Shown: positions 1-64,000, counted from the first letter of the stretch. The stretch: DNA of 64,000 bases from an uncultured Actinomycetota bacterium (GCA_963726575.1 CAVSCR010000007.1:475555-539554); one strand, 5' to 3'. Program-made: numbers and translations. The notes: a model not told the origin generated them from the sequence alone.

Positions 1-184
1 GACGTCTCGTTGGCTCGATCGGGCGATGCCGGCGATCGAGGTGGAAACCACTGCTACCTCCCTCATCCGGCCGTCAGTCCGGCGCGACCGCTCGACCTGA
101 TGACGCGGATGCTAGAGCACGAGGTGCCGTGCTGGGTACCGACCGGCGATGTCACGGTTGTCACCGGCGACGCCCGGTAACTAG

Positions 185-811
185 TCATTGCGCGGCGAGC
201 AGCTGCTTCAGCACCCGCAGCAGCGAGGCCGAGTCCACGCCACCGATCACCCTGGCGGCGACACCTCCCTGCTGGTCGACGATGAGCGTGCTCGGGATGG
301 CGGTGGCCGGGACCATTCGCAGCTTGGCGAGCAGCGAACCGCTTCGGTCGACCAGGTGCGGGTAGGTCGTGCCGGCGGCCGTGGCGAAGGTCTTCGCCGC
401 GTTCGCGGAGTCCTGCTCGTCGATCCCGACGAACCGCACCTGGCTCAACGCGGGGAGGCCGGCCAAGTGGGCCAGCGCGGGCGACTCTCGGCGGCACTCG
501 GTGCACCACGAGGCCCACACGTTGAGCACGACTACGTGTCCGCGCAGCGAGCCGAGATCCAGGGTCCCGCCGTCCAAGGTCTGCCCGGAGACGTCAGGCA
601 GCACAGTCCGCTGACCGGCCGGGTAGGTCGTGAGACCGATGGTCTGGGAGTCCGCCATTCCGGTGGACCCGGTCCCTGGCGGAACCATCGGAGAGTTCGA
701 GCATCCGGCCAGGAGCACGCAGCCGAACACGACTGCGGACATCAGCCGGATTCGCTGCATCGTCACCAGCCGAGCGTACCCGCGCTGCCGAGCCGGTCGG
801 CCCGCCGACAA
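185..811 (-). CDS. TlpA/ResA-like thioredoxin-fold thiol-disulfide oxidoreductase (putative lipoprotein, CxxC = WCTEC)
   Basis: 208-aa ORF with N-terminal signal/lipobox-like segment (LLAGCSNS) and a thioredoxin motif WASWCTECRRE. Lies 7 nt downstream of the GGDEF-EAL gene stop. Confidence 0.7.
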   Translation of the reverse strand: MSAGRPARQRGYARLVTMQRIRLMSAVVFGCVLLAGCSNSPMVPPGTGSTGMADSQTIGLTTYPAGQRTVLPDVSGQTLDGGTLDLGSLRGHVVVLNVWASWCTECRRESPALAHLAGLPALSQVRFVGIDEQDSANAAKTFATAAGTTYPHLVDRSGSLLAKLRMVPATAIPSTLIVDQQGGVAARVIGGVDSASLLRVLKQLLAAQ

Positions 812-818
812 GGCGCCG

Positions 819-2812
819 TCAGGCTGACGTAATGGTCGTCATCTCCCGCACGCTCAACCAATCCATCAGGTCATCGGCCGACATCGGCCGGGCCAGTACG
901 TAGCCCTGGGCCAGATCACACGAGAGGTCACGCAGCCGTTGCCATGTGGCGTCGTCCTCCACGCCCTCGGCGACGACGACCAACCCCAGGTTGTGCGACA
1001 GCTCGACGACCGAACGAACGATCGCGGCATGAGCGTCGTCGAGCAGCAAGTCGGTGACGAAGCTGCGGTCGATCTTCAGTTCGTGCAAGGGCAAACGCGA
1101 CAGGTAGCCCAGCGACGTCTGCCCTCGTCCGAAGTCGTCGATACTGACGGGAACTCCCATGGCAGCCAACCGGACCAGGTTGTGCGTGGCACGATCCACA
1201 TCGGTCAGCAGCGCCGTCTCGGTGATCTCGACGATCAGGGACCCCACGGGAACCCGCGCGTGGGACAGCGCGGCCTGGACGCGTCCGGCGAACTCCACAT
1301 GACACAGGTTCCGGGCTGAGACGTTCACCGCGACCGACACGTGAATGCCGACGTCGTTCCACCGCGCAACCTGCCGCAGCGCCTCACCGATCACCCAGTC
1401 GGTGAGACCGTCGATCAGCCCGGTCTGTTCCGCCACTGGCAGGAATGCATCGGGGTAGATCAACCCGTGGCGCGGGTGGTTCCACCTCACCAGCGCCTCG
1501 ACAGAGCGGATGGCATCGTCGCGCAGCGACGCCTTCGGCTGGTAGTGCAGCACGAGCTCGTCGTTGCCGAGTGCCCGGCGCAGCTCGGCCACCAGAGCGA
1601 GTCGATCCGAGTCGTAGTCATCCTGCGCGGGGTCGTAGCGCACCACGACACTGTGGCCGACCTTCGCGAGGTACATCGCGACGTCCACGTGCTGGAGCAG
1701 CGCGTCGGCATCCGCACCGTCGTCCGGACACAGTGCGAGGCCGACACTCGCCTCCGGGGTGAGGGGCAGACCAGCGATGTCGATCGGTTGGCTCAGTACG
1801 TCGAGCAGCCGACGAAGCTCCGCCAAGGCTTCGTCCTCGCTGACCAGGTCCTGCAGGATGACGCCGAACTCGTCGCCACCGAGTCGTGCCACCGTGTCGC
1901 CGGCCCGGGCGTGTTCGTTCAGTCGTTGTCCGATGCGCTTGAGCAACTCGTCGCCGTTGTGGTGACCCAGTGAGTCGTTGACCTCCTTGAACCGGTCCAC
2001 GTCGATCAGTGCCACGGCCCCGAACTTGTGACCGCCGTCGGTGAGCTCGGTGAGCTGCCGGCGGAAGTTGGCGCGGTTGGGCAGACCGGTCAGGTGGTCG
2101 TACTGCGCCAGGTAGGCGTTGGTCTGTGCGTGCTGACGCAGCCGCCGTGTGGTGGCCAGTGATAGCCCGGCCAGGATGACGTACAGCGCACCGAGACCGA
2201 GTGCGAGGTGTCGGTAGAGCTCACCGAACCCTTGCGCGATGTCGGCCCGGATCGGTTCGTAGGGGAGGTAGATCTCGAGCACACCGACTCGCGCGTGGTC
2301 GGGACCTGCGACGAGTGGACGGTAGACCTCGACGACCTCGGCACCAATCGGGCCGGTGTCGTTGGCATCGGAGTTCAGCCGGTTCAGCTCGGTCTTGACC
2401 TGACCGTTCGCAGCCTCGAGTGCGGAGTCCTCCGGCGCTTCGCCCAGGCCCGAACCGTCGCTGGTGAAGATGACCCGCCCGTCCAGGTCACGGATCCGCA
2501 GACGTTCGATGCCGTTGGCGTCGGTGGCGATCGTGCGCAAGGCATGGCGGGTTGCCGGATCGAGGCCGCCGCGAAGGTCGCTACCGTCGAGCAGTGGCTC
2601 GATCGCTGTGGTCGCGATGATCTGCGACTGCGCCGTCCCTTCGGCCAAACCTCGACGGGTCGCTTCCGAGCGGTAGGACGCGGCCAGGGTCAGCCCCAGC
2701 AGCACGACGACGACAGCGCTCAGCACGGCGTAGACCGCAAAGAGGCGGACCGCCGACCTCGGAACCGCTGCTGGACCCATCTCTCCTTCAATGTCGGGTC
2801 GGCGACGACCCA
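819..2812 (-). CDS. Membrane sensor diguanylate cyclase/phosphodiesterase (TM - periplasmic sensor - TM - GGDEF - EAL)
   Basis: RLGGDEFGVIL (GGDEF), EALVRW and DDFGRG motifs (EAL domain). Two hydrophobic segments flank a ~150-aa N-terminal region. The ORF track over-extends it to 3311; start chosen at the ATG preceding the first TM (alternative ATG at 2778). Confidence 0.8.
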
Positions 2813-2900
2813 TCTGAATCGGTTTGGCGGGCGCAGTCGGCACTGACTGACCTGTCCTGATCGGCCGGCGTCTGGGACGGGCACGACTAGGGTCCGCTGG

Positions 2901-3440
2901 GTGATCGACGTCGACGCGGGGTGGCGGACGCGACGGCTGGTGCTCGAGCCCCTCACCGCCGCCCACGCCGCCGCGATGCAACCGGTCCTCGCGGACCCAT
3001 CGATGTACCAGTTCACCGGCGGTGCTGCGCTCACGACCGAACAGCTCGAGGCCCGATATGCGCGTCTGGCGCAACGACGCTCCCCCAACGGTCACGAGAT
3101 CTGGGGCAACTGGGTGCTGCGGACGACGACGTCGAACGCCTTGGTCGGCGCAGTTCAGGTGTCGCTCCCAGCGAACGGACCAGGTGCTGACGTCGCGCGC
3201 GTCGCCTGGGAGGTCGGCGTGCCGTTCCAGGGCCAGGGCTACGCCAGCGAGGCCGCCACCGAGCTGGTCCAGCGGCTGCTGATTGACGGGCTGGTGCGTG
3301 GTGGCGACCATCCACCCCGATCACATCGCCTCGCAGCGTGTCGCAGAACGTGCTGGTCTCGTGCCGACGCAAGCGCATCGAGGACGGCGAAGTCGTGTGG
3401 TGGGCCGATCCCTGGGGCGGTCGTGAGCTGGACGAGGGTG
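2901..3440 (+). pseudogene. GNAT N-acetyltransferase (RimJ/RimL-like), disrupted by frameshifts
   Basis: N-terminal 130 aa are GNAT-like (RLVLEPLTAAHAAAM...QGQGYASEA). The reading then continues in another frame (VATIHPDHIASQRVAERAGLVPT) and ends at a stop near 3425, with a third frame carrying RIEDGEVVWWADPW. At least 2 frame changes within 540 nt. Confidence 0.5.
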
Positions 3441-4013
3441 AGTGGCAAGCCGTGGCTTGCCGCACCAGGTCGCGGAACGGCTCAGCGGCGTTCGAGCGCC
3501 GTGGGCGGTGGCAGCGGGTGGGCTCTCGACCTGTTCGCCGGCGGACAGTCGCGCGAACACGAGGATCTCGAGATCGCTGTTCCGATCAGACGGTTCGAGG
3601 AAGTGCAGTCGAGGCTGGGCGAGTACGACTTCGAGGTGGTCGGCGCCGGACACGCATGGTCGCTCGACAGCGGAGCCTTCGACGTGATGGTGCAGACGTG
3701 GATGAGTGACCACACCACGGGCGTGCATCTGCTAGACGTGTTCCGCGAGCCGCACGACGGCGACACCTGGATCTGCCGACGAGATCCCAGCATTCGCCGT
3801 CCGTACAGCGACATCATCGAGACGACCGGCGACGGCATCCCCTACGTCGTTCCCGAAGTGGTGTTGCTGTTCAAGGCGAAGCACACTCGCGAGAAGGACG
3901 AAGCGGACTTCCGCCGGGTACTACCCATGCTCGACGACCAACGACGGGCATGGCTGTGGGAGTCGCTCACAGCTGTTCATCCCGGGCACGCGTGGCTGGC
4001 CGCACTGGCCTGA
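3440..4013 (+). pseudogene. Nucleotidyltransferase, ANT(2'')-like (PF10706-like), N-terminus frameshifted
   Basis: ERLSGVRAPWAVAAGG in one frame continues as GGSGWALDLFAGGQSREHEDLEIAVP in another. From memory this resembles the aminoglycoside 2''-adenylyltransferase motif PLWIGGGWAIDARLG...HDDIDL, but the database match is not verified. The C-terminal 160 aa are intact in the 2901 frame. Confidence 0.45.
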
Positions 4014-4227
4014 CGAATGTCACGTCGCAGCGGAGACGGCTGGCGTTGCGAGCCGTCCGAGAAGCGCAGCCCCCGGGTAGTGGGAGTGCCACGGGGGAAG
4101 CTCCACAGATCCCCTGGCAACGTGGGCGGCCGAACACCTCGCACCCGTGCGGGCCACGACGTATGTTGGGGAGATACTTCGCCGAAGGGACCTCGGCTGC
4201 GTCCGGCACGACAATGAAGGGGGACTG

Positions 4228-4956
4228 ATGAACAGACTGCTACCTCTTGCCATTGCGGCAGCAGCGGTAATCGCGCCCTCACTGAGCGCAACCACCTCCC
4301 AGGCAGCCACACCTCAGGTGGTGGCGTCCTGGCAGATGAACGAAGCGCCGGGCTCGACCGTCCTGGTCGACTCTGGCCCCAATGCCATCAACGGCTCCAT
4401 CGGCACGAGCCTCACCCTCAACGGTGCCGCGCACTCATTCCCTCAGGTGCAGCGAGGGTTCAACAACGCCACGTTCGACCCGCAGCACCTGGACTTGGTG
4501 AACGATCCGCGCATGAACCCCGGCACGTCAGACTTCAGCGTGACGGTTGTGCTGAAGATCGCCAAGCCATCTGACTCTTTCGGGAACGTGATGCAGAAGG
4601 GTCAGTCAGGAGCACCCACTGGATTCTGGAAGATCGAGCTCGATGGACCAACCCGCGGTCTCGTGTTCTGTGGTTTCCGGTCGATCGTCAACGGCGTGAC
4701 GACCAGCGGAGGTATCCGCAGCCCGATCAACATCGCGGACAACCAGTGGCACACGGTGACGTGTGAGCGAGGTCCTGGCTTCGTCGCCACGACGGTTGAC
4801 GGTCACACCACAAAGCAGATGCACGCGACGGGTGCCATCACCAACAATGTGCCGCTGAGTATCGGTGGCAAGACCCACTGCACGGCAGCAACACCGCAGC
4901 ACGACTGTGACTACTTCGTCGGGCAGATCGACTCCGTGGTGGTCACTACCGCCTGA
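4228..4956 (+). CDS. Secreted concanavalin A-like lectin/LamG domain protein
   Basis: Signal peptide MNRLLPLAIAAAAVIAPSLSATTSQAA follows an AAGGGGG Shine-Dalgarno 5 nt upstream of the ATG. The body is LamG/pentraxin-like and beta-rich (WKIELDG...NQWHTVTCE). Confidence 0.6.
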   Translation: MNRLLPLAIAAAAVIAPSLSATTSQAATPQVVASWQMNEAPGSTVLVDSGPNAINGSIGTSLTLNGAAHSFPQVQRGFNNATFDPQHLDLVNDPRMNPGTSDFSVTVVLKIAKPSDSFGNVMQKGQSGAPTGFWKIELDGPTRGLVFCGFRSIVNGVTTSGGIRSPINIADNQWHTVTCERGPGFVATTVDGHTTKQMHATGAITNNVPLSIGGKTHCTAATPQHDCDYFVGQIDSVVVTTA

Positions 4957-4962
4957 CCTTGT

Positions 4963-5038
4963 TGGCGCGCCCGGAGGGATTCGAACCCCCAACCTTCTGA
5001 TCCGTAGTCAGATGCTCTATCCGTTGAGCTACGGGCGC
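4963..5038 (-). tRNA. tRNA-Arg (anticodon ACG)
   Basis: Cloverleaf read by eye on the minus strand: acceptor GCGCCCG/CGGGCGC, anticodon arm TCTGA-CTACGGA-TCAGA, T-arm GGTTCGAATCC, CCA encoded. Confidence 0.85.
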
Positions 5039-5145
5039 AGTGGTCGCCTGACCAGGCGCTGAGTGTAGCCGCCGTCGTAACGCGATCGAAATTCCACCGG
5101 GCCCAGGGGCCGGTGTCGGGATGAGCTCGTACCGTCAAACGACAA

Positions 5146-5172
5146 GAGCCCCGGCGGGCTACCGGGGCTCTG
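5146..5172 (-). terminator. Candidate intrinsic terminator hairpin immediately 3' of tRNA-Ser (GAGCCCCGG-loop-CCGGGGCTC)
   Basis: Perfect 9-bp GC-rich inverted repeat followed on the minus strand by cttgtcgttt. Confidence 0.4.
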
Positions 5173-5175
5173 ACG

Positions 5176-5266
5176 CGGAGGCGGCGGGATTTGAACCCGC
5201 GAGGGGCTTTGAGTCCCCAACCCGCTTAGCAGGCGGGCGCCATAAACCGGGCTAGGCGACGCCTCC
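5176..5266 (-). tRNA. tRNA-Ser (anticodon GCT), long variable arm
   Basis: Acceptor GGAGGCG/CGCCTCC, anticodon loop CTGCTAA, extra arm, T-loop GGTTCAAATCC. Confidence 0.85.
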
Positions 5267-5397
5267 ACGCTCCGACGCCTGCCAAAGCAAGCGGGGATGC
5301 AGGAGAAGGGTAGCGAAACGCTGGGGTTCCGCACGACCTGCTTACGCCTCCACCGCGTCGTCGGCCACTGACCGGTTCGGCGTCCTACGCTCGGCAC

Positions 5398-6403
5398 GTG
5401 ACCACTACCGTCCGGATCCTGCGCAACGGCGTGTTCGAGCCACGGAGTGCGGACAAAGCCGCCGGGCTCGCCGCAGCCAAGGAGCCGGACACCTGCGTGT
5501 GGTTCGACTCCGACGTCCACGACGTGCGTGACCTCGCGGCCCTGCTGGGCTTCAACCCACACGCCATCGAGGACGCGACTGAAGCCGAGCACGAAGACCG
5601 TCGACGTGGCGCAGCGGGCGAAGCTGGAGCGCTACCCCGGTCATGTCTTCTTGTACCTGTACCGAGCACGCGTGAAGGAAGACGGCAATGTCGCCCTGCA
5701 CGACATCCCGGTGTTCGCGACGCCGCACGTGGTCGTCGCGTTGGACCGCAGCGATGCGTACGGCGTCACGGAGCTGGACGAACGGTGGGATGCCCACCCC
5801 GAGCTCCTGAAGTACGGGACGCCCGCGTTGCTGCACGCGATCCTCGACCTGGTGATCGACTCCCAGCTCGCGGCCGTCGACGCGCTCAGCGACTCGGTGG
5901 ACTCCCTCGAGGATGCGCTGTTCGACAGGAGCGACCTGGCCAAGGACGACGGCATGGACCTGCCGCGGCGCGGGTACGCCACGCGCAAGGCGCTCGTCCG
6001 GCTGCGGCGGGTGGTGCAGCCGATGCGCGAGATCGTCAACGGGATCATGCGGCGTGAGGAGGACGACGCCACACCGATCGACAGTGCGTTGATGCCTTAC
6101 TACCAGGACCTGTACGACCACACGCTGCGGACCAGCGAGACCATCGAGGGTCTGCGCGACTTGCTCACCACGATCTACGAGACGCGCCTCGCCATGGCCG
6201 ACCACACGATGAACACGGTCATGAAGAAGCTCACCGGCTGGGCCGCCATCATCGCCGTGCCCACCGCCGTGACTGGCTTCTACGGCCAGAACGTCTTGTA
6301 CCCGGGCTTCCTCAGCCACTGGGCGTTCCTCTTCAGCACTGCCGTCTGGGGCGGTTTGTCGCTCGTGCTGTTCGTCGCGTTTCGCCGCCGCCGCTGGATC
6401 TGA
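5398..6403 (+). pseudogene. corA: CorA-family Mg2+/Co2+ transporter with a +/-1 frameshift near 5590
   Basis: The N-terminus (VWFDSDVHDVRDLAALLGFNPHAIEDATEAEHED) is in frame 1. The rest (VDVAQRAKLERYPGHVFLYLY ... FYGQNV ... two C-terminal TMs) is in frame 2 through to 6403. A 1-nt indel lies between the codons for EHEDR and VDVAQ. Confidence 0.7.
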
Positions 6404-6620
6404 CCGTTGGATCCGGCCGGCCCCCTAGTCGTCGATCTTGGCTGAGACGACGAAACCAGCTGCAGGAGCTGGGGTTCCGGGTCGTCCACCTCGAGAAGTC
6501 CCTGCTCACCTCGCGTCATGAGGTGGTTCGCACGATCGCCGCAGTACTGCGGTTGCAGGGGTGGGTCGGAGACCCCGACTTCACGTTCAACAGTGACTGG
6601 GCGCCAGGGCCCGAACCCCG

Positions 6621-6696
6621 TGTTGATCTAGGAGATGATGCTGGCTTTTCAAGATCAACTTACACATCAAGTCCAAGATCAACTTTGGTTTGGGTT
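6621..6696. repeat. AT-rich conserved intergenic element, copy A (TGTTGATC ... CAAGATCAAC-N14-CAAGATCAAC)
   Basis: About 85% identical over ~75 nt to 47136-47210. It is ~35% GC in a ~70% GC background and lies between the convergent corA and CFA-synthase genes. Confidence 0.6.
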
Positions 6697-7946
6697 ACCA
6701 GGTGGGGCGCAGGGGCATGTCGCTGACGCCGCGACGCCTCAGCCGCACCCCCAGCACCTGGTGCAGCTGGATCCGGTTCAGGTCGAACCCGACCCGGGAC
6801 GCCGCCATGTAGAGCCGCCAGACGCGCGCCTTCGCCACGCCGACCTCGGAGACGGCGGGTTCCCACTCGCGATTGAGGTTGGCTCCCCAGTCGCGCAGCG
6901 TCATGGCGTAGTGCTCGCGCAGGTTCTCCTCGTGTCGGATCTCGAAGCCGTTGTCGTTCATCGCCTCCATGATCGTCGCCGGGCTGCTGAGCTCACCGTC
7001 GGGGAAGATGTAGCGGTCGATGAAGCCGCCTGCCTTGGCCCGCTCGTGACCGTTGGGCCGGGTGATGCAGTGGTTCAGCAGTCGTCCGCCCGGGCGCACC
7101 TTGGAGTGCAGCCGGGCGAAGTACGACGGGTAGTTGCGTCGTCCGATGTGTTCGGTCAGTCCGATGGACGAGACGGCGTCGAAGGCCGACTCAGGCACGT
7201 CGCGGTAGTCGAGGAAGCGCACCTCGGCGCGGTCGGACAGGCCGCGCTCCGCGATCGCCTTGTTCGCCCACTCAGCCTGTCGGCGCGACAAGGTGACGCC
7301 GATCGCATGCACGTCGTAGTGCTCTGCCGCGTGCATGACCATGCCGCCCCACCCGCAGCCGACGTCGAGCAGGCGCATGCCGGAGTCGAGTCCGAGCTTG
7401 CGGGCCACCAGGTCGTACTTGGTGCTCTGAGCAGCCTCCAACGACGCGTCCGCGGTCGGGTAGACAGCACACGTGTAGGTCATCGACGGCCCGAGGACCA
7501 TGGCGTAGAAGGCGTTCGACACGTCGTAGTGGTGCGAGATGGCGGCCGCGTCGCGGCTCTTGGAGTGACGTCGTCCGCGCAGGAAGGGGTGCGGCGCCTC
7601 GAGCGTCGGGATCGGCGGTCGCTTGATGACGCGCAGGCCGTAGCCACGCAAGAGCTCGGTGGCTTGAGCCCACGGGACGCGGCGCCGCTCCTCGCCGACG
7701 AGCGCGCGTAGACCCGTGTAGAGGTCGCCGACCACCTCGAGCGAACCGGAGACGAACGCCCGGGCGACCCCGAGGTCGCCGGGGGCCGTAGCGATGTACT
7801 GCACGGCCTTCTCGTCGACAAGTCTCAGCGTCACCGGTGCGTCGGCGCGGACCGGCGCTGCTGCCGTCGTAGGCCTCGAACCGCACGTCGTTGGTCGGGC
7901 CAACGAAGGTTTCGAAGATGTCAGCGAGTTGCGGAGATCCGGACAT
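6695..7946 (-). pseudogene. cfa: Cyclopropane-fatty-acyl-phospholipid synthase family SAM-dependent methyltransferase, frameshift near 7845
   Basis: MSGSPQLADIFETFVGPTNDVRFEAYDGSSAGP is in one frame. The continuation VRADAPVTLRLVDEKAVQYIATAPGDLG ... VGCGWGGMVMHAAEHYDVHAIGVTLS is in the frame of ORF 6695..8008. Confidence 0.7.
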
Positions 7947-7961
7947 CGTGGTCTGCCTTTC

Positions 7962-9335
7962 TCACCGACTCCGTACGCACTTTGCGTACAGGTCGAGCAA
8001 CCGGCCATCTGAGTCGTACGTCTTCTTCAACACGTCGTATGTCTCGCCGTTGTACGTGGCCCAGAACTCATCCTCCTCGTAGCACGACGACGAGTACAGG
8101 GACTTGCGCCCCCCGAGGTCGGCCACGAGGCGCTCGACGATCCGGTTGTAGGTGCCGTCGGACTCACCGGGCTCCAGCGCCACCGAGGACCAGAATCCGA
8201 AGTTCACGTAGGTGGTGGATGGATCCAGCCGGTACAGGTCCCACGGTGCGGCACCTCGGTTGCGCAGCGGGCACATCCACACCGGTGCGATCCCGATCTG
8301 CTCGTGGAACCGCTCCAGAAACTCCGGCGCCCGGCTGATCGGGATCTCGACGTCCTGGATCACGGCCTCACGCTCTGGCTGACCACGCCGGCGTTGCAAC
8401 GCACTGAGGTAGCCGTGACGACGCTCGAACCCGACCAGCTTCCAGTAGGTGTCGCTGCGCAGGTAGCGCCGCGGGATCAGCGGCCGGATGAGCGGGTGCT
8501 GGACACCCAGCGCCCGCGAGCACCAGAACCAGTCCGTGTCCCAGCGCCACAGGTAGTCGTGCACCGTCAGGTAGTCGCGGCTGCGGTCGTGCTGCGACCG
8601 GTAGTAGATCTGGTTGCCCGTGTAGTCGGAGACGTAGGGCGCCTCAGAGACGAACCGGCCGAGCGTCATCACATGATCGCCCTCGCCGAACACCGTGCCG
8701 TCGACGAAGTCGACGTGGGCTCCGTCCCAAGCCGAGTCTGCGACGACGCGCTCGACGGCCGCGAAGTACTCCTCGGCCTTGCCGAACCGGATGTGTCTCA
8801 ACTCGACAAAGGGTTCGACCTGCTCCAGCTCGATCGTCAGGCGCAACGCGTACCCGAGCGTGCCGTAGGAGTTGGGGAAGCCGTGGAAGAGGTCGCGGTG
8901 CTCGTTGTCGGCGGTCGCCACCACGATCTGTCCGTCGCCGGTGAGGATCTCCATCTCGAGCACCGACTCGTGCGGGCAGCCGTTGCGGAACGACGACGAC
9001 TCGATCCCGAGTCCGGTCACCGCGCCACCCAAGGTGATCGTCTTCAGCTGCGGCACGACCAGCGGCATCATGGCGAACGGCAGCGTCGCCTCGACCAGAT
9101 CCTCGTAGGTGGTCATGCCCAGCACGTCAGCCGTCTTGGCCACGGGATCGATCGACAGGACCCCCGAGAAGGCCGACACGTCGAGGCCCGGCTGGGCGGT
9201 CGCAGCGCGCACCCGGAACAGGTTCGAGGTCTTCTTGGCCAGGCGAACCGGCTCACCGGGGGGGATCGCGGCATAGTCCGCCCGCAGTTGTTCTCGGGCG
9301 GCGTGGAACCTCTCGATCCCGGGCATGACGATCAT
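7962..9335 (-). CDS. FAD-binding oxidoreductase, PCMH-type (DHCR24/DWF1-like)
   Basis: FAD-binding domain and a DHCR24-like C-terminal tail (LYSSSCYEEDEFWATYNGETYDVLKKTYDSDGRLLDLYAK). Start placed at MIVMPGIERF; the upstream 31 codons of the ORF look non-coding. Confidence 0.6.
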   Translation of the reverse strand: MIVMPGIERFHAAREQLRADYAAIPPGEPVRLAKKTSNLFRVRAATAQPGLDVSAFSGVLSIDPVAKTADVLGMTTYEDLVEATLPFAMMPLVVPQLKTITLGGAVTGLGIESSSFRNGCPHESVLEMEILTGDGQIVVATADNEHRDLFHGFPNSYGTLGYALRLTIELEQVEPFVELRHIRFGKAEEYFAAVERVVADSAWDGAHVDFVDGTVFGEGDHVMTLGRFVSEAPYVSDYTGNQIYYRSQHDRSRDYLTVHDYLWRWDTDWFWCSRALGVQHPLIRPLIPRRYLRSDTYWKLVGFERRHGYLSALQRRRGQPEREAVIQDVEIPISRAPEFLERFHEQIGIAPVWMCPLRNRGAAPWDLYRLDPSTTYVNFGFWSSVALEPGESDGTYNRIVERLVADLGGRKSLYSSSCYEEDEFWATYNGETYDVLKKTYDSDGRLLDLYAKCVRSR

Positions 9336-9384
9336 CGTAGGAAGGTCGACCGAACCTGACCAGGGAACCCCGGGATCGGCCAGG

Positions 9385-9876
9385 TCAGGGGCGAGGGAGC
9401 CGCTCCTGCAGCACGGCCGCGAGCTCATCGGCCCGTTGGGAGCCCAACAGCACCAGGCGACCCTGGGTGAGCTCCAGCCGGACCCCGCGGTTGCCGCGAA
9501 CCGTGTAACAGAGGTTCGCGCGGCGACCTCGGACCCCCCAGCCCCAGTAGTCGCCGAACGGCCGGTAGGTGACGGCCTGCGCGCTCACCATCTCGGAGAA
9601 CGAAATCGACCGGTTCGCGAACGGAGGGTATGACACCAAGACCTCACCGGCTCGCACCACTGTGGTCAGGCCGCAGATGAGCAGAACCTGAGGGGCCACG
9701 ACGCCCAGCAGCAGCCACAACAGCACCATCGTGAAGTTCGACGGGGGATGATGTCCCACGGGATGGTGCAGGAGCACCTGCAGCACGAAGACCGCCCAGG
9801 CGACGATCGCGCCCACCGCCACGATGGCGCTGATCCACCAAACGCGCGCGATGCGCTGCTTCTCGGTGAAGACGAT
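9385..9876 (-). CDS. Membrane-anchored bacterial PH-domain protein (bPH_2/DUF304-like)
   Basis: GTG start (VTATTIVFTEKQRIARVWW), two TM helices, then a PH-like domain (EVLVSYPPF...GNRGVRLELTQGRLVL). Confidence 0.5.
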   Translation of the reverse strand: MVFTEKQRIARVWWISAIVAVGAIVAWAVFVLQVLLHHPVGHHPPSNFTMVLLWLLLGVVAPQVLLICGLTTVVRAGEVLVSYPPFANRSISFSEMVSAQAVTYRPFGDYWGWGVRGRRANLCYTVRGNRGVRLELTQGRLVLLGSQRADELAAVLQERLPRP

Positions 9877-9902
9877 CGTCGTCGCGGTCACGACGGCTCT
9901 GC

Positions 9903-10178
9903 TCAGCCGTGCGTGCCCGGCTCGTCCTCGGCACGCGCACGGATGGCCGGATTCCCCGATCGCCGTGCCCGGCCCGAGGCACCGGGCTGCGTCGTCGTGG
10001 TGGGCTTGCGTTGCGACGGTCCGAGCGAGCGCGTCACGACGACGAGCATGATCAGGCCGCACGCGATGTAGCACACCGGCACGAACCAACGAGCGCCGTT
10101 CAGGGCCGACATCACCGCCAAGCCGAACCACGCAGCAGTGATCACGACGCTGGCGATGAAGCGACCACGCGAGCCCAT
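9903..10178 (-). CDS. Small membrane protein (2 predicted TM helices)
   Basis: 91-aa ORF with hydrophobic stretches FIASVVITAAWFGLAV and VPVCYIACGLIMLVVV, placed directly upstream of the PH-domain gene. Confidence 0.35.
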   Translation of the reverse strand: MGSRGRFIASVVITAAWFGLAVMSALNGARWFVPVCYIACGLIMLVVVTRSLGPSQRKPTTTTQPGASGRARRSGNPAIRARAEDEPGTHG

Positions 10179-10258
10179 GACAGAACTCCCACTGAGCCAG
10201 GGGTGTACTGGATCGAGACGACGCTACCCGACCGGGCAGCGGATCGGTCCCGGCTCGG

Positions 10259-11875
10259 TCAGATCCGGAACCGGGCGATCGACTGCCGCAAGTCGTCCGC
10301 CAAGGACGTCAGCGACGCGGCGGCGGCTGCCGCATGGCGCGACCCATCCGCGGACTGCTGCGACACCGTCGACACCGCAGCCATGGCGCCCACCACATCA
10401 GCCGACGCCGAACGCTGCATCTGGCTGGCGTTGGAGATCTCGCGGGCTGCAGTCGTCGTCTCATCGGCCATGTCAGAGATCCGCTCGAGCACTGACACGA
10501 CGTCGCGCGCCAGGGCGACGCCGGTCACGACTTCGTCTGCGCCCTGTGCGGTCACCTGGGTGGTGGCGCGCATCTCGCCCTGGATCTCGTTGACGATCCC
10601 CTGAATCTGCTTGGTCGACGTCTGGGCGCGCTCGGCCAGCTTGCGCACCTCGGCGGCGACGACGGCGAAGCCGCGGCCATGTTCGCCGGCGCGCGCGGCC
10701 TCGATCGCGGCATTCAGAGCCAGCAGGTTCGTCTGGTTGGCCAGGTCGTCGATCACCACCAGGATCCGGCCGATCTCACCGGAGCGGTCGGCCAACGCCG
10801 CAGTGCGCTCGGCCACCGCACGGGAACGCTCGGCGATGGCATCGATCGCCGTCACTGCCTGTGCGACCGCCGTCTGGCCCTGCTCGGCGTACTGATAGGT
10901 GAGAGCGGCGTGGTCGACCACCTCGGCACTGCTCGCGGCGATCTGCTCGGCCATGCTGGCGAGTTGTTCCAGGGTGGTCGTCGACTCCACGAGCGCGTTG
11001 GACTGCTCGGTGGTGGCTATCGCCTGTGCCTGCGCGGCGTGGTGCAACTCGGTGGCACTGCCGGCAATGCGCTCACCGCCGTCGCGGACCCGGTCGACCA
11101 GCATGCGCAGGCTCACCAGCGTCTCGTCGATCGACACCGCCAAGAGGCTCAGGGACGGGTCGTCGTCCGGCGACGAGACGTGTACGGCAAGGTCACCGTC
11201 GGCCGCCTGTGCCAACGTCACGGACAACTCGTCCACGTGACGCCTGAGGTGGTCGTTGTGCGCCTGGTGGATCGACGACTTCAGCGCGGCGTCGAACAGG
11301 ACCACCAGGGGGATGATCGCACTCGCGGCCAGCAGGAACGGGATCTCCGGGACGGTGAACGTGCCGGCCGCCAGCGTCGAGACCAGCAACAAGACGGCAC
11401 CCAGCACGGACAGGGCTACCTGGGCCTTGCGGCCCGCGACGTCGGCCACGAAGACCGCGACGGTCACGTAGAGCACCCAGACCGGGCTGGACAGCCCGCC
11501 GGTGAGGGCGACCATGCCGGCGACCCAGGCCATCTCGGCCACCAGTAGCACGAGTGGGAGGGCCGGCGGGATCGTCCACGCCTGAGCCCGGCCGTCAGCC
11601 GGCTCGCGGACCCGGCGGGCGAGTCCGGTCAGCAGGATCGCCAGGCCGACGCCGCCGGCGCACCAGAAGAGCATGGGGACGAGGAGCACGGGGACGGACC
11701 GGTCGACCGCACGGAGCAGCAGTCCCAGGGTCAGCCCCAGGCCAAGGTTGAGCCACGCCGCGACCGCGGCGGACCGCGCGACTTGAGACGAGTTGTCCAT
11801 CGCCCTGGCGAGCCCCCTGTGCTCATGGACGTCCCCGACGCCGGAGTAGACGTCGCAACCGATCTTCGGCATCAC
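10259..11875 (-). CDS. Methyl-accepting chemotaxis protein (multi-TM N-terminus, MCP signalling domain)
   Basis: Highly conserved MCP core [35 protein letters not shown], with about 6 N-terminal TM helices. Confidence 0.8.
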
Positions 11876-11991
11876 CGCAGCGACACTTGACTCGATCGGG
11901 CTAGTCCGGGCCTGGTACGCCGAACGGGTGATGGGCCCTCCGGAGTAACCATGCTCCGGTCGGCGCCTGTGGGGTACGGCACCATGAGCCG

Positions 11992-13455
11992 GTGAGTTCG
12001 CAGGCGGCGGTGGCCGCAGGGAACCGCGACACGGTGGCTGCCGCGGTGTCCGTGCTCCGAGCCGGGGGCAATGCCTTCGACGCCGCGCTGGCGGCGGGGT
12101 TCGCGGCCGCCGTCACCGAGCCGGGGCTGTCCAGCCTCGGCGGAGGTGGCTTCCTGCTGGCCCACCACGCGAGCGGACGGCAGGAGCTCTACGACTTCTT
12201 CGTCGACGTCCCGGGACGGGGTCGTTCGGCTCAGGTGCGCGAGCCGCACTTCACGCCGGTCACCGTCCAGTTCGCCGGGATCGCCCAGGTGTTCTACGCC
12301 GGCTACGGCTCGGTGGCGGTGCCAGGCTGCCTGGACGGCTACCTCATGGCCCACGCCCGTTTGGGCCGACTCCCCCTGGCGGCCGTCGTCGGGCCGGCGC
12401 AGCGCCTGGCAGAGGACGGCTTTGCCTTGGCGCCGACGCAGGCCGACGTGCTCCAGCTGCTGACGGGGATCTTGTCGCTGACGAAGGAGGGACGTGCCGC
12501 GTTCTTGCCGCACGGCCGGCTGCCGGTTGCTGGGGAGACGCTGCGCCAACCCGACTACGCCGACACCCTGGCCCGAATCGCGTCGGGCGGGATCCAGGGG
12601 TTCGCCAGCGCCGGACTCGGCGACGTGCTGGCGTCGGCGATGAGCGAGCACGACGGTCTGGTGGGTGCGGACGACCTGGCCGGATACGCACCTGTGGTCC
12701 GTGCACCGTTGTCGGTGGACTATCGCGGCTGCCGGATCGCCACCAACCCACCACCGTCCTTCGGCGGCAGCATCGTCATGCGCGCGCTTTCGTTGTTCGG
12801 CGAAGGCGCCCAGCTCGCCGCCCCGAACGACCTGGCCCGCCTGGTCGGCACCGTCGCGACGGCCACGGAGGAGGAGAAGCGACGTCGCGCAGGACCGTCA
12901 TCCAGCCAGGGAACGACACACGTCAGCGTGGTCGACGGCGACGGCAACGTCGCCTCGATGACGACGTCGAACGGCTCGTGTTCAGGGGTCTTCGTCCCCG
13001 GTACGGGCATCCAGCTCAACAACGTCATGGGTGAGCGCGACCTGCATCCCGAGGGTTTCCACGTGGCCGAACCCGGGACCCGGGTGGCCTCGATGATGGC
13101 CCCGACGGTGATCACCGCTCCTGACGGCTCGGTCACTGCACTCGGCAGCGGCGGCAGCGAGCGGATCCGCAGCGCGCTGCTGCAAGTGATCGTCAACCTC
13201 ATCGATCGAGGGCAGACGCCCGAGCAGGCTGTGACAGCTCCCCGGGTCCATCTCGACGACGGCGTCGTGCAGGCCGAGCCCGGTTTCGCCACGGAGACCT
13301 ACGAAGCCTTGTCACAGGTCTTCGACGTGAACGCGTGGTCGCGTCCGGATCTGTACTTCGGCGGCACCCACGTCGTGCGTCTCGACGCGCACGGGCGGGC
13401 GACGGCCGCGGGTGACCCGCGACGCGGTGGGGCCTCAGCCGTGGTCGACCTGTGA
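11992..13455 (+). CDS. ggt: Gamma-glutamyltransferase family protein
   Basis: GGT signatures: GGGGF, the autoprocessing threonine region [21 protein letters not shown], and GSGGS. Confidence 0.8.
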
Positions 13456-14817
13456 TCCGCCTGCCAGTCGTTCCACACGCGCGTGCAGCCAACCCAACGT
13501 CGTCTCGCTCTCTGGCTTGAGCAGGACGCTGCGCAAGATCCTTGGCCGTTCGACGTCGGCCACGATCCCGGGACACGCGTGCGCAAGCTGATCACCGGTG
13601 ACTCGCAGCGTCGACAGGTACACCGGGTCGATCGCGTCGTCCATGCCTTCGGTGAGCATCCTCGCCGACTCCCGGTCCACCGCCGACGCGGTCGCGCGTC
13701 GGGGCAGATAGGTGACGATGTCGGTCGCCGGTGGGACGAAGGGAGCCAGAACCTGCGACGTCTCCAGCAGTTCGTGCCAGCGCACCGCTGCTCGCCGTCC
13801 CGCCGCCAGCCCGGCGCCCAGGCCGTCGTGGCTCAGCGGGAACACCTGCAGGGTGAGCCACAGTGCCGCCGCAGCCGCGCCGGCGCGCGAGCATTCGAGG
13901 CTGATCTCACCGAGGTGCAGCTCGTCGGACGTGAAGTACGTGTACGGGGAGTCGTGCGCGTAGAAGCGACCGACGGCCGGATCACGGAACAACACTGCTC
14001 CGCACCCGTAGGGCTGCAACCCGTGCTTGTGGGGGTCAACGACCACCGAATCCGCCTGCGCGATCGCCAGCCACGGCGGCGGCTCGACGCCGCCGGCAGC
14101 GTCAGACGCGCCCGTCGCCAGCAGCCGGAAGAATCCGCCGTACGCCGCATCGACGTGGACCCGTGCACCGTACTCATGCGCCAAGGGCACGATCGCGTCG
14201 ATCGGATCCACTGCGCCGAGTCCGGTCGTGGCTGCGGTCGCGACGACTGTTCCGACCGTGCCCGTCGCCAACACGTCACGGAGTGCGGCGACGTCCATGC
14301 GGCCTGCGTCGTCGGTCGGCACCGGAGTCGACTCGATGCCGAGGAGACGACACATCCTGGCGTGGGTGTAGTGGCTGTCGACGGAGAAGGCGACGCCGGC
14401 GCGGGGGTGGAGTTCGCGCGCCACGAACAGCGCCTCCAGGTTCGCGATGGTTCCGCTGCTGGTGAGGTGACCGAGGTGCTGTTCGAAGCCGAACATGGCG
14501 GCGAGGTCGGCCACCACCTCCTTCTCCATGCGCGCCGTCGCGGGTCCACCGTCGAGCGCGTGGTTGTTCGGGTTGATGAGCATCGTGGCCAGGTAGCCCA
14601 CCACGGCCACCGGGTGCGGCGGCTTGAGCATCTGCCCGGCATAGCGAGGGTGGTGGAAGGGGTAGTTGTCGCCCAGTCGGTCGACGAGGTGCTCCAGGGC
14701 GCTCGCCAGCCTCGCCTCGTCGACCACCTGGGAGGAATGCGGCTCGAACTGACCGGCCTGCGACTGCCAGTCCTGGACCGCCTCGACCGCACGCGTGGTC
14801 CAGACGTTCAGGTCCAC
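13435..14817 (-). CDS. Pyridoxal-phosphate-dependent group II decarboxylase (aspartate/glutamate/diaminobutyrate decarboxylase family)
   Basis: YPFHHPRYAGQMLKPP, SVDSHYTHARM and a PLP-lysine region. The ORF track extends to 14988 across a tRNA gene, so the start was trimmed to the GTG at 14817. Confidence 0.75.
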   Translation of the reverse strand: MDLNVWTTRAVEAVQDWQSQAGQFEPHSSQVVDEARLASALEHLVDRLGDNYPFHHPRYAGQMLKPPHPVAVVGYLATMLINPNNHALDGGPATARMEKEVVADLAAMFGFEQHLGHLTSSGTIANLEALFVARELHPRAGVAFSVDSHYTHARMCRLLGIESTPVPTDDAGRMDVAALRDVLATGTVGTVVATAATTGLGAVDPIDAIVPLAHEYGARVHVDAAYGGFFRLLATGASDAAGGVEPPPWLAIAQADSVVVDPHKHGLQPYGCGAVLFRDPAVGRFYAHDSPYTYFTSDELHLGEISLECSRAGAAAAALWLTLQVFPLSHDGLGAGLAAGRRAAVRWHELLETSQVLAPFVPPATDIVTYLPRRATASAVDRESARMLTEGMDDAIDPVYLSTLRVTGDQLAHACPGIVADVERPRILRSVLLKPESETTLGWLHARVERLAGGSQVDHG

Positions 14818-14841
14818 GCGTCCGCCCTTCGGCCGGTCGGC

Positions 14842-14925
14842 GGCGAGGGAGGGATTTGAACCCCCGGAGGATCGCTCCTCAGACGCTTTCAAGGCGCCCG
14901 CATTAGGCCGCTCTGCCACCTCGCC
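14842..14925 (-). tRNA. tRNA-Ser (anticodon TGA), long variable arm
   Basis: rc = GGCGAGGTGGCAGAGCGGCCTAATGCGGGCGCCTTGAAAGCG...GGTTCAAATCCCTCCCTCGCC, with anticodon loop CTTGAAA. Confidence 0.8.
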
Positions 14926-15032
14926 CGGTGCTCCGGCGAGCAGGCTAGCGTCCGGCCGACCTGTGCCGCGGATTCTGCTCCGGCGCACCTGCGTGCGAGA
15001 CTGCCAGGCGTTGTTCCCCCGCCAGGAAGAAG

Positions 15033-16058
15033 ATGATGGACGGCAACGCCAGCTATCGCCACGCCAATACCGCCGTTCTCTCGGTCACTGCCGTGAAGGC
15101 GCCCCAGGTGGTGACGTCGGCCCAGTTCGACGAGGTGCTCGAACCTACGTTTCGGCGTCTGGGCCTGCGGCCCGGCCTGCTCGAAGGGCTCGCTGGGATC
15201 TACGAACGCCGCTGGTGGCCCGAGGGCTACCACTTCACGGACGCGGCTGCTGCCGCCGGCGAGTCCGCACTCGAGGCCGCCGGGATCGAGCGCGACCGCA
15301 TCGGCCTGATGATCAACTCCTCCATCTCGCGCGAGTACCTCGAGCCTTCGTCAGCTGTGAAGATCCACCACGACCTCCGGCTGCCGACCTCGGCCACGAA
15401 CTTCGACCTCGCCAATGCCTGCCTCGGGTTCATGAACGGCATGCACCTCGCTGCGTCGATGATCGATGCGGGCCACATCGACTACGCCCTCGTCGTGGAC
15501 GGCGAGGATGCGCGAGCCGTCCAGGAGTCCACCCTCGCTCGCCTCTCGCGCGACCACGTGACCACCGAAGACCTGTTCAGCGAGTTCGCCTGCCTGACGC
15601 TCGGATCCGGAGCGGCGGCGATGGTGCTGGGGCGCGCGGACCGGCACCCGGAGGGTCACCGACTGGTCGGCGGCATCTCGCGGGCGGCTACCGAGCACCA
15701 CATGCTCTGTATCGGTGACAACGAGCACATGACCACCGACACCAAGGGCCTGCTCGACGCTGGGCTGGAGCTCGCCGAGTCGGCCTGGAAGGAAGCGCTG
15801 GTCGACTTCGACTGGCGCGACATGGACTGCTACGTCCTGCACCAGGTGTCGCGCGTCCATACCGAGTCGTTGTGTGCTCGCTTGGGTATCGACTTGAAAC
15901 GTGCGCCGTTGACCTTCCCCACGTACGGCAACATCGCGTCTGCCGCATTGCCGTTCACCCTGGCACTGCAGTCCGAGCAGCTCAACGCCGGCGAGCGCGT
16001 GCTGTGCATGGGCATCGGCTCGGGACTCAACGTCGCGTTCTGTGAGATCACCTGGTGA
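15033..16058 (+). CDS. oleA: OleA, FabH-like thiolase-superfamily acyl-CoA condensing enzyme (olefin biosynthesis)
   Basis: 341-aa KAS III-like protein leading a 4-nt-overlap operon. It reads alpha/beta-hydrolase::AMP-ligase fusion, then 3beta-HSD-family reductase, which is the oleA-oleBC-oleD arrangement. Confidence 0.75.
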   Translation: MMDGNASYRHANTAVLSVTAVKAPQVVTSAQFDEVLEPTFRRLGLRPGLLEGLAGIYERRWWPEGYHFTDAAAAAGESALEAAGIERDRIGLMINSSISREYLEPSSAVKIHHDLRLPTSATNFDLANACLGFMNGMHLAASMIDAGHIDYALVVDGEDARAVQESTLARLSRDHVTTEDLFSEFACLTLGSGAAAMVLGRADRHPEGHRLVGGISRAATEHHMLCIGDNEHMTTDTKGLLDAGLELAESAWKEALVDFDWRDMDCYVLHQVSRVHTESLCARLGIDLKRAPLTFPTYGNIASAALPFTLALQSEQLNAGERVLCMGIGSGLNVAFCEITW

Positions 16059-18637
16059 CTGCCGGGCCGACCATCGCGGCGTCACTTCCCCCGCACGGCT
16101 TGCCTGGGCTCGACTCCTCGTGGTCGCGGCTGGTGGTGACCCAAGACGAGGACGATGTGAGGCACACGTGGCACGTGCTCGACACGTGGGCCCATCGAAC
16201 CGGTGCCCCGCGCCTGACCTACCTGTGCGTGCACGGCAACCCCACGTGGTCCTACCTGTGGCGCAGCCTCGCGGCCGCGATCGACCCGCGCGACCGGTTG
16301 ATCGCGGTCGACCAGCTGGGTATGGGCTTCTCTGAGCGCACGGGACAGTTCCCCCGCTTCGCCGAGCGCGTCACCCAGTTGGGGCAGCTCACGAACGCAG
16401 TCGGCGTCACCGGACAGGTCGTCACGGTGGGACACGACTGGGGTGGTGCGATCTCGCTTGCGTGGGCGTTGGACCACCGCGAGCAGCTCGCCGGCATCGT
16501 GTTGACGAACACCGCTGTCGCCCAGCCGGACGGCGCACGACCTCCGGCCCTGATCTCGCTGGTCACCTCCCGGCCGCTGCTGCGCGTGAACACGGTGCGC
16601 ACCCCGGCGTTCCTCGCCGGCACTCTTCGCCTGGCACATCCGGCGCTGCCGGACGACGTCGCGCGCGCGTACCGGGCTCCCTACCGGGGCGCTTTCCGCC
16701 GCCAGGCCATCGGTGACTTCGTCGCCGACATCCCCTTGTCGCAGGAGCATCCCAGCTACGCCGCGTTGCGCCGCGTCTCCGACGGCCTCCCGACACTTTC
16801 CGACGTACCCGCCCTGCTGCTCTGGGGCCCGCGCGACCCGGTGTTCTCCGACCGCTACCTGCGCGATCTGTTGCGCCGGCTGCCCCAGGCACAGGTGCAT
16901 CGCTTCGAAGGCGCCGGCCACCTCGTGGTGGAGGACGCTCCCGTCGCCGCGCAGGTGACTCGGTGGGTCGAGACAACGGCGCTGGCAGAAGCTGAGCCGG
17001 GGGAACCAGCTCCGCACGTCGAGGCGGCGGACGCCGAGCCTCTGTGGGCGGCCATCGATCGCCGGCGCGACGACGCGACACCGGCCGTGGTCGAGTGCGG
17101 TAGCCCGGCCCGCGTGGTGAGCTGGCGCGATCTGGCCAGCGTGGTCGACGCACTCGCCGCGGGACTGGTGGCGGACGGGCTGACCCCCGGGGACCGGGTG
17201 GCGCTGCTGGTACCGCCCGGTGCGGATCTGACCGCTCTGGTCTACGCGTGCTGGAAGGCCGGCGCCGTGATCGTGGTCGCTGATGCTGGGCTGGGTCTGC
17301 CCGGCCTTCGACGCGCTCTGCGTGGCGCACACCCCGACGTCGTGGTCGGGATCCCCCAGGCACTCGCTGCGGCCCGCCTCATGCGCCTGCCGGGGCGGTA
17401 TCTGCTGGTGGGTGGGAGCTCTCGTTGGTCGGCCAGGGCGCTGCGGGCGCGATCGGTGCGCGACGTCGTGCGCGACGGCCGCGGCCGCACCCCTCCTTCG
17501 CCGCCCGAGAGCGATGACGAAGCGGCGGTGCTGTTCACCTCTGGTGCAACCGGACCTGCCAAGGGTGTGGTCTACCGACACCGACACCTGCACGCCCAGC
17601 GAGAGATGCTCGCGACCGCGTACCAGATCACTCCCGACGACCGGCTCGTTGCAGCGTTCGCGCCGTTCGCGCTGTACGGACCCGCACTCGGCATCGGATC
17701 GGCGGTCCCGGACATGGAGGTGACCGCACCCGCGACCCTCACCGCAGCGGCGCTGGCTGACGCTGCGCAGCAGATCGACGCAACCTTGGTGTTCGCCTCG
17801 CCGGCGGCCCTGTCGAACGTGGTGGCCACCGCGTCGGAGCTGTCCGACACCCAACAGGCGACGCTGCAGCGAGTCCGGCTCCTGCTGTCCGCCGGCGCGC
17901 CCGTTCCGGTCGATGTCCTGCGCCGTGCTGCAGAGCTCTTGGGCGACGCCAGCGCGCACACGCCCTACGGCATGACCGAGGTGCTACCGGTGACCGACGT
18001 GACCTTGCCGGAGATCGAGAAGGCGGGCGTCGGCAACGGTGTCTACGTGGGGCACCCCCTCGCCGGCGTCCAGGTCGCGATCGCCCCGCTGGATGCCTCC
18101 GGCGTTCCCCTGCTCGGGTCGACGCTCGAGCCCCAGGTCAGCGGTGAGATCTGCGTCAGCGCGGCGCACGTGAAGGATCGCTACGACCAGCTGTGGGCGA
18201 CCCAGCAGGACAGCGGACAGCTGCCCGGATGGCACCGCACCGGCGACGTCGGCCACCTCGATGCCGACGGCGGGCTGTGGGTCGAGGGACGTCTGGTCCA
18301 CATCGTCGTGACGAGCCGTGGCGTCGTGACCCCGGTGGGTGTGGAAGCCCGCCTTGAGCAGCTGCCCGGAGTGCAACGGGCGGCGATCGTGGGGGTGGGA
18401 CCGGTCGGCACCCAGCAGGTGGTCGCCGTGATCGTTCCCGACGCCAAGCGCCAGGGACTGGTGGCGAGCCCAGACCTCTGCGACCAGGTGCGGGAGGCCG
18501 CCGGCGTCGCCGTTGCTGCTGTCTTGCTGCGCGACGCCCTGCCGGTGGACATCCGGCACAACGCCAAGATCGACAGAGGAGACCTGGCGCGGTGGGCGTC
18601 CGACGTCCTCGCCGGCCGGGGTGAGAGCAGGCCATGA
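16055..18637 (+). CDS. oleBC: OleBC fusion: haloalkane-dehalogenase-like alpha/beta hydrolase (OleB) fused to AMP-dependent synthetase/beta-lactone synthetase (OleC)
   Basis: N-terminal YLCVHGNPTWSYLWR (alpha/beta hydrolase). The C-terminal 550 aa form an adenylate-forming domain (LFTSGATGPAKGVVYRH ... TGD). GTGA overlap with the oleA stop. Confidence 0.8.
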   Translation: MTAGPTIAASLPPHGLPGLDSSWSRLVVTQDEDDVRHTWHVLDTWAHRTGAPRLTYLCVHGNPTWSYLWRSLAAAIDPRDRLIAVDQLGMGFSERTGQFPRFAERVTQLGQLTNAVGVTGQVVTVGHDWGGAISLAWALDHREQLAGIVLTNTAVAQPDGARPPALISLVTSRPLLRVNTVRTPAFLAGTLRLAHPALPDDVARAYRAPYRGAFRRQAIGDFVADIPLSQEHPSYAALRRVSDGLPTLSDVPALLLWGPRDPVFSDRYLRDLLRRLPQAQVHRFEGAGHLVVEDAPVAAQVTRWVETTALAEAEPGEPAPHVEAADAEPLWAAIDRRRDDATPAVVECGSPARVVSWRDLASVVDALAAGLVADGLTPGDRVALLVPPGADLTALVYACWKAGAVIVVADAGLGLPGLRRALRGAHPDVVVGIPQALAAARLMRLPGRYLLVGGSSRWSARALRARSVRDVVRDGRGRTPPSPPESDDEAAVLFTSGATGPAKGVVYRHRHLHAQREMLATAYQITPDDRLVAAFAPFALYGPALGIGSAVPDMEVTAPATLTAAALADAAQQIDATLVFASPAALSNVVATASELSDTQQATLQRVRLLLSAGAPVPVDVLRRAAELLGDASAHTPYGMTEVLPVTDVTLPEIEKAGVGNGVYVGHPLAGVQVAIAPLDASGVPLLGSTLEPQVSGEICVSAAHVKDRYDQLWATQQDSGQLPGWHRTGDVGHLDADGGLWVEGRLVHIVVTSRGVVTPVGVEARLEQLPGVQRAAIVGVGPVGTQQVVAVIVPDAKRQGLVASPDLCDQVREAAGVAVAAVLLRDALPVDIRHNAKIDRGDLARWASDVLAGRGESRP

Positions 18638-19599
18638 AGGTGCTGGTCACCGGTGCCAGCGGCATGCTCGGCACGGGTGTCGCGCAGGCACTGATCGAGC
18701 GCGGGGACGACGTCACCGTGCTGCAACGACGCCCCAGCGGCCTGCCCTGCGCAGAGATTCGGGGCGACCTCACGGACGCGACTGTCGTCAACGCTGCAGT
18801 CGTCGGGCAAGTGGCCGTGGTGCACCTCGCCGCCAAGGTCTCGGTGACCGGCCCGTGGGCGGAGTTCGCCCGGGTCAACGTGCTCGGGACTCGTGCGCTC
18901 GTGCGGGCCGCGCGCGACGCCGGCGTCGCCCGCTTCGTGCACGTGTCGTCGCCCTCGGTCGCGCACGCCGGAGACCCGCTCGTGGGAGCCGGCGCGAGCG
19001 CGGCCGACCCGGTAGCGGCTCGCGGCTCCTACGCGCGCAGCAAGGCGATGGCCGAGCTGGCTGCCCTCGACGCGGCTGACGACTCGATGTCGGTGGTCGC
19101 GGTGCGACCTCACCTGGTGTGGGGACCAGGCGACACCCAGCTCGTCGAGCGGATCGTGCAGCGGGCCTCCTCAGGACGGTTGGTGCTCATCGACGGCGGT
19201 CGCGCCCTCATCGACACCACCTACGTGACCAACGCCGTCGAGGCGCTCGTCGCGGCTCTCGACCACGCGCCCGACGTCAGCGGCCGCGCTTTCGTGGTGT
19301 CCAACGGTGAGCCACGGACCGTCGCCGAGCTGTTCGCCCGGATCTGCGCCGCTGCAGGTGTCGTCGCGCCGTCGCGTACGGTCGGGTACCCGCTGGCGCG
19401 GGCCGCCGGGTCGGTGGTGGAGCACGCGTGGTCGATGCTGCGAAGGACCGACGAACCGCCTATGACCAGCTTCCTTGCCGAGCAGCTCGCCACCGCGCAC
19501 TGGTTCGACCAGCGTGAGACGCAGCGGGCTCTGCACTGGAGCCCACGGGTCAGCCTGGCCGACGGGTTCGCGCAGCTGACCGCGTACTACACGAGATGA
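18634..19599 (+). CDS. oleD: OleD, NAD(P)-dependent 3beta-hydroxysteroid dehydrogenase/epimerase-family reductase
   Basis: Rossmann [17 protein letters not shown] overlap with the oleBC stop. Confidence 0.75.
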
Positions 19600-20786
19600 T
19601 CGGGATCTAGCCGCACCGGATGAGCCGCCGCGAAGGCCGCGACCGCTAGGGCGATGTCATCGTCGGTGTGAGCTGCGGACAGCTGAACCCGGATCCGCGC
19701 CTGACCCTCCGGCACCACCGGGTAGGAGAACGCAACGGCGTAGACCCCACGCTCCCACAGGCCGGCCGCCACCGAACCCGCAACGCGTGCGTCCCCGAAC
19801 ATCACTGGGACGATGGGGTGCTCGCCAGGCAGCAACGTGAACCCGGCCTCCGTCATGCCGCTGCGGAATGCGGCCGAGTTCGCATGAACGCGCTCGCGCA
19901 GGTCAGAGCTGCTCGCCAGGAGTTCGAGAACCGCGAGCGACGCACCGACCACGGGCGGTGGCACGCTGTTCGAGAACAGGTACGGACGGGCGCGTTGACG
20001 CAGCAGCTGGACGATCTCCGCGCGGGCACTCACGTAACCGCCGCTGGCCCCACCCAGCGCCTTGCCGAGCGTGCCGGTGACGATGTCCACGCGGTCGGCG
20101 ACACCGAACAGTTCCGGCGTACCGCGTCCGGTGGGTCCCACGAACCCGACGGCGTGTGAGTCGTCGACCATGACGAGAGCGTCGTACTCGTCGGCAAGGG
20201 CACAGATCTCGTCGAGTGGAGCCAGGTACCCATCCATCGAGAACACGCCGTCGGTGACGATGAGCCGGTAGCGCGCATCGGCCGCCTCCGCCAGACGGCT
20301 GCTCAGCTGGGCCATGTCTGCGTTGGCATAGCGCAGACGCCGCGCCTTGCACAGCCGGATGCCGTCGATGATCGACGCGTGGTTCAAGGCGTCGGAGATG
20401 ACGGCGTCACGCTCGTCGAGGAGGGCCTCGAACACGCCACCGTTGGCGTCGAAGCACGATCCGAACAAGATCGTGTCCTCGGTTCCCAGGAACTGTGACA
20501 GGCGCTGCTCGAGCTCGCGGTGAACTTCTTGCGTGCCACAGATGAAGCGCACCGAGGCCATCCCGTAGCCCCATCGGTCCAGGGCGTCATGAGCGGCGGC
20601 CAGCACCCGCGGGTCGTCGGCGAGCCCGAGGTAGTTGTTGGCGCACAGGTTGAGGATCTGCCGCCCCGCCTCGTCGGCGACGTGCGTCGCCTGCGGCGTG
20701 CTGATGATGTGTTCGGGCTTGAAGACTCCGCTGTCGTGCATCTGGGTGAGACGCTCACTGAGCTCGGCACGCAGTTGGGTCAACAC
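19587..20786 (-). CDS. kbl: Glycine C-acetyltransferase (2-amino-3-ketobutyrate CoA ligase)
   Basis: Alpha-oxoamine synthase family ([39 protein letters not shown]). Located downstream of tdh. Confidence 0.85.
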
Positions 20787-20787
20787 G

Positions 20788-21852
20788 TCACGCCTCCGAC
20801 CAGTCGAGCACGACCTTGCCGCAGTTTCCGCTGCGCGCGGTAGCGAACGCCTCGTCGAAATCGCGGTAGGAGTAGCGATGTGTGATGACCGGACGAATGT
20901 CGAGACCTGCTCCGACGAGCACGGACATCGCGTACCAGGTCTCGAACATCTCGCGCCCGTAGATACCGCGGATCGTCAGCATCGACGTGATCACCCTGGC
21001 CCAGTCGACGGGAAGGTCACGGACCTCGCCCCCAGGGAGCCCGAGCAGGGCGATCTTCGCGCCGTGTGCCATGACCTCGACCATCGAACGCAGCGCTGCC
21101 GCGGCCCCTGACATCTCCAGCCCGATGTCGAAGCCCTCCTTCATACCAAGCTCGGCGACGACGGAACCCACCTGCGTCTGCGCGACGTTCACGGTGCGGG
21201 TCACGCCCATGCTGCGCGCCAGCGCCAGACGCGACTCGCTGATGTCGGTGACGACCACATGCCTGGCACCGGCGTGCCGCACGACCGCCGCCGCCATGAT
21301 GCCGATCGGCCCGGCCCCGGTGACGAGCACGTCCTCGCCGAGCGTGGGAAAGGCCAACGCCGTGTGCACAGCGTTACCGAACGGATCGAAGATGGCTGCC
21401 ACGTCGAGGTCACGATCGGCCGGATGGCGCCAGACGTTGGTGGCTGGCACGACGACGAACTCGGCGAAGCCACCGTCGCGGTTGACGCCGACGCTGACGG
21501 TGTTCGGGCAAAGTTGGCGGCGGCCGGCCAGGCAGTTGCGGCAGCGACCACACACCAGGTGCCCCTCGACGCTGACGAGGTCGCCGACCTCGACCGTGTC
21601 GACGCCCGGGCCGACGATGTCGACCAGTCCGGCAATCTCGTGTCCGATGACGCGTGGCGCCGAGATCGTGGCAGCGGCCCAAGCGTCCCACGACTGGATG
21701 TGGAGATCGGTGCCACAGATTCCGGTGCGCAGGACTCGGATCCGAACCTCACCGCTGCCGACATCGGGCACAGGGACTTCGCGCAGCACCAAGCCGGGCG
21801 CCGGCTCGGGCTTGACGAGCGCCTTCATCAACGGGTTGCTGCTGCTGGTCAC
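20788..21852 (-). CDS. tdh: L-threonine 3-dehydrogenase (Zn-dependent MDR family)
   Basis: [44 protein letters not shown]. The kbl start codon is 2 nt downstream of the tdh stop. Confidence 0.85.
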
Positions 21853-21882
21853 GTACTCTCCCGGCGAGTCGATCCCCGGACG

Positions 21883-22359
21883 CTAGCGTGGCGGCAGGTC
21901 CTTGGCGAAGCAGAGGTTGCCGGGCTCGTCGGCGTAAAGGCCGAAACCGGGGATCTGGTAGTAGCCACTGGAGCGGTACAGGCTCACGGCCTCTGGCTGC
22001 GCCCGGCCGGTCTCCAGCAGGATCCGTCGGTAGCCGAGACCGGCAGCCTGAGCCTCGACCGCAGTCAGCAGATGACGGGACAGACCACGACCACGAAACG
22101 GCCGACGGACGAACATGCGCTTGACCTCTGCCCGTGTCTCGTCGTGTCGACGGATACCCGCACACGCCACTGCTGAACCGTCCAGCGTCAGGACGAGGAA
22201 TGCTCCGTGAGGCGCCGCGAACTCGGCGGGGGTGACCGGAGTGTGGTCGTGGTCCCCGTAACGGTCGACGTACTCCAGCTGCAGCTCTTCGATGAGCGTG
22301 TGAGACGTCGCATCGTCGTAGCTCTGTTGAAGCACCTCGATCTCGTCCACCAACGTCAC
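21883..22359 (-). CDS. GNAT family N-acetyltransferase
   Basis: GNAT core RRPFRGRGLSRHLLTAVEAQAAGLGYRRILLETG. The GTG start overlaps the upstream enoyl-CoA hydratase stop (GTGA). Confidence 0.7.
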   Translation of the reverse strand: MTLVDEIEVLQQSYDDATSHTLIEELQLEYVDRYGDHDHTPVTPAEFAAPHGAFLVLTLDGSAVACAGIRRHDETRAEVKRMFVRRPFRGRGLSRHLLTAVEAQAAGLGYRRILLETGRAQPEAVSLYRSSGYYQIPGFGLYADEPGNLCFAKDLPPR

Positions 22360-23129
22360 TGCACCCCTGACCAGTCGGCGGGACGCCGAGCGAGGAACGC
22401 CGCCATTCCCTCGGCGGCCTCGGAAGAGCCGAACAGGGCCTGGGACACCTCTGCCGTCCATGGCCACGCGTCCGCTCGCGGCATGTTCGGTACCCGAGCC
22501 AAGAGGTCTTTGGTCGCAGCAACCGCGCGAGGGCCACAACGGTCGAGGTCTGCCACCCATTCTGCGACGGTGTCGTCGAGGTCGACGTCGGCAACGACCC
22601 GTTGCACCAGGCCGGCCTGTCGGACCCGCTCAGCCGGCACGCGTGCCCCAGTGAGCATGAGCTCCGCGGCATCGACGGGGCGCAGCTTGCGCAGGACGGC
22701 GACGGAGATGACCGCGGGAGCCACCCCCAACCGCACCTCACTGAAGGCAAACGTGGCAGCCTCGACCGCCACGGCGAGGTCGCTCGCGGCGACCAGTCCC
22801 ACACCCCCGCCGGCCACGTGCCCCTGCACCCGCGCGATGACCGGCTTGGGCAACGAGATCATCTGCTCGAGTACCTCGGCCAGAGCAGCCGGACCGGCGG
22901 AGAAGGCGTCGTCGGCCGCGGTGCCTTGCGTGAGATCAGCCCCCGAGCAGAAGACCGTGCCGCTTCCCGTCAGCACCACCGCACGCACGCCCGGGTCGTC
23001 AGCCGCGCGCGAGAGTGCCTGCCGCAGCGACGCAAGGCTGGCCGCGTCCAGGGCATTGCGCACCTGTGGTCGGTCGAGGGTGATCCGGGCGACTGATCCG
23101 ACGACCTCGAGGTGCACGGTCTCTGTCAT
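22356..23129 (-). CDS. Enoyl-CoA hydratase/isomerase family protein
   Basis: Crotonase fold (VVLTGSGTVFCSGADL). 4-nt overlap with the upstream ACAD gene. Confidence 0.8.
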   Translation of the reverse strand: MTETVHLEVVGSVARITLDRPQVRNALDAASLASLRQALSRAADDPGVRAVVLTGSGTVFCSGADLTQGTAADDAFSAGPAALAEVLEQMISLPKPVIARVQGHVAGGGVGLVAASDLAVAVEAATFAFSEVRLGVAPAVISVAVLRKLRPVDAAELMLTGARVPAERVRQAGLVQRVVADVDLDDTVAEWVADLDRCGPRAVAATKDLLARVPNMPRADAWPWTAEVSQALFGSSEAAEGMAAFLARRPADWSGVQ

Positions 23130-24274
23130 CGGCGTCCCATCCCCTCCAGCATCGTCAGGATCCGCAACATGACCTCGTCGGCGCCACCACCGATGGACAG
23201 CAGGCGCGAGTCGCGGAAGTAGCGCGACACCCAGTGGTCGCTCATGTACCCCATACCGCCATGGAACTGCAGGCAGGTGTCGGCGACCTCGCGCACCAGC
23301 CGGCCCGTCTTCAGCTTGGCGACTGTGGCAAAACGGGTGGGGTCGACGCCGTCGACGACCGCCTGTGCCGCGGCGTAGTTGTAGTGCCGCAGCAGATCGA
23401 CCTCCGCAAGCAGCTCCGCGAGTCGGTACTGCACCGCCTGGTTGGCCAGCAGCGGTTTGCCGAACGCGTCGCGCTCACGCAAGAAGGCGATGGTGCGGTG
23501 CAGGGCGCGTTCCATGCCCACGACGGCGATGTAGCAGCCGATCAGGCGCTCGTCCTGGAACTGCATCATCTGTTGCTGGAACCCCTGCCCGACTTCGCCG
23601 ATCGTGTTCGTCACGGGCACGACCACGTCTTCGAACACGAGCTCCGCGGTGTCGCTGCTGCGGTTCCCCAGCTTGTCCAGGGTCCGACCGACGCTGAACC
23701 CGGGCGTCTGCGTCGGCACCACTACCTGCGACATGCCCTGGTGGCCGCCCTCGTCGGAAGTGCGCACGAGTACGCAGACCCAGTCCGCCTGCGCGCCGTT
23801 GGTGATGTACAGCTTCGTCCCGTTGATGACCCAGTCGTCGCCCTCGCGCTTCCCAGCGGCACGGATCCCCGCGACGTCGCTGCCGGCGTCCGGTTCGGTG
23901 ACGGCGACGGCGGCGACGACCTCACCGCGGATCGCCGGGGCCAAGAAGCGCTGCTTCAGCTCAGGGGACCCGAAGCGGTGGAGGCTGGGAGTCGCCATGC
24001 AGGCCTGCACCGCGATCGCCATGGGAACGCCCGCCGCCTCGCATCGACCCAGTTCTTCGCCGAGCACGACGGTGTAGCTGTGGTCGACCCCCATCCCGCC
24101 GTACTCCTCGTCGTACTCCAACCCGAGCAGACCAAGCGCGCCGAGCTTGGGGAACAGCTCGTGGGCGGGGAACGCGCCCGCTTGCTCCCACTCATCGATG
24201 TGGGGATTGATCTCGCGGTCGACGACGTCACGCACGAGGGCACGTAACGCCTCGTGCTGCGCGGTGAACCTCAT
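23126..24274 (-). CDS. Acyl-CoA dehydrogenase
   Basis: Full ACAD three-domain pattern. Start placed at MRFTAQHEAL, overlapping the TetR stop. Confidence 0.8.
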   Translation of the reverse strand: MRFTAQHEALRALVRDVVDREINPHIDEWEQAGAFPAHELFPKLGALGLLGLEYDEEYGGMGVDHSYTVVLGEELGRCEAAGVPMAIAVQACMATPSLHRFGSPELKQRFLAPAIRGEVVAAVAVTEPDAGSDVAGIRAAGKREGDDWVINGTKLYITNGAQADWVCVLVRTSDEGGHQGMSQVVVPTQTPGFSVGRTLDKLGNRSSDTAELVFEDVVVPVTNTIGEVGQGFQQQMMQFQDERLIGCYIAVVGMERALHRTIAFLRERDAFGKPLLANQAVQYRLAELLAEVDLLRHYNYAAAQAVVDGVDPTRFATVAKLKTGRLVREVADTCLQFHGGMGYMSDHWVSRYFRDSRLLSIGGGADEVMLRILTMLEGMGRR

Positions 24275-24924
24275 CGGCTCACCTCCTCCCTCACGTACGA
24301 GACCGAGGCCGCCGCCGGACGGGACAGGCCGATCGCCTGCACCCAGAGTCGGTTGAGGGTGGCCACGGTCGTCGCGTCGGTGACGCCCCGACCGGCTCGG
24401 GTCTGACGTCGGGCGTAGCTCTCCACCATGCCGCACAGTGCTTCTCCGGCAATCACCGGATCGAGCCCGCGATCGGCCTCGCCCTGGCGCTGCAGCCGAC
24501 GCAGGCTGCGCACCGCACGTTCGACGAACGACGCCCGCAGCTCATCGAGGATCTTCCGGTACCGCGGGTCGGTAGTCGCTGCATGCTCCACGACGGCCAT
24601 GAGCCGGGCGTGGCGCTCGAACGCCACGAGGTACTTCTGGTTGGCCACCTCGAGACGTTCGACGAGATCCTCCGGGTCGCCTGGCGTCATCGTCAGCTCG
24701 GCGACGACATCTCCCGCCAATGCGTCGACGACAGCGGCGAGCACGGCGTCCTTGTTCTCGAAGTACGTGTACACGGTGCCGTGTGAGACGCGCGCAGCAT
24801 CCGCGATGTCCGACATGGTGGCGTCGGCGAAGCCACGCGACTCGAACACCTCTCGCGCAGCGACGAGCACGGCCTCCTTCGTGCGGTGCCCGCGCGGGGT
24901 CAAGGGCACCATGCGCGTGGTCAT
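24271..24924 (-). CDS. TetR/AcrR family transcriptional regulator (AtuR-like position)
   Basis: N-terminal HTH TKEAVLVAAREVFESRGFADATMSDIADAARVSHGTVYTYF. ATGA overlap with the AtuA stop. Confidence 0.75.
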   Translation of the reverse strand: MTTRMVPLTPRGHRTKEAVLVAAREVFESRGFADATMSDIADAARVSHGTVYTYFENKDAVLAAVVDALAGDVVAELTMTPGDPEDLVERLEVANQKYLVAFERHARLMAVVEHAATTDPRYRKILDELRASFVERAVRSLRRLQRQGEADRGLDPVIAGEALCGMVESYARRQTRAGRGVTDATTVATLNRLWVQAIGLSRPAAASVSYVREEVSR

Positions 24925-26753
24925 GGCGTCGCCTCGTTGAGCAGGAACCGCGGGGCATGGACCCACCTCGCGCGCAAGTACTCGCCCAGTCCCTTGCCCT
25001 GCGGATCGAGGAACACGTTCTCGGCCACGCCGCGGCCCAGCAGGCCGCGCACGACGAAGTTGACGGCGCGCAGGTTGGGGAGCTCGTATCGGTCCACGAC
25101 CAGACCCGCGCACTCGGGCAGCAGCCGCTGCAGCTCCCACGGCGTGAGCGTTGCGCTCAGCCACTCGAAGGCGGCGTCGACGTCGGGCAAGCCGTCGCGC
25201 ACCCAGACGCCGATGTTGGCGTTGCCACCCTTGTCCCCGGAACGGGCACCGACCAGGCGTCCCCAGGGCAGGTGCACGGTGTCCTGTTCGCGGCCCGGGT
25301 CCACGTCCGGCGCCGGCTCCGGTTGGCGCGAGCTCAGACCGGGCATCGGCGGTTGCCACGGCATCGCGGCCGGTGAGACGCCGGGAACTTGCGCCACCTG
25401 GTCGCCGTCGACGCACACCACCTGGGCGAGCGCGGCACCGACGGAGGTGGGCCAGTAGACCCCGAAGGGACTGCCCGGCGCGGGTTGGCCGGTGGCGAAC
25501 AGCCCGGGCACGCTGGCCAAGGTCAGCTCGATCGCCGGCGCCGTGAACGCCTTGCCCACGAGGTTCGGGTCGCGGCTGCGAACCGTGATCCGCAGGTCGG
25601 ACTGGGCCTGCCACAGGTCCTGCGGCTCGCCGGCGTCAGCGTGGTGGCGCAGGAGCTGGACGTCGACGGCGTCGAAGACGTCGCGGCCCCCGGGGATGGC
25701 CGCGAACAGCTGCTCCGTCACCAGGTCCGCCTTGGCCTCCACGTCAAGTCCGGTGAGGACGAAGGTCACCGCGTTGCGGAACCCACCGAGGTAGTTCAGG
25801 GCCACCTTCAACCGGTCCGGGGGTGCCAGCCCGCGCACCCCCTCGATCGCCACCCGGTCGTCGCCGTCGGCCCGCAGGCGAATCGAGCCGAAGTCGGCCG
25901 TGGCGTCCGGGTTCGGGTAGGCGACAGATTCGATCTCGTAGAGCAGTTGCGCTGTCACCGTGCCGCAGGTGACCTCACCGCCCAACCCCCGCGGCCCCGC
26001 ATGCTTGGTGATGACGCTGCTGCCGTCGGGCGCGATCTCGGCGATCGGGAATCCGAGCCGCGCGATGCCCGGAACCTCCTGGAAGAACGCGTAGTTGCCA
26101 CCGGTCGCCTGCGTGCCGCACTCGATGACGTGTCCCGCCACGATCGCGCCAGCCAGCGCGTCGAGGTGGTCCGGCGACCAACCGAACCGCCAGGCGGCCG
26201 GGCCGACCACCAGCGCCGCGTCTGTCACGCGCCCGGTGACCACGATGTCGGCGCCGGCGTCCAACGCCGCTTTGATCCCGAACCCGCCCAAGTAGGCGTT
26301 GGCGGTCAAGGCCGGCACGCCGAGCTCACTGAACGTCTCACCGGTGTCCAGGTTGGTGAACGGCTCCCCCGCCGCGCGCAGCTCGTCGATGCGCGGGACA
26401 AGGTCGTCGCCCGTGACGACCGCGATCACCGGACTCAGGCCGAGCCGCTCGGCGAGATCACGTAGGGCATCGGCCAGGCCGTTCGGGTCCAGGCCTCCCG
26501 CGTTGGACACGACCTTGATGTCGCGCTCGAGAACGGGGGCTAGGACCTGTTCCATCTGCGTCACGAACGTGCGCGCATAGCCGCTACCCGGCCCGTGCTT
26601 CATGCGGCTGCGGGCCAGGATCAACATGGTCAGCTCGGCCAACCAGTCGCCGGTCAGGACGTCGATCGGACCGCCTTGCACCATCTCGGCGGCCGCCGAT
26701 ATCCGGTCGCCGTAGAAGCCACTCACGTTGGCGATGCGCAGCACCTGGCTCAT
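24921..26753 (-). CDS. atuA: Acyclic terpene utilisation AtuA family protein (DUF1446 + DUF4387)
   Basis: MSQVLRIANVSGFYGDRISAAAEMVQGGPIDVLTGDWLAEL is the AtuA N-terminal signature. 610 aa. Confidence 0.75.
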   Translation of the reverse strand: MSQVLRIANVSGFYGDRISAAAEMVQGGPIDVLTGDWLAELTMLILARSRMKHGPGSGYARTFVTQMEQVLAPVLERDIKVVSNAGGLDPNGLADALRDLAERLGLSPVIAVVTGDDLVPRIDELRAAGEPFTNLDTGETFSELGVPALTANAYLGGFGIKAALDAGADIVVTGRVTDAALVVGPAAWRFGWSPDHLDALAGAIVAGHVIECGTQATGGNYAFFQEVPGIARLGFPIAEIAPDGSSVITKHAGPRGLGGEVTCGTVTAQLLYEIESVAYPNPDATADFGSIRLRADGDDRVAIEGVRGLAPPDRLKVALNYLGGFRNAVTFVLTGLDVEAKADLVTEQLFAAIPGGRDVFDAVDVQLLRHHADAGEPQDLWQAQSDLRITVRSRDPNLVGKAFTAPAIELTLASVPGLFATGQPAPGSPFGVYWPTSVGAALAQVVCVDGDQVAQVPGVSPAAMPWQPPMPGLSSRQPEPAPDVDPGREQDTVHLPWGRLVGARSGDKGGNANIGVWVRDGLPDVDAAFEWLSATLTPWELQRLLPECAGLVVDRYELPNLRAVNFVVRGLLGRGVAENVFLDPQGKGLGEYLRARWVHAPRFLLNEATP

Positions 26754-28825
26754 GAGCCCTCCGGCACGGCGTCGAGCACGACGAGCAGCTCATGGGCGTC
26801 GACACTGCCCCCGACCACGACACGTACCTCGCGCACCACACCCTCAGTCTGCGCGACGACGTGGTGCTCCATCTTCATGGCCTCTAGGACCACGAGGGTC
26901 TGGCCGGCCACCACTGCGTCACCGGCCGCCACCGACACTTGCGTCACGGTGCCCGGCACCGGGGCGGTGGGACCTTGACCCGCGGACGCCTGCGCCGGGT
27001 CAGGGAATCGTGCCTGCTCGAGGAACCGAAGCTGTGCGTCGCTCGCATCGGTCCACCAGGTCGAGTCCGGGTAGCCGCGGACCACGACGCTACGACGAAG
27101 GCCGTCGACCTCGAGATCGACGTCGACGTTGACGACATCGGGGGCGGATGAGCGCATGCCCGCAGACCAGATCCTCGCCTCGACGTCGACCGGCTGGGCA
27201 CGGACCCCGGCGACACGTGCGCTGATCCACTGCTGGGTACCGGTCATGCGCATGCGGTAACCGACGCCTACCTGATGATCGGCAAGGCTCAACGTCGTGA
27301 CCTGCCCCCCGGCGGGCAGGTTGCGCCAGCCGCTGGGGACGTTGGCCTGGACCCGGGCACGTTGCCGCCGGTGCAGCTGACCTGCGACAGATGCGGCCAC
27401 CGCGTGCAGCACGACCGTGTCCAGGTCGGGCGTGTCCGAGGCCAGGTCAACGCGTTCGTCCAGGAACGCGGTGGTCGCACCCTCGTGGCGGAACTGACGG
27501 TCGTCGACCACGGCGGTGAGCAATGCGCGGTTGGTGACGAGACCGTGAATCGTGGCGCGGCGCAGTGCGCGTGACAACCGCGCGACCGCCTCAGGGCGGT
27601 TGGCCCCATGCGCCACCACCTTGGCGAGCAAGGCGTCGTACTCGTGGGAGACGACGTCGCCGCTGACGACGCCTGAGTCGACCCGTTGGCCCGGCGCTGC
27701 AGCGATCTCGAACGCGTGCAGCCTGCCGGTCTGCGGCAGGTAGTCGGCCGCCGGGTCCTCGGCGTAGATGCGCGCCTCGATCGCGTGGCCGCGCACGATG
27801 ACGTCGCCCTGCGACAGGGCCAGCGGTCGGTCCATGGCGACCTCGAGCTGGAGTCGGACGAGGTCCAGGCCGGTCACCTCCTCGGTCACGGTGTGCTCGA
27901 CCTGCAGCCGCGTGTTCATCTCCAGGAAGTAGAGGGCCGCATCCTCATCTTGACCATCCACGAGGAACTCGACGGTTCCCAGACTCACGTAGTCGACCGC
28001 CGCGGCCACGACAAGCGCTGCCTCGAACAGACGACTGCGCAGCTGTGCGGTCAGTCCCGTGGCCGGCGCCTCCTCGATCAGCTTCTGATGGCGACGCTGC
28101 ACCGAACAGTCACGTTCGTACAGGTGGATCCGCCGACCATGCTGGTCACCCAGCACCTGCACCTCGATGTGTCGCGCAGCGGGTACGAAACGCTCGAGGA
28201 ACACCCGGGCGTCACCGAACGCCGACCCGGCCTCGCGCTGGGCCGACTCGATCGCCGTGTCCAGCGACTCCGGCTCGGCGACCAGACGCATCCCGCGACC
28301 GCCCCCGCCTGCTGCGGCCTTGACGAGGAGTGGGTACCCCACCTCGTCGGCTGCCTGCGACCAGCCATCGGGGCGATTCGCATCGACGACTGCACTGGCG
28401 AGCACGGGGACTCCGGCCCGGCTGACCAGGTTCTTGGCCGCCACCTTGTCGCCCATCACCGCGACCGTGTCCGGGTGCGGGCCGATCCAGGTGAACCCGG
28501 CCTCCACCACGGCCCGCGCGAACGCAGCGCTCTCGGCGAGGAACCCGTAACCCGGATGGACAGCGTCGGCGCCGGCGCGACGGGCGGCTTCGAGCAGCGC
28601 ATCCTGGTTCAGATAGGTGTCCGCGACCGTGACGCCGGGCAGCTCGACCGCCACATCGGCCTCGGCGACGTGCGCAGACATCGCGTCGACGCCACTGAAG
28701 ACCGCGACGGCATCCAGGCCCATCTCATGCAGCGTGCGGATGATGCGACGCGCGATCTCACCACGGTTGGCGACCAGAACTCGGCGCAGTGCGACTACTT
28801 CGTTGTTGTCCATCAGTGCCGCCAC
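26750..28825 (-). CDS. Biotin-dependent acyl-CoA carboxylase alpha subunit (biotin carboxylase + BCCP; geranyl-/methylcrotonyl-CoA carboxylase type)
   Basis: ATP-grasp biotin carboxylase domain plus a C-terminal biotinyl-lysine motif (EAMKME). Confidence 0.85.
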   Translation of the reverse strand: MAALMDNNEVVALRRVLVANRGEIARRIIRTLHEMGLDAVAVFSGVDAMSAHVAEADVAVELPGVTVADTYLNQDALLEAARRAGADAVHPGYGFLAESAAFARAVVEAGFTWIGPHPDTVAVMGDKVAAKNLVSRAGVPVLASAVVDANRPDGWSQAADEVGYPLLVKAAAGGGGRGMRLVAEPESLDTAIESAQREAGSAFGDARVFLERFVPAARHIEVQVLGDQHGRRIHLYERDCSVQRRHQKLIEEAPATGLTAQLRSRLFEAALVVAAAVDYVSLGTVEFLVDGQDEDAALYFLEMNTRLQVEHTVTEEVTGLDLVRLQLEVAMDRPLALSQGDVIVRGHAIEARIYAEDPAADYLPQTGRLHAFEIAAAPGQRVDSGVVSGDVVSHEYDALLAKVVAHGANRPEAVARLSRALRRATIHGLVTNRALLTAVVDDRQFRHEGATTAFLDERVDLASDTPDLDTVVLHAVAASVAGQLHRRQRARVQANVPSGWRNLPAGGQVTTLSLADHQVGVGYRMRMTGTQQWISARVAGVRAQPVDVEARIWSAGMRSSAPDVVNVDVDLEVDGLRRSVVVRGYPDSTWWTDASDAQLRFLEQARFPDPAQASAGQGPTAPVPGTVTQVSVAAGDAVVAGQTLVVLEAMKMEHHVVAQTEGVVREVRVVVGGSVDAHELLVVLDAVPEGS

Positions 28826-30408
28826 ACGCCGAACTCACTGGTGCCGCTCACGGCGGCGCTGTGCACCGCCGACAGCGCGATCGAGACGACGGTCCGGGTA
28901 TCGCGCGGGTCGATGATGCCGTCGTCCCAGAGACGTCCAGTGGCGAACAGCGCAGTGGATTGGGCGTCCACGTTCGCCTCGACGCTGCGCCGCAGGGCGG
29001 CATCGGCGGCCTCGTCGAACGGCTGGCCGGACTGCTCGGCCTTCTGCCGGTTGACGATGCTCAGCACACCGGCCAGCTGCTTGGGCCCCATGACGGCGAT
29101 GCGGTGTGACGGCCACGAGAACACGAAACGTGGGTCGTAGGCCCGCCCGGACATGCCGTAGTTCCCAGCGCCGTAGGACGCGCCGATCATCAGCGTGATG
29201 TGCGGCACCTCGGAGTTGGCAACAGCGTTGATGAGCTTCGCGCCGTCCTTGATGATCCCCGCCTGCTCGTACTTCGTGCCCACCATGAACCCGGTGATGT
29301 TCTGCAGGAACAGCAACGGGGTGTCGAAGCGATTGGCGAGCTGGATGAACTGCGCTCCCTTGCGCGCCTCCTCGCTGAAGAGGATCCCGTTGTTCGCGAG
29401 GATGCCCACGGCGAAGCCGTCCACGTGCGCCCAACCGCACACGAGCTCACTGCCGTAAGCAGGCTTGAACTCGTCGAACTCACTGTCGTCGACGAGGCGG
29501 GCCAGCACCTCGCGCATGTCGAACGGGACCCGGAGGTCTTCCGGTACGACGCCGAGCAGCTCGTCGCCGTCGTACCTGGGTGGTCGCGGGAGCTGACCGA
29601 CCCCAGGACCGTGCTTGCGCCAGCGCAGGCTGCGCACGATCTGACGGACCAGCCGCAACGCATCGGGCTCGTCCTGCGCCAGGTAGTCGGCCAGACCCGA
29701 CACCGTGGCATGCATCTGAGCTCCCCCGAGCTCCTCGTCGTCGGCGTCCTCATCGATCGCCATCTTCACCAGCGGCGGCCCACCCAGGTACACCCTCGCG
29801 GCGTCCCGCTGCAGCACGGTGTGGTCGGAAAGGCCGGGCAGATAGGCGCCCCCTGCCGTCGACGGTCCGAACACGGCGGTGATCGTGGGGACGCCGGCGC
29901 GCGACAGCTGCGCGAGGTTCTTGAACACCTCCCCGCCGGGCACGAAGACGTCGGCCTGGCGGGTGAGATCAGCACCGGCCGACTCGGTCAGGTTGACCAG
30001 CGGGAGCCGGTTCTCACCGGAGATGGTCATGGCCCGCAGCATCTTCGCGACGCTGGTGGGCGACTGCGCCCCGCCCTTGACGGTGGCGTCGTTGCCACCG
30101 ATCACGCACTCGACGCCCTCGATCACACCGATGCCGGTGACCACCCCGCCACCGAGTGGGTCGTCGGTGCCCCAGCCGGCCAGCGGCGACAGCTCGAGGA
30201 AGGCGCTGTCCTGGTCGACCAGCGCGTCGATGCGCTCGCGCACCAACTGCTTGCCGCGGGCGCGGTGACGCTCGACCTTGGCCGGCCCTCCACCGGCCAC
30301 CACCGTGGCCTGCGCGTCACGAACCTCCTCGAGGGCCGCCAGCATCGCGGCACGGCGGGCCCGCACCTGCGGATCGGTGGCGTCGAGACGGCTGGCCAGG
30401 GTCGGCAC
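28813..30408 (-). CDS. Acyl-CoA carboxylase carboxyltransferase beta subunit
   Basis: Carboxyltransferase N- and C-domains (crotonase-like). 531 aa, the typical length for a methylcrotonyl/geranyl-CoA carboxylase beta subunit. Confidence 0.85.
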   Translation of the reverse strand: MPTLASRLDATDPQVRARRAAMLAALEEVRDAQATVVAGGGPAKVERHRARGKQLVRERIDALVDQDSAFLELSPLAGWGTDDPLGGGVVTGIGVIEGVECVIGGNDATVKGGAQSPTSVAKMLRAMTISGENRLPLVNLTESAGADLTRQADVFVPGGEVFKNLAQLSRAGVPTITAVFGPSTAGGAYLPGLSDHTVLQRDAARVYLGGPPLVKMAIDEDADDEELGGAQMHATVSGLADYLAQDEPDALRLVRQIVRSLRWRKHGPGVGQLPRPPRYDGDELLGVVPEDLRVPFDMREVLARLVDDSEFDEFKPAYGSELVCGWAHVDGFAVGILANNGILFSEEARKGAQFIQLANRFDTPLLFLQNITGFMVGTKYEQAGIIKDGAKLINAVANSEVPHITLMIGASYGAGNYGMSGRAYDPRFVFSWPSHRIAVMGPKQLAGVLSIVNRQKAEQSGQPFDEAADAALRRSVEANVDAQSTALFATGRLWDDGIIDPRDTRTVVSIALSAVHSAAVSGTSEFGVWRH

Positions 30409-30487
30409 GAACTTGACAGTAGCGTCAAGTTCGACACCACGTCGAGCGCCCGGTCGGGTGGGCGGCGCTGCCGCCTAGGGTCGGCTG

Positions 30488-31498
30488 GTGCTCGCCTACC
30501 GCATCCCCACCCCCGGTGGCCCCGATGCCCTCGTGCTGTCGGAGGTGCCCGAGCCACAGGCCGGACCCGACGAGGTGCTGATCGACGTCGCCGGCATCGG
30601 CCTCAACCGGGCCGACCTGCTGCAGCGCCAGGGCCACTACGACCCGCCGCCGGGGACCTCTCCCTATCCGGGCCTGGAGGTGTCGGGACTCATCGCCGGC
30701 GTGGGCGCCGACGTGACCGGCTGGTCGCTCGGCGACGAGGTCGTGGCGCTGCTCACCGGCGGTGGCTACGCGCAACGAGTCGCCGTGCCTGCGGCTCAGG
30801 TGCTCCCGTTGCCGCGCGGTATCGACCTCGTCGCTGCGGCCGCCCTTCCGGAGGCGACCTGCACCGTCTGGTCGAACGTGTTCATGGTGGCGGGCCTGCG
30901 CCCCGAGGAGACGTTGCTCGTGCACGGAGGTGGCTCCGGGATCGGGACCATGGCCAGTCAGCTGGCGCACGCGGTGGGAGCTCGGGTCCTGGTGACGGTC
31001 GGCTCCGACCGCAAGGGTGACGCGTGTCTGGCTCTCGGTGCCGACCACGCCATCAACTACCGCGACACCGACTTCGTCGAGGAGGTCGCCCGGCTCACCG
31101 ACGGTCACGGTGCAGACGTCGTGCTCGATGTGATCGGCGCCGCCTACCTCGACAAGAACGTCCGCGCGCTCGCCAGCGAGGGACGACTGGTGGTGATCGG
31201 GATGCAGGGAGGAGTCCGAGGAGAGCTCGACCTCGGCGCCTTGATGGCAAAGCGCGCGGCGGTGGTGGCCACCACGCTGCGCGCCCGCCCACCCCGGGAG
31301 AAGGCCGCCATCGTGGCCGCCGTCCGCGAGCACGTGTGGCCGTTGATCGAGCAGGGCACGGTACGTCCCGTGGTCGACCAGGTGCTCCCGTTCGACGCGG
31401 CGGCGCGAGCCCACGAAGCCATGGCAGATGGCAAACACATCGGCAAGATCCTCTTGGCCGTCCCGGGAGCCACTGACAACGGGGACCCGACCTCATAG
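30488..31498 (+). CDS. qor: NAD(P)H:quinone oxidoreductase (zinc-free MDR/Qor family)
   Basis: MLAYRIP...PDEVLIDVAGIGLNRADLLQRQGHY and a Rossmann GGGSGIG. Confidence 0.8.
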   Translation: MLAYRIPTPGGPDALVLSEVPEPQAGPDEVLIDVAGIGLNRADLLQRQGHYDPPPGTSPYPGLEVSGLIAGVGADVTGWSLGDEVVALLTGGGYAQRVAVPAAQVLPLPRGIDLVAAAALPEATCTVWSNVFMVAGLRPEETLLVHGGGSGIGTMASQLAHAVGARVLVTVGSDRKGDACLALGADHAINYRDTDFVEEVARLTDGHGADVVLDVIGAAYLDKNVRALASEGRLVVIGMQGGVRGELDLGALMAKRAAVVATTLRARPPREKAAIVAAVREHVWPLIEQGTVRPVVDQVLPFDAAARAHEAMADGKHIGKILLAVPGATDNGDPTS

Positions 31499-31507
31499 TC
31501 TCCGCGG

Positions 31508-34500
31508 GTGATCGCCTGCCCGGCGTGCGGTACCCAGAACCCTGAGGGCTTCGTCTTCTGTGGTCGATGCGCGACGCCGCTGACGGGCAAGTCGGCATCG
31601 GTCCGCGAAGAGCGGAAGGTGGTCACGGCCCTGTTCTGCGACCTTGTCGACTTCACCTCGACCTCTGAGTCCGTCGACCCCGAAGACGTCGACGCAATGC
31701 TCGCCGCGTATTTCGCCATGGCACAGGCGCGGATCGAGACCCACGGCGGAATCGTCGAGAAGTTCATCGGCGATGCCGTCGTCGGCATCTTCGGCGTTCC
31801 AGCCGCGCACGAGGACGATCCGGAGCGCGCTGTGCGTGCGGCACTGCGCATCGTCGAGGACGCCGAAAGCATGACGTCGGTGAACGACGCGCCGCTTCGC
31901 CTGCGGATCGGCGTCAACACCGGCGAGACGTTGGTGCGGCTGGGAGTTGTACCCGGCTCGGGTGACGGGTTCATCACCGGTGACGCGATCAACACCGCGT
32001 CTCGTATCCAGACGGTCGCACCTGACATGGGCGTTGCCGTCGGGCCGAGCACATTCGAGATCACCAAGTCGGTGTTCGACTACGCCGAGCTGCCGACCGC
32101 GACCTTGAAGGGCAAGTCAGTGCCCGTCGCGGTGTTTCACGCAAAGTCGCCACTCGCGCGCTTCGGCGCGGATGTGACCCGCAGCCACGACACACCGTTC
32201 GTCGGCCGGGAGGTGGACCTGGCCCTGCTGAAGGGGTTGTTCGACAAGACGGTCGCGTCGGCTGCCCCCCAGCTCGTGACCGTCGTCGGCGAACCCGGAC
32301 TCGGTAAGAGCAGGTTGGTGGCGGAGTTCTTTCGACACATCGACCGACTGCCGCAGCTCATCACGTGGCGACAAGGCAGCTGTCCGCCGTACGGAGAAGG
32401 AATCACCTTCTGGGCGTTGGGCGAGATCCTCAAGGCACACGCTGGGATTCTCGAGTCGGACTCACCAGAGGTTGCCTCCGCGAAGCTCGACGCCGTGCTC
32501 CCCGAGGACGGGGAGCGTGCCTGGTTTCGGCAACGGCTGCTGCCGCTGCTCGGAATCGAAGCGACGTCGACAGCCGAGCGAGAGGAGCTCTACACGGCGT
32601 GGCGGCGGTTCCTGGAGCACATCGCTGAAGCCGACCCCACAGTGCTCGTGTTCGAGGACCTGCATTGGGCCGACCCCGCGATGCTGGACTTCATCGAGCA
32701 TCTGGCCGACCGGGCCGGAGGCGTGCCCCTGCTGATCATCGGGACAAGCGCGTCCAGAGCTGTTCGAGAAGCACCCCGACTACGCGCGCGGCCTACGCAA
32801 CTCCACACCCATCAACCTGGGTCCACTGTCGGAGCAGGAGACCGCACGCCTCGTGTCGGCCCTGCTGGACAGCGCAGTCATACCGGCCGATCTGCAGGCG
32901 CCGCTGCTGGAACGGGCAGGCGGCAACCCGCTCTACGCCGAGGAATACGTGCGGCTGCTCAAGGACAAGAACCTGTTGACTCGCAACGGCGCCACTTGGC
33001 AGCTCGTCGAAGGAGCCGACATCCCCTTCCCCGACTCCGTGCAGGCGCTGATCGCGGCGCGGATCGACACGTTGTCGCCCGCACGCAAGGCCATGCTGGC
33101 GGACGCAGCCGTGGTCGGAAAGTCCTTCTGGGTCGGCGCCGTCGCGGCGATGGGGGACGTGCCGGAGGACGACGTGGCCGAGGCCATGCGGGAACTGACC
33201 CGCAAGGAGCTCGTCAGACCGGTGCGTCACTCCAGCATGGAGGGCCAGGCGGAGCTCGCCTTCTGGCACGTGGTCGCCCGCGATGTCGCCTACGGTCAAC
33301 TTCCGCGCGCGGTTCGAGCGGCTCGCCACGTGGCAGCGGCGGCGTGGATCGAGTCGCACTCAGGTGGACGAGCGGAGGACTCCGCCGATGTCCTCGCCTA
33401 CCACTACGCCACCGCGGTGGATCTGACCCAAGCCGCCGGTGAGCTCGACCAGGTGGCGACGCTCCAGGCCTCCGCCCTGCGCTTCTTGACCCTCGCCGGC
33501 GAGCGTGCCCTCGGCCTTGACACCACCGCCGCGCTCTCGAACTTTCAGCGAGCGTTGGACCTCACTGCACCCGCAGACCCGGCGCGTCCTAGTGCACTCG
33601 CCAAGTTCGGTGAGGCTGCGCTGCACGCCGGCCGTCTCGCTGAGGCGCAGCGAACCTTGGAGCAGGCGGAGGAGGCGTATCGGGCACGCGCCGATGTGCT
33701 GGCGCAAGCCCGCTGCCTGGTCCTCCTCTCACACGTGATGCACCGGCTAGGCGACAGTCGATGGGCAGAGCCTCCCGGCGAGAGCGGTGGAGCTGCTCGA
33801 GCCGCTGCCGCCGGGCCCAGCGATCATCGACGCCTACAGTGAGATCGCTCGACGCGACACGCTGCAGGCCAGGAACGAGTCGGCCATCAGCTACGCGAAC
33901 CTGGCGCTCGACCTGGCCGTTCGACCTCGGGCACGACCAGCCGGCTCGGGCGCTCGGTTACCGGGGTGGCGCACGGGCGAGCCTCGGGGACGCAGAAGGA
34001 CTCGACGACCTCCAGGAAGCGATCGTGTGGGCCACCGATGCGGGCCAGGGACGTGAAGTCGCGGTGCTCCACAACAACCTGGCTCTGGCGGTCTGGAAGT
34101 TCCACGGGTCTCGTGCCTCGCTCGAGGTCGCCGAAGCCGGTATCGCACTTCGCCACGGGCGCGAGGATTGGCCGAGATGTCCGAAGCGCTCGATAGCCAT
34201 GACGGTCGACCTGCTCAACGAGGTCGGCCGGGCCAGCGAGGCTCTCCTGGTGGCAGCAGAACTTGCACCGCGCCTGGAAGCCAGCGGTTCTGTCTTCAGA
34301 CCTGATAGGCGTGCGCCCGATTCAAGTAGTGGATTCTGGTGACGCAAGGCCGAGCGGCTGACGCGGCTCAGCTCTTGGACTGGATCGAGTCGACCTCGCG
34401 GATCACCGGCGATCCCGAAGACGTCGTGGTGGGCCTCGGGTCTGTTGCGCTGGCTCGAGCCGCCCTCGGGCAGGCGGCCACGGCTGCGGCCTTGTTGCGC

Positions 34501-34957
34501 GAGGTCGTCGAACGTGCCGACGACTGGCGACAGCGCCAACTTCGTCACCTGGCTCCCCACGCTGGTGCGGACGGCGCTGGCAGTCGGCGAGCCCCGGCTC
34601 GCCGCTCAGCTCACGGACGCCGTAGTACCCCGCTATCCCAGTGCCGAGCGGGCGCTCGTTGCTGCGCAGGCTGCGCTCGATGAAGCTCGCCAAGATCTTC
34701 CCGCGGCGTCGGCCGGCTACGCCCAGGCAGCGGCCGGGTGGGCCGAATTCGGCTCTCGTGCCGGAGGAGGGGTTTGCCCTGCTCGGGCAGGGCCGCTGCC
34801 TCGTTGCGCTCGCGTCGAACTGACGAAGCGATCCCGAGTCCTCGGGCGCGCACAGGACATCTTCGATCGCCTAGGGGCTCGTCCGGCCCTGGCCGAGACC
34901 GACGCACTGCTCGCGCATCGCTCTGCGACGCGTGGCGAAGCAGAGACCGCGACGTAG
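31508..34957 (+). pseudogene. Large adenylate/guanylate-cyclase-domain + AAA(P-loop NTPase) + TPR-repeat regulator, heavily frameshifted (>=7 frame changes)
   Basis: N-terminal zinc-ribbon, a class III cyclase domain (FCDLVDFTS...IGDAVVGIFG) and a P-loop (VVGEPGLGKSRL) are intact to about 32750. The reading frame then switches near 32752, 33770, 33915, 34320, 34525, 34770 and 34810. Protein-like sequence (TPR-like helices) is recoverable each time in another frame. Confidence 0.6.
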
Positions 34958-34972
34958 CCGACGTCTACCCTG

Positions 34973-35687
34973 GTGTCCATGCGCGCACTGGTGATCGCCA
35001 ACATCGGCGACGACGACTCCGGCTACGTGGGTGAGCGTCTGGTGGAGCGCGGCTACGAACTCGTGATCGCTTACCGCGATGAAGCCGGCGCCCTCCCGGA
35101 CAACCTGGACGGCTACGACCTGGTGTTGCTGCTCGGCTCCGACTGGTCGACGTACTGGGAGCACAAGGCCGACCTCGTCGAACGGGAGTCGGGGCTGGTG
35201 CGTGAGGCCGCGGTCCGTGATCTTGCGGTGCTGGGCATCTGTTACGGCGGGCAGTTGCTCTCCCACGCACTCGGCGGCCGCGTGGAGCTGGCCGATCGCA
35301 CCGAGATCGGCTGGTTCGACCTGACGACGAGCGACCCGGACCTTGCCCCCGTCGGCCCGTGGTTCGAGTTCCACATCGACCGGTTCACCCCACCGCCGGG
35401 TGCGGAGGTCCTGGCCAGCACCGACGCCGGGACCACAGGCGTTCCGGATCGGACGGATGCTCGGCTGGCAGTTCCATCCAGAGGTGACACCGCAGATCGT
35501 GCGCCGGTGGGGCGACGGCTCACGCGACCAGGCCGACCGTGCTGGTGTCTCACTCGAGGAGGTGTACGCAGCAACCGACGCACTCGCGCCGGCAGCGCGG
35601 CTGCGGACTCACGCGCTGGTCGACGCGTTCCTCGACAAGGTCGCATCGTCGCCCTTGAGCGCCAGCGTCAACAGCCACGAGTCGTAG
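34973..35687 (+). pseudogene. Class I glutamine amidotransferase-like protein, frameshift near 35430
   Basis: The N-terminal 150 aa (LVLLLGSDWSTYW ... LGICYGGQLLSHALGG) are in one frame. The C-terminus (PQAFRIGRMLGWQFHPEVT...) is in the +1 frame. Confidence 0.55.
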
Positions 35688-36631
35688 GTGACCACCGGTC
35701 GCATGCCGACCGACTCGTACAACTTCGTCGCCCCGGCCTCGTTCTGCGAGTCCACGACCAACATGACGTGCGCTCGCCCGCGCCGCGCATACTCCGCGAA
35801 CGACGTCAGCAGGAGCGCGCGCGCGATGCCGCGCCCGCGAGCCGACTCCTTGACCCCGAGCGTGCGCACGTAGCCGGCGTCGTCGTCACGTCGACTGTCG
35901 TTGGCCAGCAGCATGCCCAGCGGCTCGGTGTCGGACTCGGCGACCCACCACGCCGTGGGGTCGAAGCCGGCGGCGCTGAACCAGCTGTCGCGGAACTGCT
36001 CGAGCGTCATGGGCAGATGCCCGAACTCGCCTTTCATCACGTCGTCACGCATCTCCTGCGCCAGTCGCAGGTCGTCGTCCGTTGTCGGATCGAGGTGACG
36101 AATCGTCACACCAGCCGGTGGCGTCGGGTCGTCGTGAGACAACCTGTCGAGGTCGATGTTCATCCGCAGGTAGACCCGTACGTGGCGAAAGCCGGCCTCG
36201 GCGTAGATCCGCTGCAGGCGTTCGCCGCGGTAGGCCCCGGCGTCGATCTCGACGACGTCGCGGTCCCGAGCGACACCGAGCGTCACGAGGCGACGCACGC
36301 CGTGGTCCACCAGCCGCCGTGCGATCGGTTCGAACTCGTCGTCTGAGACATCGGGATGCACGTAGACGTCCACGTTGCCGCGCTCGTCGTGGTTGTCGAA
36401 CGCCGACCCCCAGGCCACCGTCTGGTCCTGCTCGTCGAGAACCAGGAGCCCGTCCAGCTCCAGGTCGGTACGCGGTCCGGCCAGGTACGACATGACCTCG
36501 TCCAGCGTGGTGTCGTCGGTGCCGATGCTGGCTCGACCCAGCGCGGCCATGAGCTCGCGCACCTGCTCCGCGTCGTCCAACCGCGCCGGTCGAGCGCGGT
36601 AGCCGGCTGGGAGAGCAGGACGGTCGAGCAC
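35609..36631 (-). CDS. Tandem-GNAT acetyltransferase (MshD/mycothiol-synthase-like architecture)
   Basis: Two GNAT domains in 340 aa. The 3' end overlaps the convergent GATase-like gene by about 79 nt. Confidence 0.6.
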   Translation of the reverse strand: MLDRPALPAGYRARPARLDDAEQVRELMAALGRASIGTDDTTLDEVMSYLAGPRTDLELDGLLVLDEQDQTVAWGSAFDNHDERGNVDVYVHPDVSDDEFEPIARRLVDHGVRRLVTLGVARDRDVVEIDAGAYRGERLQRIYAEAGFRHVRVYLRMNIDLDRLSHDDPTPPAGVTIRHLDPTTDDDLRLAQEMRDDVMKGEFGHLPMTLEQFRDSWFSAAGFDPTAWWVAESDTEPLGMLLANDSRRDDDAGYVRTLGVKESARGRGIARALLLTSFAEYARRGRAHVMLVVDSQNEAGATKLYESVGMRPVVTYDSWLLTLALKGDDATLSRNASTSA

Positions 36632-36675
36632 GATCCCCCACCCTCACCGACACCGGCGGGGGCGTCCAGCGAATT

Positions 36676-37251
36676 GTGCGGAAGGATGGGGTCATGACGC
36701 AGTCGCCTGAGGTGCCCGAGCCCATGGAGGCCCGCCGCCTGATCGTGGGACCCGACGGCGCGCCGGTGGCGCCGCACGAGGCGCCGACCGACGAGGCCGT
36801 CCAGCTCACCGAGCTGGTCGAGCAGCCGGACAAGGTCATGCGGATCGGCACGATGATCAAGCAGCTGCTGGACGAGGTGCGGGCCGCGCCGCTGGACGAG
36901 GCCGGACGCGCCCGGCTCAGCGAGATCCACCGGCGCTCGATCAAGGAGCTCGAGTCGGGACTGGCCCCCGAGCTCGTGGCCGAGCTGGAGCGGCTGAGCC
37001 TGCCGTTCGACGAGGGCATCGTGCCCTCCGAAGCCGAGCTGCGCATCGCCCAGGCCCAGCTCGTCGGGTGGCTCGAGGGGCTGTTCCACGGGATCCAGAC
37101 GGCGCTGTTCGCCCAGCAGATGGCCGCGCGCGCCCAGTTGGAGGAGATGCGCCGCCGAGCGCTCCCGCCGGGCAGCCTCGCCATCGGCCCGGACGGCAAC
37201 CCGATGCAGGTCCCCACGGCGGCGCCGGACTCCGGCGGTCCCTACCTCTGA
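36676..37251 (+). CDS. bpa: Bacterial proteasome activator Bpa/PafE-like (DUF2587), C-terminal GPYL
   Basis: 191 aa with a coiled-coil-prone helical core (MIKQLLDEVR...). The flexible C-terminus ends ...DSGGPYL, matching the GQYL-type proteasome-docking tail. Confidence 0.7.
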   Translation: MRKDGVMTQSPEVPEPMEARRLIVGPDGAPVAPHEAPTDEAVQLTELVEQPDKVMRIGTMIKQLLDEVRAAPLDEAGRARLSEIHRRSIKELESGLAPELVAELERLSLPFDEGIVPSEAELRIAQAQLVGWLEGLFHGIQTALFAQQMAARAQLEEMRRRALPPGSLAIGPDGNPMQVPTAAPDSGGPYL

Positions 37252-37302
37252 GCTGCGCAGGCCCTGAGCCAGCGCCGCGATGCCAGCAGCCAGGTGCGGG
37301 AG

Positions 37303-38049
37303 TCAGCCCCGCAACAGCGCCTCGATGACCTGGGCCACCCCGTCCTCGGAAACCGACGCTGCAACGTGAGGCGCCGCTGCCACGGCCTCCGGATGCGCTC
37401 CCGCCATCGCGAAGCCCCACCCGGCCCACTGCAACATCGGCACATCGTTTGGCATGTCGCCGAACGCGAGCACCTGTGTGGATTCGATTCCCCATTCGCA
37501 GGCGAGGCGCGCCAATGTGGTTGCCTTGCTCACTCCTGGCGCACACACCTCGAGCAGGCCGTCGTTGCTGGAATGCGTGGGTTCGGCAAGGTCGGTCAGC
37601 GCAGCGCGCGCCAGCGACAGCATCTCGTCGCTGGGCATGGTGTCGTGGCGCACGAGCAGCTTGGTCACCGGCCGGTCGATCAACTCCTCGATCGGCGCAA
37701 CGATCGGGTCCCCAACGTCCCAGCGTGGGTGGTAGTTGTGGTCGTGCCCGAACCCCTTGAGGTACTCCACGGCGAACCCGGCCTCGGGCATCACCGCCCG
37801 CAGCCGCGCGACGACTTCGACGGTCAGGTCGGGAACCAACGGGAACCACTCCCGCAGCTTCTCGGCGTGCAGGTCGTAGACCACTGCACCGTTGGCACAG
37901 ATCGCAACGCCCCGGTGTCCGGTGGCCTCGACGATCGGGCCCATCCACCGCACCGGGCGGCCGGTCACGAGCACGAGCCGACGACCGGACTGCTCGACGT
38001 CGGCCAGGGCACGCACCGTTCGCTCACTGATCGTGCCGTCGGGCCGCAC
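37303..38049 (-). CDS. HAD-IIB (Cof-type) hydrolase
   Basis: Cof-like motifs (GRPVRWM, FGDMPND). The conserved DLDGT motif lies upstream of the annotated GTG with no canonical in-frame start until a stop at 38119, so the true start is uncertain (possibly CTG at about 38115). Confidence 0.7.
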   Translation of the reverse strand: MRPDGTISERTVRALADVEQSGRRLVLVTGRPVRWMGPIVEATGHRGVAICANGAVVYDLHAEKLREWFPLVPDLTVEVVARLRAVMPEAGFAVEYLKGFGHDHNYHPRWDVGDPIVAPIEELIDRPVTKLLVRHDTMPSDEMLSLARAALTDLAEPTHSSNDGLLEVCAPGVSKATTLARLACEWGIESTQVLAFGDMPNDVPMLQWAGWGFAMAGAHPEAVAAAPHVAASVSEDGVAQVIEALLRG

Positions 38050-38165
38050 GATGGTGCCGTCGAGGTCGGTGGCGACGAGCCGGATCGCGCCCGGATCAAG
38101 CGGGGACGCGATCAGTGCTCACGCGAGTCCTGACCGACTCTGCGCAACGCGGTCGTCCAAGAGAG

Positions 38166-39434
38166 TCACGCCGGACGGAGGACGTCGGTGCCCAGATACG
38201 GCTGCAGCGCCTGTGGCAACACGACGGATCCGTCGGGCTGCTGGTGGTTCTCCAGGATCGCGACGATGGTTCGCGGGATCGCGACCAGCGTGCCGTTCAG
38301 CGTCGCGAGCGGACGGACGCCGTCGGCGTCGCGCAGCCGGGTGTTGAGCCGGCGCGCCTGGAACTGCGTGCAGTTCGACGTCGACGTGAGCTCGCGGTAG
38401 CGACCCTGGGTGGGGATCCATGCCTCGCAGTCGAACTTGCGCGCTGCACTCAAGCCGAGGTCACCAGCAGCGGTGTCGATGACGCGGAACGGCAGGTCGA
38501 GCAGCGCGAGGAACTCCTTCTCCCACGCGAGCAGCCGCTGATGCTCTGCGGACGCGTCGTCCGGATCGGTGTAGACGAACATCTCGACCTTGTCGAACTG
38601 ATGGACGCGGATGATGCCTCGCGTGTCCTTGCCGTAGGAGCCGGCCTCGCGACGGAAGCAGGCGGAGAACCCGACGTAGCGCTTCGGCAAGGTCGCGGCC
38701 TCGAGGATCTCGTCCATGTGGTACCCGGCCAGTGGCACTTCGGCAGTGCCGACCAGGTACATGTCGTCGGCCTCGAGGCGGTACACGTTCTCGGCCGCCT
38801 GACCGAGGAAGCCGGTGCCCTCCATGGCCTCCGGCTTGACCAGCACCGGCGGGATCATCGGGACGAAGCCGGCAGCCACCGCGCGTGCGATCGCCAGGTT
38901 CAGCAACGCCAGCTCCAGCAATGCGCCTACCCCGGTGAGGTAGTAGAACCTCGCGCCGGACACCTTCGTGGCCCGCTCGATGTCGATCGCCCCGAGCAAG
39001 CGCCCGAGATCGACGTGGTCGCGCGGTTCGAAACCTTCGGCCGCGAAGTCGCGGGGGGTCCCGACCTCCTCGAGCACGACGTAGTCGTCCTCGCCCCCCA
39101 CCGGTACGCCTGGCTGAACGAGGTTGGACAGCTCATGCGCGAGGGCATTCAGTCGCTCCTGAGCCGCAGCCGCAGCCACATCGGCGTCCTTGACGGCGGC
39201 CGCGAGCTTCTTGGCCCGCTCCAGGAGCGCGGGACGCGAGTCGTCGTCGGCTTGCGACACCTGCTTGCTCAGCGACTTCTGCTCGGCCCGCTGGTTGTCG
39301 TAGTCCGACACCGCAGCGCGGCGCGCGGCATCGGCGGCCAAGAGGGCATCGACCAGCTCGGGGTCCTCACCGCGGGCCCGTTGGGAGTCCCGAAAGGCCT
39401 CAGGATCCTCGCGCAGCTGACGAAGGTCGATCAC
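38166..39434 (-). CDS. serS: Serine--tRNA ligase
   Basis: Class II aaRS SerRS ([18 protein letters not shown]; motif 2/3 regions [14 protein letters not shown]). The GTG start overlaps the stop of the upstream GGDEF-EAL gene (GTGA). Confidence 0.9.
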
Positions 39435-41410
39435 GTCCCCGAGGGTACCGGGGTCCGTTCCTTGTCCTTTTGGGCAGCGGCAAGGCGCACCACGACCTCG
39501 AGCAGCTCCGCGGGGGGCAGCGGCCGTGACCACAAGAATCCCTGTGCCTGGTCGCAGCCCAGGGCCTTGAGGTGCTCGGTGAGCTCCTGGTCCTCGACGC
39601 CCTCGGCGACCACCGACAGGCCGAACTCGTGGGCCAGCTCGACGATCGCGCGCACCAACGTCGTGCCGCCGTCGTCGCGCATCAGGCGGATGACGAACGA
39701 CCGGTCGATCTTCAGGGTGTTCAGCGGCATCTGCTCCAGCTGGGCCATCGAGGTGTAGCCCGTGCCGAAGTCGTCCACGGCCAGCGTCACACCGAGGTTG
39801 GACAGCTCCTCGAGCATGCGTCGGGTCCGCATCGGGTCCTCGATCAATGCGGTCTCGGTGACCTCGAGGATCAGCCGGTCGGCCGGCAGGTCGAAGCTGC
39901 CCAACAGGTCCTCGATGAACTCCGCCAGCGTCGGCTCCACGAGGTTGCGGGCTGACAGATTCACCGCCACGGGGAGTCCGGCGAACGGGGTGCGCCGGTG
40001 GTCCCACTCGGCCATCTGGCTCACGACTTCTTCCAGCACGTAGCGGGTGATCGCGTGGATCATGCCCGTGGTCTCGGCGAGCGGGATGAACTCACCGGGC
40101 GGGATCGGTCCCCGCTCGGGGTGGGTCCAGCGCAACAGGGCCTCGAACCCGACGACGGCGTCGCTTTGCAGGTCGATGGTCGGCTGGTAGTACACCTGCA
40201 ACTGGTCGCCGCCGATCGCACTGCGCAGGTCGCCGAGCAGCATCAGGCGGTCTGCGCTCGCGCCGTCGTGCTCGGGCTGGAACAACAGCGTTCCCAGCCG
40301 CGCCTGCTTGGCGCCGTACATCGCCATGTCGGCACGTTGCATGAGCTCCGCAGCGTTCTCGGCATGACCCGGCATGACGGCCACGCCAAGGCTCGAGTCG
40401 ACGTGCAGCATGAGCTGGTCGACCTCGAACGGACGGTCGAACGCAGTGTGGATCCGACGCGCCAAGCGCTCGGCGTCGAGCACCGAGTGCAGCCCCGGCG
40501 CGAGCACTGCGAACTCGTCGCCACCGAGCCGGGCCACCGTGTCCACCTCGCGCACGCGGGTCAGCAGGCGATCGGCGACGAGCTTGAGCAACGTGTCGCC
40601 GCGGTCGTGGCCGAGGGTGTCGTTCACCTCCTTGAACCGGTCGACGTCGAGGATCATCAGCGCCACGACGCCGCCGGCCCGTTCGGAGGACATCACCGCT
40701 CGCTCGAGGCGGTCGGTGAGCAAGCGACGGTTCGGCAGCCCGGTCAAGGGATCGTGCAGGGCCAGACGTTCGTTCTCGACCGCCTGGTCACGCAGGCGTC
40801 GGCTCGCCCGGTGCACTGTGCGGAACATGAGCAACCACGCGATCAGGAACGTCCCGAACACCACCAGGGCCATCGTGAGGATCGTCCGCTGCTGGCGCGA
40901 CTGGGTGGAGGCGTAGGGGATGGCGACCTCGGCAACGCCCTCCACGAGCCGACCGCTCTGGATCGGGGTGTAGACCACCAGCACGGGCTGACCCCCGTAC
41001 TGCTCCACCGTCGCGGTCCGACCGCCGTCCAGCACGGTCTCGACCCGCGTCCGGGTGGCCGAGTCGGGCAACCGGAGCAAGTCGTTGGGGGCGTCACTGT
41101 GGTAGACGATCTGCCCGTTCTGGCCGTACACGCGCAAGAAGGCGAGCTCGGCGCCGCTGCCCTGGTTGCGGGTCAGGCCGATCAGTACCGCGCCGTCGTC
41201 GCGCAGCGGCACCCGCCCGGACAGGTCGGCTGAGGTGGTGAGCAGGCGCTTGACCCCGGTGTCCACCACGCTCTGGGCGGTGAGCTGGCCGTCGGAGCGG
41301 GCCTGGGCCCGCAGTGCGGAGGAGAAGACGGCGACCAGGGCCACGCCGAGGAGCGCCATGGTGAGCACGCTCACCACAGCGAACGCCCCGGTCAGGGAGA
41401 GCCGCCGCAC
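39431..41410 (-). CDS. Membrane sensor diguanylate cyclase/phosphodiesterase (TM - sensor - TM - GGDEF - EAL), paralog of 819..2812
   Basis: [16 protein letters not shown] and DDFGTG motifs. Same domain order and TM topology as the first GGDEF-EAL protein. Confidence 0.85.
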
Positions 41411-41459
41411 CCGGTGCCTATCGGCAGGGGTGATGCCGGCCTGAAGCCACCCGAACGGA

Positions 41460-42431
41460 CTAGATGCGACCCTCGCGGACGCGGGCCAGCCAGGCCTGGG
41501 CGCCCGCGAACTCCTGGTCGGTGACGCCGGGGCGCAACCGGGGGCGCTGTCCGTCCAGCCGAGGGTAGGAGCCGAGGTACCGAACGTCGCGGCAGACCCG
41601 ACGTAGGCCGATCAGCGCCTCACCGACACGGGCATCGTCGACGTGACCCTCGGCGTCGACACAGAAGTAGTAGTCGCCCAGCCCACCGCCGGTGGGTCGC
41701 GACTCGATGCGGGACAAGTTGATACCGCGCACCGCCAGCTCGGTGAGCAGCTCCAGCAGGGCACCGGGGTGGTCGGGCCCCATGAACAACGCCAGGGTCG
41801 TCTTGTCCGCCCCGGTGGCGGGCTCCGGCGGCCGCGGCCGACAGACCAGGACGAACCGGGTCTCCGCGTCCGGGTGGTCGCCCACGCCTGAGGCCAATAC
41901 GTCCAGGTCGTACACCTGTGCCGCCAGCGGAGCCGCGATGGCCGCGTCAGCCGTGGCCGTGGTCGCGTCCCCCGGCAGCCTGGAGCCGGTGAGGCCGGCG
42001 GCTGCGCCCGCGGTGGACGACGCCCACACCACGGTGGCGGCCGGCAGGTTCTTCGCCAGCCAGCCGCGGCACTGCGCCTGCGCGTGGGGATGGGTGGTGA
42101 CCGAGTGCACGTCGGACAGCTGCGTGCCCGGCGCAGCCATGAGAGCGAACGACACCGGCACCTGCGCCTCGGCGACGATCACCAGCGGATCGCCGAATGC
42201 GAGAGCGTCCACGGTGGCACTGACCGAGCCCTCGATCGAGTTCTCCAGCGGCACCATCGCGCCGTCGACCTCGTGGCGGCGCACCGCGTCGAGCGCCTCC
42301 TCGACGCTCGGCTCCGAGATCAGCTCAGCCTGCGCTCCCGCGAGGTGGCCCAGCAGTGCTTGCTCGGTGAACGTGCCTGCCGGCCCGAGGTAGGCGTAAC
42401 GGGGCACCTGGTCGGCTTCTGCGTCGGACAC
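41460..42431 (-). CDS. pheA: Prephenate dehydratase
   Basis: PDT domain plus an ACT domain (ESRPTGGGLGDYYFCVDAEGH). Confidence 0.85.
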   Translation of the reverse strand: MSDAEADQVPRYAYLGPAGTFTEQALLGHLAGAQAELISEPSVEEALDAVRRHEVDGAMVPLENSIEGSVSATVDALAFGDPLVIVAEAQVPVSFALMAAPGTQLSDVHSVTTHPHAQAQCRGWLAKNLPAATVVWASSTAGAAAGLTGSRLPGDATTATADAAIAAPLAAQVYDLDVLASGVGDHPDAETRFVLVCRPRPPEPATGADKTTLALFMGPDHPGALLELLTELAVRGINLSRIESRPTGGGLGDYYFCVDAEGHVDDARVGEALIGLRRVCRDVRYLGSYPRLDGQRPRLRPGVTDQEFAGAQAWLARVREGRI

Positions 42432-42454
42432 CCGCGCAGCGTAGCGAGGGCCGC

Positions 42455-42961
42455 TCAGCTGGACGCCGAGCGTCGCGCGTACGCGATCGCCTGTTCCTCC
42501 TCCGGCGACAACGTCGCCTCACTGCCGGCCGCCTTGATGCCCTTGGCGTACGTCCGCGTCTCCGTCCGCCCGTTGATCGAGGTGATGACCAGTCCGTCAC
42601 CGGCGTCGTCGAGCATCGCCGCGGAGAACGACATGCGTCCGCCCATGTCGCCGAAGGCGTCATAGCGCACCACCGCCACGTGCCGGATGGCATCGGCCAG
42701 GTCGCTGCGCAGTCGCGTCACCTGTTGCTGATACGCAGTGACGTCGCCCCGCAACGCGTCGACCTGCTCGGTCTTGGCACGCACGACGTCGACGAACGAC
42801 TCGCGGCCGTCCTCGCCCTGCAGGATCACCAGCGTCTTCTTCAGCCGTGCGGTTCGCGACCACGCGACGGCAGCGATGACCACGGAGAGCAGGCCGAGCA
42901 CGAGGCCGGCGATGGCGAGATACGCAACCGCATCTGCGCTCAAGCCGAACGGATAGGACAC
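42455..42961 (-). CDS. DUF4446 family protein (N-terminal TM, coiled-coil)
   Basis: Family typically found next to pheA/serS in Actinobacteria. AVAYLAIAGLVLGLLSVVIAAVAW forms the TM segment. Confidence 0.65.
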   Translation of the reverse strand: MSYPFGLSADAVAYLAIAGLVLGLLSVVIAAVAWSRTARLKKTLVILQGEDGRESFVDVVRAKTEQVDALRGDVTAYQQQVTRLRSDLADAIRHVAVVRYDAFGDMGGRMSFSAAMLDDAGDGLVITSINGRTETRTYAKGIKAAGSEATLSPEEEQAIAYARRSASS

Positions 42962-43058
42962 ACGGCGAGCCTAACCGGGGCCACGCCCTCGCCCCTCCAC
43001 CCCTCCACCCGAAGTTGATCTTGGACGCCGACGACCGCGGCAGGGCCATGGCCGGCCC

Positions 43059-44189
43059 ATGTCATCGCCCCCTATCGTCGGCGCGGTGAGAACGTTGGCG
43101 GTGATCGTCGGCATCGCGATCGTCGTGGGCGTCACGTCGAGCGTGCTGCGGACGCTGGTGGTGCCGCGCGTGCTGCGTTCGAAGCTGACCGAGAGCACGC
43201 TCTGGCTGACGCTGGTGCCGTTTCGCTGGCTCGCCCGGCGCTCGAACCACTACGAGACACGCGACCGGATCCTGGCGTGGGCCGGGCCGCTGTCGATCGT
43301 CGTCACGTTGCTCGTCTGGATCGCGGGGTATCTCGTCGGTTACGCCACGATCCTGTACGGCCTCTCGGCGATGGACCCGACGACTGCACTGCGCGAGGCC
43401 GGATCGTCATTGCTGACGCTCGGGTTCGCCTCCACCGACCGCAACCAGCTGACCGCCGTCGATTTCCTCGCCGCGGCTACCGGGCCGATCGTCATCGGCC
43501 TGCTGATCGGTTACCTGGCCACCGTCTACAGCGCCTACAACCGTCGCGAGACCGAGGTCACCAGGCTCGAGAGCCGTGCCGGTGAGCCGAACTGGGGCCC
43601 CGAGATCCTGGCGCGCCACGCCAACATCGGGGCGGAGGTGAATCTGGACGACCTGTTCCTGGACTGGGAGCGCTGGGCTGCGGACTTGTCAGAGAGCCAC
43701 ACGAACTACCCGGTGCTGGTGTGGATCCGCTCGGCCAGGCCGTGGCGGCACTGGCTCATCGGGCAAGTCGCGGTGATGGACGCAGCCGCGCTGAGGCTCG
43801 CGTTGACCCCGTCGCTCCCGCAGGGTCGCCCACGGATCTGTCTTCGCATGGGTTTCGTGGCTCTGCGCGACATCGCCAAGGTCCAGGGGCTGGTCTTCGA
43901 CCCGGACCCGAGTCCGGACGATCCGATCCGGCTGACGTACGAGGAGTTCGCGGCGGGCGTGCAGCGGGCGACGTCGCGGGGGTACGTCGCTGAACGCACC
44001 GCCGAACAGGCGTGGCCCCACTTCCGCGGCTGGCGGGTGAACTACGAGGCCATCGCCTACGGGCTGAGCGACCTGCTCGACGCACCCCCCGCACTGTGGT
44101 CGGGATCGCGGCACGGCCAGATGAACCAGGTGCCGCCGAACGCCCCGGTCAACCGACAGCCCGGAGAGGGTCCGAAGCCGGCTCGCTAG
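43059..44189 (+). CDS. Hypothetical integral membrane protein with a channel-like TM - pore-helix-like - TM segment and a ~200-aa cytoplasmic C-domain
   Basis: TMs at 8-38, 85-115 and 145-170. The short re-entrant-like segment SLLTLGFAST between TM2 and TM3 resembles a selectivity-filter context. No confident family assignment. Confidence 0.4.
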   Translation: MSSPPIVGAVRTLAVIVGIAIVVGVTSSVLRTLVVPRVLRSKLTESTLWLTLVPFRWLARRSNHYETRDRILAWAGPLSIVVTLLVWIAGYLVGYATILYGLSAMDPTTALREAGSSLLTLGFASTDRNQLTAVDFLAAATGPIVIGLLIGYLATVYSAYNRRETEVTRLESRAGEPNWGPEILARHANIGAEVNLDDLFLDWERWAADLSESHTNYPVLVWIRSARPWRHWLIGQVAVMDAAALRLALTPSLPQGRPRICLRMGFVALRDIAKVQGLVFDPDPSPDDPIRLTYEEFAAGVQRATSRGYVAERTAEQAWPHFRGWRVNYEAIAYGLSDLLDAPPALWSGSRHGQMNQVPPNAPVNRQPGEGPKPAR

Positions 44190-44391
44190 GAGACAGCCCA
44201 GGCGCTGGGCCGCGCAGGATGCGGGCAGAGGGAGGCCCGGGCGCCACCGACGGGGGATGCAGTGACGCCCGGGCCTGCGTCCACGATCACCGAGGCGCAC
44301 CTGACGGGCAACCTGAACAAAGCCGGTTTGACGAAGGCTTGACCAAAGGTTCAATTCCGAATGTATGTCCGTCGAGAACGAGCGTGTTTCC

Positions 44392-45378
44392 TCACGCACC
44401 GGGCCGCAGGGTCACCTGTCGGCCGACCAGGGCCGATCGAGCCCGTCGCTGCTGCGCCGTCAGCACTGTCGTGGTGCCCAAGGCGTCGTCGAGACGCCGC
44501 CGGAACGCGGCCGCCGGCTCCTCAACCGCCTCCACTGCCGTGTCAGAGGCGAGGTCCCACACCGGAACGAGATGGCCATAGGCGCGAAACGACCCGACGT
44601 AACGCGAGCCCTCGCCGACCTCGAGCGCTGACGCGTCGGCGAGCCGCGCGAGCGCATCGAGCAGCGCGTCCTCGTCCTCCGGCATCACCCAGCGCAGGTG
44701 CCAGCGCTGCCCGATCTGGCACCAGTACGCCGCCTCGACGCCGGCCAGCCGGGCGGTGGGAACGACCGCCTCGTTGGCGCGTTGCATCGACTCCCGGGTG
44801 GCCTCATCGACGACGGACGCATCGAGTCCGTCCAGCCAGAAGTCGAAGCCCTCGTGCACGGTGACCGGCAACGTCGAGTCGGGGTCGACCAGGTCGTTCA
44901 GGCGAGGACCATCAGCAGGCAGCAGGCGAGGCGGCACCGGAGTGCCGGGCTCGGCCTCCAGCGCGCGCACCAGAGCGTCGGCGACGTCGGCGCTGAGGTC
45001 GCCAGAGGCGGTGCTCGTCTGCAGGGCCACCATGACCTGGCCATCGGATCGCACCAGCGCCGGCCACGCCATCGGGAGCACAGTGGCGAGCGTGGCCTGG
45101 CGACCCGCGTACTCACCGGTCAGCGTCAGCGCAGCGGTGGCCGCGGGAACGATCTCCCGCAGTGCGATCCAGTCGGGTTCGGCGGGCAGCCCTGCGAAGG
45201 GACGCAGCGTGCGGGTGTGCTCCGCCCGCGCGTTTGCCCGACCATGGCAAGCCTTGTACCGCCGACCAGACCCGCACGGACACGGTTCGCGCGCGCCGAC
45301 CACGGGCACGCCCGCGGTGTCGGGGTCAGATGTCCGCGTCGTGCGTTGCCGGGCCACGCGGTCAGCGTAGAGCCCCAC
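44392..45378 (-). CDS. SEC-C metal-binding motif / DUF5926 family protein
   Basis: N-terminal CPCGSGRRYKACHG (SecA C-terminal-type zinc motif) followed by a ~280-aa conserved actinobacterial domain. Confidence 0.6.
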   Translation of the reverse strand: MGLYADRVARQRTTRTSDPDTAGVPVVGAREPCPCGSGRRYKACHGRANARAEHTRTLRPFAGLPAEPDWIALREIVPAATAALTLTGEYAGRQATLATVLPMAWPALVRSDGQVMVALQTSTASGDLSADVADALVRALEAEPGTPVPPRLLPADGPRLNDLVDPDSTLPVTVHEGFDFWLDGLDASVVDEATRESMQRANEAVVPTARLAGVEAAYWCQIGQRWHLRWVMPEDEDALLDALARLADASALEVGEGSRYVGSFRAYGHLVPVWDLASDTAVEAVEEPAAAFRRRLDDALGTTTVLTAQQRRARSALVGRQVTLRPGA

Positions 45379-45396
45379 TCACCGGCGCTCGCCGGG

Positions 45397-46236
45397 TCAG
45401 CCGTCGACGCTCGCGCGCCCGAGCTGCCGCAGGACCGCGGCCGGACGGTTGGTGATGATGGCGTCGACACCGGCGTCGATCGCGATCGCGACGTCGTCCG
45501 GCTCGTCCACGGTCCAGGCGAAGGTCGGATGTCCGCGCTTGTGCAGCCGGCCGACGAATGCCGGGTGAGCGCGCAGAATCTCGATCGAGGGTCCAGCGAT
45601 CTGGAACCCGGCCGGCAGCTGGCCCGACCGATAGGCCAGCGGAACCCGCTCCATGAGCATCACCAAGGGCAGCGACGGCGCAAGCCGACGCATGCGGCGC
45701 AACGCCAGCTCCGAGAAGCTCATGACGTGCACGGTTGCCGCAGGGCCGGACGCGGGATCGGCGAGGTCGTAGCGACGCAACAGCTCCGCCAGCTTCTGCT
45801 CGACCAACCCGGCGTAGCGAGTGGGGTGCTTGGTCTCGATGGCCAACCCGACCGGCCGTGACGCCTCGAGCGTGAACCGGATCAACCGGTCCAGCGTCAG
45901 CACCGTGCGACGTTCGGCCAGACTGTCGTCCTGATCCGGTGCCTCGAGCCCATATCCGTTGGAGTCGCCGCTGCGCTCGGCGTCCTTCCAGGACCCGAAG
46001 TCGAGCTGTTGCAGGTCGGCCAGCTCAAGCGTGGACAACACACCACGACCGTTCGACGTGCGCTCCACCCGGCGGTCGTGCACGCACACCAGATGTCCAT
46101 CGGCGGTGAGCCGGACGTCGGCTTCCAACGCGTCGGCGCCTTCGTCGATCGCTTGTCGGTAGGCCGCGAGCGTGTGCTCGGGAACGGTGTCGCTGGAACC
46201 GCGGTGGGCGATGACCCGCACCTCGTCAGCGTGCAC
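45397..46236 (-). CDS. Glycerophosphodiester phosphodiesterase
   Basis: VIAHRGSSDTVPEHTLAAY...EADVRLTADGHLVCVHD is the GDPD catalytic signature. Confidence 0.8.
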   Translation of the reverse strand: MHADEVRVIAHRGSSDTVPEHTLAAYRQAIDEGADALEADVRLTADGHLVCVHDRRVERTSNGRGVLSTLELADLQQLDFGSWKDAERSGDSNGYGLEAPDQDDSLAERRTVLTLDRLIRFTLEASRPVGLAIETKHPTRYAGLVEQKLAELLRRYDLADPASGPAATVHVMSFSELALRRMRRLAPSLPLVMLMERVPLAYRSGQLPAGFQIAGPSIEILRAHPAFVGRLHKRGHPTFAWTVDEPDDVAIAIDAGVDAIITNRPAAVLRQLGRASVDG

Positions 46237-46313
46237 AGGAGCATCGTGGCACTCCGAGATCCGCCGCGTCCTTCGGGGCGCGGCAAAGTCTTTCCCTTGA
46301 GCTGTCCCGGCAG

Positions 46314-47132
46314 TTGCGTTGCGTGAATGATGGCGTCGTGGTCGAACCAGGCGGAGTGGTCCCTCGGAAGGAGTCGTTCAACGCCGTCGCCGAGCGGTAC
46401 GACCGGTCCAGACCCGGCTACCCGGACGAGCTGGTGAAGGACCTCGTCCAGCTGGCCGAACTGCGGCCGAGCAGCAGGGTCCTCGAGATCGGGTGCGGGA
46501 CTGGCCAGCTGACGGTTCCGCTGGCTCGTACCGGCTCGAGCATCGTCGCCGTCGAACTCGGTGATCGGCTGGCCGAGCTCGCCCGGCGCAACCTCGCCGG
46601 CTTCAAGGCCGTGAGCGTCGTCAACTCCGCGTTCGAGGACTGGGCGCTGCCTGATGAACCGTTCGACTGCGTCGTCAGTGCCACGGCCTTCCACTGGCTC
46701 GACCCCGGCGTTCGTCTGGTCAAGTCGGCGCAGGCGCTGCGCGCCGGAGGCGCCATCGCGATCATCGCCACGCACCACATCGCGGGTGGCACGGACGGTT
46801 TCGATGACGCTTGCCAGCCCTGCTACACGCGTTGGACCGGGGCTGACCCCGACTTCCGGCTCCCGACCGCCGACGACGTCGAGAGCGACGACGAGCTGCA
46901 GCGGTCCGACCTGTTCGACCGGGTGACCCTGCGCAGATACGTGCGCGAGCTGCCGTACCCGACCCAGCGGCTGGCCGATCTGCTCGGGACGTTCTCACCG
47001 CATCTCGCCCTGAGCCCCGAGGCGCGCGCCGGTCTGATCGACTGCCTGTCGAACCTCGTCGACTCCGAGTTCGACGGACGGGTCACACAGCGTTACCTGA
47101 ACGAGCTGCAGGTGGCGACCAAGGTCGACTGA
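46314..47132 (+). CDS. Class I SAM-dependent methyltransferase
   Basis: Motif I VLEIGCGTGQLT. The start is uncertain: a TTG at 46314 or an internal GTG. Confidence 0.7.
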   Translation: MRCVNDGVVVEPGGVVPRKESFNAVAERYDRSRPGYPDELVKDLVQLAELRPSSRVLEIGCGTGQLTVPLARTGSSIVAVELGDRLAELARRNLAGFKAVSVVNSAFEDWALPDEPFDCVVSATAFHWLDPGVRLVKSAQALRAGGAIAIIATHHIAGGTDGFDDACQPCYTRWTGADPDFRLPTADDVESDDELQRSDLFDRVTLRRYVRELPYPTQRLADLLGTFSPHLALSPEARAGLIDCLSNLVDSEFDGRVTQRYLNELQVATKVD

Positions 47133-47135
47133 CTG

Positions 47136-47210
47136 TGTTGATCAAGGAAAAGATGTCGGGTTTTCAAGATCAACATGCACCTGAAGTCCAAGATCAACTC
47201 AAGGGTTGGG
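47136..47210. repeat. AT-rich conserved intergenic element, copy B (TGTTGATC ... CAAGATCAAC-N14-CAAGATCAAC)
   Basis: Aligns base-for-base with 6621-6696. Direct repeats CAAGATCAAC sit at 47165-47174 and 47189-47198 (24-nt start-to-start, as in copy A). It lies between the convergent methyltransferase and FAD oxidase genes and overlaps the last codons of the oxidase. Confidence 0.6.
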
Positions 47211-48533
47211 GTGGGGGTGGGGGTAGGGCAGGAGGACGCCGGGGTTGAGCAGTCCGGCGGGGTCCAGCGCATCCTTGATGGCACGCATCGCGGCGAGTTC
47301 CGCAGCCGAGCGGCTCAGCGGCAGGTCGGCGACCTTCGCGACGCCGACGCCGTGCTCCGCGCTGATCGTGCCGCCGTTCGATGCGACGAGCCGCAGCAAC
47401 GCCGCGTCCACCTCGTGGTCGTCGGGGGCGGCCCCGACGACCTCCACGTGCAGGTTGCCTTCGAGCAAGTGCCCGAACACGTACAGGTCGTGCGGCGCTG
47501 CTGCCGACGGCATCGCCTCCATCACCACGCGCAGCCGGTCCAGCGGCACACCCACGTCGAGCTTGTGCACCACTCCCAGGGTCCCCACGGCCTCGGTCTG
47601 GCGCTCGCGATAGGCCCAGAGCCGACGGTCCACCACCGCGTCGGCATCGACATCGAGCAGTGGCGCCGACGTGGTCTCGATCAGCAGGTACACCGGCCAC
47701 CGCTTCTGCAGAGGGAAGGGCAGCTCAGCGACGGTCGTCACCAGGTCCATGGCGCTGCCACCGATGAACTCGGCCGCCAGCAGATCATCCTGGTCACGGG
47801 CGATCGCCACAGCCGCGTCGATGTCACTGACCCCCACCAACGTCGTCAACCTGCCTTCGGGCAACGGCGACACCAGATGAAGGCGCACCTGCGTGATCAG
47901 GCCGAGGGTTCCTTCGCTGGCCACCATCAGGTGGCTCACGTCGAAACCTGCGGAGTCCTTGGGAAGACCGGCCAGGTGTGTCGCCACCGACCCGTCGGCC
48001 AGCACGTACTCCAGCCCGCACATCTGGCGGCGGGTGTCACCGTGTCGCACGACACGCAGTCCCCCGGCGTTCGTCGCCACGGTTCCGCCGATCGTCGCCG
48101 AGTCGCGGGCCGCGAGGTCGACCCCGTAGTCGAGACCGGCGGTCGCGGCCAGGCGTTGCACCTGCGCGATCGTCACACCTGCGCCGACCGTGACCTGTCG
48201 ACTGCTGACGTCGACAGAACCGATCGAGGTGAGACCACGGGTGGACACGATCACCATGGGCCGCGAACGTGGCACCGATGCCCCGACGAGTCCGGTGTTG
48301 CCGCCTTGCGCGACGATCGGCATGCCGAACTGCGCGCAGGTGCGAACGACCTGGCTCACCTGCGCCGTGTCGTGCGGACGGACCACTGCGGCTGCCTCCC
48401 CGCGGTAGCGACCGGTCCAGTCGATGCAATACGGAGCCCGAAGGTCGGGGTCCGTGAGCACGTCGTCGGGTCCCACGACGGCGCGCAACGCACGAGTGAG
48501 TGCCTCGGCGTCGGCAGTGCCGGGTGAACTCAC
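47199..48533 (-). CDS. FAD-linked oxidase (GlcD / D-lactate dehydrogenase-like, PCMH-type FAD binding + C-terminal oxidase domain)
   Basis: FAD-binding domain (IVAQGGNTGLVGASVP) and a C-terminal FAD-oxidase domain. Start trimmed to the GTG at 48533 that overlaps the fpg stop (GTGA). Confidence 0.8.
   Translation of the reverse strand: MSSPGTADAEALTRALRAVVGPDDVLTDPDLRAPYCIDWTGRYRGEAAAVVRPHDTAQVSQVVRTCAQFGMPIVAQGGNTGLVGASVPRSRPMVIVSTRGLTSIGSVDVSSRQVTVGAGVTIAQVQRLAATAGLDYGVDLAARDSATIGGTVATNAGGLRVVRHGDTRRQMCGLEYVLADGSVATHLAGLPKDSAGFDVSHLMVASEGTLGLITQVRLHLVSPLPEGRLTTLVGVSDIDAAVAIARDQDDLLAAEFIGGSAMDLVTTVAELPFPLQKRWPVYLLIETTSAPLLDVDADAVVDRRLWAYRERQTEAVGTLGVVHKLDVGVPLDRLRVVMEAMPSAAAPHDLYVFGHLLEGNLHVEVVGAAPDDHEVDAALLRLVASNGGTISAEHGVGVAKVADLPLSRSAAELAAMRAIKDALDPAGLLNPGVLLPYPHPHPNP
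47203..47228 (+). other. G-quadruplex-forming motif GGGTTGGGGTGGGGGTGGGGGTAGGG
   Basis: Five G-tracts of 3-5 Gs with 1-2-nt loops on the + strand. The complementary strand encodes the PYPHPHPNP C-terminus of the FAD oxidase. Confidence 0.5.
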
Positions 48534-49396
48534 TTCAGCAACCGCGAGAGGCGCCGATCGGCCAACGGTTTGCCGCCGGTCTGACACGTCGCGCAGTACT
48601 GCAGCGACGAGTCAGCGAACGACACCTCGCGCACGATGTCGCCGCACACGGGGCACAGTTGCCCGGTGCGCCCATGCACCCGCATACCGGCGCGCTTGCC
48701 GTCCTTCAGCTCATTCGCCGCAAGACCTTCGGAACGCTCGACCGCCTCCCTCAGTGTGGTGATGGTGGCGTCGTACAGGGTCGCCCGTTCGTCGTCGGTC
48801 AGTGCTCCGGCCAGACGAAACGGTGACAGCTTCGCCACGTGCAGGATCTCGTCGCTGTAGGCGTTGCCGATCCCGGCAATCACCGACTGGTCGCGCAGCA
48901 CTCCCTTCAGCTGGGTCCGCGCGTGCGCCGCGAGGATGGCATCGAAGGTGGCACCGTCGAAATCCGGTGCCAACGGGTCGGGGCCGAGCCGGGCGATCCC
49001 GGGAACGTCGAACGGGTCGCGCACGACGTAGACGGCCAGCTTCTTCTTGGTCCCTGCCTCGGTGAGGTCGAAACCGCTCCCGTCGTCCAGGTGCAGCCGC
49101 AACGCGATGGCCTGGCCACGGCCAGGCTTGAGCGGGGTCGTCGGGAGCTCTGCCCGCCAGCGCAGCCAGCCCGCCCTGGCGAGATGGAACACCAGGTGCA
49201 GACCCCCGACGTCCAGGTCGAGGAACTTGCCGCGCCGGGTGACGCTGGTGACGGTGAGCCCGCACAGCGACGTGGGTGGCGGGTCGTAGGTCTTCAGCGC
49301 AGCGATGCTCGGGGTGTCGACCCGCGCCACGACCCGGCCGACGGCCTGGCCCTCCAGGAAGGCCGCCAGGGCCTCGACCTCGGGCAACTCGGGCAC
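48530..49396 (-). CDS. fpg: Formamidopyrimidine-DNA glycosylase / Nei-family DNA glycosylase-AP lyase
   Basis: (M)PELPEVE N-terminus with catalytic Pro2, an H2TH region, and a C-terminal zinc finger CPVCGD...CATCQ. Confidence 0.8.
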   Translation of the reverse strand: MPELPEVEALAAFLEGQAVGRVVARVDTPSIAALKTYDPPPTSLCGLTVTSVTRRGKFLDLDVGGLHLVFHLARAGWLRWRAELPTTPLKPGRGQAIALRLHLDDGSGFDLTEAGTKKKLAVYVVRDPFDVPGIARLGPDPLAPDFDGATFDAILAAHARTQLKGVLRDQSVIAGIGNAYSDEILHVAKLSPFRLAGALTDDERATLYDATITTLREAVERSEGLAANELKDGKRAGMRVHGRTGQLCPVCGDIVREVSFADSSLQYCATCQTGGKPLADRRLSRLLK

Positions 49397-49471
49397 CGGT
49401 CCAGTCTGGCGCAACCGCGGCCGGCGCGCGGCTTTGCTACGGCAGCGTAGGTTACGGTACCGTAGGTTCTC

Positions 49472-50923
49472 GTGAATTCCGGAACGAAAGCCCCCCTCCC
49501 CGTCGTCATCCAAGGCGGCATGGGCGTCGGCGTCTCGAGTTGGCGGCTGGCCCGCACCGTGGCCCAGGCCGGCGGCCTCGGCGTCATCTCGGGGGTGGCC
49601 CCGGACCTCGTGCTCTCCCGCTGGCTGCAAGACGGCGACCCCGACGGGTTCGTGCGCGCGGCCATCGCCGACTACCCCGACCAGGAGTTCCTGGCCGCGA
49701 CCCTGCAGAAGTTCTTCCGTCCCGGCGGTCGCCCGCCCGGCAAGTCCTACCGCCCGATCACCAAGCTGGACCTGAACCAGCGGCTGGACGCGGTGCGCCT
49801 CACCGCCCTGGGCGCGTACGCCCAGGTCCGCATGGCCAAGGCCGGTCATGACGGCGTGGTCGGCATCAACCTGCTCGAGAAGGTCCAGCTCTGGACCCCC
49901 GCCGCCCTGCTCGGCGCGGTCCTCGCGGAGGTCGACTACGTCCTCGTGGGCGCCGGCGTCCCCACCCACCTGCCCCGCATGCTCAACGGCATCGCCGCCT
50001 GCGAGCCGGTCTCGCTGCCGATCGACGTGTCTGGCGCGCTGAGCGGGGAGAGCTACGGCATCACCCTCGACCCGGCTGTGGTCGTTCCGGGGCTGACGGC
50101 ACCGCTGAAGCGGCCGACGTTCCTCGCGATCATCTCCTCGAACATCCTGGCTACCTACCTCGCCCGCGACGAGGCAACGCGACCCGACGGCTTCGTGGTC
50201 GAGGGCCCAGGCGCCGGTGGGCACAACGCACCACCGCGCAAGTTGGTGCTCGACGACGACGGCCAGCCCATCTACGGCCCGCGCGACGAGGTCGACCTAG
50301 CCAAGCTGGCGACCATCGGACTGCCGTTCTGGCTGGCCGGTGGCTACGCCAACCCCGAGAAGGTGGCGGAGGCGCTCGAGGCAGGTGCCGCAGGCGTCCA
50401 GGTCGGCACCGCGTTCGCCCTGTCCGACGAGTCCGGCCTGACCGAGCCGATCCGGCGCACCCTGGTCAACCGGCTGCGGGCCGACGACCTGGACGTACGC
50501 ACCGACCCGCTGGCTTCACCCACCGGATTCCCGTTCAAGGTCGTGCAGCTCTCCGGAACCGTCGCCGATCCGGCCGTCGGTTCTGCGCGGGAACGGATCT
50601 GCGACCTGTCTTACCTGCGCAGCCCATATCGTCGCGAGGACGGCAGTGTGGGTTACCGCTGCCCGAGTGAGCCGGTGGACGACTACGTGCGCAAGGGCGG
50701 GACGGCCGAGGACACGGTAGGTCGGATGTGCCTCTGCAACGGACTGTCAGCAACGCACGACCAGGCACAGCTGAAGAAGAACGGCACGCTGGAGCCGCCG
50801 GTCGTCACCCTCGGCGCCGATCGGGCGCAGCTCGCGGGACTCTTCGAGCGCTTCGACGACCACTGGGGCGCCAACGACGTCATGACGTGGCTCACCTCGA
50901 AGGTCGCGGTGCCCGTCAGCTAG
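49472..50923 (+). CDS. Nitronate monooxygenase / 2-nitropropane dioxygenase-like FMN oxidoreductase (FabK-like TIM barrel)
   Basis: VVIQGGMGVGVSSWRLARTVAQAGGLGVIS is the NMO N-terminal signature. 483 aa. Confidence 0.75.
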   Translation: MNSGTKAPLPVVIQGGMGVGVSSWRLARTVAQAGGLGVISGVAPDLVLSRWLQDGDPDGFVRAAIADYPDQEFLAATLQKFFRPGGRPPGKSYRPITKLDLNQRLDAVRLTALGAYAQVRMAKAGHDGVVGINLLEKVQLWTPAALLGAVLAEVDYVLVGAGVPTHLPRMLNGIAACEPVSLPIDVSGALSGESYGITLDPAVVVPGLTAPLKRPTFLAIISSNILATYLARDEATRPDGFVVEGPGAGGHNAPPRKLVLDDDGQPIYGPRDEVDLAKLATIGLPFWLAGGYANPEKVAEALEAGAAGVQVGTAFALSDESGLTEPIRRTLVNRLRADDLDVRTDPLASPTGFPFKVVQLSGTVADPAVGSARERICDLSYLRSPYRREDGSVGYRCPSEPVDDYVRKGGTAEDTVGRMCLCNGLSATHDQAQLKKNGTLEPPVVTLGADRAQLAGLFERFDDHWGANDVMTWLTSKVAVPVS

Positions 50924-50929
50924 CGCCCG

Positions 50930-52246
50930 TCAAGCAAGGCCGAGGGCATGCGCTTCCTCCCACAGTTCCTCGTGGACATCCGGATGCGCGGCGCACTCGA
51001 TCAGGTTGCGCGCCTGTTCGTGCTGGCTGCGGCCCCAGATCAGCGCAACTCCGTTCTCGGTCACCACGGCACTGTGCTGGAAGGACGTGACGGGCTCATC
51101 GATCAGGGGCACGATCGTCGAGCAGTTCGCCCGCGGATGCCACGACCTCAGTGCGATCAGCGCCTGTCCGCCCCGTGAGTGCAGCGCTCCCACCACGAAG
51201 TCGGTCTGACCGCCGAACCCGGAGTAGATCCGCGAGTTGATGCGCGACGCGTTCGCCTGGCCGAACAGATCCACCTGCAGCGCCGCATTGACGCTCACCA
51301 GCTGCGGGTTGGCCGCAATCCTGGCGGGGTCGTTGGTCGTCTCCGTGCGCAGCACCTGCACACGCGGGTTGCGGTCGACCCAGGCATAGAGCTCAGGTGA
51401 GCCGAACACGAACGACGCGGTCAGCAACTCGTCCTCGTCGAGGGCTCCACTTTCCTCGAGGGCGAGAATGCCATCGCTGAACATCTCTGACCACACGCGC
51501 AGCCCGCGACGCCCCACGAGGCCGTGCAATGTGGCATCGGGGACGGCTCCGATCCCCAGCTGCATGGTCGAGCCGTCGAGTACCCGCTCGGCCACGCGCG
51601 CCCCGATCTCACGCGAGACGTCGTCGAGCTCCAGCGCCGGTGGCGAGACCATCGGCTGGTCCACCTCGACCAGGAAGTCCAGGTCGTCCACCGACATCAC
51701 ACCGTCGCCGTAGGTGTAGGGCATCTGGGCGTTCGCCTGCGCCACCACGATCCCCCCGCGGGCGCGGGCTGCCTCGATCGCCGCGGGGAGCAGGTTGACC
51801 TCGGTGCCGAGCGACACCGTCCCGTCTCGGACCACCGATGTGTGCACCACGACGGCGTCCGGCGGACAGCTCGTGCGAAACAACAAGGGCGCCAGCGACA
51901 ACCGCGACGGCACGTAGCGCAGCTCGGCCTGGCCGCGCATCCCCGGCCCGACGAAACACGTCTCGAGGCAGACGCCTGGCCGGGTCGGGATCCCCCGTTG
52001 GGCATTGAGCATGAACAAGCGGTACTGCTCGACGGCCGCGTCCAGTAGTCCGAGCGCGACGGTCGGTGTGGCGAAGTTGCCGCTGGCGACCACGCGCGGC
52101 AGATCGGGCAGCCGTCCGAAGACCGCAGCCAATTCCTCGACGGGAACGGTTCGCACGGACCCATCTTGGCGCGACTGCTGGTCTGGCGCGGCATCACCCA
52201 CCTGGGCGAGCCAGCGATCGACCTGACCGCCCGATCCATCAGGCAC
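50930..52246 (-). CDS. Acetyl-CoA hydrolase/transferase family protein (4-hydroxybutyrate CoA-transferase-like)
   Basis: Two-domain CoA-transferase pattern (ASGNFATPT ... GGQTDFVVGA). Confidence 0.75.
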   Translation of the reverse strand: MPDGSGGQVDRWLAQVGDAAPDQQSRQDGSVRTVPVEELAAVFGRLPDLPRVVASGNFATPTVALGLLDAAVEQYRLFMLNAQRGIPTRPGVCLETCFVGPGMRGQAELRYVPSRLSLAPLLFRTSCPPDAVVVHTSVVRDGTVSLGTEVNLLPAAIEAARARGGIVVAQANAQMPYTYGDGVMSVDDLDFLVEVDQPMVSPPALELDDVSREIGARVAERVLDGSTMQLGIGAVPDATLHGLVGRRGLRVWSEMFSDGILALEESGALDEDELLTASFVFGSPELYAWVDRNPRVQVLRTETTNDPARIAANPQLVSVNAALQVDLFGQANASRINSRIYSGFGGQTDFVVGALHSRGGQALIALRSWHPRANCSTIVPLIDEPVTSFQHSAVVTENGVALIWGRSQHEQARNLIECAAHPDVHEELWEEAHALGLA

Positions 52247-52297
52247 ACCAGCACTGCCGGTGCCAGACGAGGGGTTGGCATCGGCAGTGCTCGTGCG

Positions 52298-53110
52298 TCA
52301 GCCCAAGCCCGGCGACAATGCCTGACGTGTCGCGGCGAGCACCACGTCGTCGCTGGCCATCCAGTAGTCGGCCGCGCTGATCTGCCACCCGGCAGCCAGC
52401 AGGACGGGGACTCCTGGATGCGGCCCCGGCAACGCGACGAACGCGCGCCCACCCACGGTGGTCAGCGCTGCCACCAAACTCGCCACGGCTGAGTCGTCGT
52501 CGCGAGCAGTGAAGTGGCACAGACCGTGGTGCTCCCCGTCACCGCCCAGGGCTCCCACGCCCACCACGTCACCTCTGGTGTCTCGCACGACAATGGCGCG
52601 TCCCCCGGCGTCGTGCACCCAGTACCGGTAGTCGTCGCTCCGGTCGACCCCCAGCCACTGCTGCTCCACCGCCACCACCTCGTCGACGCCCGGCTGCTCG
52701 ACGTCCAACGCGGCCGAGGGAAGTGCGGTCGGATCTCCGTGCAGCCACAGCAGCGGCCACCGTGGCGCCATGCCGGCGCGAACGTAGAGCGGCAGGGCAT
52801 GAGGATGCTGGCTGCTGAACGTCATACGCGGGCCGATCGGCCGGGTCCATGCGGCTTCCAGCAGTCGGCGGCCGACGCCCGCGCCGTGGTGCTCCGGATG
52901 GACGAACAGGTCGGTGACCATCTCGACTTCACCGACGAGGTGTGAGGCGGCGTACCCCACGACGGCGTCGTCGCGTCGGCCCACGACCACGCGCCCGTGG
53001 CTTCGAAGATGAGACAGGTAGCGCGGGTCGCCGCAGCCGCCCTCCATCTCGTCGACGAGCGCGGCGACCGCCGCGATGCCGGCAACGTCAGCATCGGCGG
53101 CCTCGGCCAC
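52298..53110 (-). CDS. GNAT family N-acetyltransferase
   Basis: GNAT core FVHPEHHGAGVGRRLLEAA. Start trimmed to the GTG at 53110 because the upstream in-frame extension overlaps the next gene. Confidence 0.6.
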   Translation of the reverse strand: MAEAADADVAGIAAVAALVDEMEGGCGDPRYLSHLRSHGRVVVGRRDDAVVGYAASHLVGEVEMVTDLFVHPEHHGAGVGRRLLEAAWTRPIGPRMTFSSQHPHALPLYVRAGMAPRWPLLWLHGDPTALPSAALDVEQPGVDEVVAVEQQWLGVDRSDDYRYWVHDAGGRAIVVRDTRGDVVGVGALGGDGEHHGLCHFTARDDDSAVASLVAALTTVGGRAFVALPGPHPGVPVLLAAGWQISAADYWMASDDVVLAATRQALSPGLG

Positions 53111-53144
53111 GTGCAGCGCTGGGTCGGTCAAGGGCGCGGGCGGC

Positions 53145-53603
53145 TCAGCCGCCCCACGGCCACCACCACGACTGCACCCAGACCCGGCGCGCCACGGTGT
53201 CCTGTTCGCGACAGGTGGCCTTCTGCGGGGTGCGGGCATAGGTGCGTCCACCGTTCGCCCGCCACAGCGACTCGCTCATCTGCCACTTCCCGAGGAACCG
53301 TCCGTCCCGGCTGACCGCGGTGCAGACGTTGTGTGACTCCCGCCACGCGATTCGCTTGCCGTGCCGGGACGCCTGCCACTGGGCGAGGGTGATGGTCTTG
53401 CGGAAGGTGATCGACTTCTGCGCCTTGCTGGTGACGGTGACGTCGGACACGACGGGTGCATGAGCGGGGGAACTGTGCGGTCCCGACAGTGCTGGGGCCG
53501 CCACGGCCAACGGCGCACCCAAGAGAGCACCACAGACAGCACCGGCCAGGACCGGAGCAGCCACCCACGATCGGGCGCGCGAGGGCCACGTCAGAACCAG
53601 CAA
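53145..53603 (-). CDS. Secreted transglycosylase-like (Rpf-like) domain protein
   Basis: Signal peptide, then WRESHNV...GKWQMSESLWRANGG, which resembles the Rpf/transglycosylase-like core (QFSQSTW...GG). Confidence 0.5.
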   Translation of the reverse strand: MLVLTWPSRARSWVAAPVLAGAVCGALLGAPLAVAAPALSGPHSSPAHAPVVSDVTVTSKAQKSITFRKTITLAQWQASRHGKRIAWRESHNVCTAVSRDGRFLGKWQMSESLWRANGGRTYARTPQKATCREQDTVARRVWVQSWWWPWGG

Positions 53604-53736
53604 GACGAAACCCCCAGGTCGGCGTCTCCCCAGACCCTAGCCAGACCGATTCGGCGGACGTCAAGCCGAACTCACCGGGACGAACCGGTACAAAGCGGCT
53701 GGGATCGGGCGTCAAGATCTCCCAAGTCGGCGCTCG

Positions 53737-56037
53737 TCAGGGCGTCAGGACCAGTGACCACGCCAGCTGGCTGCCGGAGGGCTGGTCGGTGCTGGCGGCG
53801 GTGCCCGGCACACTGCCGGGCGCGGCGGGGCCGGCGATGTCACCGATCAGGGCGTCGATGTGACCGCCACCGGTGCCGTCCGACGTCGAGCGCGCCGTCA
53901 TTCCGCTCGGGGTGATCCACCTGGTGGCGCTGGACGAACGGCTCGACCAGTACGACACCACCCACGACCCGGGGGTCGTGACGGTGGTGGCGGGGGTAGC
54001 GAACGTCGTCAGACTCGAGCTGCCGGTGCGGGCCACCGCGCTCGCCAACGGACCGGCGGCGTTGGTTCCGGAGTAGGCCAGCAGCTGCACCGTGGCCTTC
54101 GTCAACTGCGTCCCGAACGACACGGTCACGCTGTTCCCGGGGTCACTGCCGGTGGCAACGCGCTGCCACACGGTGCTGTACATGGTCGAGCTGCTCGCGG
54201 TCTTCACCACCTGCCATCCACTCGGGGCGGTCTGCGGTGTGGCTGTTGCGCTCGTGGCCACCAGGAGCAGGCCGTTACCTGCGCTCACGCTGGCCGGGAT
54301 CGTGATGGTCTGTGCCTTCGCATTTGCTGCGCTGGCGGTTGACGCAACGAATCGGATCCCGTTCCCCGGCGCGACCACGGTGACGTTGTGAGTGGTGGTC
54401 GTGACGTCGCCGCTCGAGTCGGTGATCGACAGCACCACGGCGTAGGTGCCGGGCGCCGCGAAGGTGTGGGACGTGGTGATGCCGGATCCCGCATTCACGT
54501 CACCGAAGTCCCAGGAGTAACCGGTCACGCTCGCCCCTGGGGCCGTCGAGGTCGAGGCGTCGAAGCTGCACGTCAGAGCACTGCACGACGACGTGAACGC
54601 GGCCGTCGCCGACACCACCGTGAGCTGCTGGCTCGTGGTCGCTGTGGCGCCGAGCCCGTCGCCGACGGTGACCGTGACGACGTAGGTGCCACCACTGGTG
54701 TAGTGGTGCGGGACCGAGGGCACGTCGGTGGTCTGCTGGCCCGTGCCGTCGCCGAAGTCCCACTGGTATGACGTGATGCCCGCAAGCGTTGAGCCGCTTG
54801 CATCAGCTGTGCAGTGCAGCAGGAGACACGAGACGGTCAAGGCCGCCTGGCTGGGCGGTGCGACCGTCACGATCTGTGACGCCGATGCGACCTGACCGTC
54901 GCCATCGGTCACGGTCAGCGAGGCGGAGTAGCTGCCGGCGTCGGTGTACGTGTGGGTGACAACAGCACCGCTTTGCGGTGGGCTCCCGTCCCCGAAGTCC
55001 CAGTCGTAGGACGACAGAGCTGTGCCCTGGGAGCCGGAGCCGTCGAAGGTGCACGTCAGGCCGCTGCACTGCGTGGAGATGTGAGCCGTCGGCGTGGCGG
55101 GTCCGGCCAGACCGAAGTCGGCGAGCAGGTCCGGTGCGCTGGAGGCCAGGCCCAGCTCGCTGACACCGAGCAGGTCCTCGGTGGCCCGCAACGTCGAGTA
55201 CTGCGTCAGCTTGCGGGTCGACGTCGTCCCGACGCTGTACGGGCTGATCACCAGCAGCGGGATGTGGCAGGACTGACTGGTGCTGTTCGTGCAGTCGACG
55301 CCCTTCAAGGTGCCGGCCGCTGAGCCTTCGTCGAACGTGACGATGACGACGGTCGAGCCCGAGGTGAACTCCGGGCTGTTCAGGACGGCAGGAAGGTTCG
55401 CGGACAACCACGAGTCGCCAGTGGCGATGCTGCCGCTGTGCATGTCGTTGGCAAGGTTCGGCGAGATGAACGAGAACGCCGGCAGGGTGTGGTTGGCCAA
55501 GTCGGTCGCGAGCTGGGTGTAGTTCACGTCGTTCGCCTTGCAGCTGTCCGGCGTGATGTCGGTGAAGTACAGCGCGGGGTTGTGGCGCGGCACGTACAGA
55601 CCACCGGAGTCCTGAACCCGGCGACAGGGCGTAGTCATGGACTCCTGGTACGCCCGCCAACTGCTCACCTGGGTGAACAGGTCGGGACCCGGCTTGGTGC
55701 ATGTGGTGCAGTCGGTGGCGGGAAGTTGAGCCAGAGGGAGCCCCGACAGGCCACCGATGTAGTTCGGCGCGCTCGGGTGGGTGATGCCCCACGCATTGGT
55801 GGCGGAGCCGTACTGGTTGGCCAGCGAGTTGAGGTACGGGGCCGACGACGACCCGATCACGTCGTTGTAGGAGCGGTTCTCCATCCAGACCCAGACGACG
55901 TGCTGGATCCCGCTGCGCGCCGCACCGGTCGTCGCAGCCCGCGCCACCGAGGTGGCAGTCAGCGCCCCCATCATGGAGACGACGGCCAGGGCGGACACCA
56001 CGATCGTGAGCAACGCAAGCCGGGCGGGCCTGGCCAA
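53737..56037 (-). CDS. Secreted phosphoesterase (phospholipase C / acid phosphatase family, PF04185-like) with four PKD domains and a C-terminal beta-rich domain
   Basis: Signal peptide, HVVWVWMENRSYNDV...HPSAPNY phosphoesterase motifs, then 4 repeats of the PKD consensus (YSWDFGDGS.../YQWDFGDGT...). Confidence 0.75.
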   Translation of the reverse strand: MARPARLALLTIVVSALAVVSMMGALTATSVARAATTGAARSGIQHVVWVWMENRSYNDVIGSSSAPYLNSLANQYGSATNAWGITHPSAPNYIGGLSGLPLAQLPATDCTTCTKPGPDLFTQVSSWRAYQESMTTPCRRVQDSGGLYVPRHNPALYFTDITPDSCKANDVNYTQLATDLANHTLPAFSFISPNLANDMHSGSIATGDSWLSANLPAVLNSPEFTSGSTVVIVTFDEGSAAGTLKGVDCTNSTSQSCHIPLLVISPYSVGTTSTRKLTQYSTLRATEDLLGVSELGLASSAPDLLADFGLAGPATPTAHISTQCSGLTCTFDGSGSQGTALSSYDWDFGDGSPPQSGAVVTHTYTDAGSYSASLTVTDGDGQVASASQIVTVAPPSQAALTVSCLLLHCTADASGSTLAGITSYQWDFGDGTGQQTTDVPSVPHHYTSGGTYVVTVTVGDGLGATATTSQQLTVVSATAAFTSSCSALTCSFDASTSTAPGASVTGYSWDFGDVNAGSGITTSHTFAAPGTYAVVLSITDSSGDVTTTTHNVTVVAPGNGIRFVASTASAANAKAQTITIPASVSAGNGLLLVATSATATPQTAPSGWQVVKTASSSTMYSTVWQRVATGSDPGNSVTVSFGTQLTKATVQLLAYSGTNAAGPLASAVARTGSSSLTTFATPATTVTTPGSWVVSYWSSRSSSATRWITPSGMTARSTSDGTGGGHIDALIGDIAGPAAPGSVPGTAASTDQPSGSQLAWSLVLTP

Positions 56038-56198
56038 CCGATCCCCTCCGGGCCCCCCCAGAGCTATGAGTCATGCGGCCTGGCGCGACTCACGTCCCGG
56101 CCGACACTGGCACCCTGCCACACATCGACGGGGTCGCGAACCACGGCGATCCCTCGCTGACGAGATAGATCGCCCGCTCCACGACAAAGATCGCCGAC

Positions 56199-56221
56199 CC
56201 TGTAGCAGGGTCGGCGCTGTA
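56199..56221. terminator. Perfect 10-bp inverted repeat GCCGACCCTG-tag-CAGGGTCGGC (candidate terminator for the small repeat gene, or 5'-UTR structure of the phosphoesterase gene)
   Basis: Read directly from the sequence. On the minus strand it is followed by GCGATCTTTGTCG. Confidence 0.3.
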
Positions 56222-56347
56222 ATGCAGTCGACGGACCGCCCGCGCCGGTGCCGGGAGCGGCTGGCGGTGAGGCTCGCCACTCCCGGCTACCGCGCGACCA
56301 CTCCGCTGCGGACGGCTACGACGGCACCGTCGCAGAGGTTTGGTCTG

Positions 56348-56689
56348 TCAGTGGTTGTGCGAGAACCGGTGACCTTCGACGTCGGGGTTGTCGTCGTCGG
56401 AGTCGGCCGGGTGCCACCGGCGGTGGTGACCTTCGACGTCCAGTTCCTCTGTGTCGCCGTCGTCGGGACGGTGTGCGATGCGGTGGCCTTCGACGTCCAG
56501 CTCTTCGGTGCCGTCGTCGGGACGGTGTGCGATGCGGTGGCCTTCGACGTCCAGCTCTTCGGTGCCGTCGTCGGGACGGTGTGCGATGCGGTGGCCTTCG
56601 ACGTCCAGCTCTTCGGTGCCGTCGTCGGGACGGTGTGCGATGCGATGGCCTTCGACGTCCAGGTCGTTCCGCTCGGGTGTGTCGTTCAT
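56348..56689 (-). CDS. Small acidic histidine-rich tandem-repeat protein (six D-V-E-G-H motifs, predicted intrinsically disordered)
   Basis: ATG at 56689 with a GAAGGAG Shine-Dalgarno 6 nt upstream. Product MNDTPERNDLDVEGHRIAHRPDDGTEE(x4)...DVEGHRFSHNH. The ORF track starts 15 codons earlier. Confidence 0.55.
   Translation of the reverse strand: MNDTPERNDLDVEGHRIAHRPDDGTEELDVEGHRIAHRPDDGTEELDVEGHRIAHRPDDGTEELDVEGHRIAHRPDDGDTEELDVEGHHRRWHPADSDDDNPDVEGHRFSHNH
56424..56680. repeat. Tandem 54-bp direct repeats (3 perfect copies at 56482-56643, with degenerate copies on each side) inside the small His-rich gene
   Basis: Unit GGTGGCCTTCGACGTCCAGCTCTTCGGTGCCGTCGTCGGGACGGTGTGCGATGC repeats head-to-tail with 100% identity. 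Confidence 0.9.
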
Positions 56690-56717
56690 GTCGTACTCCT
56701 TCGGGTGGTCGCGCGCG

Positions 56718-56736
56718 GTGTGCGTGCGGGTCACAC
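56718..56736. promoter_or_regulatory. CRP/FNR-like palindrome GTGTGcgtgcgggtCACAC in the divergent intergenic region
   Basis: TGTG-N9-CACA is one nt longer than the canonical TGTGA-N6-TCACA. A Crp/Fnr-family regulator gene is 1.6 kb away. Confidence 0.3.
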
Positions 56737-56886
56737 GATCCCCGTGTGGGCGCTGCAGGTCCGCAAGGCGGATGACACCGTGAACGTCGGCTGGCTGACA
56801 GTCCCGACGATAGCCCGAAGTGACCGTGCCCGCTGCGGGCTTTCGCCTTCCTTCGCCATACTGCCCACCAACTGAAGGAGAAGGCG

Positions 56887-57516
56887 ATGGAACCGACCAG
56901 GGTCAGCGATGACACGTTCGCCACGCCGGAGTGGGCGGCCGCCCCTGACCTGCCGCCGCTCGTGGCCCGGCTGCTCGGCACGGTAGGGCCCCTCCTGGGG
57001 GCGGCCGCGTGCTCGGTGGCCCTCGTCGAGCGGGGCCGGGCGCTGCGGTTCATCGCCGCAACGGGCAAGGGGGCCCGGGACATCGTCGGCCAGTCGATGC
57101 CCACCGATCGGGGGGTGGCGGGCTGGGCGGTCACCACCGGTCAGGCCATCAGCGTGGGAGACGTCGAGTCCGACGCCCGCTTCCACCGCGACCTCGCCGA
57201 GTCCACCGGCTACGTGCCGCGCCAGATCACCGCGGTGCCGATCATGGGCGACGACGACGCCATGGGCGTCCTGGAGGTGCTCGACGGTGACCACGCGCAG
57301 ATGACGTCGCCGGCCGGCACCGCTGCGTTGCACGGGCTGGTGGCCACTACGGCCGACCTGATCGCCACGCTGGGGACCGGTTCGTCGAACTCGGCCAGCC
57401 AACGGTCGCTGACTGAGGCATTGGCTCGGCTCGACGACGCAGATCCCGACCTGGTGGAGCACCTCAGCGCCGTCATCCAAGCCCTGTCAGGTGGCCGCGG
57501 GGGATATCGCCGATGA
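56887..57516 (+). CDS. GAF domain protein
   Basis: GAF fold pattern (RGRALRFIAATGKGARDIVGQSMPTDRGVAGWAVTTGQAISVGDVESDARF). Shine-Dalgarno GAAGGAGAAGG upstream. ATGA overlap with the S8 gene. Confidence 0.75.
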   Translation: MEPTRVSDDTFATPEWAAAPDLPPLVARLLGTVGPLLGAAACSVALVERGRALRFIAATGKGARDIVGQSMPTDRGVAGWAVTTGQAISVGDVESDARFHRDLAESTGYVPRQITAVPIMGDDDAMGVLEVLDGDHAQMTSPAGTAALHGLVATTADLIATLGTGSSNSASQRSLTEALARLDDADPDLVEHLSAVIQALSGGRGGYRR

Positions 57517-58325
57517 TGCCCCACGGCGCCGACGGCATGGCCGCGGCGTTGGCCCAGCACGTTCCCACGCTCCCCATGGCCAGTCCGGCCTGGGAGTGGG
57601 CGACGCAGGGTGCCACCGGCGCCGGCATCACCGTGGGCATCATCGACAGCGGGATCGACCCCAAGCACGCCGATGTAGGGCCGATCAGCCGCTCGCTCCT
57701 GGCCACCCGCGACGACTCCGGTGAGGTCGTGGTGGTGGACGACGAGGAAGCCGTGGACGTGGTCGGGCACGGCACCGCCTGCGCCGCCATCATCCGGGGG
57801 CTGGCGCCAGAGGTTGAGCTCGTGTCGATCCGCGTGCTCAACGACGACCTCAAGGGTCATGCGCGCATGTTCGCGGCCGGCCTCGACTGGGCAGTGGAGA
57901 ATGGCATTTCGGTCGTGAACCTCAGCCTCAGCACCTCCAACGACGCCTGGTTCGCCTCCTTCCACGACCTCGCCGACCAGGCGTACTTCGCCGGCACCGT
58001 CCTGGTTGGCGCGCTCAACAACGTGCCGCGACCGAGCTTTCCCACCGAGTACGCGGCCGTGGTGTCGGTGGCGTCCCTGCCCGACAACGACGCCGGCCCG
58101 CTGGCGTACAACCCGAAGGGTCCGGCTGAGTTCGGAGCACCCGGCCTCGACGTCCGGGTGGCCTGGCTGGATGGTGGCCACGCCACGGTCACGGGCAACA
58201 GCTTCGCGTCGCCCTACGTGGCCGGGCTGGTGGCCCAGATGCGCAGCAAGCACCCGTGGCTCCAGCCGTTCCAGGTGAAAGCCGTGCTGCAGGCCATGGC
58301 GGTCAACGCCACGGCCGCCCCCTGA
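57513..58325 (+). CDS. Minimal intracellular S8 (subtilisin-like) serine peptidase, no signal peptide or pro-domain
   Basis: Catalytic triad contexts GIIDSGID (Asp), VGHGTACAAI (His) and TGNSFASPYVAG (Ser). 270 aa. Confidence 0.85.
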   Translation: MMPHGADGMAAALAQHVPTLPMASPAWEWATQGATGAGITVGIIDSGIDPKHADVGPISRSLLATRDDSGEVVVVDDEEAVDVVGHGTACAAIIRGLAPEVELVSIRVLNDDLKGHARMFAAGLDWAVENGISVVNLSLSTSNDAWFASFHDLADQAYFAGTVLVGALNNVPRPSFPTEYAAVVSVASLPDNDAGPLAYNPKGPAEFGAPGLDVRVAWLDGGHATVTGNSFASPYVAGLVAQMRSKHPWLQPFQVKAVLQAMAVNATAAP

Positions 58326-58340
58326 GGCGTCCTCGCTTCG

Positions 58341-59003
58341 CTACCAGCCGGTGCGTTGGCGCAGGCCGGGCGGGTCGAGGATCTCGACCCTTCCCCGCGC
58401 GAGTCGGACCAGTCCCAGCTCCTCCAGCCGACGCAGCGCCTGGTTCGCCGTCGGTCGGGTCGTCCCGGCCAGCCCGGCCACGTCATCTTGGGTCAGCGGC
58501 ACGATCACGGGGACGCCGTCGTCGATGTACAGCCGGCCGACCTCGTACAACCGACGGGCCACCCGGCGGTCGACCGACACGAAGTGCGCCTCGGCCACCA
58601 GGCCGCTCAGGCGCTCGGCGCGAAGCGCGAGCAGCCGTAGGAACATGTCACTGACCTCGGGATAGGCGTGGCGCAACTCGTGGAAGGCGTCCTTGCGCAG
58701 CGTCAACGTCTCCACGGCCTCCAGCGCGACGATCGTGGCGGTGCGCTCGGCCCGGTCGATGAACAGAGCCATCTCGCCGAACACCTCACCTGGACCCATG
58801 ACCGACAACGTCACCGTCTCGCCGCGCACCGTCGAGACCCGGGCGGCGACGCGTCCGGTCTGGATGAGATGGACGACGTCTCCCGGGTCGCCCTCGTGGC
58901 AGACCACTTCACCGCGCGCGAACCGCCGGGGTCGACCGGCCTGCACGAGTGCGTCGCGCGCCGCGTCCGGCAACCCACTCGCGGCGTGCGGCGCGGTGGA
59001 CAT
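58341..59003 (-). CDS. Crp/Fnr family transcriptional regulator
   Basis: cNMP-binding domain (GEVFGEMALF) plus a C-terminal HTH (DVAGLAGTTRPTANQALRRLEELGLV). Confidence 0.8.
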   Translation of the reverse strand: MSTAPHAASGLPDAARDALVQAGRPRRFARGEVVCHEGDPGDVVHLIQTGRVAARVSTVRGETVTLSVMGPGEVFGEMALFIDRAERTATIVALEAVETLTLRKDAFHELRHAYPEVSDMFLRLLALRAERLSGLVAEAHFVSVDRRVARRLYEVGRLYIDDGVPVIVPLTQDDVAGLAGTTRPTANQALRRLEELGLVRLARGRVEILDPPGLRQRTGW

Positions 59004-59233
59004 AGGGGCAGATTACTGGCGTCGACCTTCGGCCAAGGCTGGATCGGCATCCCGGTGTGCGGCGCCTGGCCCCCCCGGTCGAGTCCACGGGAGTGAAGTG
59101 TGAAGCGGTCACCAGTTCGGACAGTCCCGTCCGGGGGCGACGAACCTCCCACAGGCAGCGCCGGGTCGCCCGAGAGCCGTTCGAGGCGATGGTGAACGTC
59201 AGGTTCCGGTCGCGGGCCAAGCCCGATCTTGAC

Positions 59234-60085
59234 TCAGACGAGCGGGAGGGCGGCCGCGAGGGCCTCGTCCCACGGTCGCATCGGAGGCAGCCCGGCCCGG
59301 GCCCAGCCGGCGTGGCCGAGTACCGACCACGTCGGCCGTGGTGCCGGCCGCGGGTACTCCTGCGTCGTGCAGGGGACGACATGCGTGGTCGTGTCACCGG
59401 CGTACCGCAGCACCGCCTCGGCCAGGCCGTGCCACGTCGTCGCACCGGCGTTCGTCGCGTGGTAGGTCCCAGGCGGGGCGTCCACCTCGACGACGTCGAC
59501 GATGCGGTGCGCCAGGTCCACCGTCCAAGTGGGCTGGCCGTGCTGGTCGTCGACGACCCGCAGCTCGTCCCGCTCGGCGGCGAGCCGTCGGATCGTCGCG
59601 ACGAAGTTGGGCCCGTGCCACCCGTAGAGCCACGCGGTGCGCAACACCCACGAGCGGTCGGGCAGCTCGGCTCGGACGGCCCACTCCCCGGCGGCCTTCG
59701 TCCGCCCGTACGCGGTCCGCGGGTCCTGCGGCGCGTCCTCGGGGTACGGGGCGACGGCCTGCCCAGCAAACACGTAGTCGGTGGAGAGCTGGAGCAGCCG
59801 GGCTCCGGTTGCCCGGCACGCCCGGGCCAGCAGAGCCGGCCCGACGGCGTTCACCCGGAACGCAGCAGCCTCGGCAGCTTCGGCGCCGTCGACGTCGGTC
59901 CATGCGGCGGCGTTCACCACCACGTCCACGCCAAGCACCGCGTCGCCCACCTGCGCCTCATCGGTGACGTCGAGGGTGGCGCGGTCGGCCGCCCGGGCAT
60001 CGTCGAGTGGGCGCCGGTCGGCGAGCACGGCCAGCAGGTCGGTGCCGAGCATCCCGCCGGCACCGGTGACGAGCCAGCGCGTCAC
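59234..60085 (-). CDS. rmlD: dTDP-4-dehydrorhamnose reductase
   Basis: RmlD pattern (LVTGAGGMLG ... STDYVF ... YGRTK). GTGA overlap with the rmlB stop. Confidence 0.85.
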   Translation of the reverse strand: MTRWLVTGAGGMLGTDLLAVLADRRPLDDARAADRATLDVTDEAQVGDAVLGVDVVVNAAAWTDVDGAEAAEAAAFRVNAVGPALLARACRATGARLLQLSTDYVFAGQAVAPYPEDAPQDPRTAYGRTKAAGEWAVRAELPDRSWVLRTAWLYGWHGPNFVATIRRLAAERDELRVVDDQHGQPTWTVDLAHRIVDVVEVDAPPGTYHATNAGATTWHGLAEAVLRYAGDTTTHVVPCTTQEYPRPAPRPTWSVLGHAGWARAGLPPMRPWDEALAAALPLV

Positions 60086-61077
60086 GAGCCCACGAGCGCC
60101 GCGCGCGCCTTCAACGGCTCCCACCAGTCTCGATGCTCCTGGTACCAGGCGACGGTCGCGGCAAGCCCGGCGCCGAAGGTGACCTGCGGCCGGTAGCCGA
60201 GCTCGTCGGCGATCTTGGAGATGTCGACCGAATAGCGCAGGTCGTGGCCGAGGCGGTCATCGACATGGCGCACGCGCTCCCAGCCCGCGCCCACCGCGGC
60301 GAGCAGGCGCTCGGTCAGCTCCCGGTTGGACAGCTCGGTGCCGCCACCGATGTTGTAGACCTCGCCGGGCCGGCCGGCATCCGCAACGAGTTGCACCCCC
60401 CGGCAGTGGTCGTCGACGTGGAGCCAGTCGCGGACGTTCCGGCCGTCGCCGTAGAGGGGGACGGTGCCGCCGTCGAGGAGGTTCGTCACGAACAGCGGGA
60501 TGACCTTCTCGGGGAACTGGTAGGGCCCGTAGTTGTTGGAGCAGCGGGTGACGACGACGGGAAGCCCGAAGGTGCGGTGGTAGGCCAGGGCGACGAGGTC
60601 GGAGGAGGCCTTGCTGGCCGCATACGGCGAGTTCGGCGACACCGGGTGCGTCTCTGGCCAGGAGCCAGCCTCGATCGAGCCGTACACCTCGTCGGTGGAC
60701 ACGTGCACGAACCGGGCGACGTCGTGGCGGCAGGCGGCGTCGAGGAGAGTCTGGGTGCCCAGGACGTTGGTGAGGACGAAGTCGGCGGCGCCGGTGATGG
60801 AGCGGTCGACGTGGGACTCCGCGGCGAAGTGCACGACGACATCGGCACCGGCCAGGACGTCTTCGACGCAGGCCGGGTCGCAGATGTCGCCCTCGACGAA
60901 CGTCAGCCGGGGGTCGTCGGCAACTGGGTCGAGATTGGCGCGGACGCCGGCATAGGTGAGCTTGTCGATTACGGTGAGGGCGCTGGGCGCGGCGGGGGTG
61001 GCCATGCGGCCATCGAGGAGCATGCGGACGTAATTCGAGCCGATGAAGCCCGCACCACCGGTCACGACGTAGCGCAC
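60082..61077 (-). CDS. rmlB: dTDP-glucose 4,6-dehydratase
   Basis: YVVTGGAGFIGSNYV, HFAAESHVDRS and YAASKA motifs. The start is an internal GTG of a longer track ORF. Confidence 0.85.
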   Translation of the reverse strand: MRYVVTGGAGFIGSNYVRMLLDGRMATPAAPSALTVIDKLTYAGVRANLDPVADDPRLTFVEGDICDPACVEDVLAGADVVVHFAAESHVDRSITGAADFVLTNVLGTQTLLDAACRHDVARFVHVSTDEVYGSIEAGSWPETHPVSPNSPYAASKASSDLVALAYHRTFGLPVVVTRCSNNYGPYQFPEKVIPLFVTNLLDGGTVPLYGDGRNVRDWLHVDDHCRGVQLVADAGRPGEVYNIGGGTELSNRELTERLLAAVGAGWERVRHVDDRLGHDLRYSVDISKIADELGYRPQVTFGAGLAATVAWYQEHRDWWEPLKARAALVGS

Positions 61078-61110
61078 CGGCCCAGTCTGACACGAGGCCA
61101 CGGTTAAGGT

Positions 61111-61995
61111 ATGGCGGTGCGTGGAATCGTGCTGGCCGGTGGGACCGGGTCGCGGCTGTGGCCGGTCACGCAGGCGGTGAGCAAGCAGCTGATGCCGGTG
61201 TATGACAAGCCGATGGTGTACTACCCGCTCACCACGTTGATGGTGGCGGGGATCCGTGAGGTGCTCTTCATCACCACCCCCGAGGACACCTGGGCGTTTC
61301 GTCGCCTGCTCGGCGACGGGTCCGCCTGGGGGTTGCGGATCGAGTACGCCGAGCAGCCCCGGCCCGAGGGTCTGGCGCAGGCGTTCGTCATCGGCGCGGA
61401 CTTCATCGGTGACGAGCCGGTGGCTCTCGTCCTCGGCGACAACATCTTCTACGGGGTGGGGTTGGGCACCCAACTGCGGGCAGCTACCGCAGTGGACGGC
61501 GGGCGGGTCTTCGCCTACCGGGTGGCCAACCCCAGCGAGTACGGGGTGGTGGAGTTCGACCCCGCCGGGGTGGTCCGCTCGATCGAGGAGAAGCCGGCGG
61601 TGCCGAAGAGCAGCTACGCGGTGCCGGGGCTGTACTTCTTCACCCCGGACGTCGTCGAGATCGCCCGGGGGGTCAGGCCCAGCGCCCGTGGGGAGCTGGA
61701 GATCACCGCGGTGCATGCCGAGTACCTGCGGCAGGGCCGGCTGGAGGTGGTCGTGCTGCCCCGGGGGACGGCCTGGCTGGATACCGGAACGTTCACCACG
61801 TTGATGCAGGCCGCGGAGTTCGTGCGGGTCATTGAGGACCGGCAGGGCCGCAAGATCGGCTGCCCAGAGGAGCTGGCCTGGCGCAACGGCTGGATCGACG
61901 ACGACGCGCTGGCGGCGCTGGCCGAGCCGCTGCGGCGCAGCGGGTACGGAGAGTACCTGCTCGGGCTGCTCGCCGATCGCGACGGGCAGCGCTGA
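61111..61995 (+). CDS. rmlA: Glucose-1-phosphate thymidylyltransferase
   Basis: [36 protein letters not shown]. Confidence 0.9.
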
Positions 61996-61997
61996 GC

Positions 61998-62588
61998 ATG
62001 CACGTCGAGCCGCTGGTCGTCCCCGACGCCTTCGTCGTGACCCCCCGCCAGCACGCGGACGATCGCGGCGTCTTCCTCGAGTGGTTCAAGGCGGAGGTGT
62101 TCCAGCGCGCCAGCGGCCACCGGATGCCCTTGGGCCAGGCCAACTGCTCGGTGTCGCGCCGCGGGACGCTGCGCGGCATCCACTTTGCCGACGTGCCACC
62201 CGGGCAGGCCAAGTACGTGACGTGCACGGCCGGGGCGGTCCTCGACGTCGTCGTCGACCTCCGCGTCGGGTCGCCGACGTTCGGGGTGGGCGACACCGTC
62301 GTCCTCGACGACCAGGACCGGCAAGCGGTGTTCCTCGCTGAGGGCCTCGGCCACGCGTTCCTCGCCCTCAGCGAGACCGCGACCGTCGTGTACTTGTGCT
62401 CGACGCCCTACAACCCTGTTGCGGAGCACGGCATCCAGCCGTTGGATCCCGAGCTCGCCATCCCCTGGCCTGCCGACCTCGAGCCGTTGCTGTCACCCAA
62501 GGACGCCGCCGCCCCCACCCTCACCGAGGCTCAGGCGGCCGGGCTGCTGCCCAGCCACGAGGACTGCCTGACCGAGTACCGGCACTGA
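61998..62588 (+). CDS. rmlC: dTDP-4-dehydrorhamnose 3,5-epimerase
   Basis: Cupin RmlC motifs (RGVFLEWF, RGIHFAD). Confidence 0.9.
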   Translation: MHVEPLVVPDAFVVTPRQHADDRGVFLEWFKAEVFQRASGHRMPLGQANCSVSRRGTLRGIHFADVPPGQAKYVTCTAGAVLDVVVDLRVGSPTFGVGDTVVLDDQDRQAVFLAEGLGHAFLALSETATVVYLCSTPYNPVAEHGIQPLDPELAIPWPADLEPLLSPKDAAAPTLTEAQAAGLLPSHEDCLTEYRH

Positions 62589-62595
62589 CGCCTCC

Positions 62596-63930
62596 TCACA
62601 CGCCGTCAAGGACGGCGCCGAGCTGCTCCCCGTAGACCGAGAGGTCCAGGCTGAACGAGACCAGGCTCTGCTTCCTTACTCTGCTGGGGTCCCACTCGTC
62701 GGCGGGCATCCAGAAGTAGTGCAGGTCGGCACCGAGGATCGCCGCGAACAGGTGTTCGTTGCGTGCGTTGTAGGTGCTAAGGCCGAGCACCACGATCGCG
62801 TCGAGTCGTCGGCAGTGCATCAGGTTGAACATGGCCGAGCCCGCGAACCCCGCCACCACGCGGGCTCCCGCGAACAATGCTGCCTGTTCCGGAAGCGGCA
62901 ACTCCTCGGGGTAGAAGACGTGGAAACCGTGGCTGGCGAACACCTCCTCGACCTCTGACTGATTCGTGCAGCCTCGGCGGTTGGCGTACTTGGATCCCCG
63001 TGAGACGAAGATCCGGTCGTGGGGGCTGGCCTCCCGATCCTGCAGGAGTCCGGTCGTCATGCGGTCCCAGGTGTCCCGGATCGCGGGATGGGCCCAGTAG
63101 GGGGGTGCGTTGTGCCACATCGGCGAGGCCCCGACGACACTGCGCAGGCGGACCGGCGTGTCCGTCGAGACGATCTGGGCCGGGTCGATCCCGTAGGAGG
63201 TGAACAGCAGTCGTTCCAGCGTCCCATCCCGTCCCCGGGCGGGATTGGTGTGGAACAGCGCCTTGAGGTCGGGGAACTCCTCCCTGGCTCGCTCCCAGCC
63301 CCAGAGCCGAGACACGACCTCGGTGGTGAGGTGCCCGAAATGCCCGGAGAACAGGCAATCGAGGTAGTAGTAGGTCCCCTCGAGTATCGGCGCCCCGGCA
63401 GACCGGGGAGCAAGAGTGAACCCATTCCACAATGCCGGCGAGCGCGCGTGCCGCAGCTCCGCCGCGTAGGGCCAGCGAAACGACTCCGGCAGCAACGTCG
63501 TCCCGAGGATGAGGCGGTTCGCCCCGGCGCTCACGATGGGGCCGCCATAGTGGCGCAGCGTCAGGTCCGGACCCTGAGTCGGGCGCCACACCTCAGCGGG
63601 TGGCTCGCCGTAGTCGACGACGCGGGCAGCCCCGTACCGGGGCGACTCCGCCGGAATCGTCGCCAGGATCGAGACCCGCGCGCGCGGCTCCCGAGCGATC
63701 AGGAGATCGCCGATCTGATCCTCACGCAACTGCAACAGCGCCTGGCGGCGCGTCTTGACCACCGCGCGATCTGGGGTGACGCGGACCGTCCCCACAAGAC
63801 GATCGCCCGCAGCCTCGGTGAGGAAGTCCTCGACGGACTCAGGGGTTCGATCAGTGGCGGACGCCGGCGCGACCGTCAAGTCGAACACGCACGTCCCAGG
63901 GCGGCGCAGGTGCACGAGGAGCGCCCTCAC
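62596..63930 (-). CDS. Glycosyltransferase family 61 / DUF563 protein
   Basis: EGTYYYLDCLFSGHFGH is the GT61/DUF563 signature. The N-terminal boundary is near the window edge and uncertain. Confidence 0.65.
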   Translation of the reverse strand: MRALLVHLRRPGTCVFDLTVAPASATDRTPESVEDFLTEAAGDRLVGTVRVTPDRAVVKTRRQALLQLREDQIGDLLIAREPRARVSILATIPAESPRYGAARVVDYGEPPAEVWRPTQGPDLTLRHYGGPIVSAGANRLILGTTLLPESFRWPYAAELRHARSPALWNGFTLAPRSAGAPILEGTYYYLDCLFSGHFGHLTTEVVSRLWGWERAREEFPDLKALFHTNPARGRDGTLERLLFTSYGIDPAQIVSTDTPVRLRSVVGASPMWHNAPPYWAHPAIRDTWDRMTTGLLQDREASPHDRIFVSRGSKYANRRGCTNQSEVEEVFASHGFHVFYPEELPLPEQAALFAGARVVAGFAGSAMFNLMHCRRLDAIVVLGLSTYNARNEHLFAAILGADLHYFWMPADEWDPSRVRKQSLVSFSLDLSVYGEQLGAVLDGV

Positions 63931-64000
63931 CCATGCCTGCGCGTCTGGAGACGACGGAGCTGTCGGACCAGCGTTCGCGGCGACGACGATGACGTCCCGA

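Follow-up and report, generated by a model that had tools for sequence, protein, structure and literature searches.

A GAF–subtilase gene pair within a widespread cyclic-nucleotide signalling cassette: a candidate two-protein peptide-processing system

Introduction

In a 64-kb stretch of DNA from an uncultured Actinomycetota bacterium (hereafter the window, meaning the whole stretch at its full length), a gene for a stand-alone GAF protein overlaps a gene for a minimal subtilisin-like (S8) protease, and this pair belongs to a widespread and undescribed cyclic-nucleotide (cNMP) signalling gene cassette. The two proteins may together form a cytoplasmic peptidase that carries out the processing step of the conserved cassette, a proposal to which we give an even chance of being right. 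As the initial annotation had suspected, no GAF/S8 system of this type is described in the literature that was searched, and CRP-linked peptide-processing systems of different make-up are mentioned in a paper on conflict systems (PMC7159879). Underneath its simple layout, what is the pair for? Here we set out the gene pair, its protein families, its genomic company and the peptides encoded next to it, and weigh four other explanations of the same observations.

Results

Conservation of the gene pair

The gene arrangement originally called from the sequence was recovered in full, namely the GAF and S8 reading frames with their short overlap, the repeat-protein gene divergent from them, and a Crp/Fnr gene on the opposite strand just downstream; only the length of the divergent intergenic region, previously given as 198 nt, was corrected by one nucleotide (Table 1).

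Table 1. Position of the features of the GAF–S8 locus, counted from the first nucleotide of the window
Feature	Position	Strand	Size or basis
Acidic His-containing tandem-repeat peptide gene	56348-56689	-	113 aa from ATG 56689
Divergent intergenic region	56690-56886	.	197 nt
Imperfect inverted repeats	56718-56748 and 56808-56845	.	sequence
Stand-alone GAF protein gene	56887-57516	+	209 aa; Pfam matches
ATGA stop/start overlap GAF/S8	57513-57516	+	sequence
Minimal subtilase (Peptidase_S8) gene	57513-58325	+	270 aa; Pfam, AF2, alignment
S8 catalytic triad	D45 57645-57647; H86 57768-57770; S230 58200-58202	+	alignment
S8 oxyanion residue N170	58020-58022	+	alignment
Crp/Fnr-family regulator gene	58341-59003	-	220 aa; Pfam, alignment

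The ATGA overlap indicates probable translational coupling of the GAF protein and the protease. Overlapping stop and start codons recur at 45 of 59 related junctions, 33 with a 4-nt NTGA and 7 with a 1-nt overlap. Furthermore, a same-strand GAF gene adjoins the S8 gene in all 53 related loci that are informative, that is, with at least 700 bp of flank on both sides. In 71 loci the GAF gene comes first and in 7 the S8 gene does, and the adjacency spans Actinomycetota, Chloroflexota (Limnocylindrales) and Dormibacterota; a search started from the GAF side also reaches S8 partners, in Kitasatospora and Dormibacteria. Among the bacteria with the cassette that can be grown in culture are Jatrophihabitans fulvus, Kitasatospora sp. 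NBC_01266, Streptomyces sp. NBC_00184 and Nocardioides. The pairing is therefore not fortuitous, a possibility that had been raised when the genes were first described.

A cytoplasmic, propeptide-less subtilase

The S8 protein consists of a catalytic domain (Pfam Peptidase_S8, PF00082; 1.5e-25, 90.5 bits against a cut-off of 21.8) preceded by an N-terminal extension of ~35 aa, and nothing else. The triad residues D45, H86 and S230 and the oxyanion residue N170 are invariant in 40 homologues, which places the protein in peptidase family S8 and shows its predicted active site to be intact. The AF2 model has a subtilisin fold (pLDDT 93.2, with ~89 for the N-terminal extension), and by both fold and profile the protein is closest to subtilisin BPN', above all to calcium-loop-deleted variants. 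More than 4000 homologues were found, and almost all of the best matches listed are ~245-300 aa long; in the wider family the N-terminal extension carries a conserved PAWS...ALPL motif. The genome contig scan with the single S8 protein gave as its sole match a distant Frigoribacterium subtilase (32% identity).

Neither a signal peptide nor a transmembrane segment was detected in the S8 protein (no Lys or Arg in the first 10 residues; maximum 19-residue Kyte-Doolittle hydropathy 1.27), and neither an I9 propeptide nor any further Pfam domain, which agrees with the bare catalytic domain reported initially. A pro-domain or secretion signal encoded upstream in another frame had also been considered, but the DNA upstream is wholly taken up by the conserved GAF gene, which lies in another frame, and no natural GAF–S8 fusion ORF was seen in 78 pairs. 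These features show the predicted protease to be cytoplasmic and propeptide-less. A classical secreted subtilisin is ruled out by the missing signal peptide and I9 propeptide.

The best eight NCBIfam matches, all below their cut-offs, include subtilases of RiPP and other peptide processing: QhpE, which is the top match and is covered over nearly its whole model (1.4e-34), and, weakly, PatA/PatG. The protein is not QhpE itself (NF049966; 119.4 bits against a cut-off of 165, and no qhp genes among the neighbours), nor is it a mycosin (TIGR03921; 106.7 against 278.75 bits, no hydrophobic segments, and no ESX genes nearby). Small cytoplasmic subtilases had been regarded as unusual at the outset; QhpE (PMC7876137) and ElxP (PMC10885120) are precedents.

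A GAF protein close to cyclic-nucleotide-binding GAF domains

The GAF protein matches GAF_2 (3.7e-11), GAF (1.1e-9) and GAF_3 in Pfam, and its GAF_2 score of 43.8 bits against a gathering cut-off of 28.6 identifies it as a GAF domain. Its AF2 model (pLDDT 83.9) has a confident GAF core at residues ~20-163, followed by a helical C-terminal tail of low confidence, and the Foldseek matches of the model are GAF domains. The family signature in the alignment comprises F99, A104-E-S-T107-G108-Y109-V-P111 and L132-D133.

By sequence and by fold, the protein groups with the GAF domains that bind cAMP or cGMP. The nearest solved relatives by profile are CyaB2 (1.4e-26), Lcd1 with cAMP (6.4e-25) and PDE2A GAF-B (1.1e-22), all of them cNMP-binding, whereas PtsP (4.5e-9), NifA (3.5e-8) and DevS (4.6e-7) rank far lower, and the top Foldseek match is again the Lcd1 GAF domain with cAMP. 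Since the protein falls among cNMP-binding GAFs, the idea of a ligand-gated protease, put forward in the initial annotation, is a reasonable one as far as gating is concerned. In a GAF-profile search of representatives, giant multi-GAF proteins made up most of the matches, and the result gave no information on family size.

In the alignment with PDE2A GAF-B, the window protein keeps the G-V-A-G loop, a Ser at S43 and, at T107, the Thr of S-T-G. In contrast, three positions that contact cGMP in PDE2A GAF-B are substituted: D439 by Ala, D485 by A104 and T492 by P111, and neither A104 nor P111 varies across the family alignment. Because these positions are substituted, the GAF ligand may be other than a canonical 3',5'-cNMP.

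The cyclic-nucleotide cassette

Of the 44 related loci flanked by at least 4 kb, 43 carry one or more cNMP genes. Crp-type genes are the most frequent (33 loci), followed by genes for MFS-cNMP transporters (22), cyclase-AAA_16 proteins (16) and cNMP-only proteins (13). The cyclases are class III enzymes fused to AAA_16/TPR (STAND-type), and the transporters are MFS_3 proteins with a C-terminal cNMP-binding domain, for which no gene was detected within the 64-kb window.

These neighbours bear on two other explanations. The GAF protein could be a ligand-independent folding chaperone or inhibitor that acts in trans in place of a propeptide, with the cNMP genes regulating transcription only. Such a role would suit a protease that lacks the I9 propeptide on which the folding of classical subtilisins depends, the strict 1:1 coupling of GAF and S8 genes, and a GAF family in which several cNMP-contact positions are substituted and A104 and P111 never vary. 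However, the closest relatives of this GAF in sequence and fold are cNMP-binding, the cassette abounds in other cNMP sensors and in cyclases, and both QhpE (PMC7876137) and ElxP (PMC10885120) work without such a partner, so that we consider this explanation quite unlikely.

Alternatively, the cassette might serve in anti-phage defence or another biological conflict, the STAND-cyclase sensor making a cNMP alarm that activates the protease and the transporter, as in Pycsar or CBASS. The cyclase-AAA_16/TPR architecture is in keeping with this, and PADLOC returned 'subtilase' for the S8 protein (1.6e-14) and the PycTIR/Pycsar cNMP domains for the Crp protein. These matches, however, are to common domains and not to system-specific models. 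The flanks of the cassettes are housekeeping genes (rml genes in the window; lepA, rpsT, holA and guaA elsewhere), no match was found in 50,697 phage records, and the only two plasmid matches are both non-mobilizable megaplasmids. In addition, a transcription factor, an exporter and precursor-like peptides would be atypical of abortive-infection modules. We regard a defence role as highly improbable, and membership of a Pycsar- or CBASS-like system was rejected on the domain-level nature of the PADLOC matches and the lack of any defence-island or phage association.

The Crp/Fnr regulator and the divergent region

The regulator encoded downstream is a Crp/Fnr protein by its cNMP_binding (2.6e-23) and HTH_Crp_2 (2.9e-16) domains, and its phosphate-binding cassette is intact in the alignment (FGEMAL...RTA). 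Its gene is convergent to the S8 gene and lies 15 nt beyond the S8 stop codon; this convergent arrangement was counted against the main model, as was the failure to detect an MFS-cNMP gene in the window. The protein is not CRP proper (NF008732), scoring 65.4 against the 266 of the E. coli CRP equivalog cut-off, with a recognition helix that reads T-R-P-T-A-N instead of the R-E-T-V-G of CRP, and with no box found.

The intergenic region holds a Shine-Dalgarno sequence (GAAGGAG, 6 nt ahead of the ATG) on either side, one for the GAF gene and one for the repeat gene at ATG 56689; the repeat gene has an alternative start at GTG 56734. The CRP-like palindrome earlier placed in this region did not stand up: no TGTGA-N6-TCACA box was found in 56690-56886 at up to 2 mismatches, and the inverted repeats that are present, such as GTGTG-N9-CACAC (56718-56736) and CACACG-N5-CGTGTG (56732-56748), are imperfect and off-register. 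Nor is the supposed palindrome conserved. The nearest relative (L002) has a very similar intergenic region, but without the CGTGTG arm. Canonical CRP boxes are fewer in the whole window than in shuffled sequence and are not enriched upstream of 69 GAF and 43 Crp genes of related loci, and an unbiased search for gapped palindromes common to the loci gave only GC-rich hairpins in low counts. Scans for sigma-70 promoters and terminators were empty.

Repeat peptides with a common five-residue motif

The repeat protein contains six copies of D-V-E-G-H, four of them within an 18-aa unit, (L)DVEGHRIAHRPDDGTEE, which corresponds to a 54-nt tandem repeat of 4.4 copies and 96% identity at 56425-56662. 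An example of a motif-type peptide, and a candidate S8 substrate, is EELDVEGHRIAHR. Pfam and NCBIfam gave no family match for the window protein and only spurious low-complexity matches for six repeat peptides. Being short and repetitive, the window protein retrieved a single match past the E-value threshold in a homology search; this sole relative lies in the array MFS_3, cyclase-AAA_16, cNMP/Crp, repeat gene, GAF and S8.

Tandem-repeat ORFs bearing acidic-[VT]-E-[GA]-H were found in 40 of 91 loci selected by S8 and in none of the reversed-sequence decoys, and the other 63 kb of the window contain no such ORF. Where at least 4 kb of flank was available, motif peptides are present in 25 of 43 loci and undetected in 18. 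The ORFs lie inside the cassette at a median of 842 bp from the S8 gene. The motif is all that is conserved among the peptides, the spacers being wholly different between loci, and it looks like a cutting site for the S8 protease. This conserved co-location and common motif lend support to the earlier guess that the His-rich protein is a substrate or partner of the pair. The P2 residue (Ala or Gly) is weakly associated with gene order (Fisher p = 0.03) in a small sample of non-independent loci, and because the association is only weakly significant we do not rely on it.

The Streptomycetaceae carry the GAF–S8 pair inside a radical-SAM RiPP cluster. There, in both Streptomyces sp. NBC_00184 and Kitasatospora, it follows a radical-SAM enzyme, a redox enzyme and an 'aroma-sacti' precursor, in which the leader model NF045560 (73.9 bits) ends at H60 of EPEVQAH and a 9-aa core comes next, SEIAGGALF in Streptomyces. 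The Streptomyces cluster also encodes another precursor, a multicore one, with PEV[VI]AH ahead of every core. Here the S8 gene is accompanied by precursors with a recognition sequence at the leader/core boundary, which is how RiPP leader peptidases of the PatA/LanP-like class are recognised. By gene context, given these boundaries, the motif peptides of the other loci and the array found from the repeat protein, the S8 protein is a putative member of that functional class.

Peptide processing weighed against other roles

A modifying enzyme is absent from most cassettes, and many of the 'cores' are of low complexity, for example AKP repeats. Bioactive peptides would not be expected to look like this, and a role as scaffold, decoy or metal binder would be compatible as well. 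One explanation along these lines makes the repeat protein a disordered metal-binding (His/Asp/Glu) or buffering protein that is unrelated to proteolysis and shares only cNMP co-regulation with the pair. The His/Asp/Glu-rich composition and the HHH runs of some relatives (such as GHGHHHKNF in locus L010) accord with it, as does the general scarcity of modifying enzymes. It would, however, leave unexplained why conservation is confined to five residues with an invariant His and a small P2, while His elsewhere varies widely and is almost lacking outside the motif in AKP-rich and GAREGFV-rich versions. The same motif also marks the leader/core boundary of RiPP precursors beside the S8–GAF pair. 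On these grounds metal binding or buffering is very unlikely.

Another explanation keeps the ligand-gated protease and gives it a folded signalling protein to degrade, be it the Crp-type regulator, the cyclase or the cNMP domain of the transporter, with the repeat protein merely co-regulated, a pseudo-substrate or a decoy. Candidates for such a target are at hand: a Crp-type gene lies near the pair in those 33 of 44 loci, and cyclases and proteins with cNMP domains are common. Moreover, no motif peptide could be detected in about 40% of the loci with good flanks. But no protein partner except GAF is universal in the loci, and all-against-all clustering of locus ORFs gave no recurrent family beyond S8, GAF, the cNMP proteins and the cyclase. 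Motif peptides, the RiPP leader/core junction and the resemblance to QhpE and PatA all suit peptide processing better. We therefore hold degradation of a folded target to be unlikely. Of the ligand-gated regulatory protease proposed at first, the gating remains a reasonable reading, while the evidence favours peptide processing over the degradation of folded proteins and points to the S8 protein as a probable leader or spacer peptidase.

Discussion

A model of the cassette

In the peptide-processing model, the cassette would consist of a STAND-type cyclase, a Crp-type factor, often an MFS_3-cNMP transporter and/or a stand-alone cNMP protein, the GAF–S8 pair, and one or more small precursor-like peptides. 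Nucleotide binding by the GAF protein, its complex with the S8 protease, the sense in which the protease is regulated, cutting at the motif and export of the products are all inferred. The class III cyclase would make cAMP or cGMP, and the Crp-type factor would adjust transcription. The GAF protein, kept at a ratio of roughly 1:1 to the protease by translational coupling, would bind the nucleotide and thereby switch the S8 protease on or off. The active protease would then cut the acidic repeat protein or, in Streptomycetaceae, the radical-SAM RiPP precursor. The presumed site lies next to the His of acidic-[V/T]-[E/Q]-[G/A]-His, with an aliphatic residue at P4, a small one at P2 and His at P1, and cutting there would release several short peptides from one precursor. 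These may finally be exported by the cNMP-gated MFS transporter.

A more specific version of this scheme is tentative, and we lean somewhat against it: a cNMP-gated peptide-production pathway in which the cyclase feeds a Crp factor, a GAF-licensed subtilase and an MFS exporter, and the subtilase cuts after the His of DVEGH. One nucleotide would here act at once on three receptors, namely the Crp-type factor, the GAF subunit and the MFS exporter. The hosts would be soil Actinomycetota together with some Chloroflexota and Dormibacterota, and the products, possibly signals or antimicrobials, would be short linear peptides in many copies or, in Streptomycetaceae, peptides with radical-SAM modifications.

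Significance

If the model is true, thousands of unannotated gene pairs of the 'S8 family peptidase / GAF domain protein' kind would acquire a role, and an output would be assigned to the actinobacterial cyclase-AAA_16 (STAND) proteins, which are abundant and poorly understood. Cyclic-nucleotide signalling would be joined directly to peptide maturation and export, a link that is not described in the RiPP or cNMP papers retrieved. The acidic-V-E-G-H tandem-repeat precursors could be mined for signals or antibiotics, and the protease might serve as a small propeptide-free tool with a defined motif, possibly calcium-independent and maybe switchable by a small molecule. The more specific pathway, if true, would in addition be the bacterial equivalent of Kex2/alpha-factor processing and the first case of RiPP-type maturation under allosteric cyclic-nucleotide control, and it would supply a new sequence-specific protease with His at P1.

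Comparison with known systems

Several known systems share individual features with the GAF–S8 pair. In yeast alpha-factor maturation, the S8 kexin Kex2 cuts a tandem-repeat precursor at a short motif ending each repeat and so yields many peptide copies. That system is eukaryotic, works in the secretory pathway at dibasic sites and has no nucleotide sensor, and the two resemble each other in logic and not by descent. CalpL, a SAVED-Lon protease activated by cA4, illustrates how a nucleotide messenger switches on a cytoplasmic protease, although its sensor is SAVED/CARF and not GAF, and its protease clan, messenger and context differ. Bacillus ISPs, another precedent for a small cytoplasmic subtilase, possess neither a signal peptide nor a classical propeptide and begin with a short N-terminal extension; a solved 'intracellular serine protease' (7y6m) matches the S8 protein at 6.5e-29 from residue 27 on. 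However, ISPs are general proteases of ~320 aa regulated by an N-terminal LIPY/F segment, and the motif in the extension of the window S8 protein is a different one.

On the sensor side, the GAF domains of CyaB2 (Anabaena), Lcd1 (Leptospira) and PDE2A/5/6/10 have in common with the window protein a G-[IV]-A-G loop and an F...S-T-G-[YF] segment, and the cAMP-binding CyaB2 shares with it an A-A-G-x-G stretch where PDE2A reads F438-D439. Those domains are fused to their output enzymes, whereas in the window the sensor is encoded apart from the protease to which it is coupled.

Among peptide-processing subtilases, QhpE is a cytoplasmic, propeptide-less, subtilisin-like protease of ~220 aa that removes the leader from a peptide of its own operon (PMC7876137). 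It is a single-turnover leader peptidase of quinohemoprotein amine dehydrogenase, a small cytoplasmic S8 enzyme like that of the window, and differs in having no GAF partner. LanPs, of which ElxP is a cytoplasmic example (PMC10885120), are likewise S8 enzymes that remove RiPP leaders, as proposed here, but they are larger, many are secreted as prepro-enzymes, their recognition sites are other ones, and none is reported with a GAF partner or under second-messenger control. PatA contains an additional DUF domain and acts alongside a heterocyclase and a macrocyclase. The window S8 has no extra domain, and the GAF–S8 system is set apart from PatA by an obligatory GAF partner, cNMP genes and, usually, no modifying enzymes. 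The PatA model (TIGR03895) matches the window S8 protein at 0.0039 and a Streptomyces orthologue at 2.1e-8, with scores far below the cut-off of 421. In layout, PatA/PatE is like the window system: the S8 peptidase is encoded beside precursors whose cores are hypervariable but bordered by a brief, conserved recognition sequence. PatA cleaves the multicore precursors of cyanobactins on the C-terminal side of G(L/V)E(A/P)S (PMC10885120), a site that resembles [D/E]-[V/T]-E-[G/A]-H in presenting an aliphatic residue, a Glu and a small residue in the same order.

The GAF and S8 genes form a conserved pair

The GAF and S8 open reading frames of the initial annotation, overlapping at ATGA, were both confirmed on the sequence, as was the Crp/Fnr-family regulator placed directly downstream on the opposite strand (see table below). 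The GAF gene and the divergently oriented repeat-protein gene each have GAAGGAG 6 bases upstream of an ATG, and in the repeat gene this ATG sets the start of the protein and, with it, the extent of the intergenic region. The neighboring phosphoesterase and rml-like genes are ordinary and are not conserved beside the cassette, save in the nearest relative, L002.

Coordinates of features in the window and in related loci
Feature	Location	Strand	Details
Repeat-protein gene	56348-56689	-	113 aa
Divergent intergenic region, repeat gene/GAF gene	56690-56886		bounds set by repeat-gene ATG
GAF gene	56887-57516	+	209 aa; Pfam GAF_2, GAF, GAF_3, 3.7e-11 to 4e-7
GAF tail stretch D-P-D-L-V-E-H-L	57443-57466	+	residues ~186-193
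ATGA overlap, GAF stop and S8 start	57513-57516	+	sequence
S8 gene	57513-58325	+	270 aa; Pfam Peptidase_S8 1.5e-25, 90.5 bits
S8 catalytic-His segment D-V-V-G-H-G	57756-57773	+	residues 82-87
Crp/Fnr-family gene	58341-59003	-	Pfam; gene end 15 nt past S8 stop
Gene with cassette-cyclase architecture	31508-33842	+	zinc ribbon/DUF7577, Guanylate_cyc, AAA_16, TPR; 23 kb upstream of GAF-S8
Phosphoesterase (PF04185) gene	53737-56037	-	766 aa; N-terminal hydrophobic segment, three PKD domains; just past repeat gene
dTDP-rhamnose genes, rmlA-D-like	59234-62588		past Crp gene
Probable RiPP cluster, L095 (Streptomyces sp. NBC_00184 plasmid NZ_CP108138.1)	1983-14845
Probable RiPP cluster, L011 (Kitasatospora CP108458.1)	1-6603
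Motif-peptide sub-type, related locus L018	4455-5075
Motif-peptide sub-type, related locus L074	4514-4990
Motif-peptide sub-type, related locus L086	4423-5007
Motif-peptide sub-type, related locus L088	1-186
TldD/PmbA pair, related locus L010	1787-4565

Related loci (91 in total) were collected by exact-protein look-ups (11) and by a metagenome scan with an S8 alignment (80), and their six-frame ORFs were searched with HMMs built from cassette members. The pairing, whose neighborhood conservation the initial annotation had left to be checked, is strict: a family-type GAF gene adjoins S8 on the same strand in all 53 loci where S8 is flanked by 700 bp or more on each side, in a sample chosen by S8 similarity and phylogenetically non-independent. 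Across all loci the order is GAF to S8 in 71 and S8 to GAF in 7, and no GAF-S8 fusion was seen among the searched ORFs. Junctions overlap in 45 of 59 cases (33 by a 4-nt NTGA, 7 by 1 nt), and another 9 have gaps of at most 30 nt. Carriers include Nocardioides, Marmoricola, Jatrophihabitans, Kitasatospora, Streptomyces and Miltoncostaea, together with Limnocylindrales (Chloroflexota) and Dormibacteria.

The pair belongs to a cyclic-nucleotide cassette

Among 44 loci flanked by 4 kb or more, 43 carry at least one additional cyclic-nucleotide gene: a full-length Crp-type regulator in 33, in every orientation, an MFS_3 transporter with a fused cNMP-binding domain in 22, a class III cyclase fused to AAA_16/TPR in 16, and a stand-alone cNMP-binding protein in 13. 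Outside the cassette lie housekeeping genes that differ at each locus. Phage genomes gave no match, and just two matches lie on non-mobilizable megaplasmids, so that a defence-island system is an unlikely reading of the cassette.

In the window, the cassette is cut down to the repeat gene, GAF, S8 and Crp, with no MFS-cNMP gene. The sole cassette-type cyclase lies 23 kb from the pair and looks frameshifted: its homology runs from ORF 31508-33442 on into a second frame (32853-33842), and overall it is shorter than its ~1160-aa relatives. This gene may be frameshifted, truncated or the product of an assembly error; it is also a candidate source of cyclic nucleotide in this genome.

The CRP-like palindrome reported earlier in the intergenic region did not hold up, as TGTGA-N6-TCACA is absent there at up to 2 mismatches. 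The inverted repeats GTGTG-N9-CACAC and CACACG-N5-CGTGTG are visible. In the related loci, the top CRP-box scores ahead of the GAF and Crp genes match those obtained from shuffled sequence, and no shared gapped palindrome was found. The Crp-type regulators retain the cNMP phosphate-binding cassette and carry the recognition helix [ST]-R-[PQ]-[ST]-x-N; since this differs from the R-E-T-V-G of CRP, a CRP-type box is not expected.

S8 is a minimal cytoplasmic subtilase

The catalytic site is intact. D45, H86 and S230 and the oxyanion N170 are invariant in an alignment of 40 homologues, and the enzyme should therefore be active. Pfam and the hydropathy of the 270-aa sequence revealed no signal peptide, membrane segment, I9 propeptide or extra domain, bearing out the cytoplasmic architecture described initially. 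The AlphaFold model (pLDDT 93.2) has a plain subtilisin fold, and the best solved-structure matches are subtilisin BPN', with engineered calcium-loop-deleted variants ranking first; judging by the alignment, the calcium A-site loop appears to be absent, which would suit a cytoplasmic enzyme. The catalytic Asp follows an N-terminal stretch of about 35 residues, which is modelled with fair confidence and carries a family-wide motif, PAWS...ALPL.

The nearest NCBIfam models are QhpE (1.4e-34) and mycosin (1.4e-30), followed by weak PatA/PatG matches. All fall under their own curated cut-offs, so that S8 was not assigned to QhpE, mycosin or PatA proper and represents a separate minimal-subtilase family. 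The family has more than 4000 matching database proteins, and the best among the matches listed are almost all ~245-300 aa. The catalytic-His segment (family D-[LV]-[VC]-G-H-G-T, with D82, G85 and H86 invariant) resembles the peptide motif D-[VT]-E-G-H-G, possibly by coincidence, the H-G-T context being common to subtilases.

The GAF protein is akin to cyclic-nucleotide-binding GAF domains

When a profile of 40 family members was searched against solved structures, cyclic-nucleotide-binding GAFs matched first: Anabaena CyaB2 (E-value 1.4e-26), Leptospira Lcd1, solved with cAMP (6.4e-25), and PDE2A GAF-B (1.1e-22), in a top group that also includes PDE5, PDE6 and PDE10. PtsP (4.5e-9), NifA (3.5e-8) and DevS (4.6e-7) scored lower. 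Foldseek agreed, ranking the Lcd1 GAF with cAMP first for the AlphaFold model, whose GAF core is confident and whose C-terminal 45 residues are low-confidence helices.

Aligned with PDE2A GAF-B, the family keeps the first-strand Ser, the G-[VI]-A-G loop and the Thr of S-T-G. F438/D439 of PDE2A are replaced by Ala-Ala, likewise in cAMP-binding CyaB2, and D485 and T492 by Ala104 and Pro111, invariant in the family (signature A-E-S-T-G-Y-V-P). D439, D485 and T492 are nucleotide contacts in PDE2A. With these positions substituted, nucleotide binding is graded likely rather than established, and an unusual ligand is conceivable. The acidic, aliphatic, His-ending stretch in the tail (close clade D-P-[DE]-L-[VA]-[ED]-H) loosely resembles the peptide motif and is confined to the close clade of the window, not the wider family; a pseudo-substrate role for the tail is only a thought.

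Repeat peptides with a shared motif accompany the pair

The repeat gene encodes MNDTPERND(LDVEGHRIAHRPDDGTEE)x4..., from a 54-nt tandem repeat of 96% identity. Its sole match in a reverse search was a 75-aa DVEGH/DIEGH/DTEGH repeat protein in a same-strand array of MFS_3, zinc-ribbon-cyclase-AAA_16, cNMP/Crp, repeat gene, GAF and S8. Scanning related loci for ORFs with several [DE][VTIAL]E[GA]H copies yielded 22 ORFs in 21 of 91 loci at three or more copies, with none in reversed-sequence decoys or the other 63 kb of the window; a slightly generalised motif at two or more copies was found in 40 of 91 loci (25 of the 43 flanked by 4 kb or more) with zero decoy matches. These genes lie within the cassette at a median of 842 bp from S8, in positions that include the Crp/GAF gap, directly 3' of S8, the Crp/cNMP-only gap and beside the MFS gene. 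The repeat protein is thus a cassette member, which strengthens the earlier view of it as a substrate or co-regulated partner; its cleavage is a prediction.

The motif is the only thing common to the repeat proteins, whose spacers range from HHHKNFADAE to AKPAAKPAAKP to GAREGFVGAR. Its consensus over 118 distinct instances opens with acidic residues at P10-P6 and continues with D/E, V>T>A, E, G>A and His, followed by variable, often basic or hydrophobic residues. A detectable motif peptide is missing from ~40% of well-flanked loci. Many spacers are of low complexity, so that the proteins may instead act as a decoy or scaffold or bind metal.

A sub-type at four related loci has a helical, leader-like N-terminus (...LLKKLSALRxTL...ERxLLDxxI...), 3-6 repeats closing in V-x-[GA]-H (DEAVAH, DDVAAH, AEVEGH) and a conserved tail, ...(Y/F)DPxxxEY(Q/R)V; it resembles a multicore precursor with a leader more than a pure repeat protein. 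At one locus only, a pair encoding TldD/PmbA, the peptide-processing metalloproteases of microcin B17 maturation, lies between a 13-copy DDTEGH repeat gene and Crp-GAF-S8.

The motif occurs at boundaries in RiPP-type precursors

In Kitasatospora and on the Streptomyces sp. NBC_00184 linear plasmid, the S8-GAF pair is preceded, in order, by a radical-SAM enzyme, an iron-dependent redox enzyme (Haem_oxygenas_2-like), a small peptide and cyclase-AAA_16, a gene set suggestive of an uncharacterised RiPP cluster. For the peptide, NCBIfam gives NF045560 ('aroma-sacti cluster domain'), a relative of StsA-type sactipeptide precursors. The last of the 52 positions in this leader model falls exactly on His60 of ...LDAAEPEVQAH, leaving a 9-residue tail, SEIAGGALF in Streptomyces and ANVAGGALF in Kitasatospora. 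A second Streptomyces precursor, adjoining another radical-SAM/SPASM maturase, an MFS transporter and a prolyl oligopeptidase, has three cores xE[SA]PVGWCG[IV]HQE with PEV[VI]AH ahead of each. The short motif therefore marks a leader/core or core/core boundary in bona fide RiPP-type precursors beside this S8 family. Subtilases typically read patterns of this sort, with P4 aliphatic, P2 small and P1 fixed; PatA cleaves multicore cyanobactin precursors after G(L/V)E(A/P)S (PMC10885120).

Proposed mechanism and comparison with known systems

Synteny and homology, on which every functional statement here is based, suggest the following chain. The cyclase would raise a cyclic nucleotide, and the Crp-type factor would alter cassette transcription. 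The GAF protein, stoichiometric with the protease, would bind the nucleotide and control access to the active site, both the complex and the sign of this regulation being predictions. S8 would then cleave the repeat or leader peptides next to the His of the motif, and the products may be exported by the cNMP-gated MFS transporter. Taken whole, this is the reading we consider most likely, with about an even chance of being correct.

The initial annotation knew of no characterised GAF/S8 system, and the searched full-text literature and a RiPP-protease review likewise gave no account of a separate GAF subunit paired with a protease. The system is widespread and experimentally tractable. In its logic it is like the S8 leader peptidases of RiPP pathways (PatA, LanP, QhpE) and the Kex2 route by which eukaryotes process repeat precursors. 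The GAF protein is akin in sequence to cNMP-binding GAFs but is here a separate subunit attached to a protease, and what would be new is a peptide-processing subtilase under second-messenger control.
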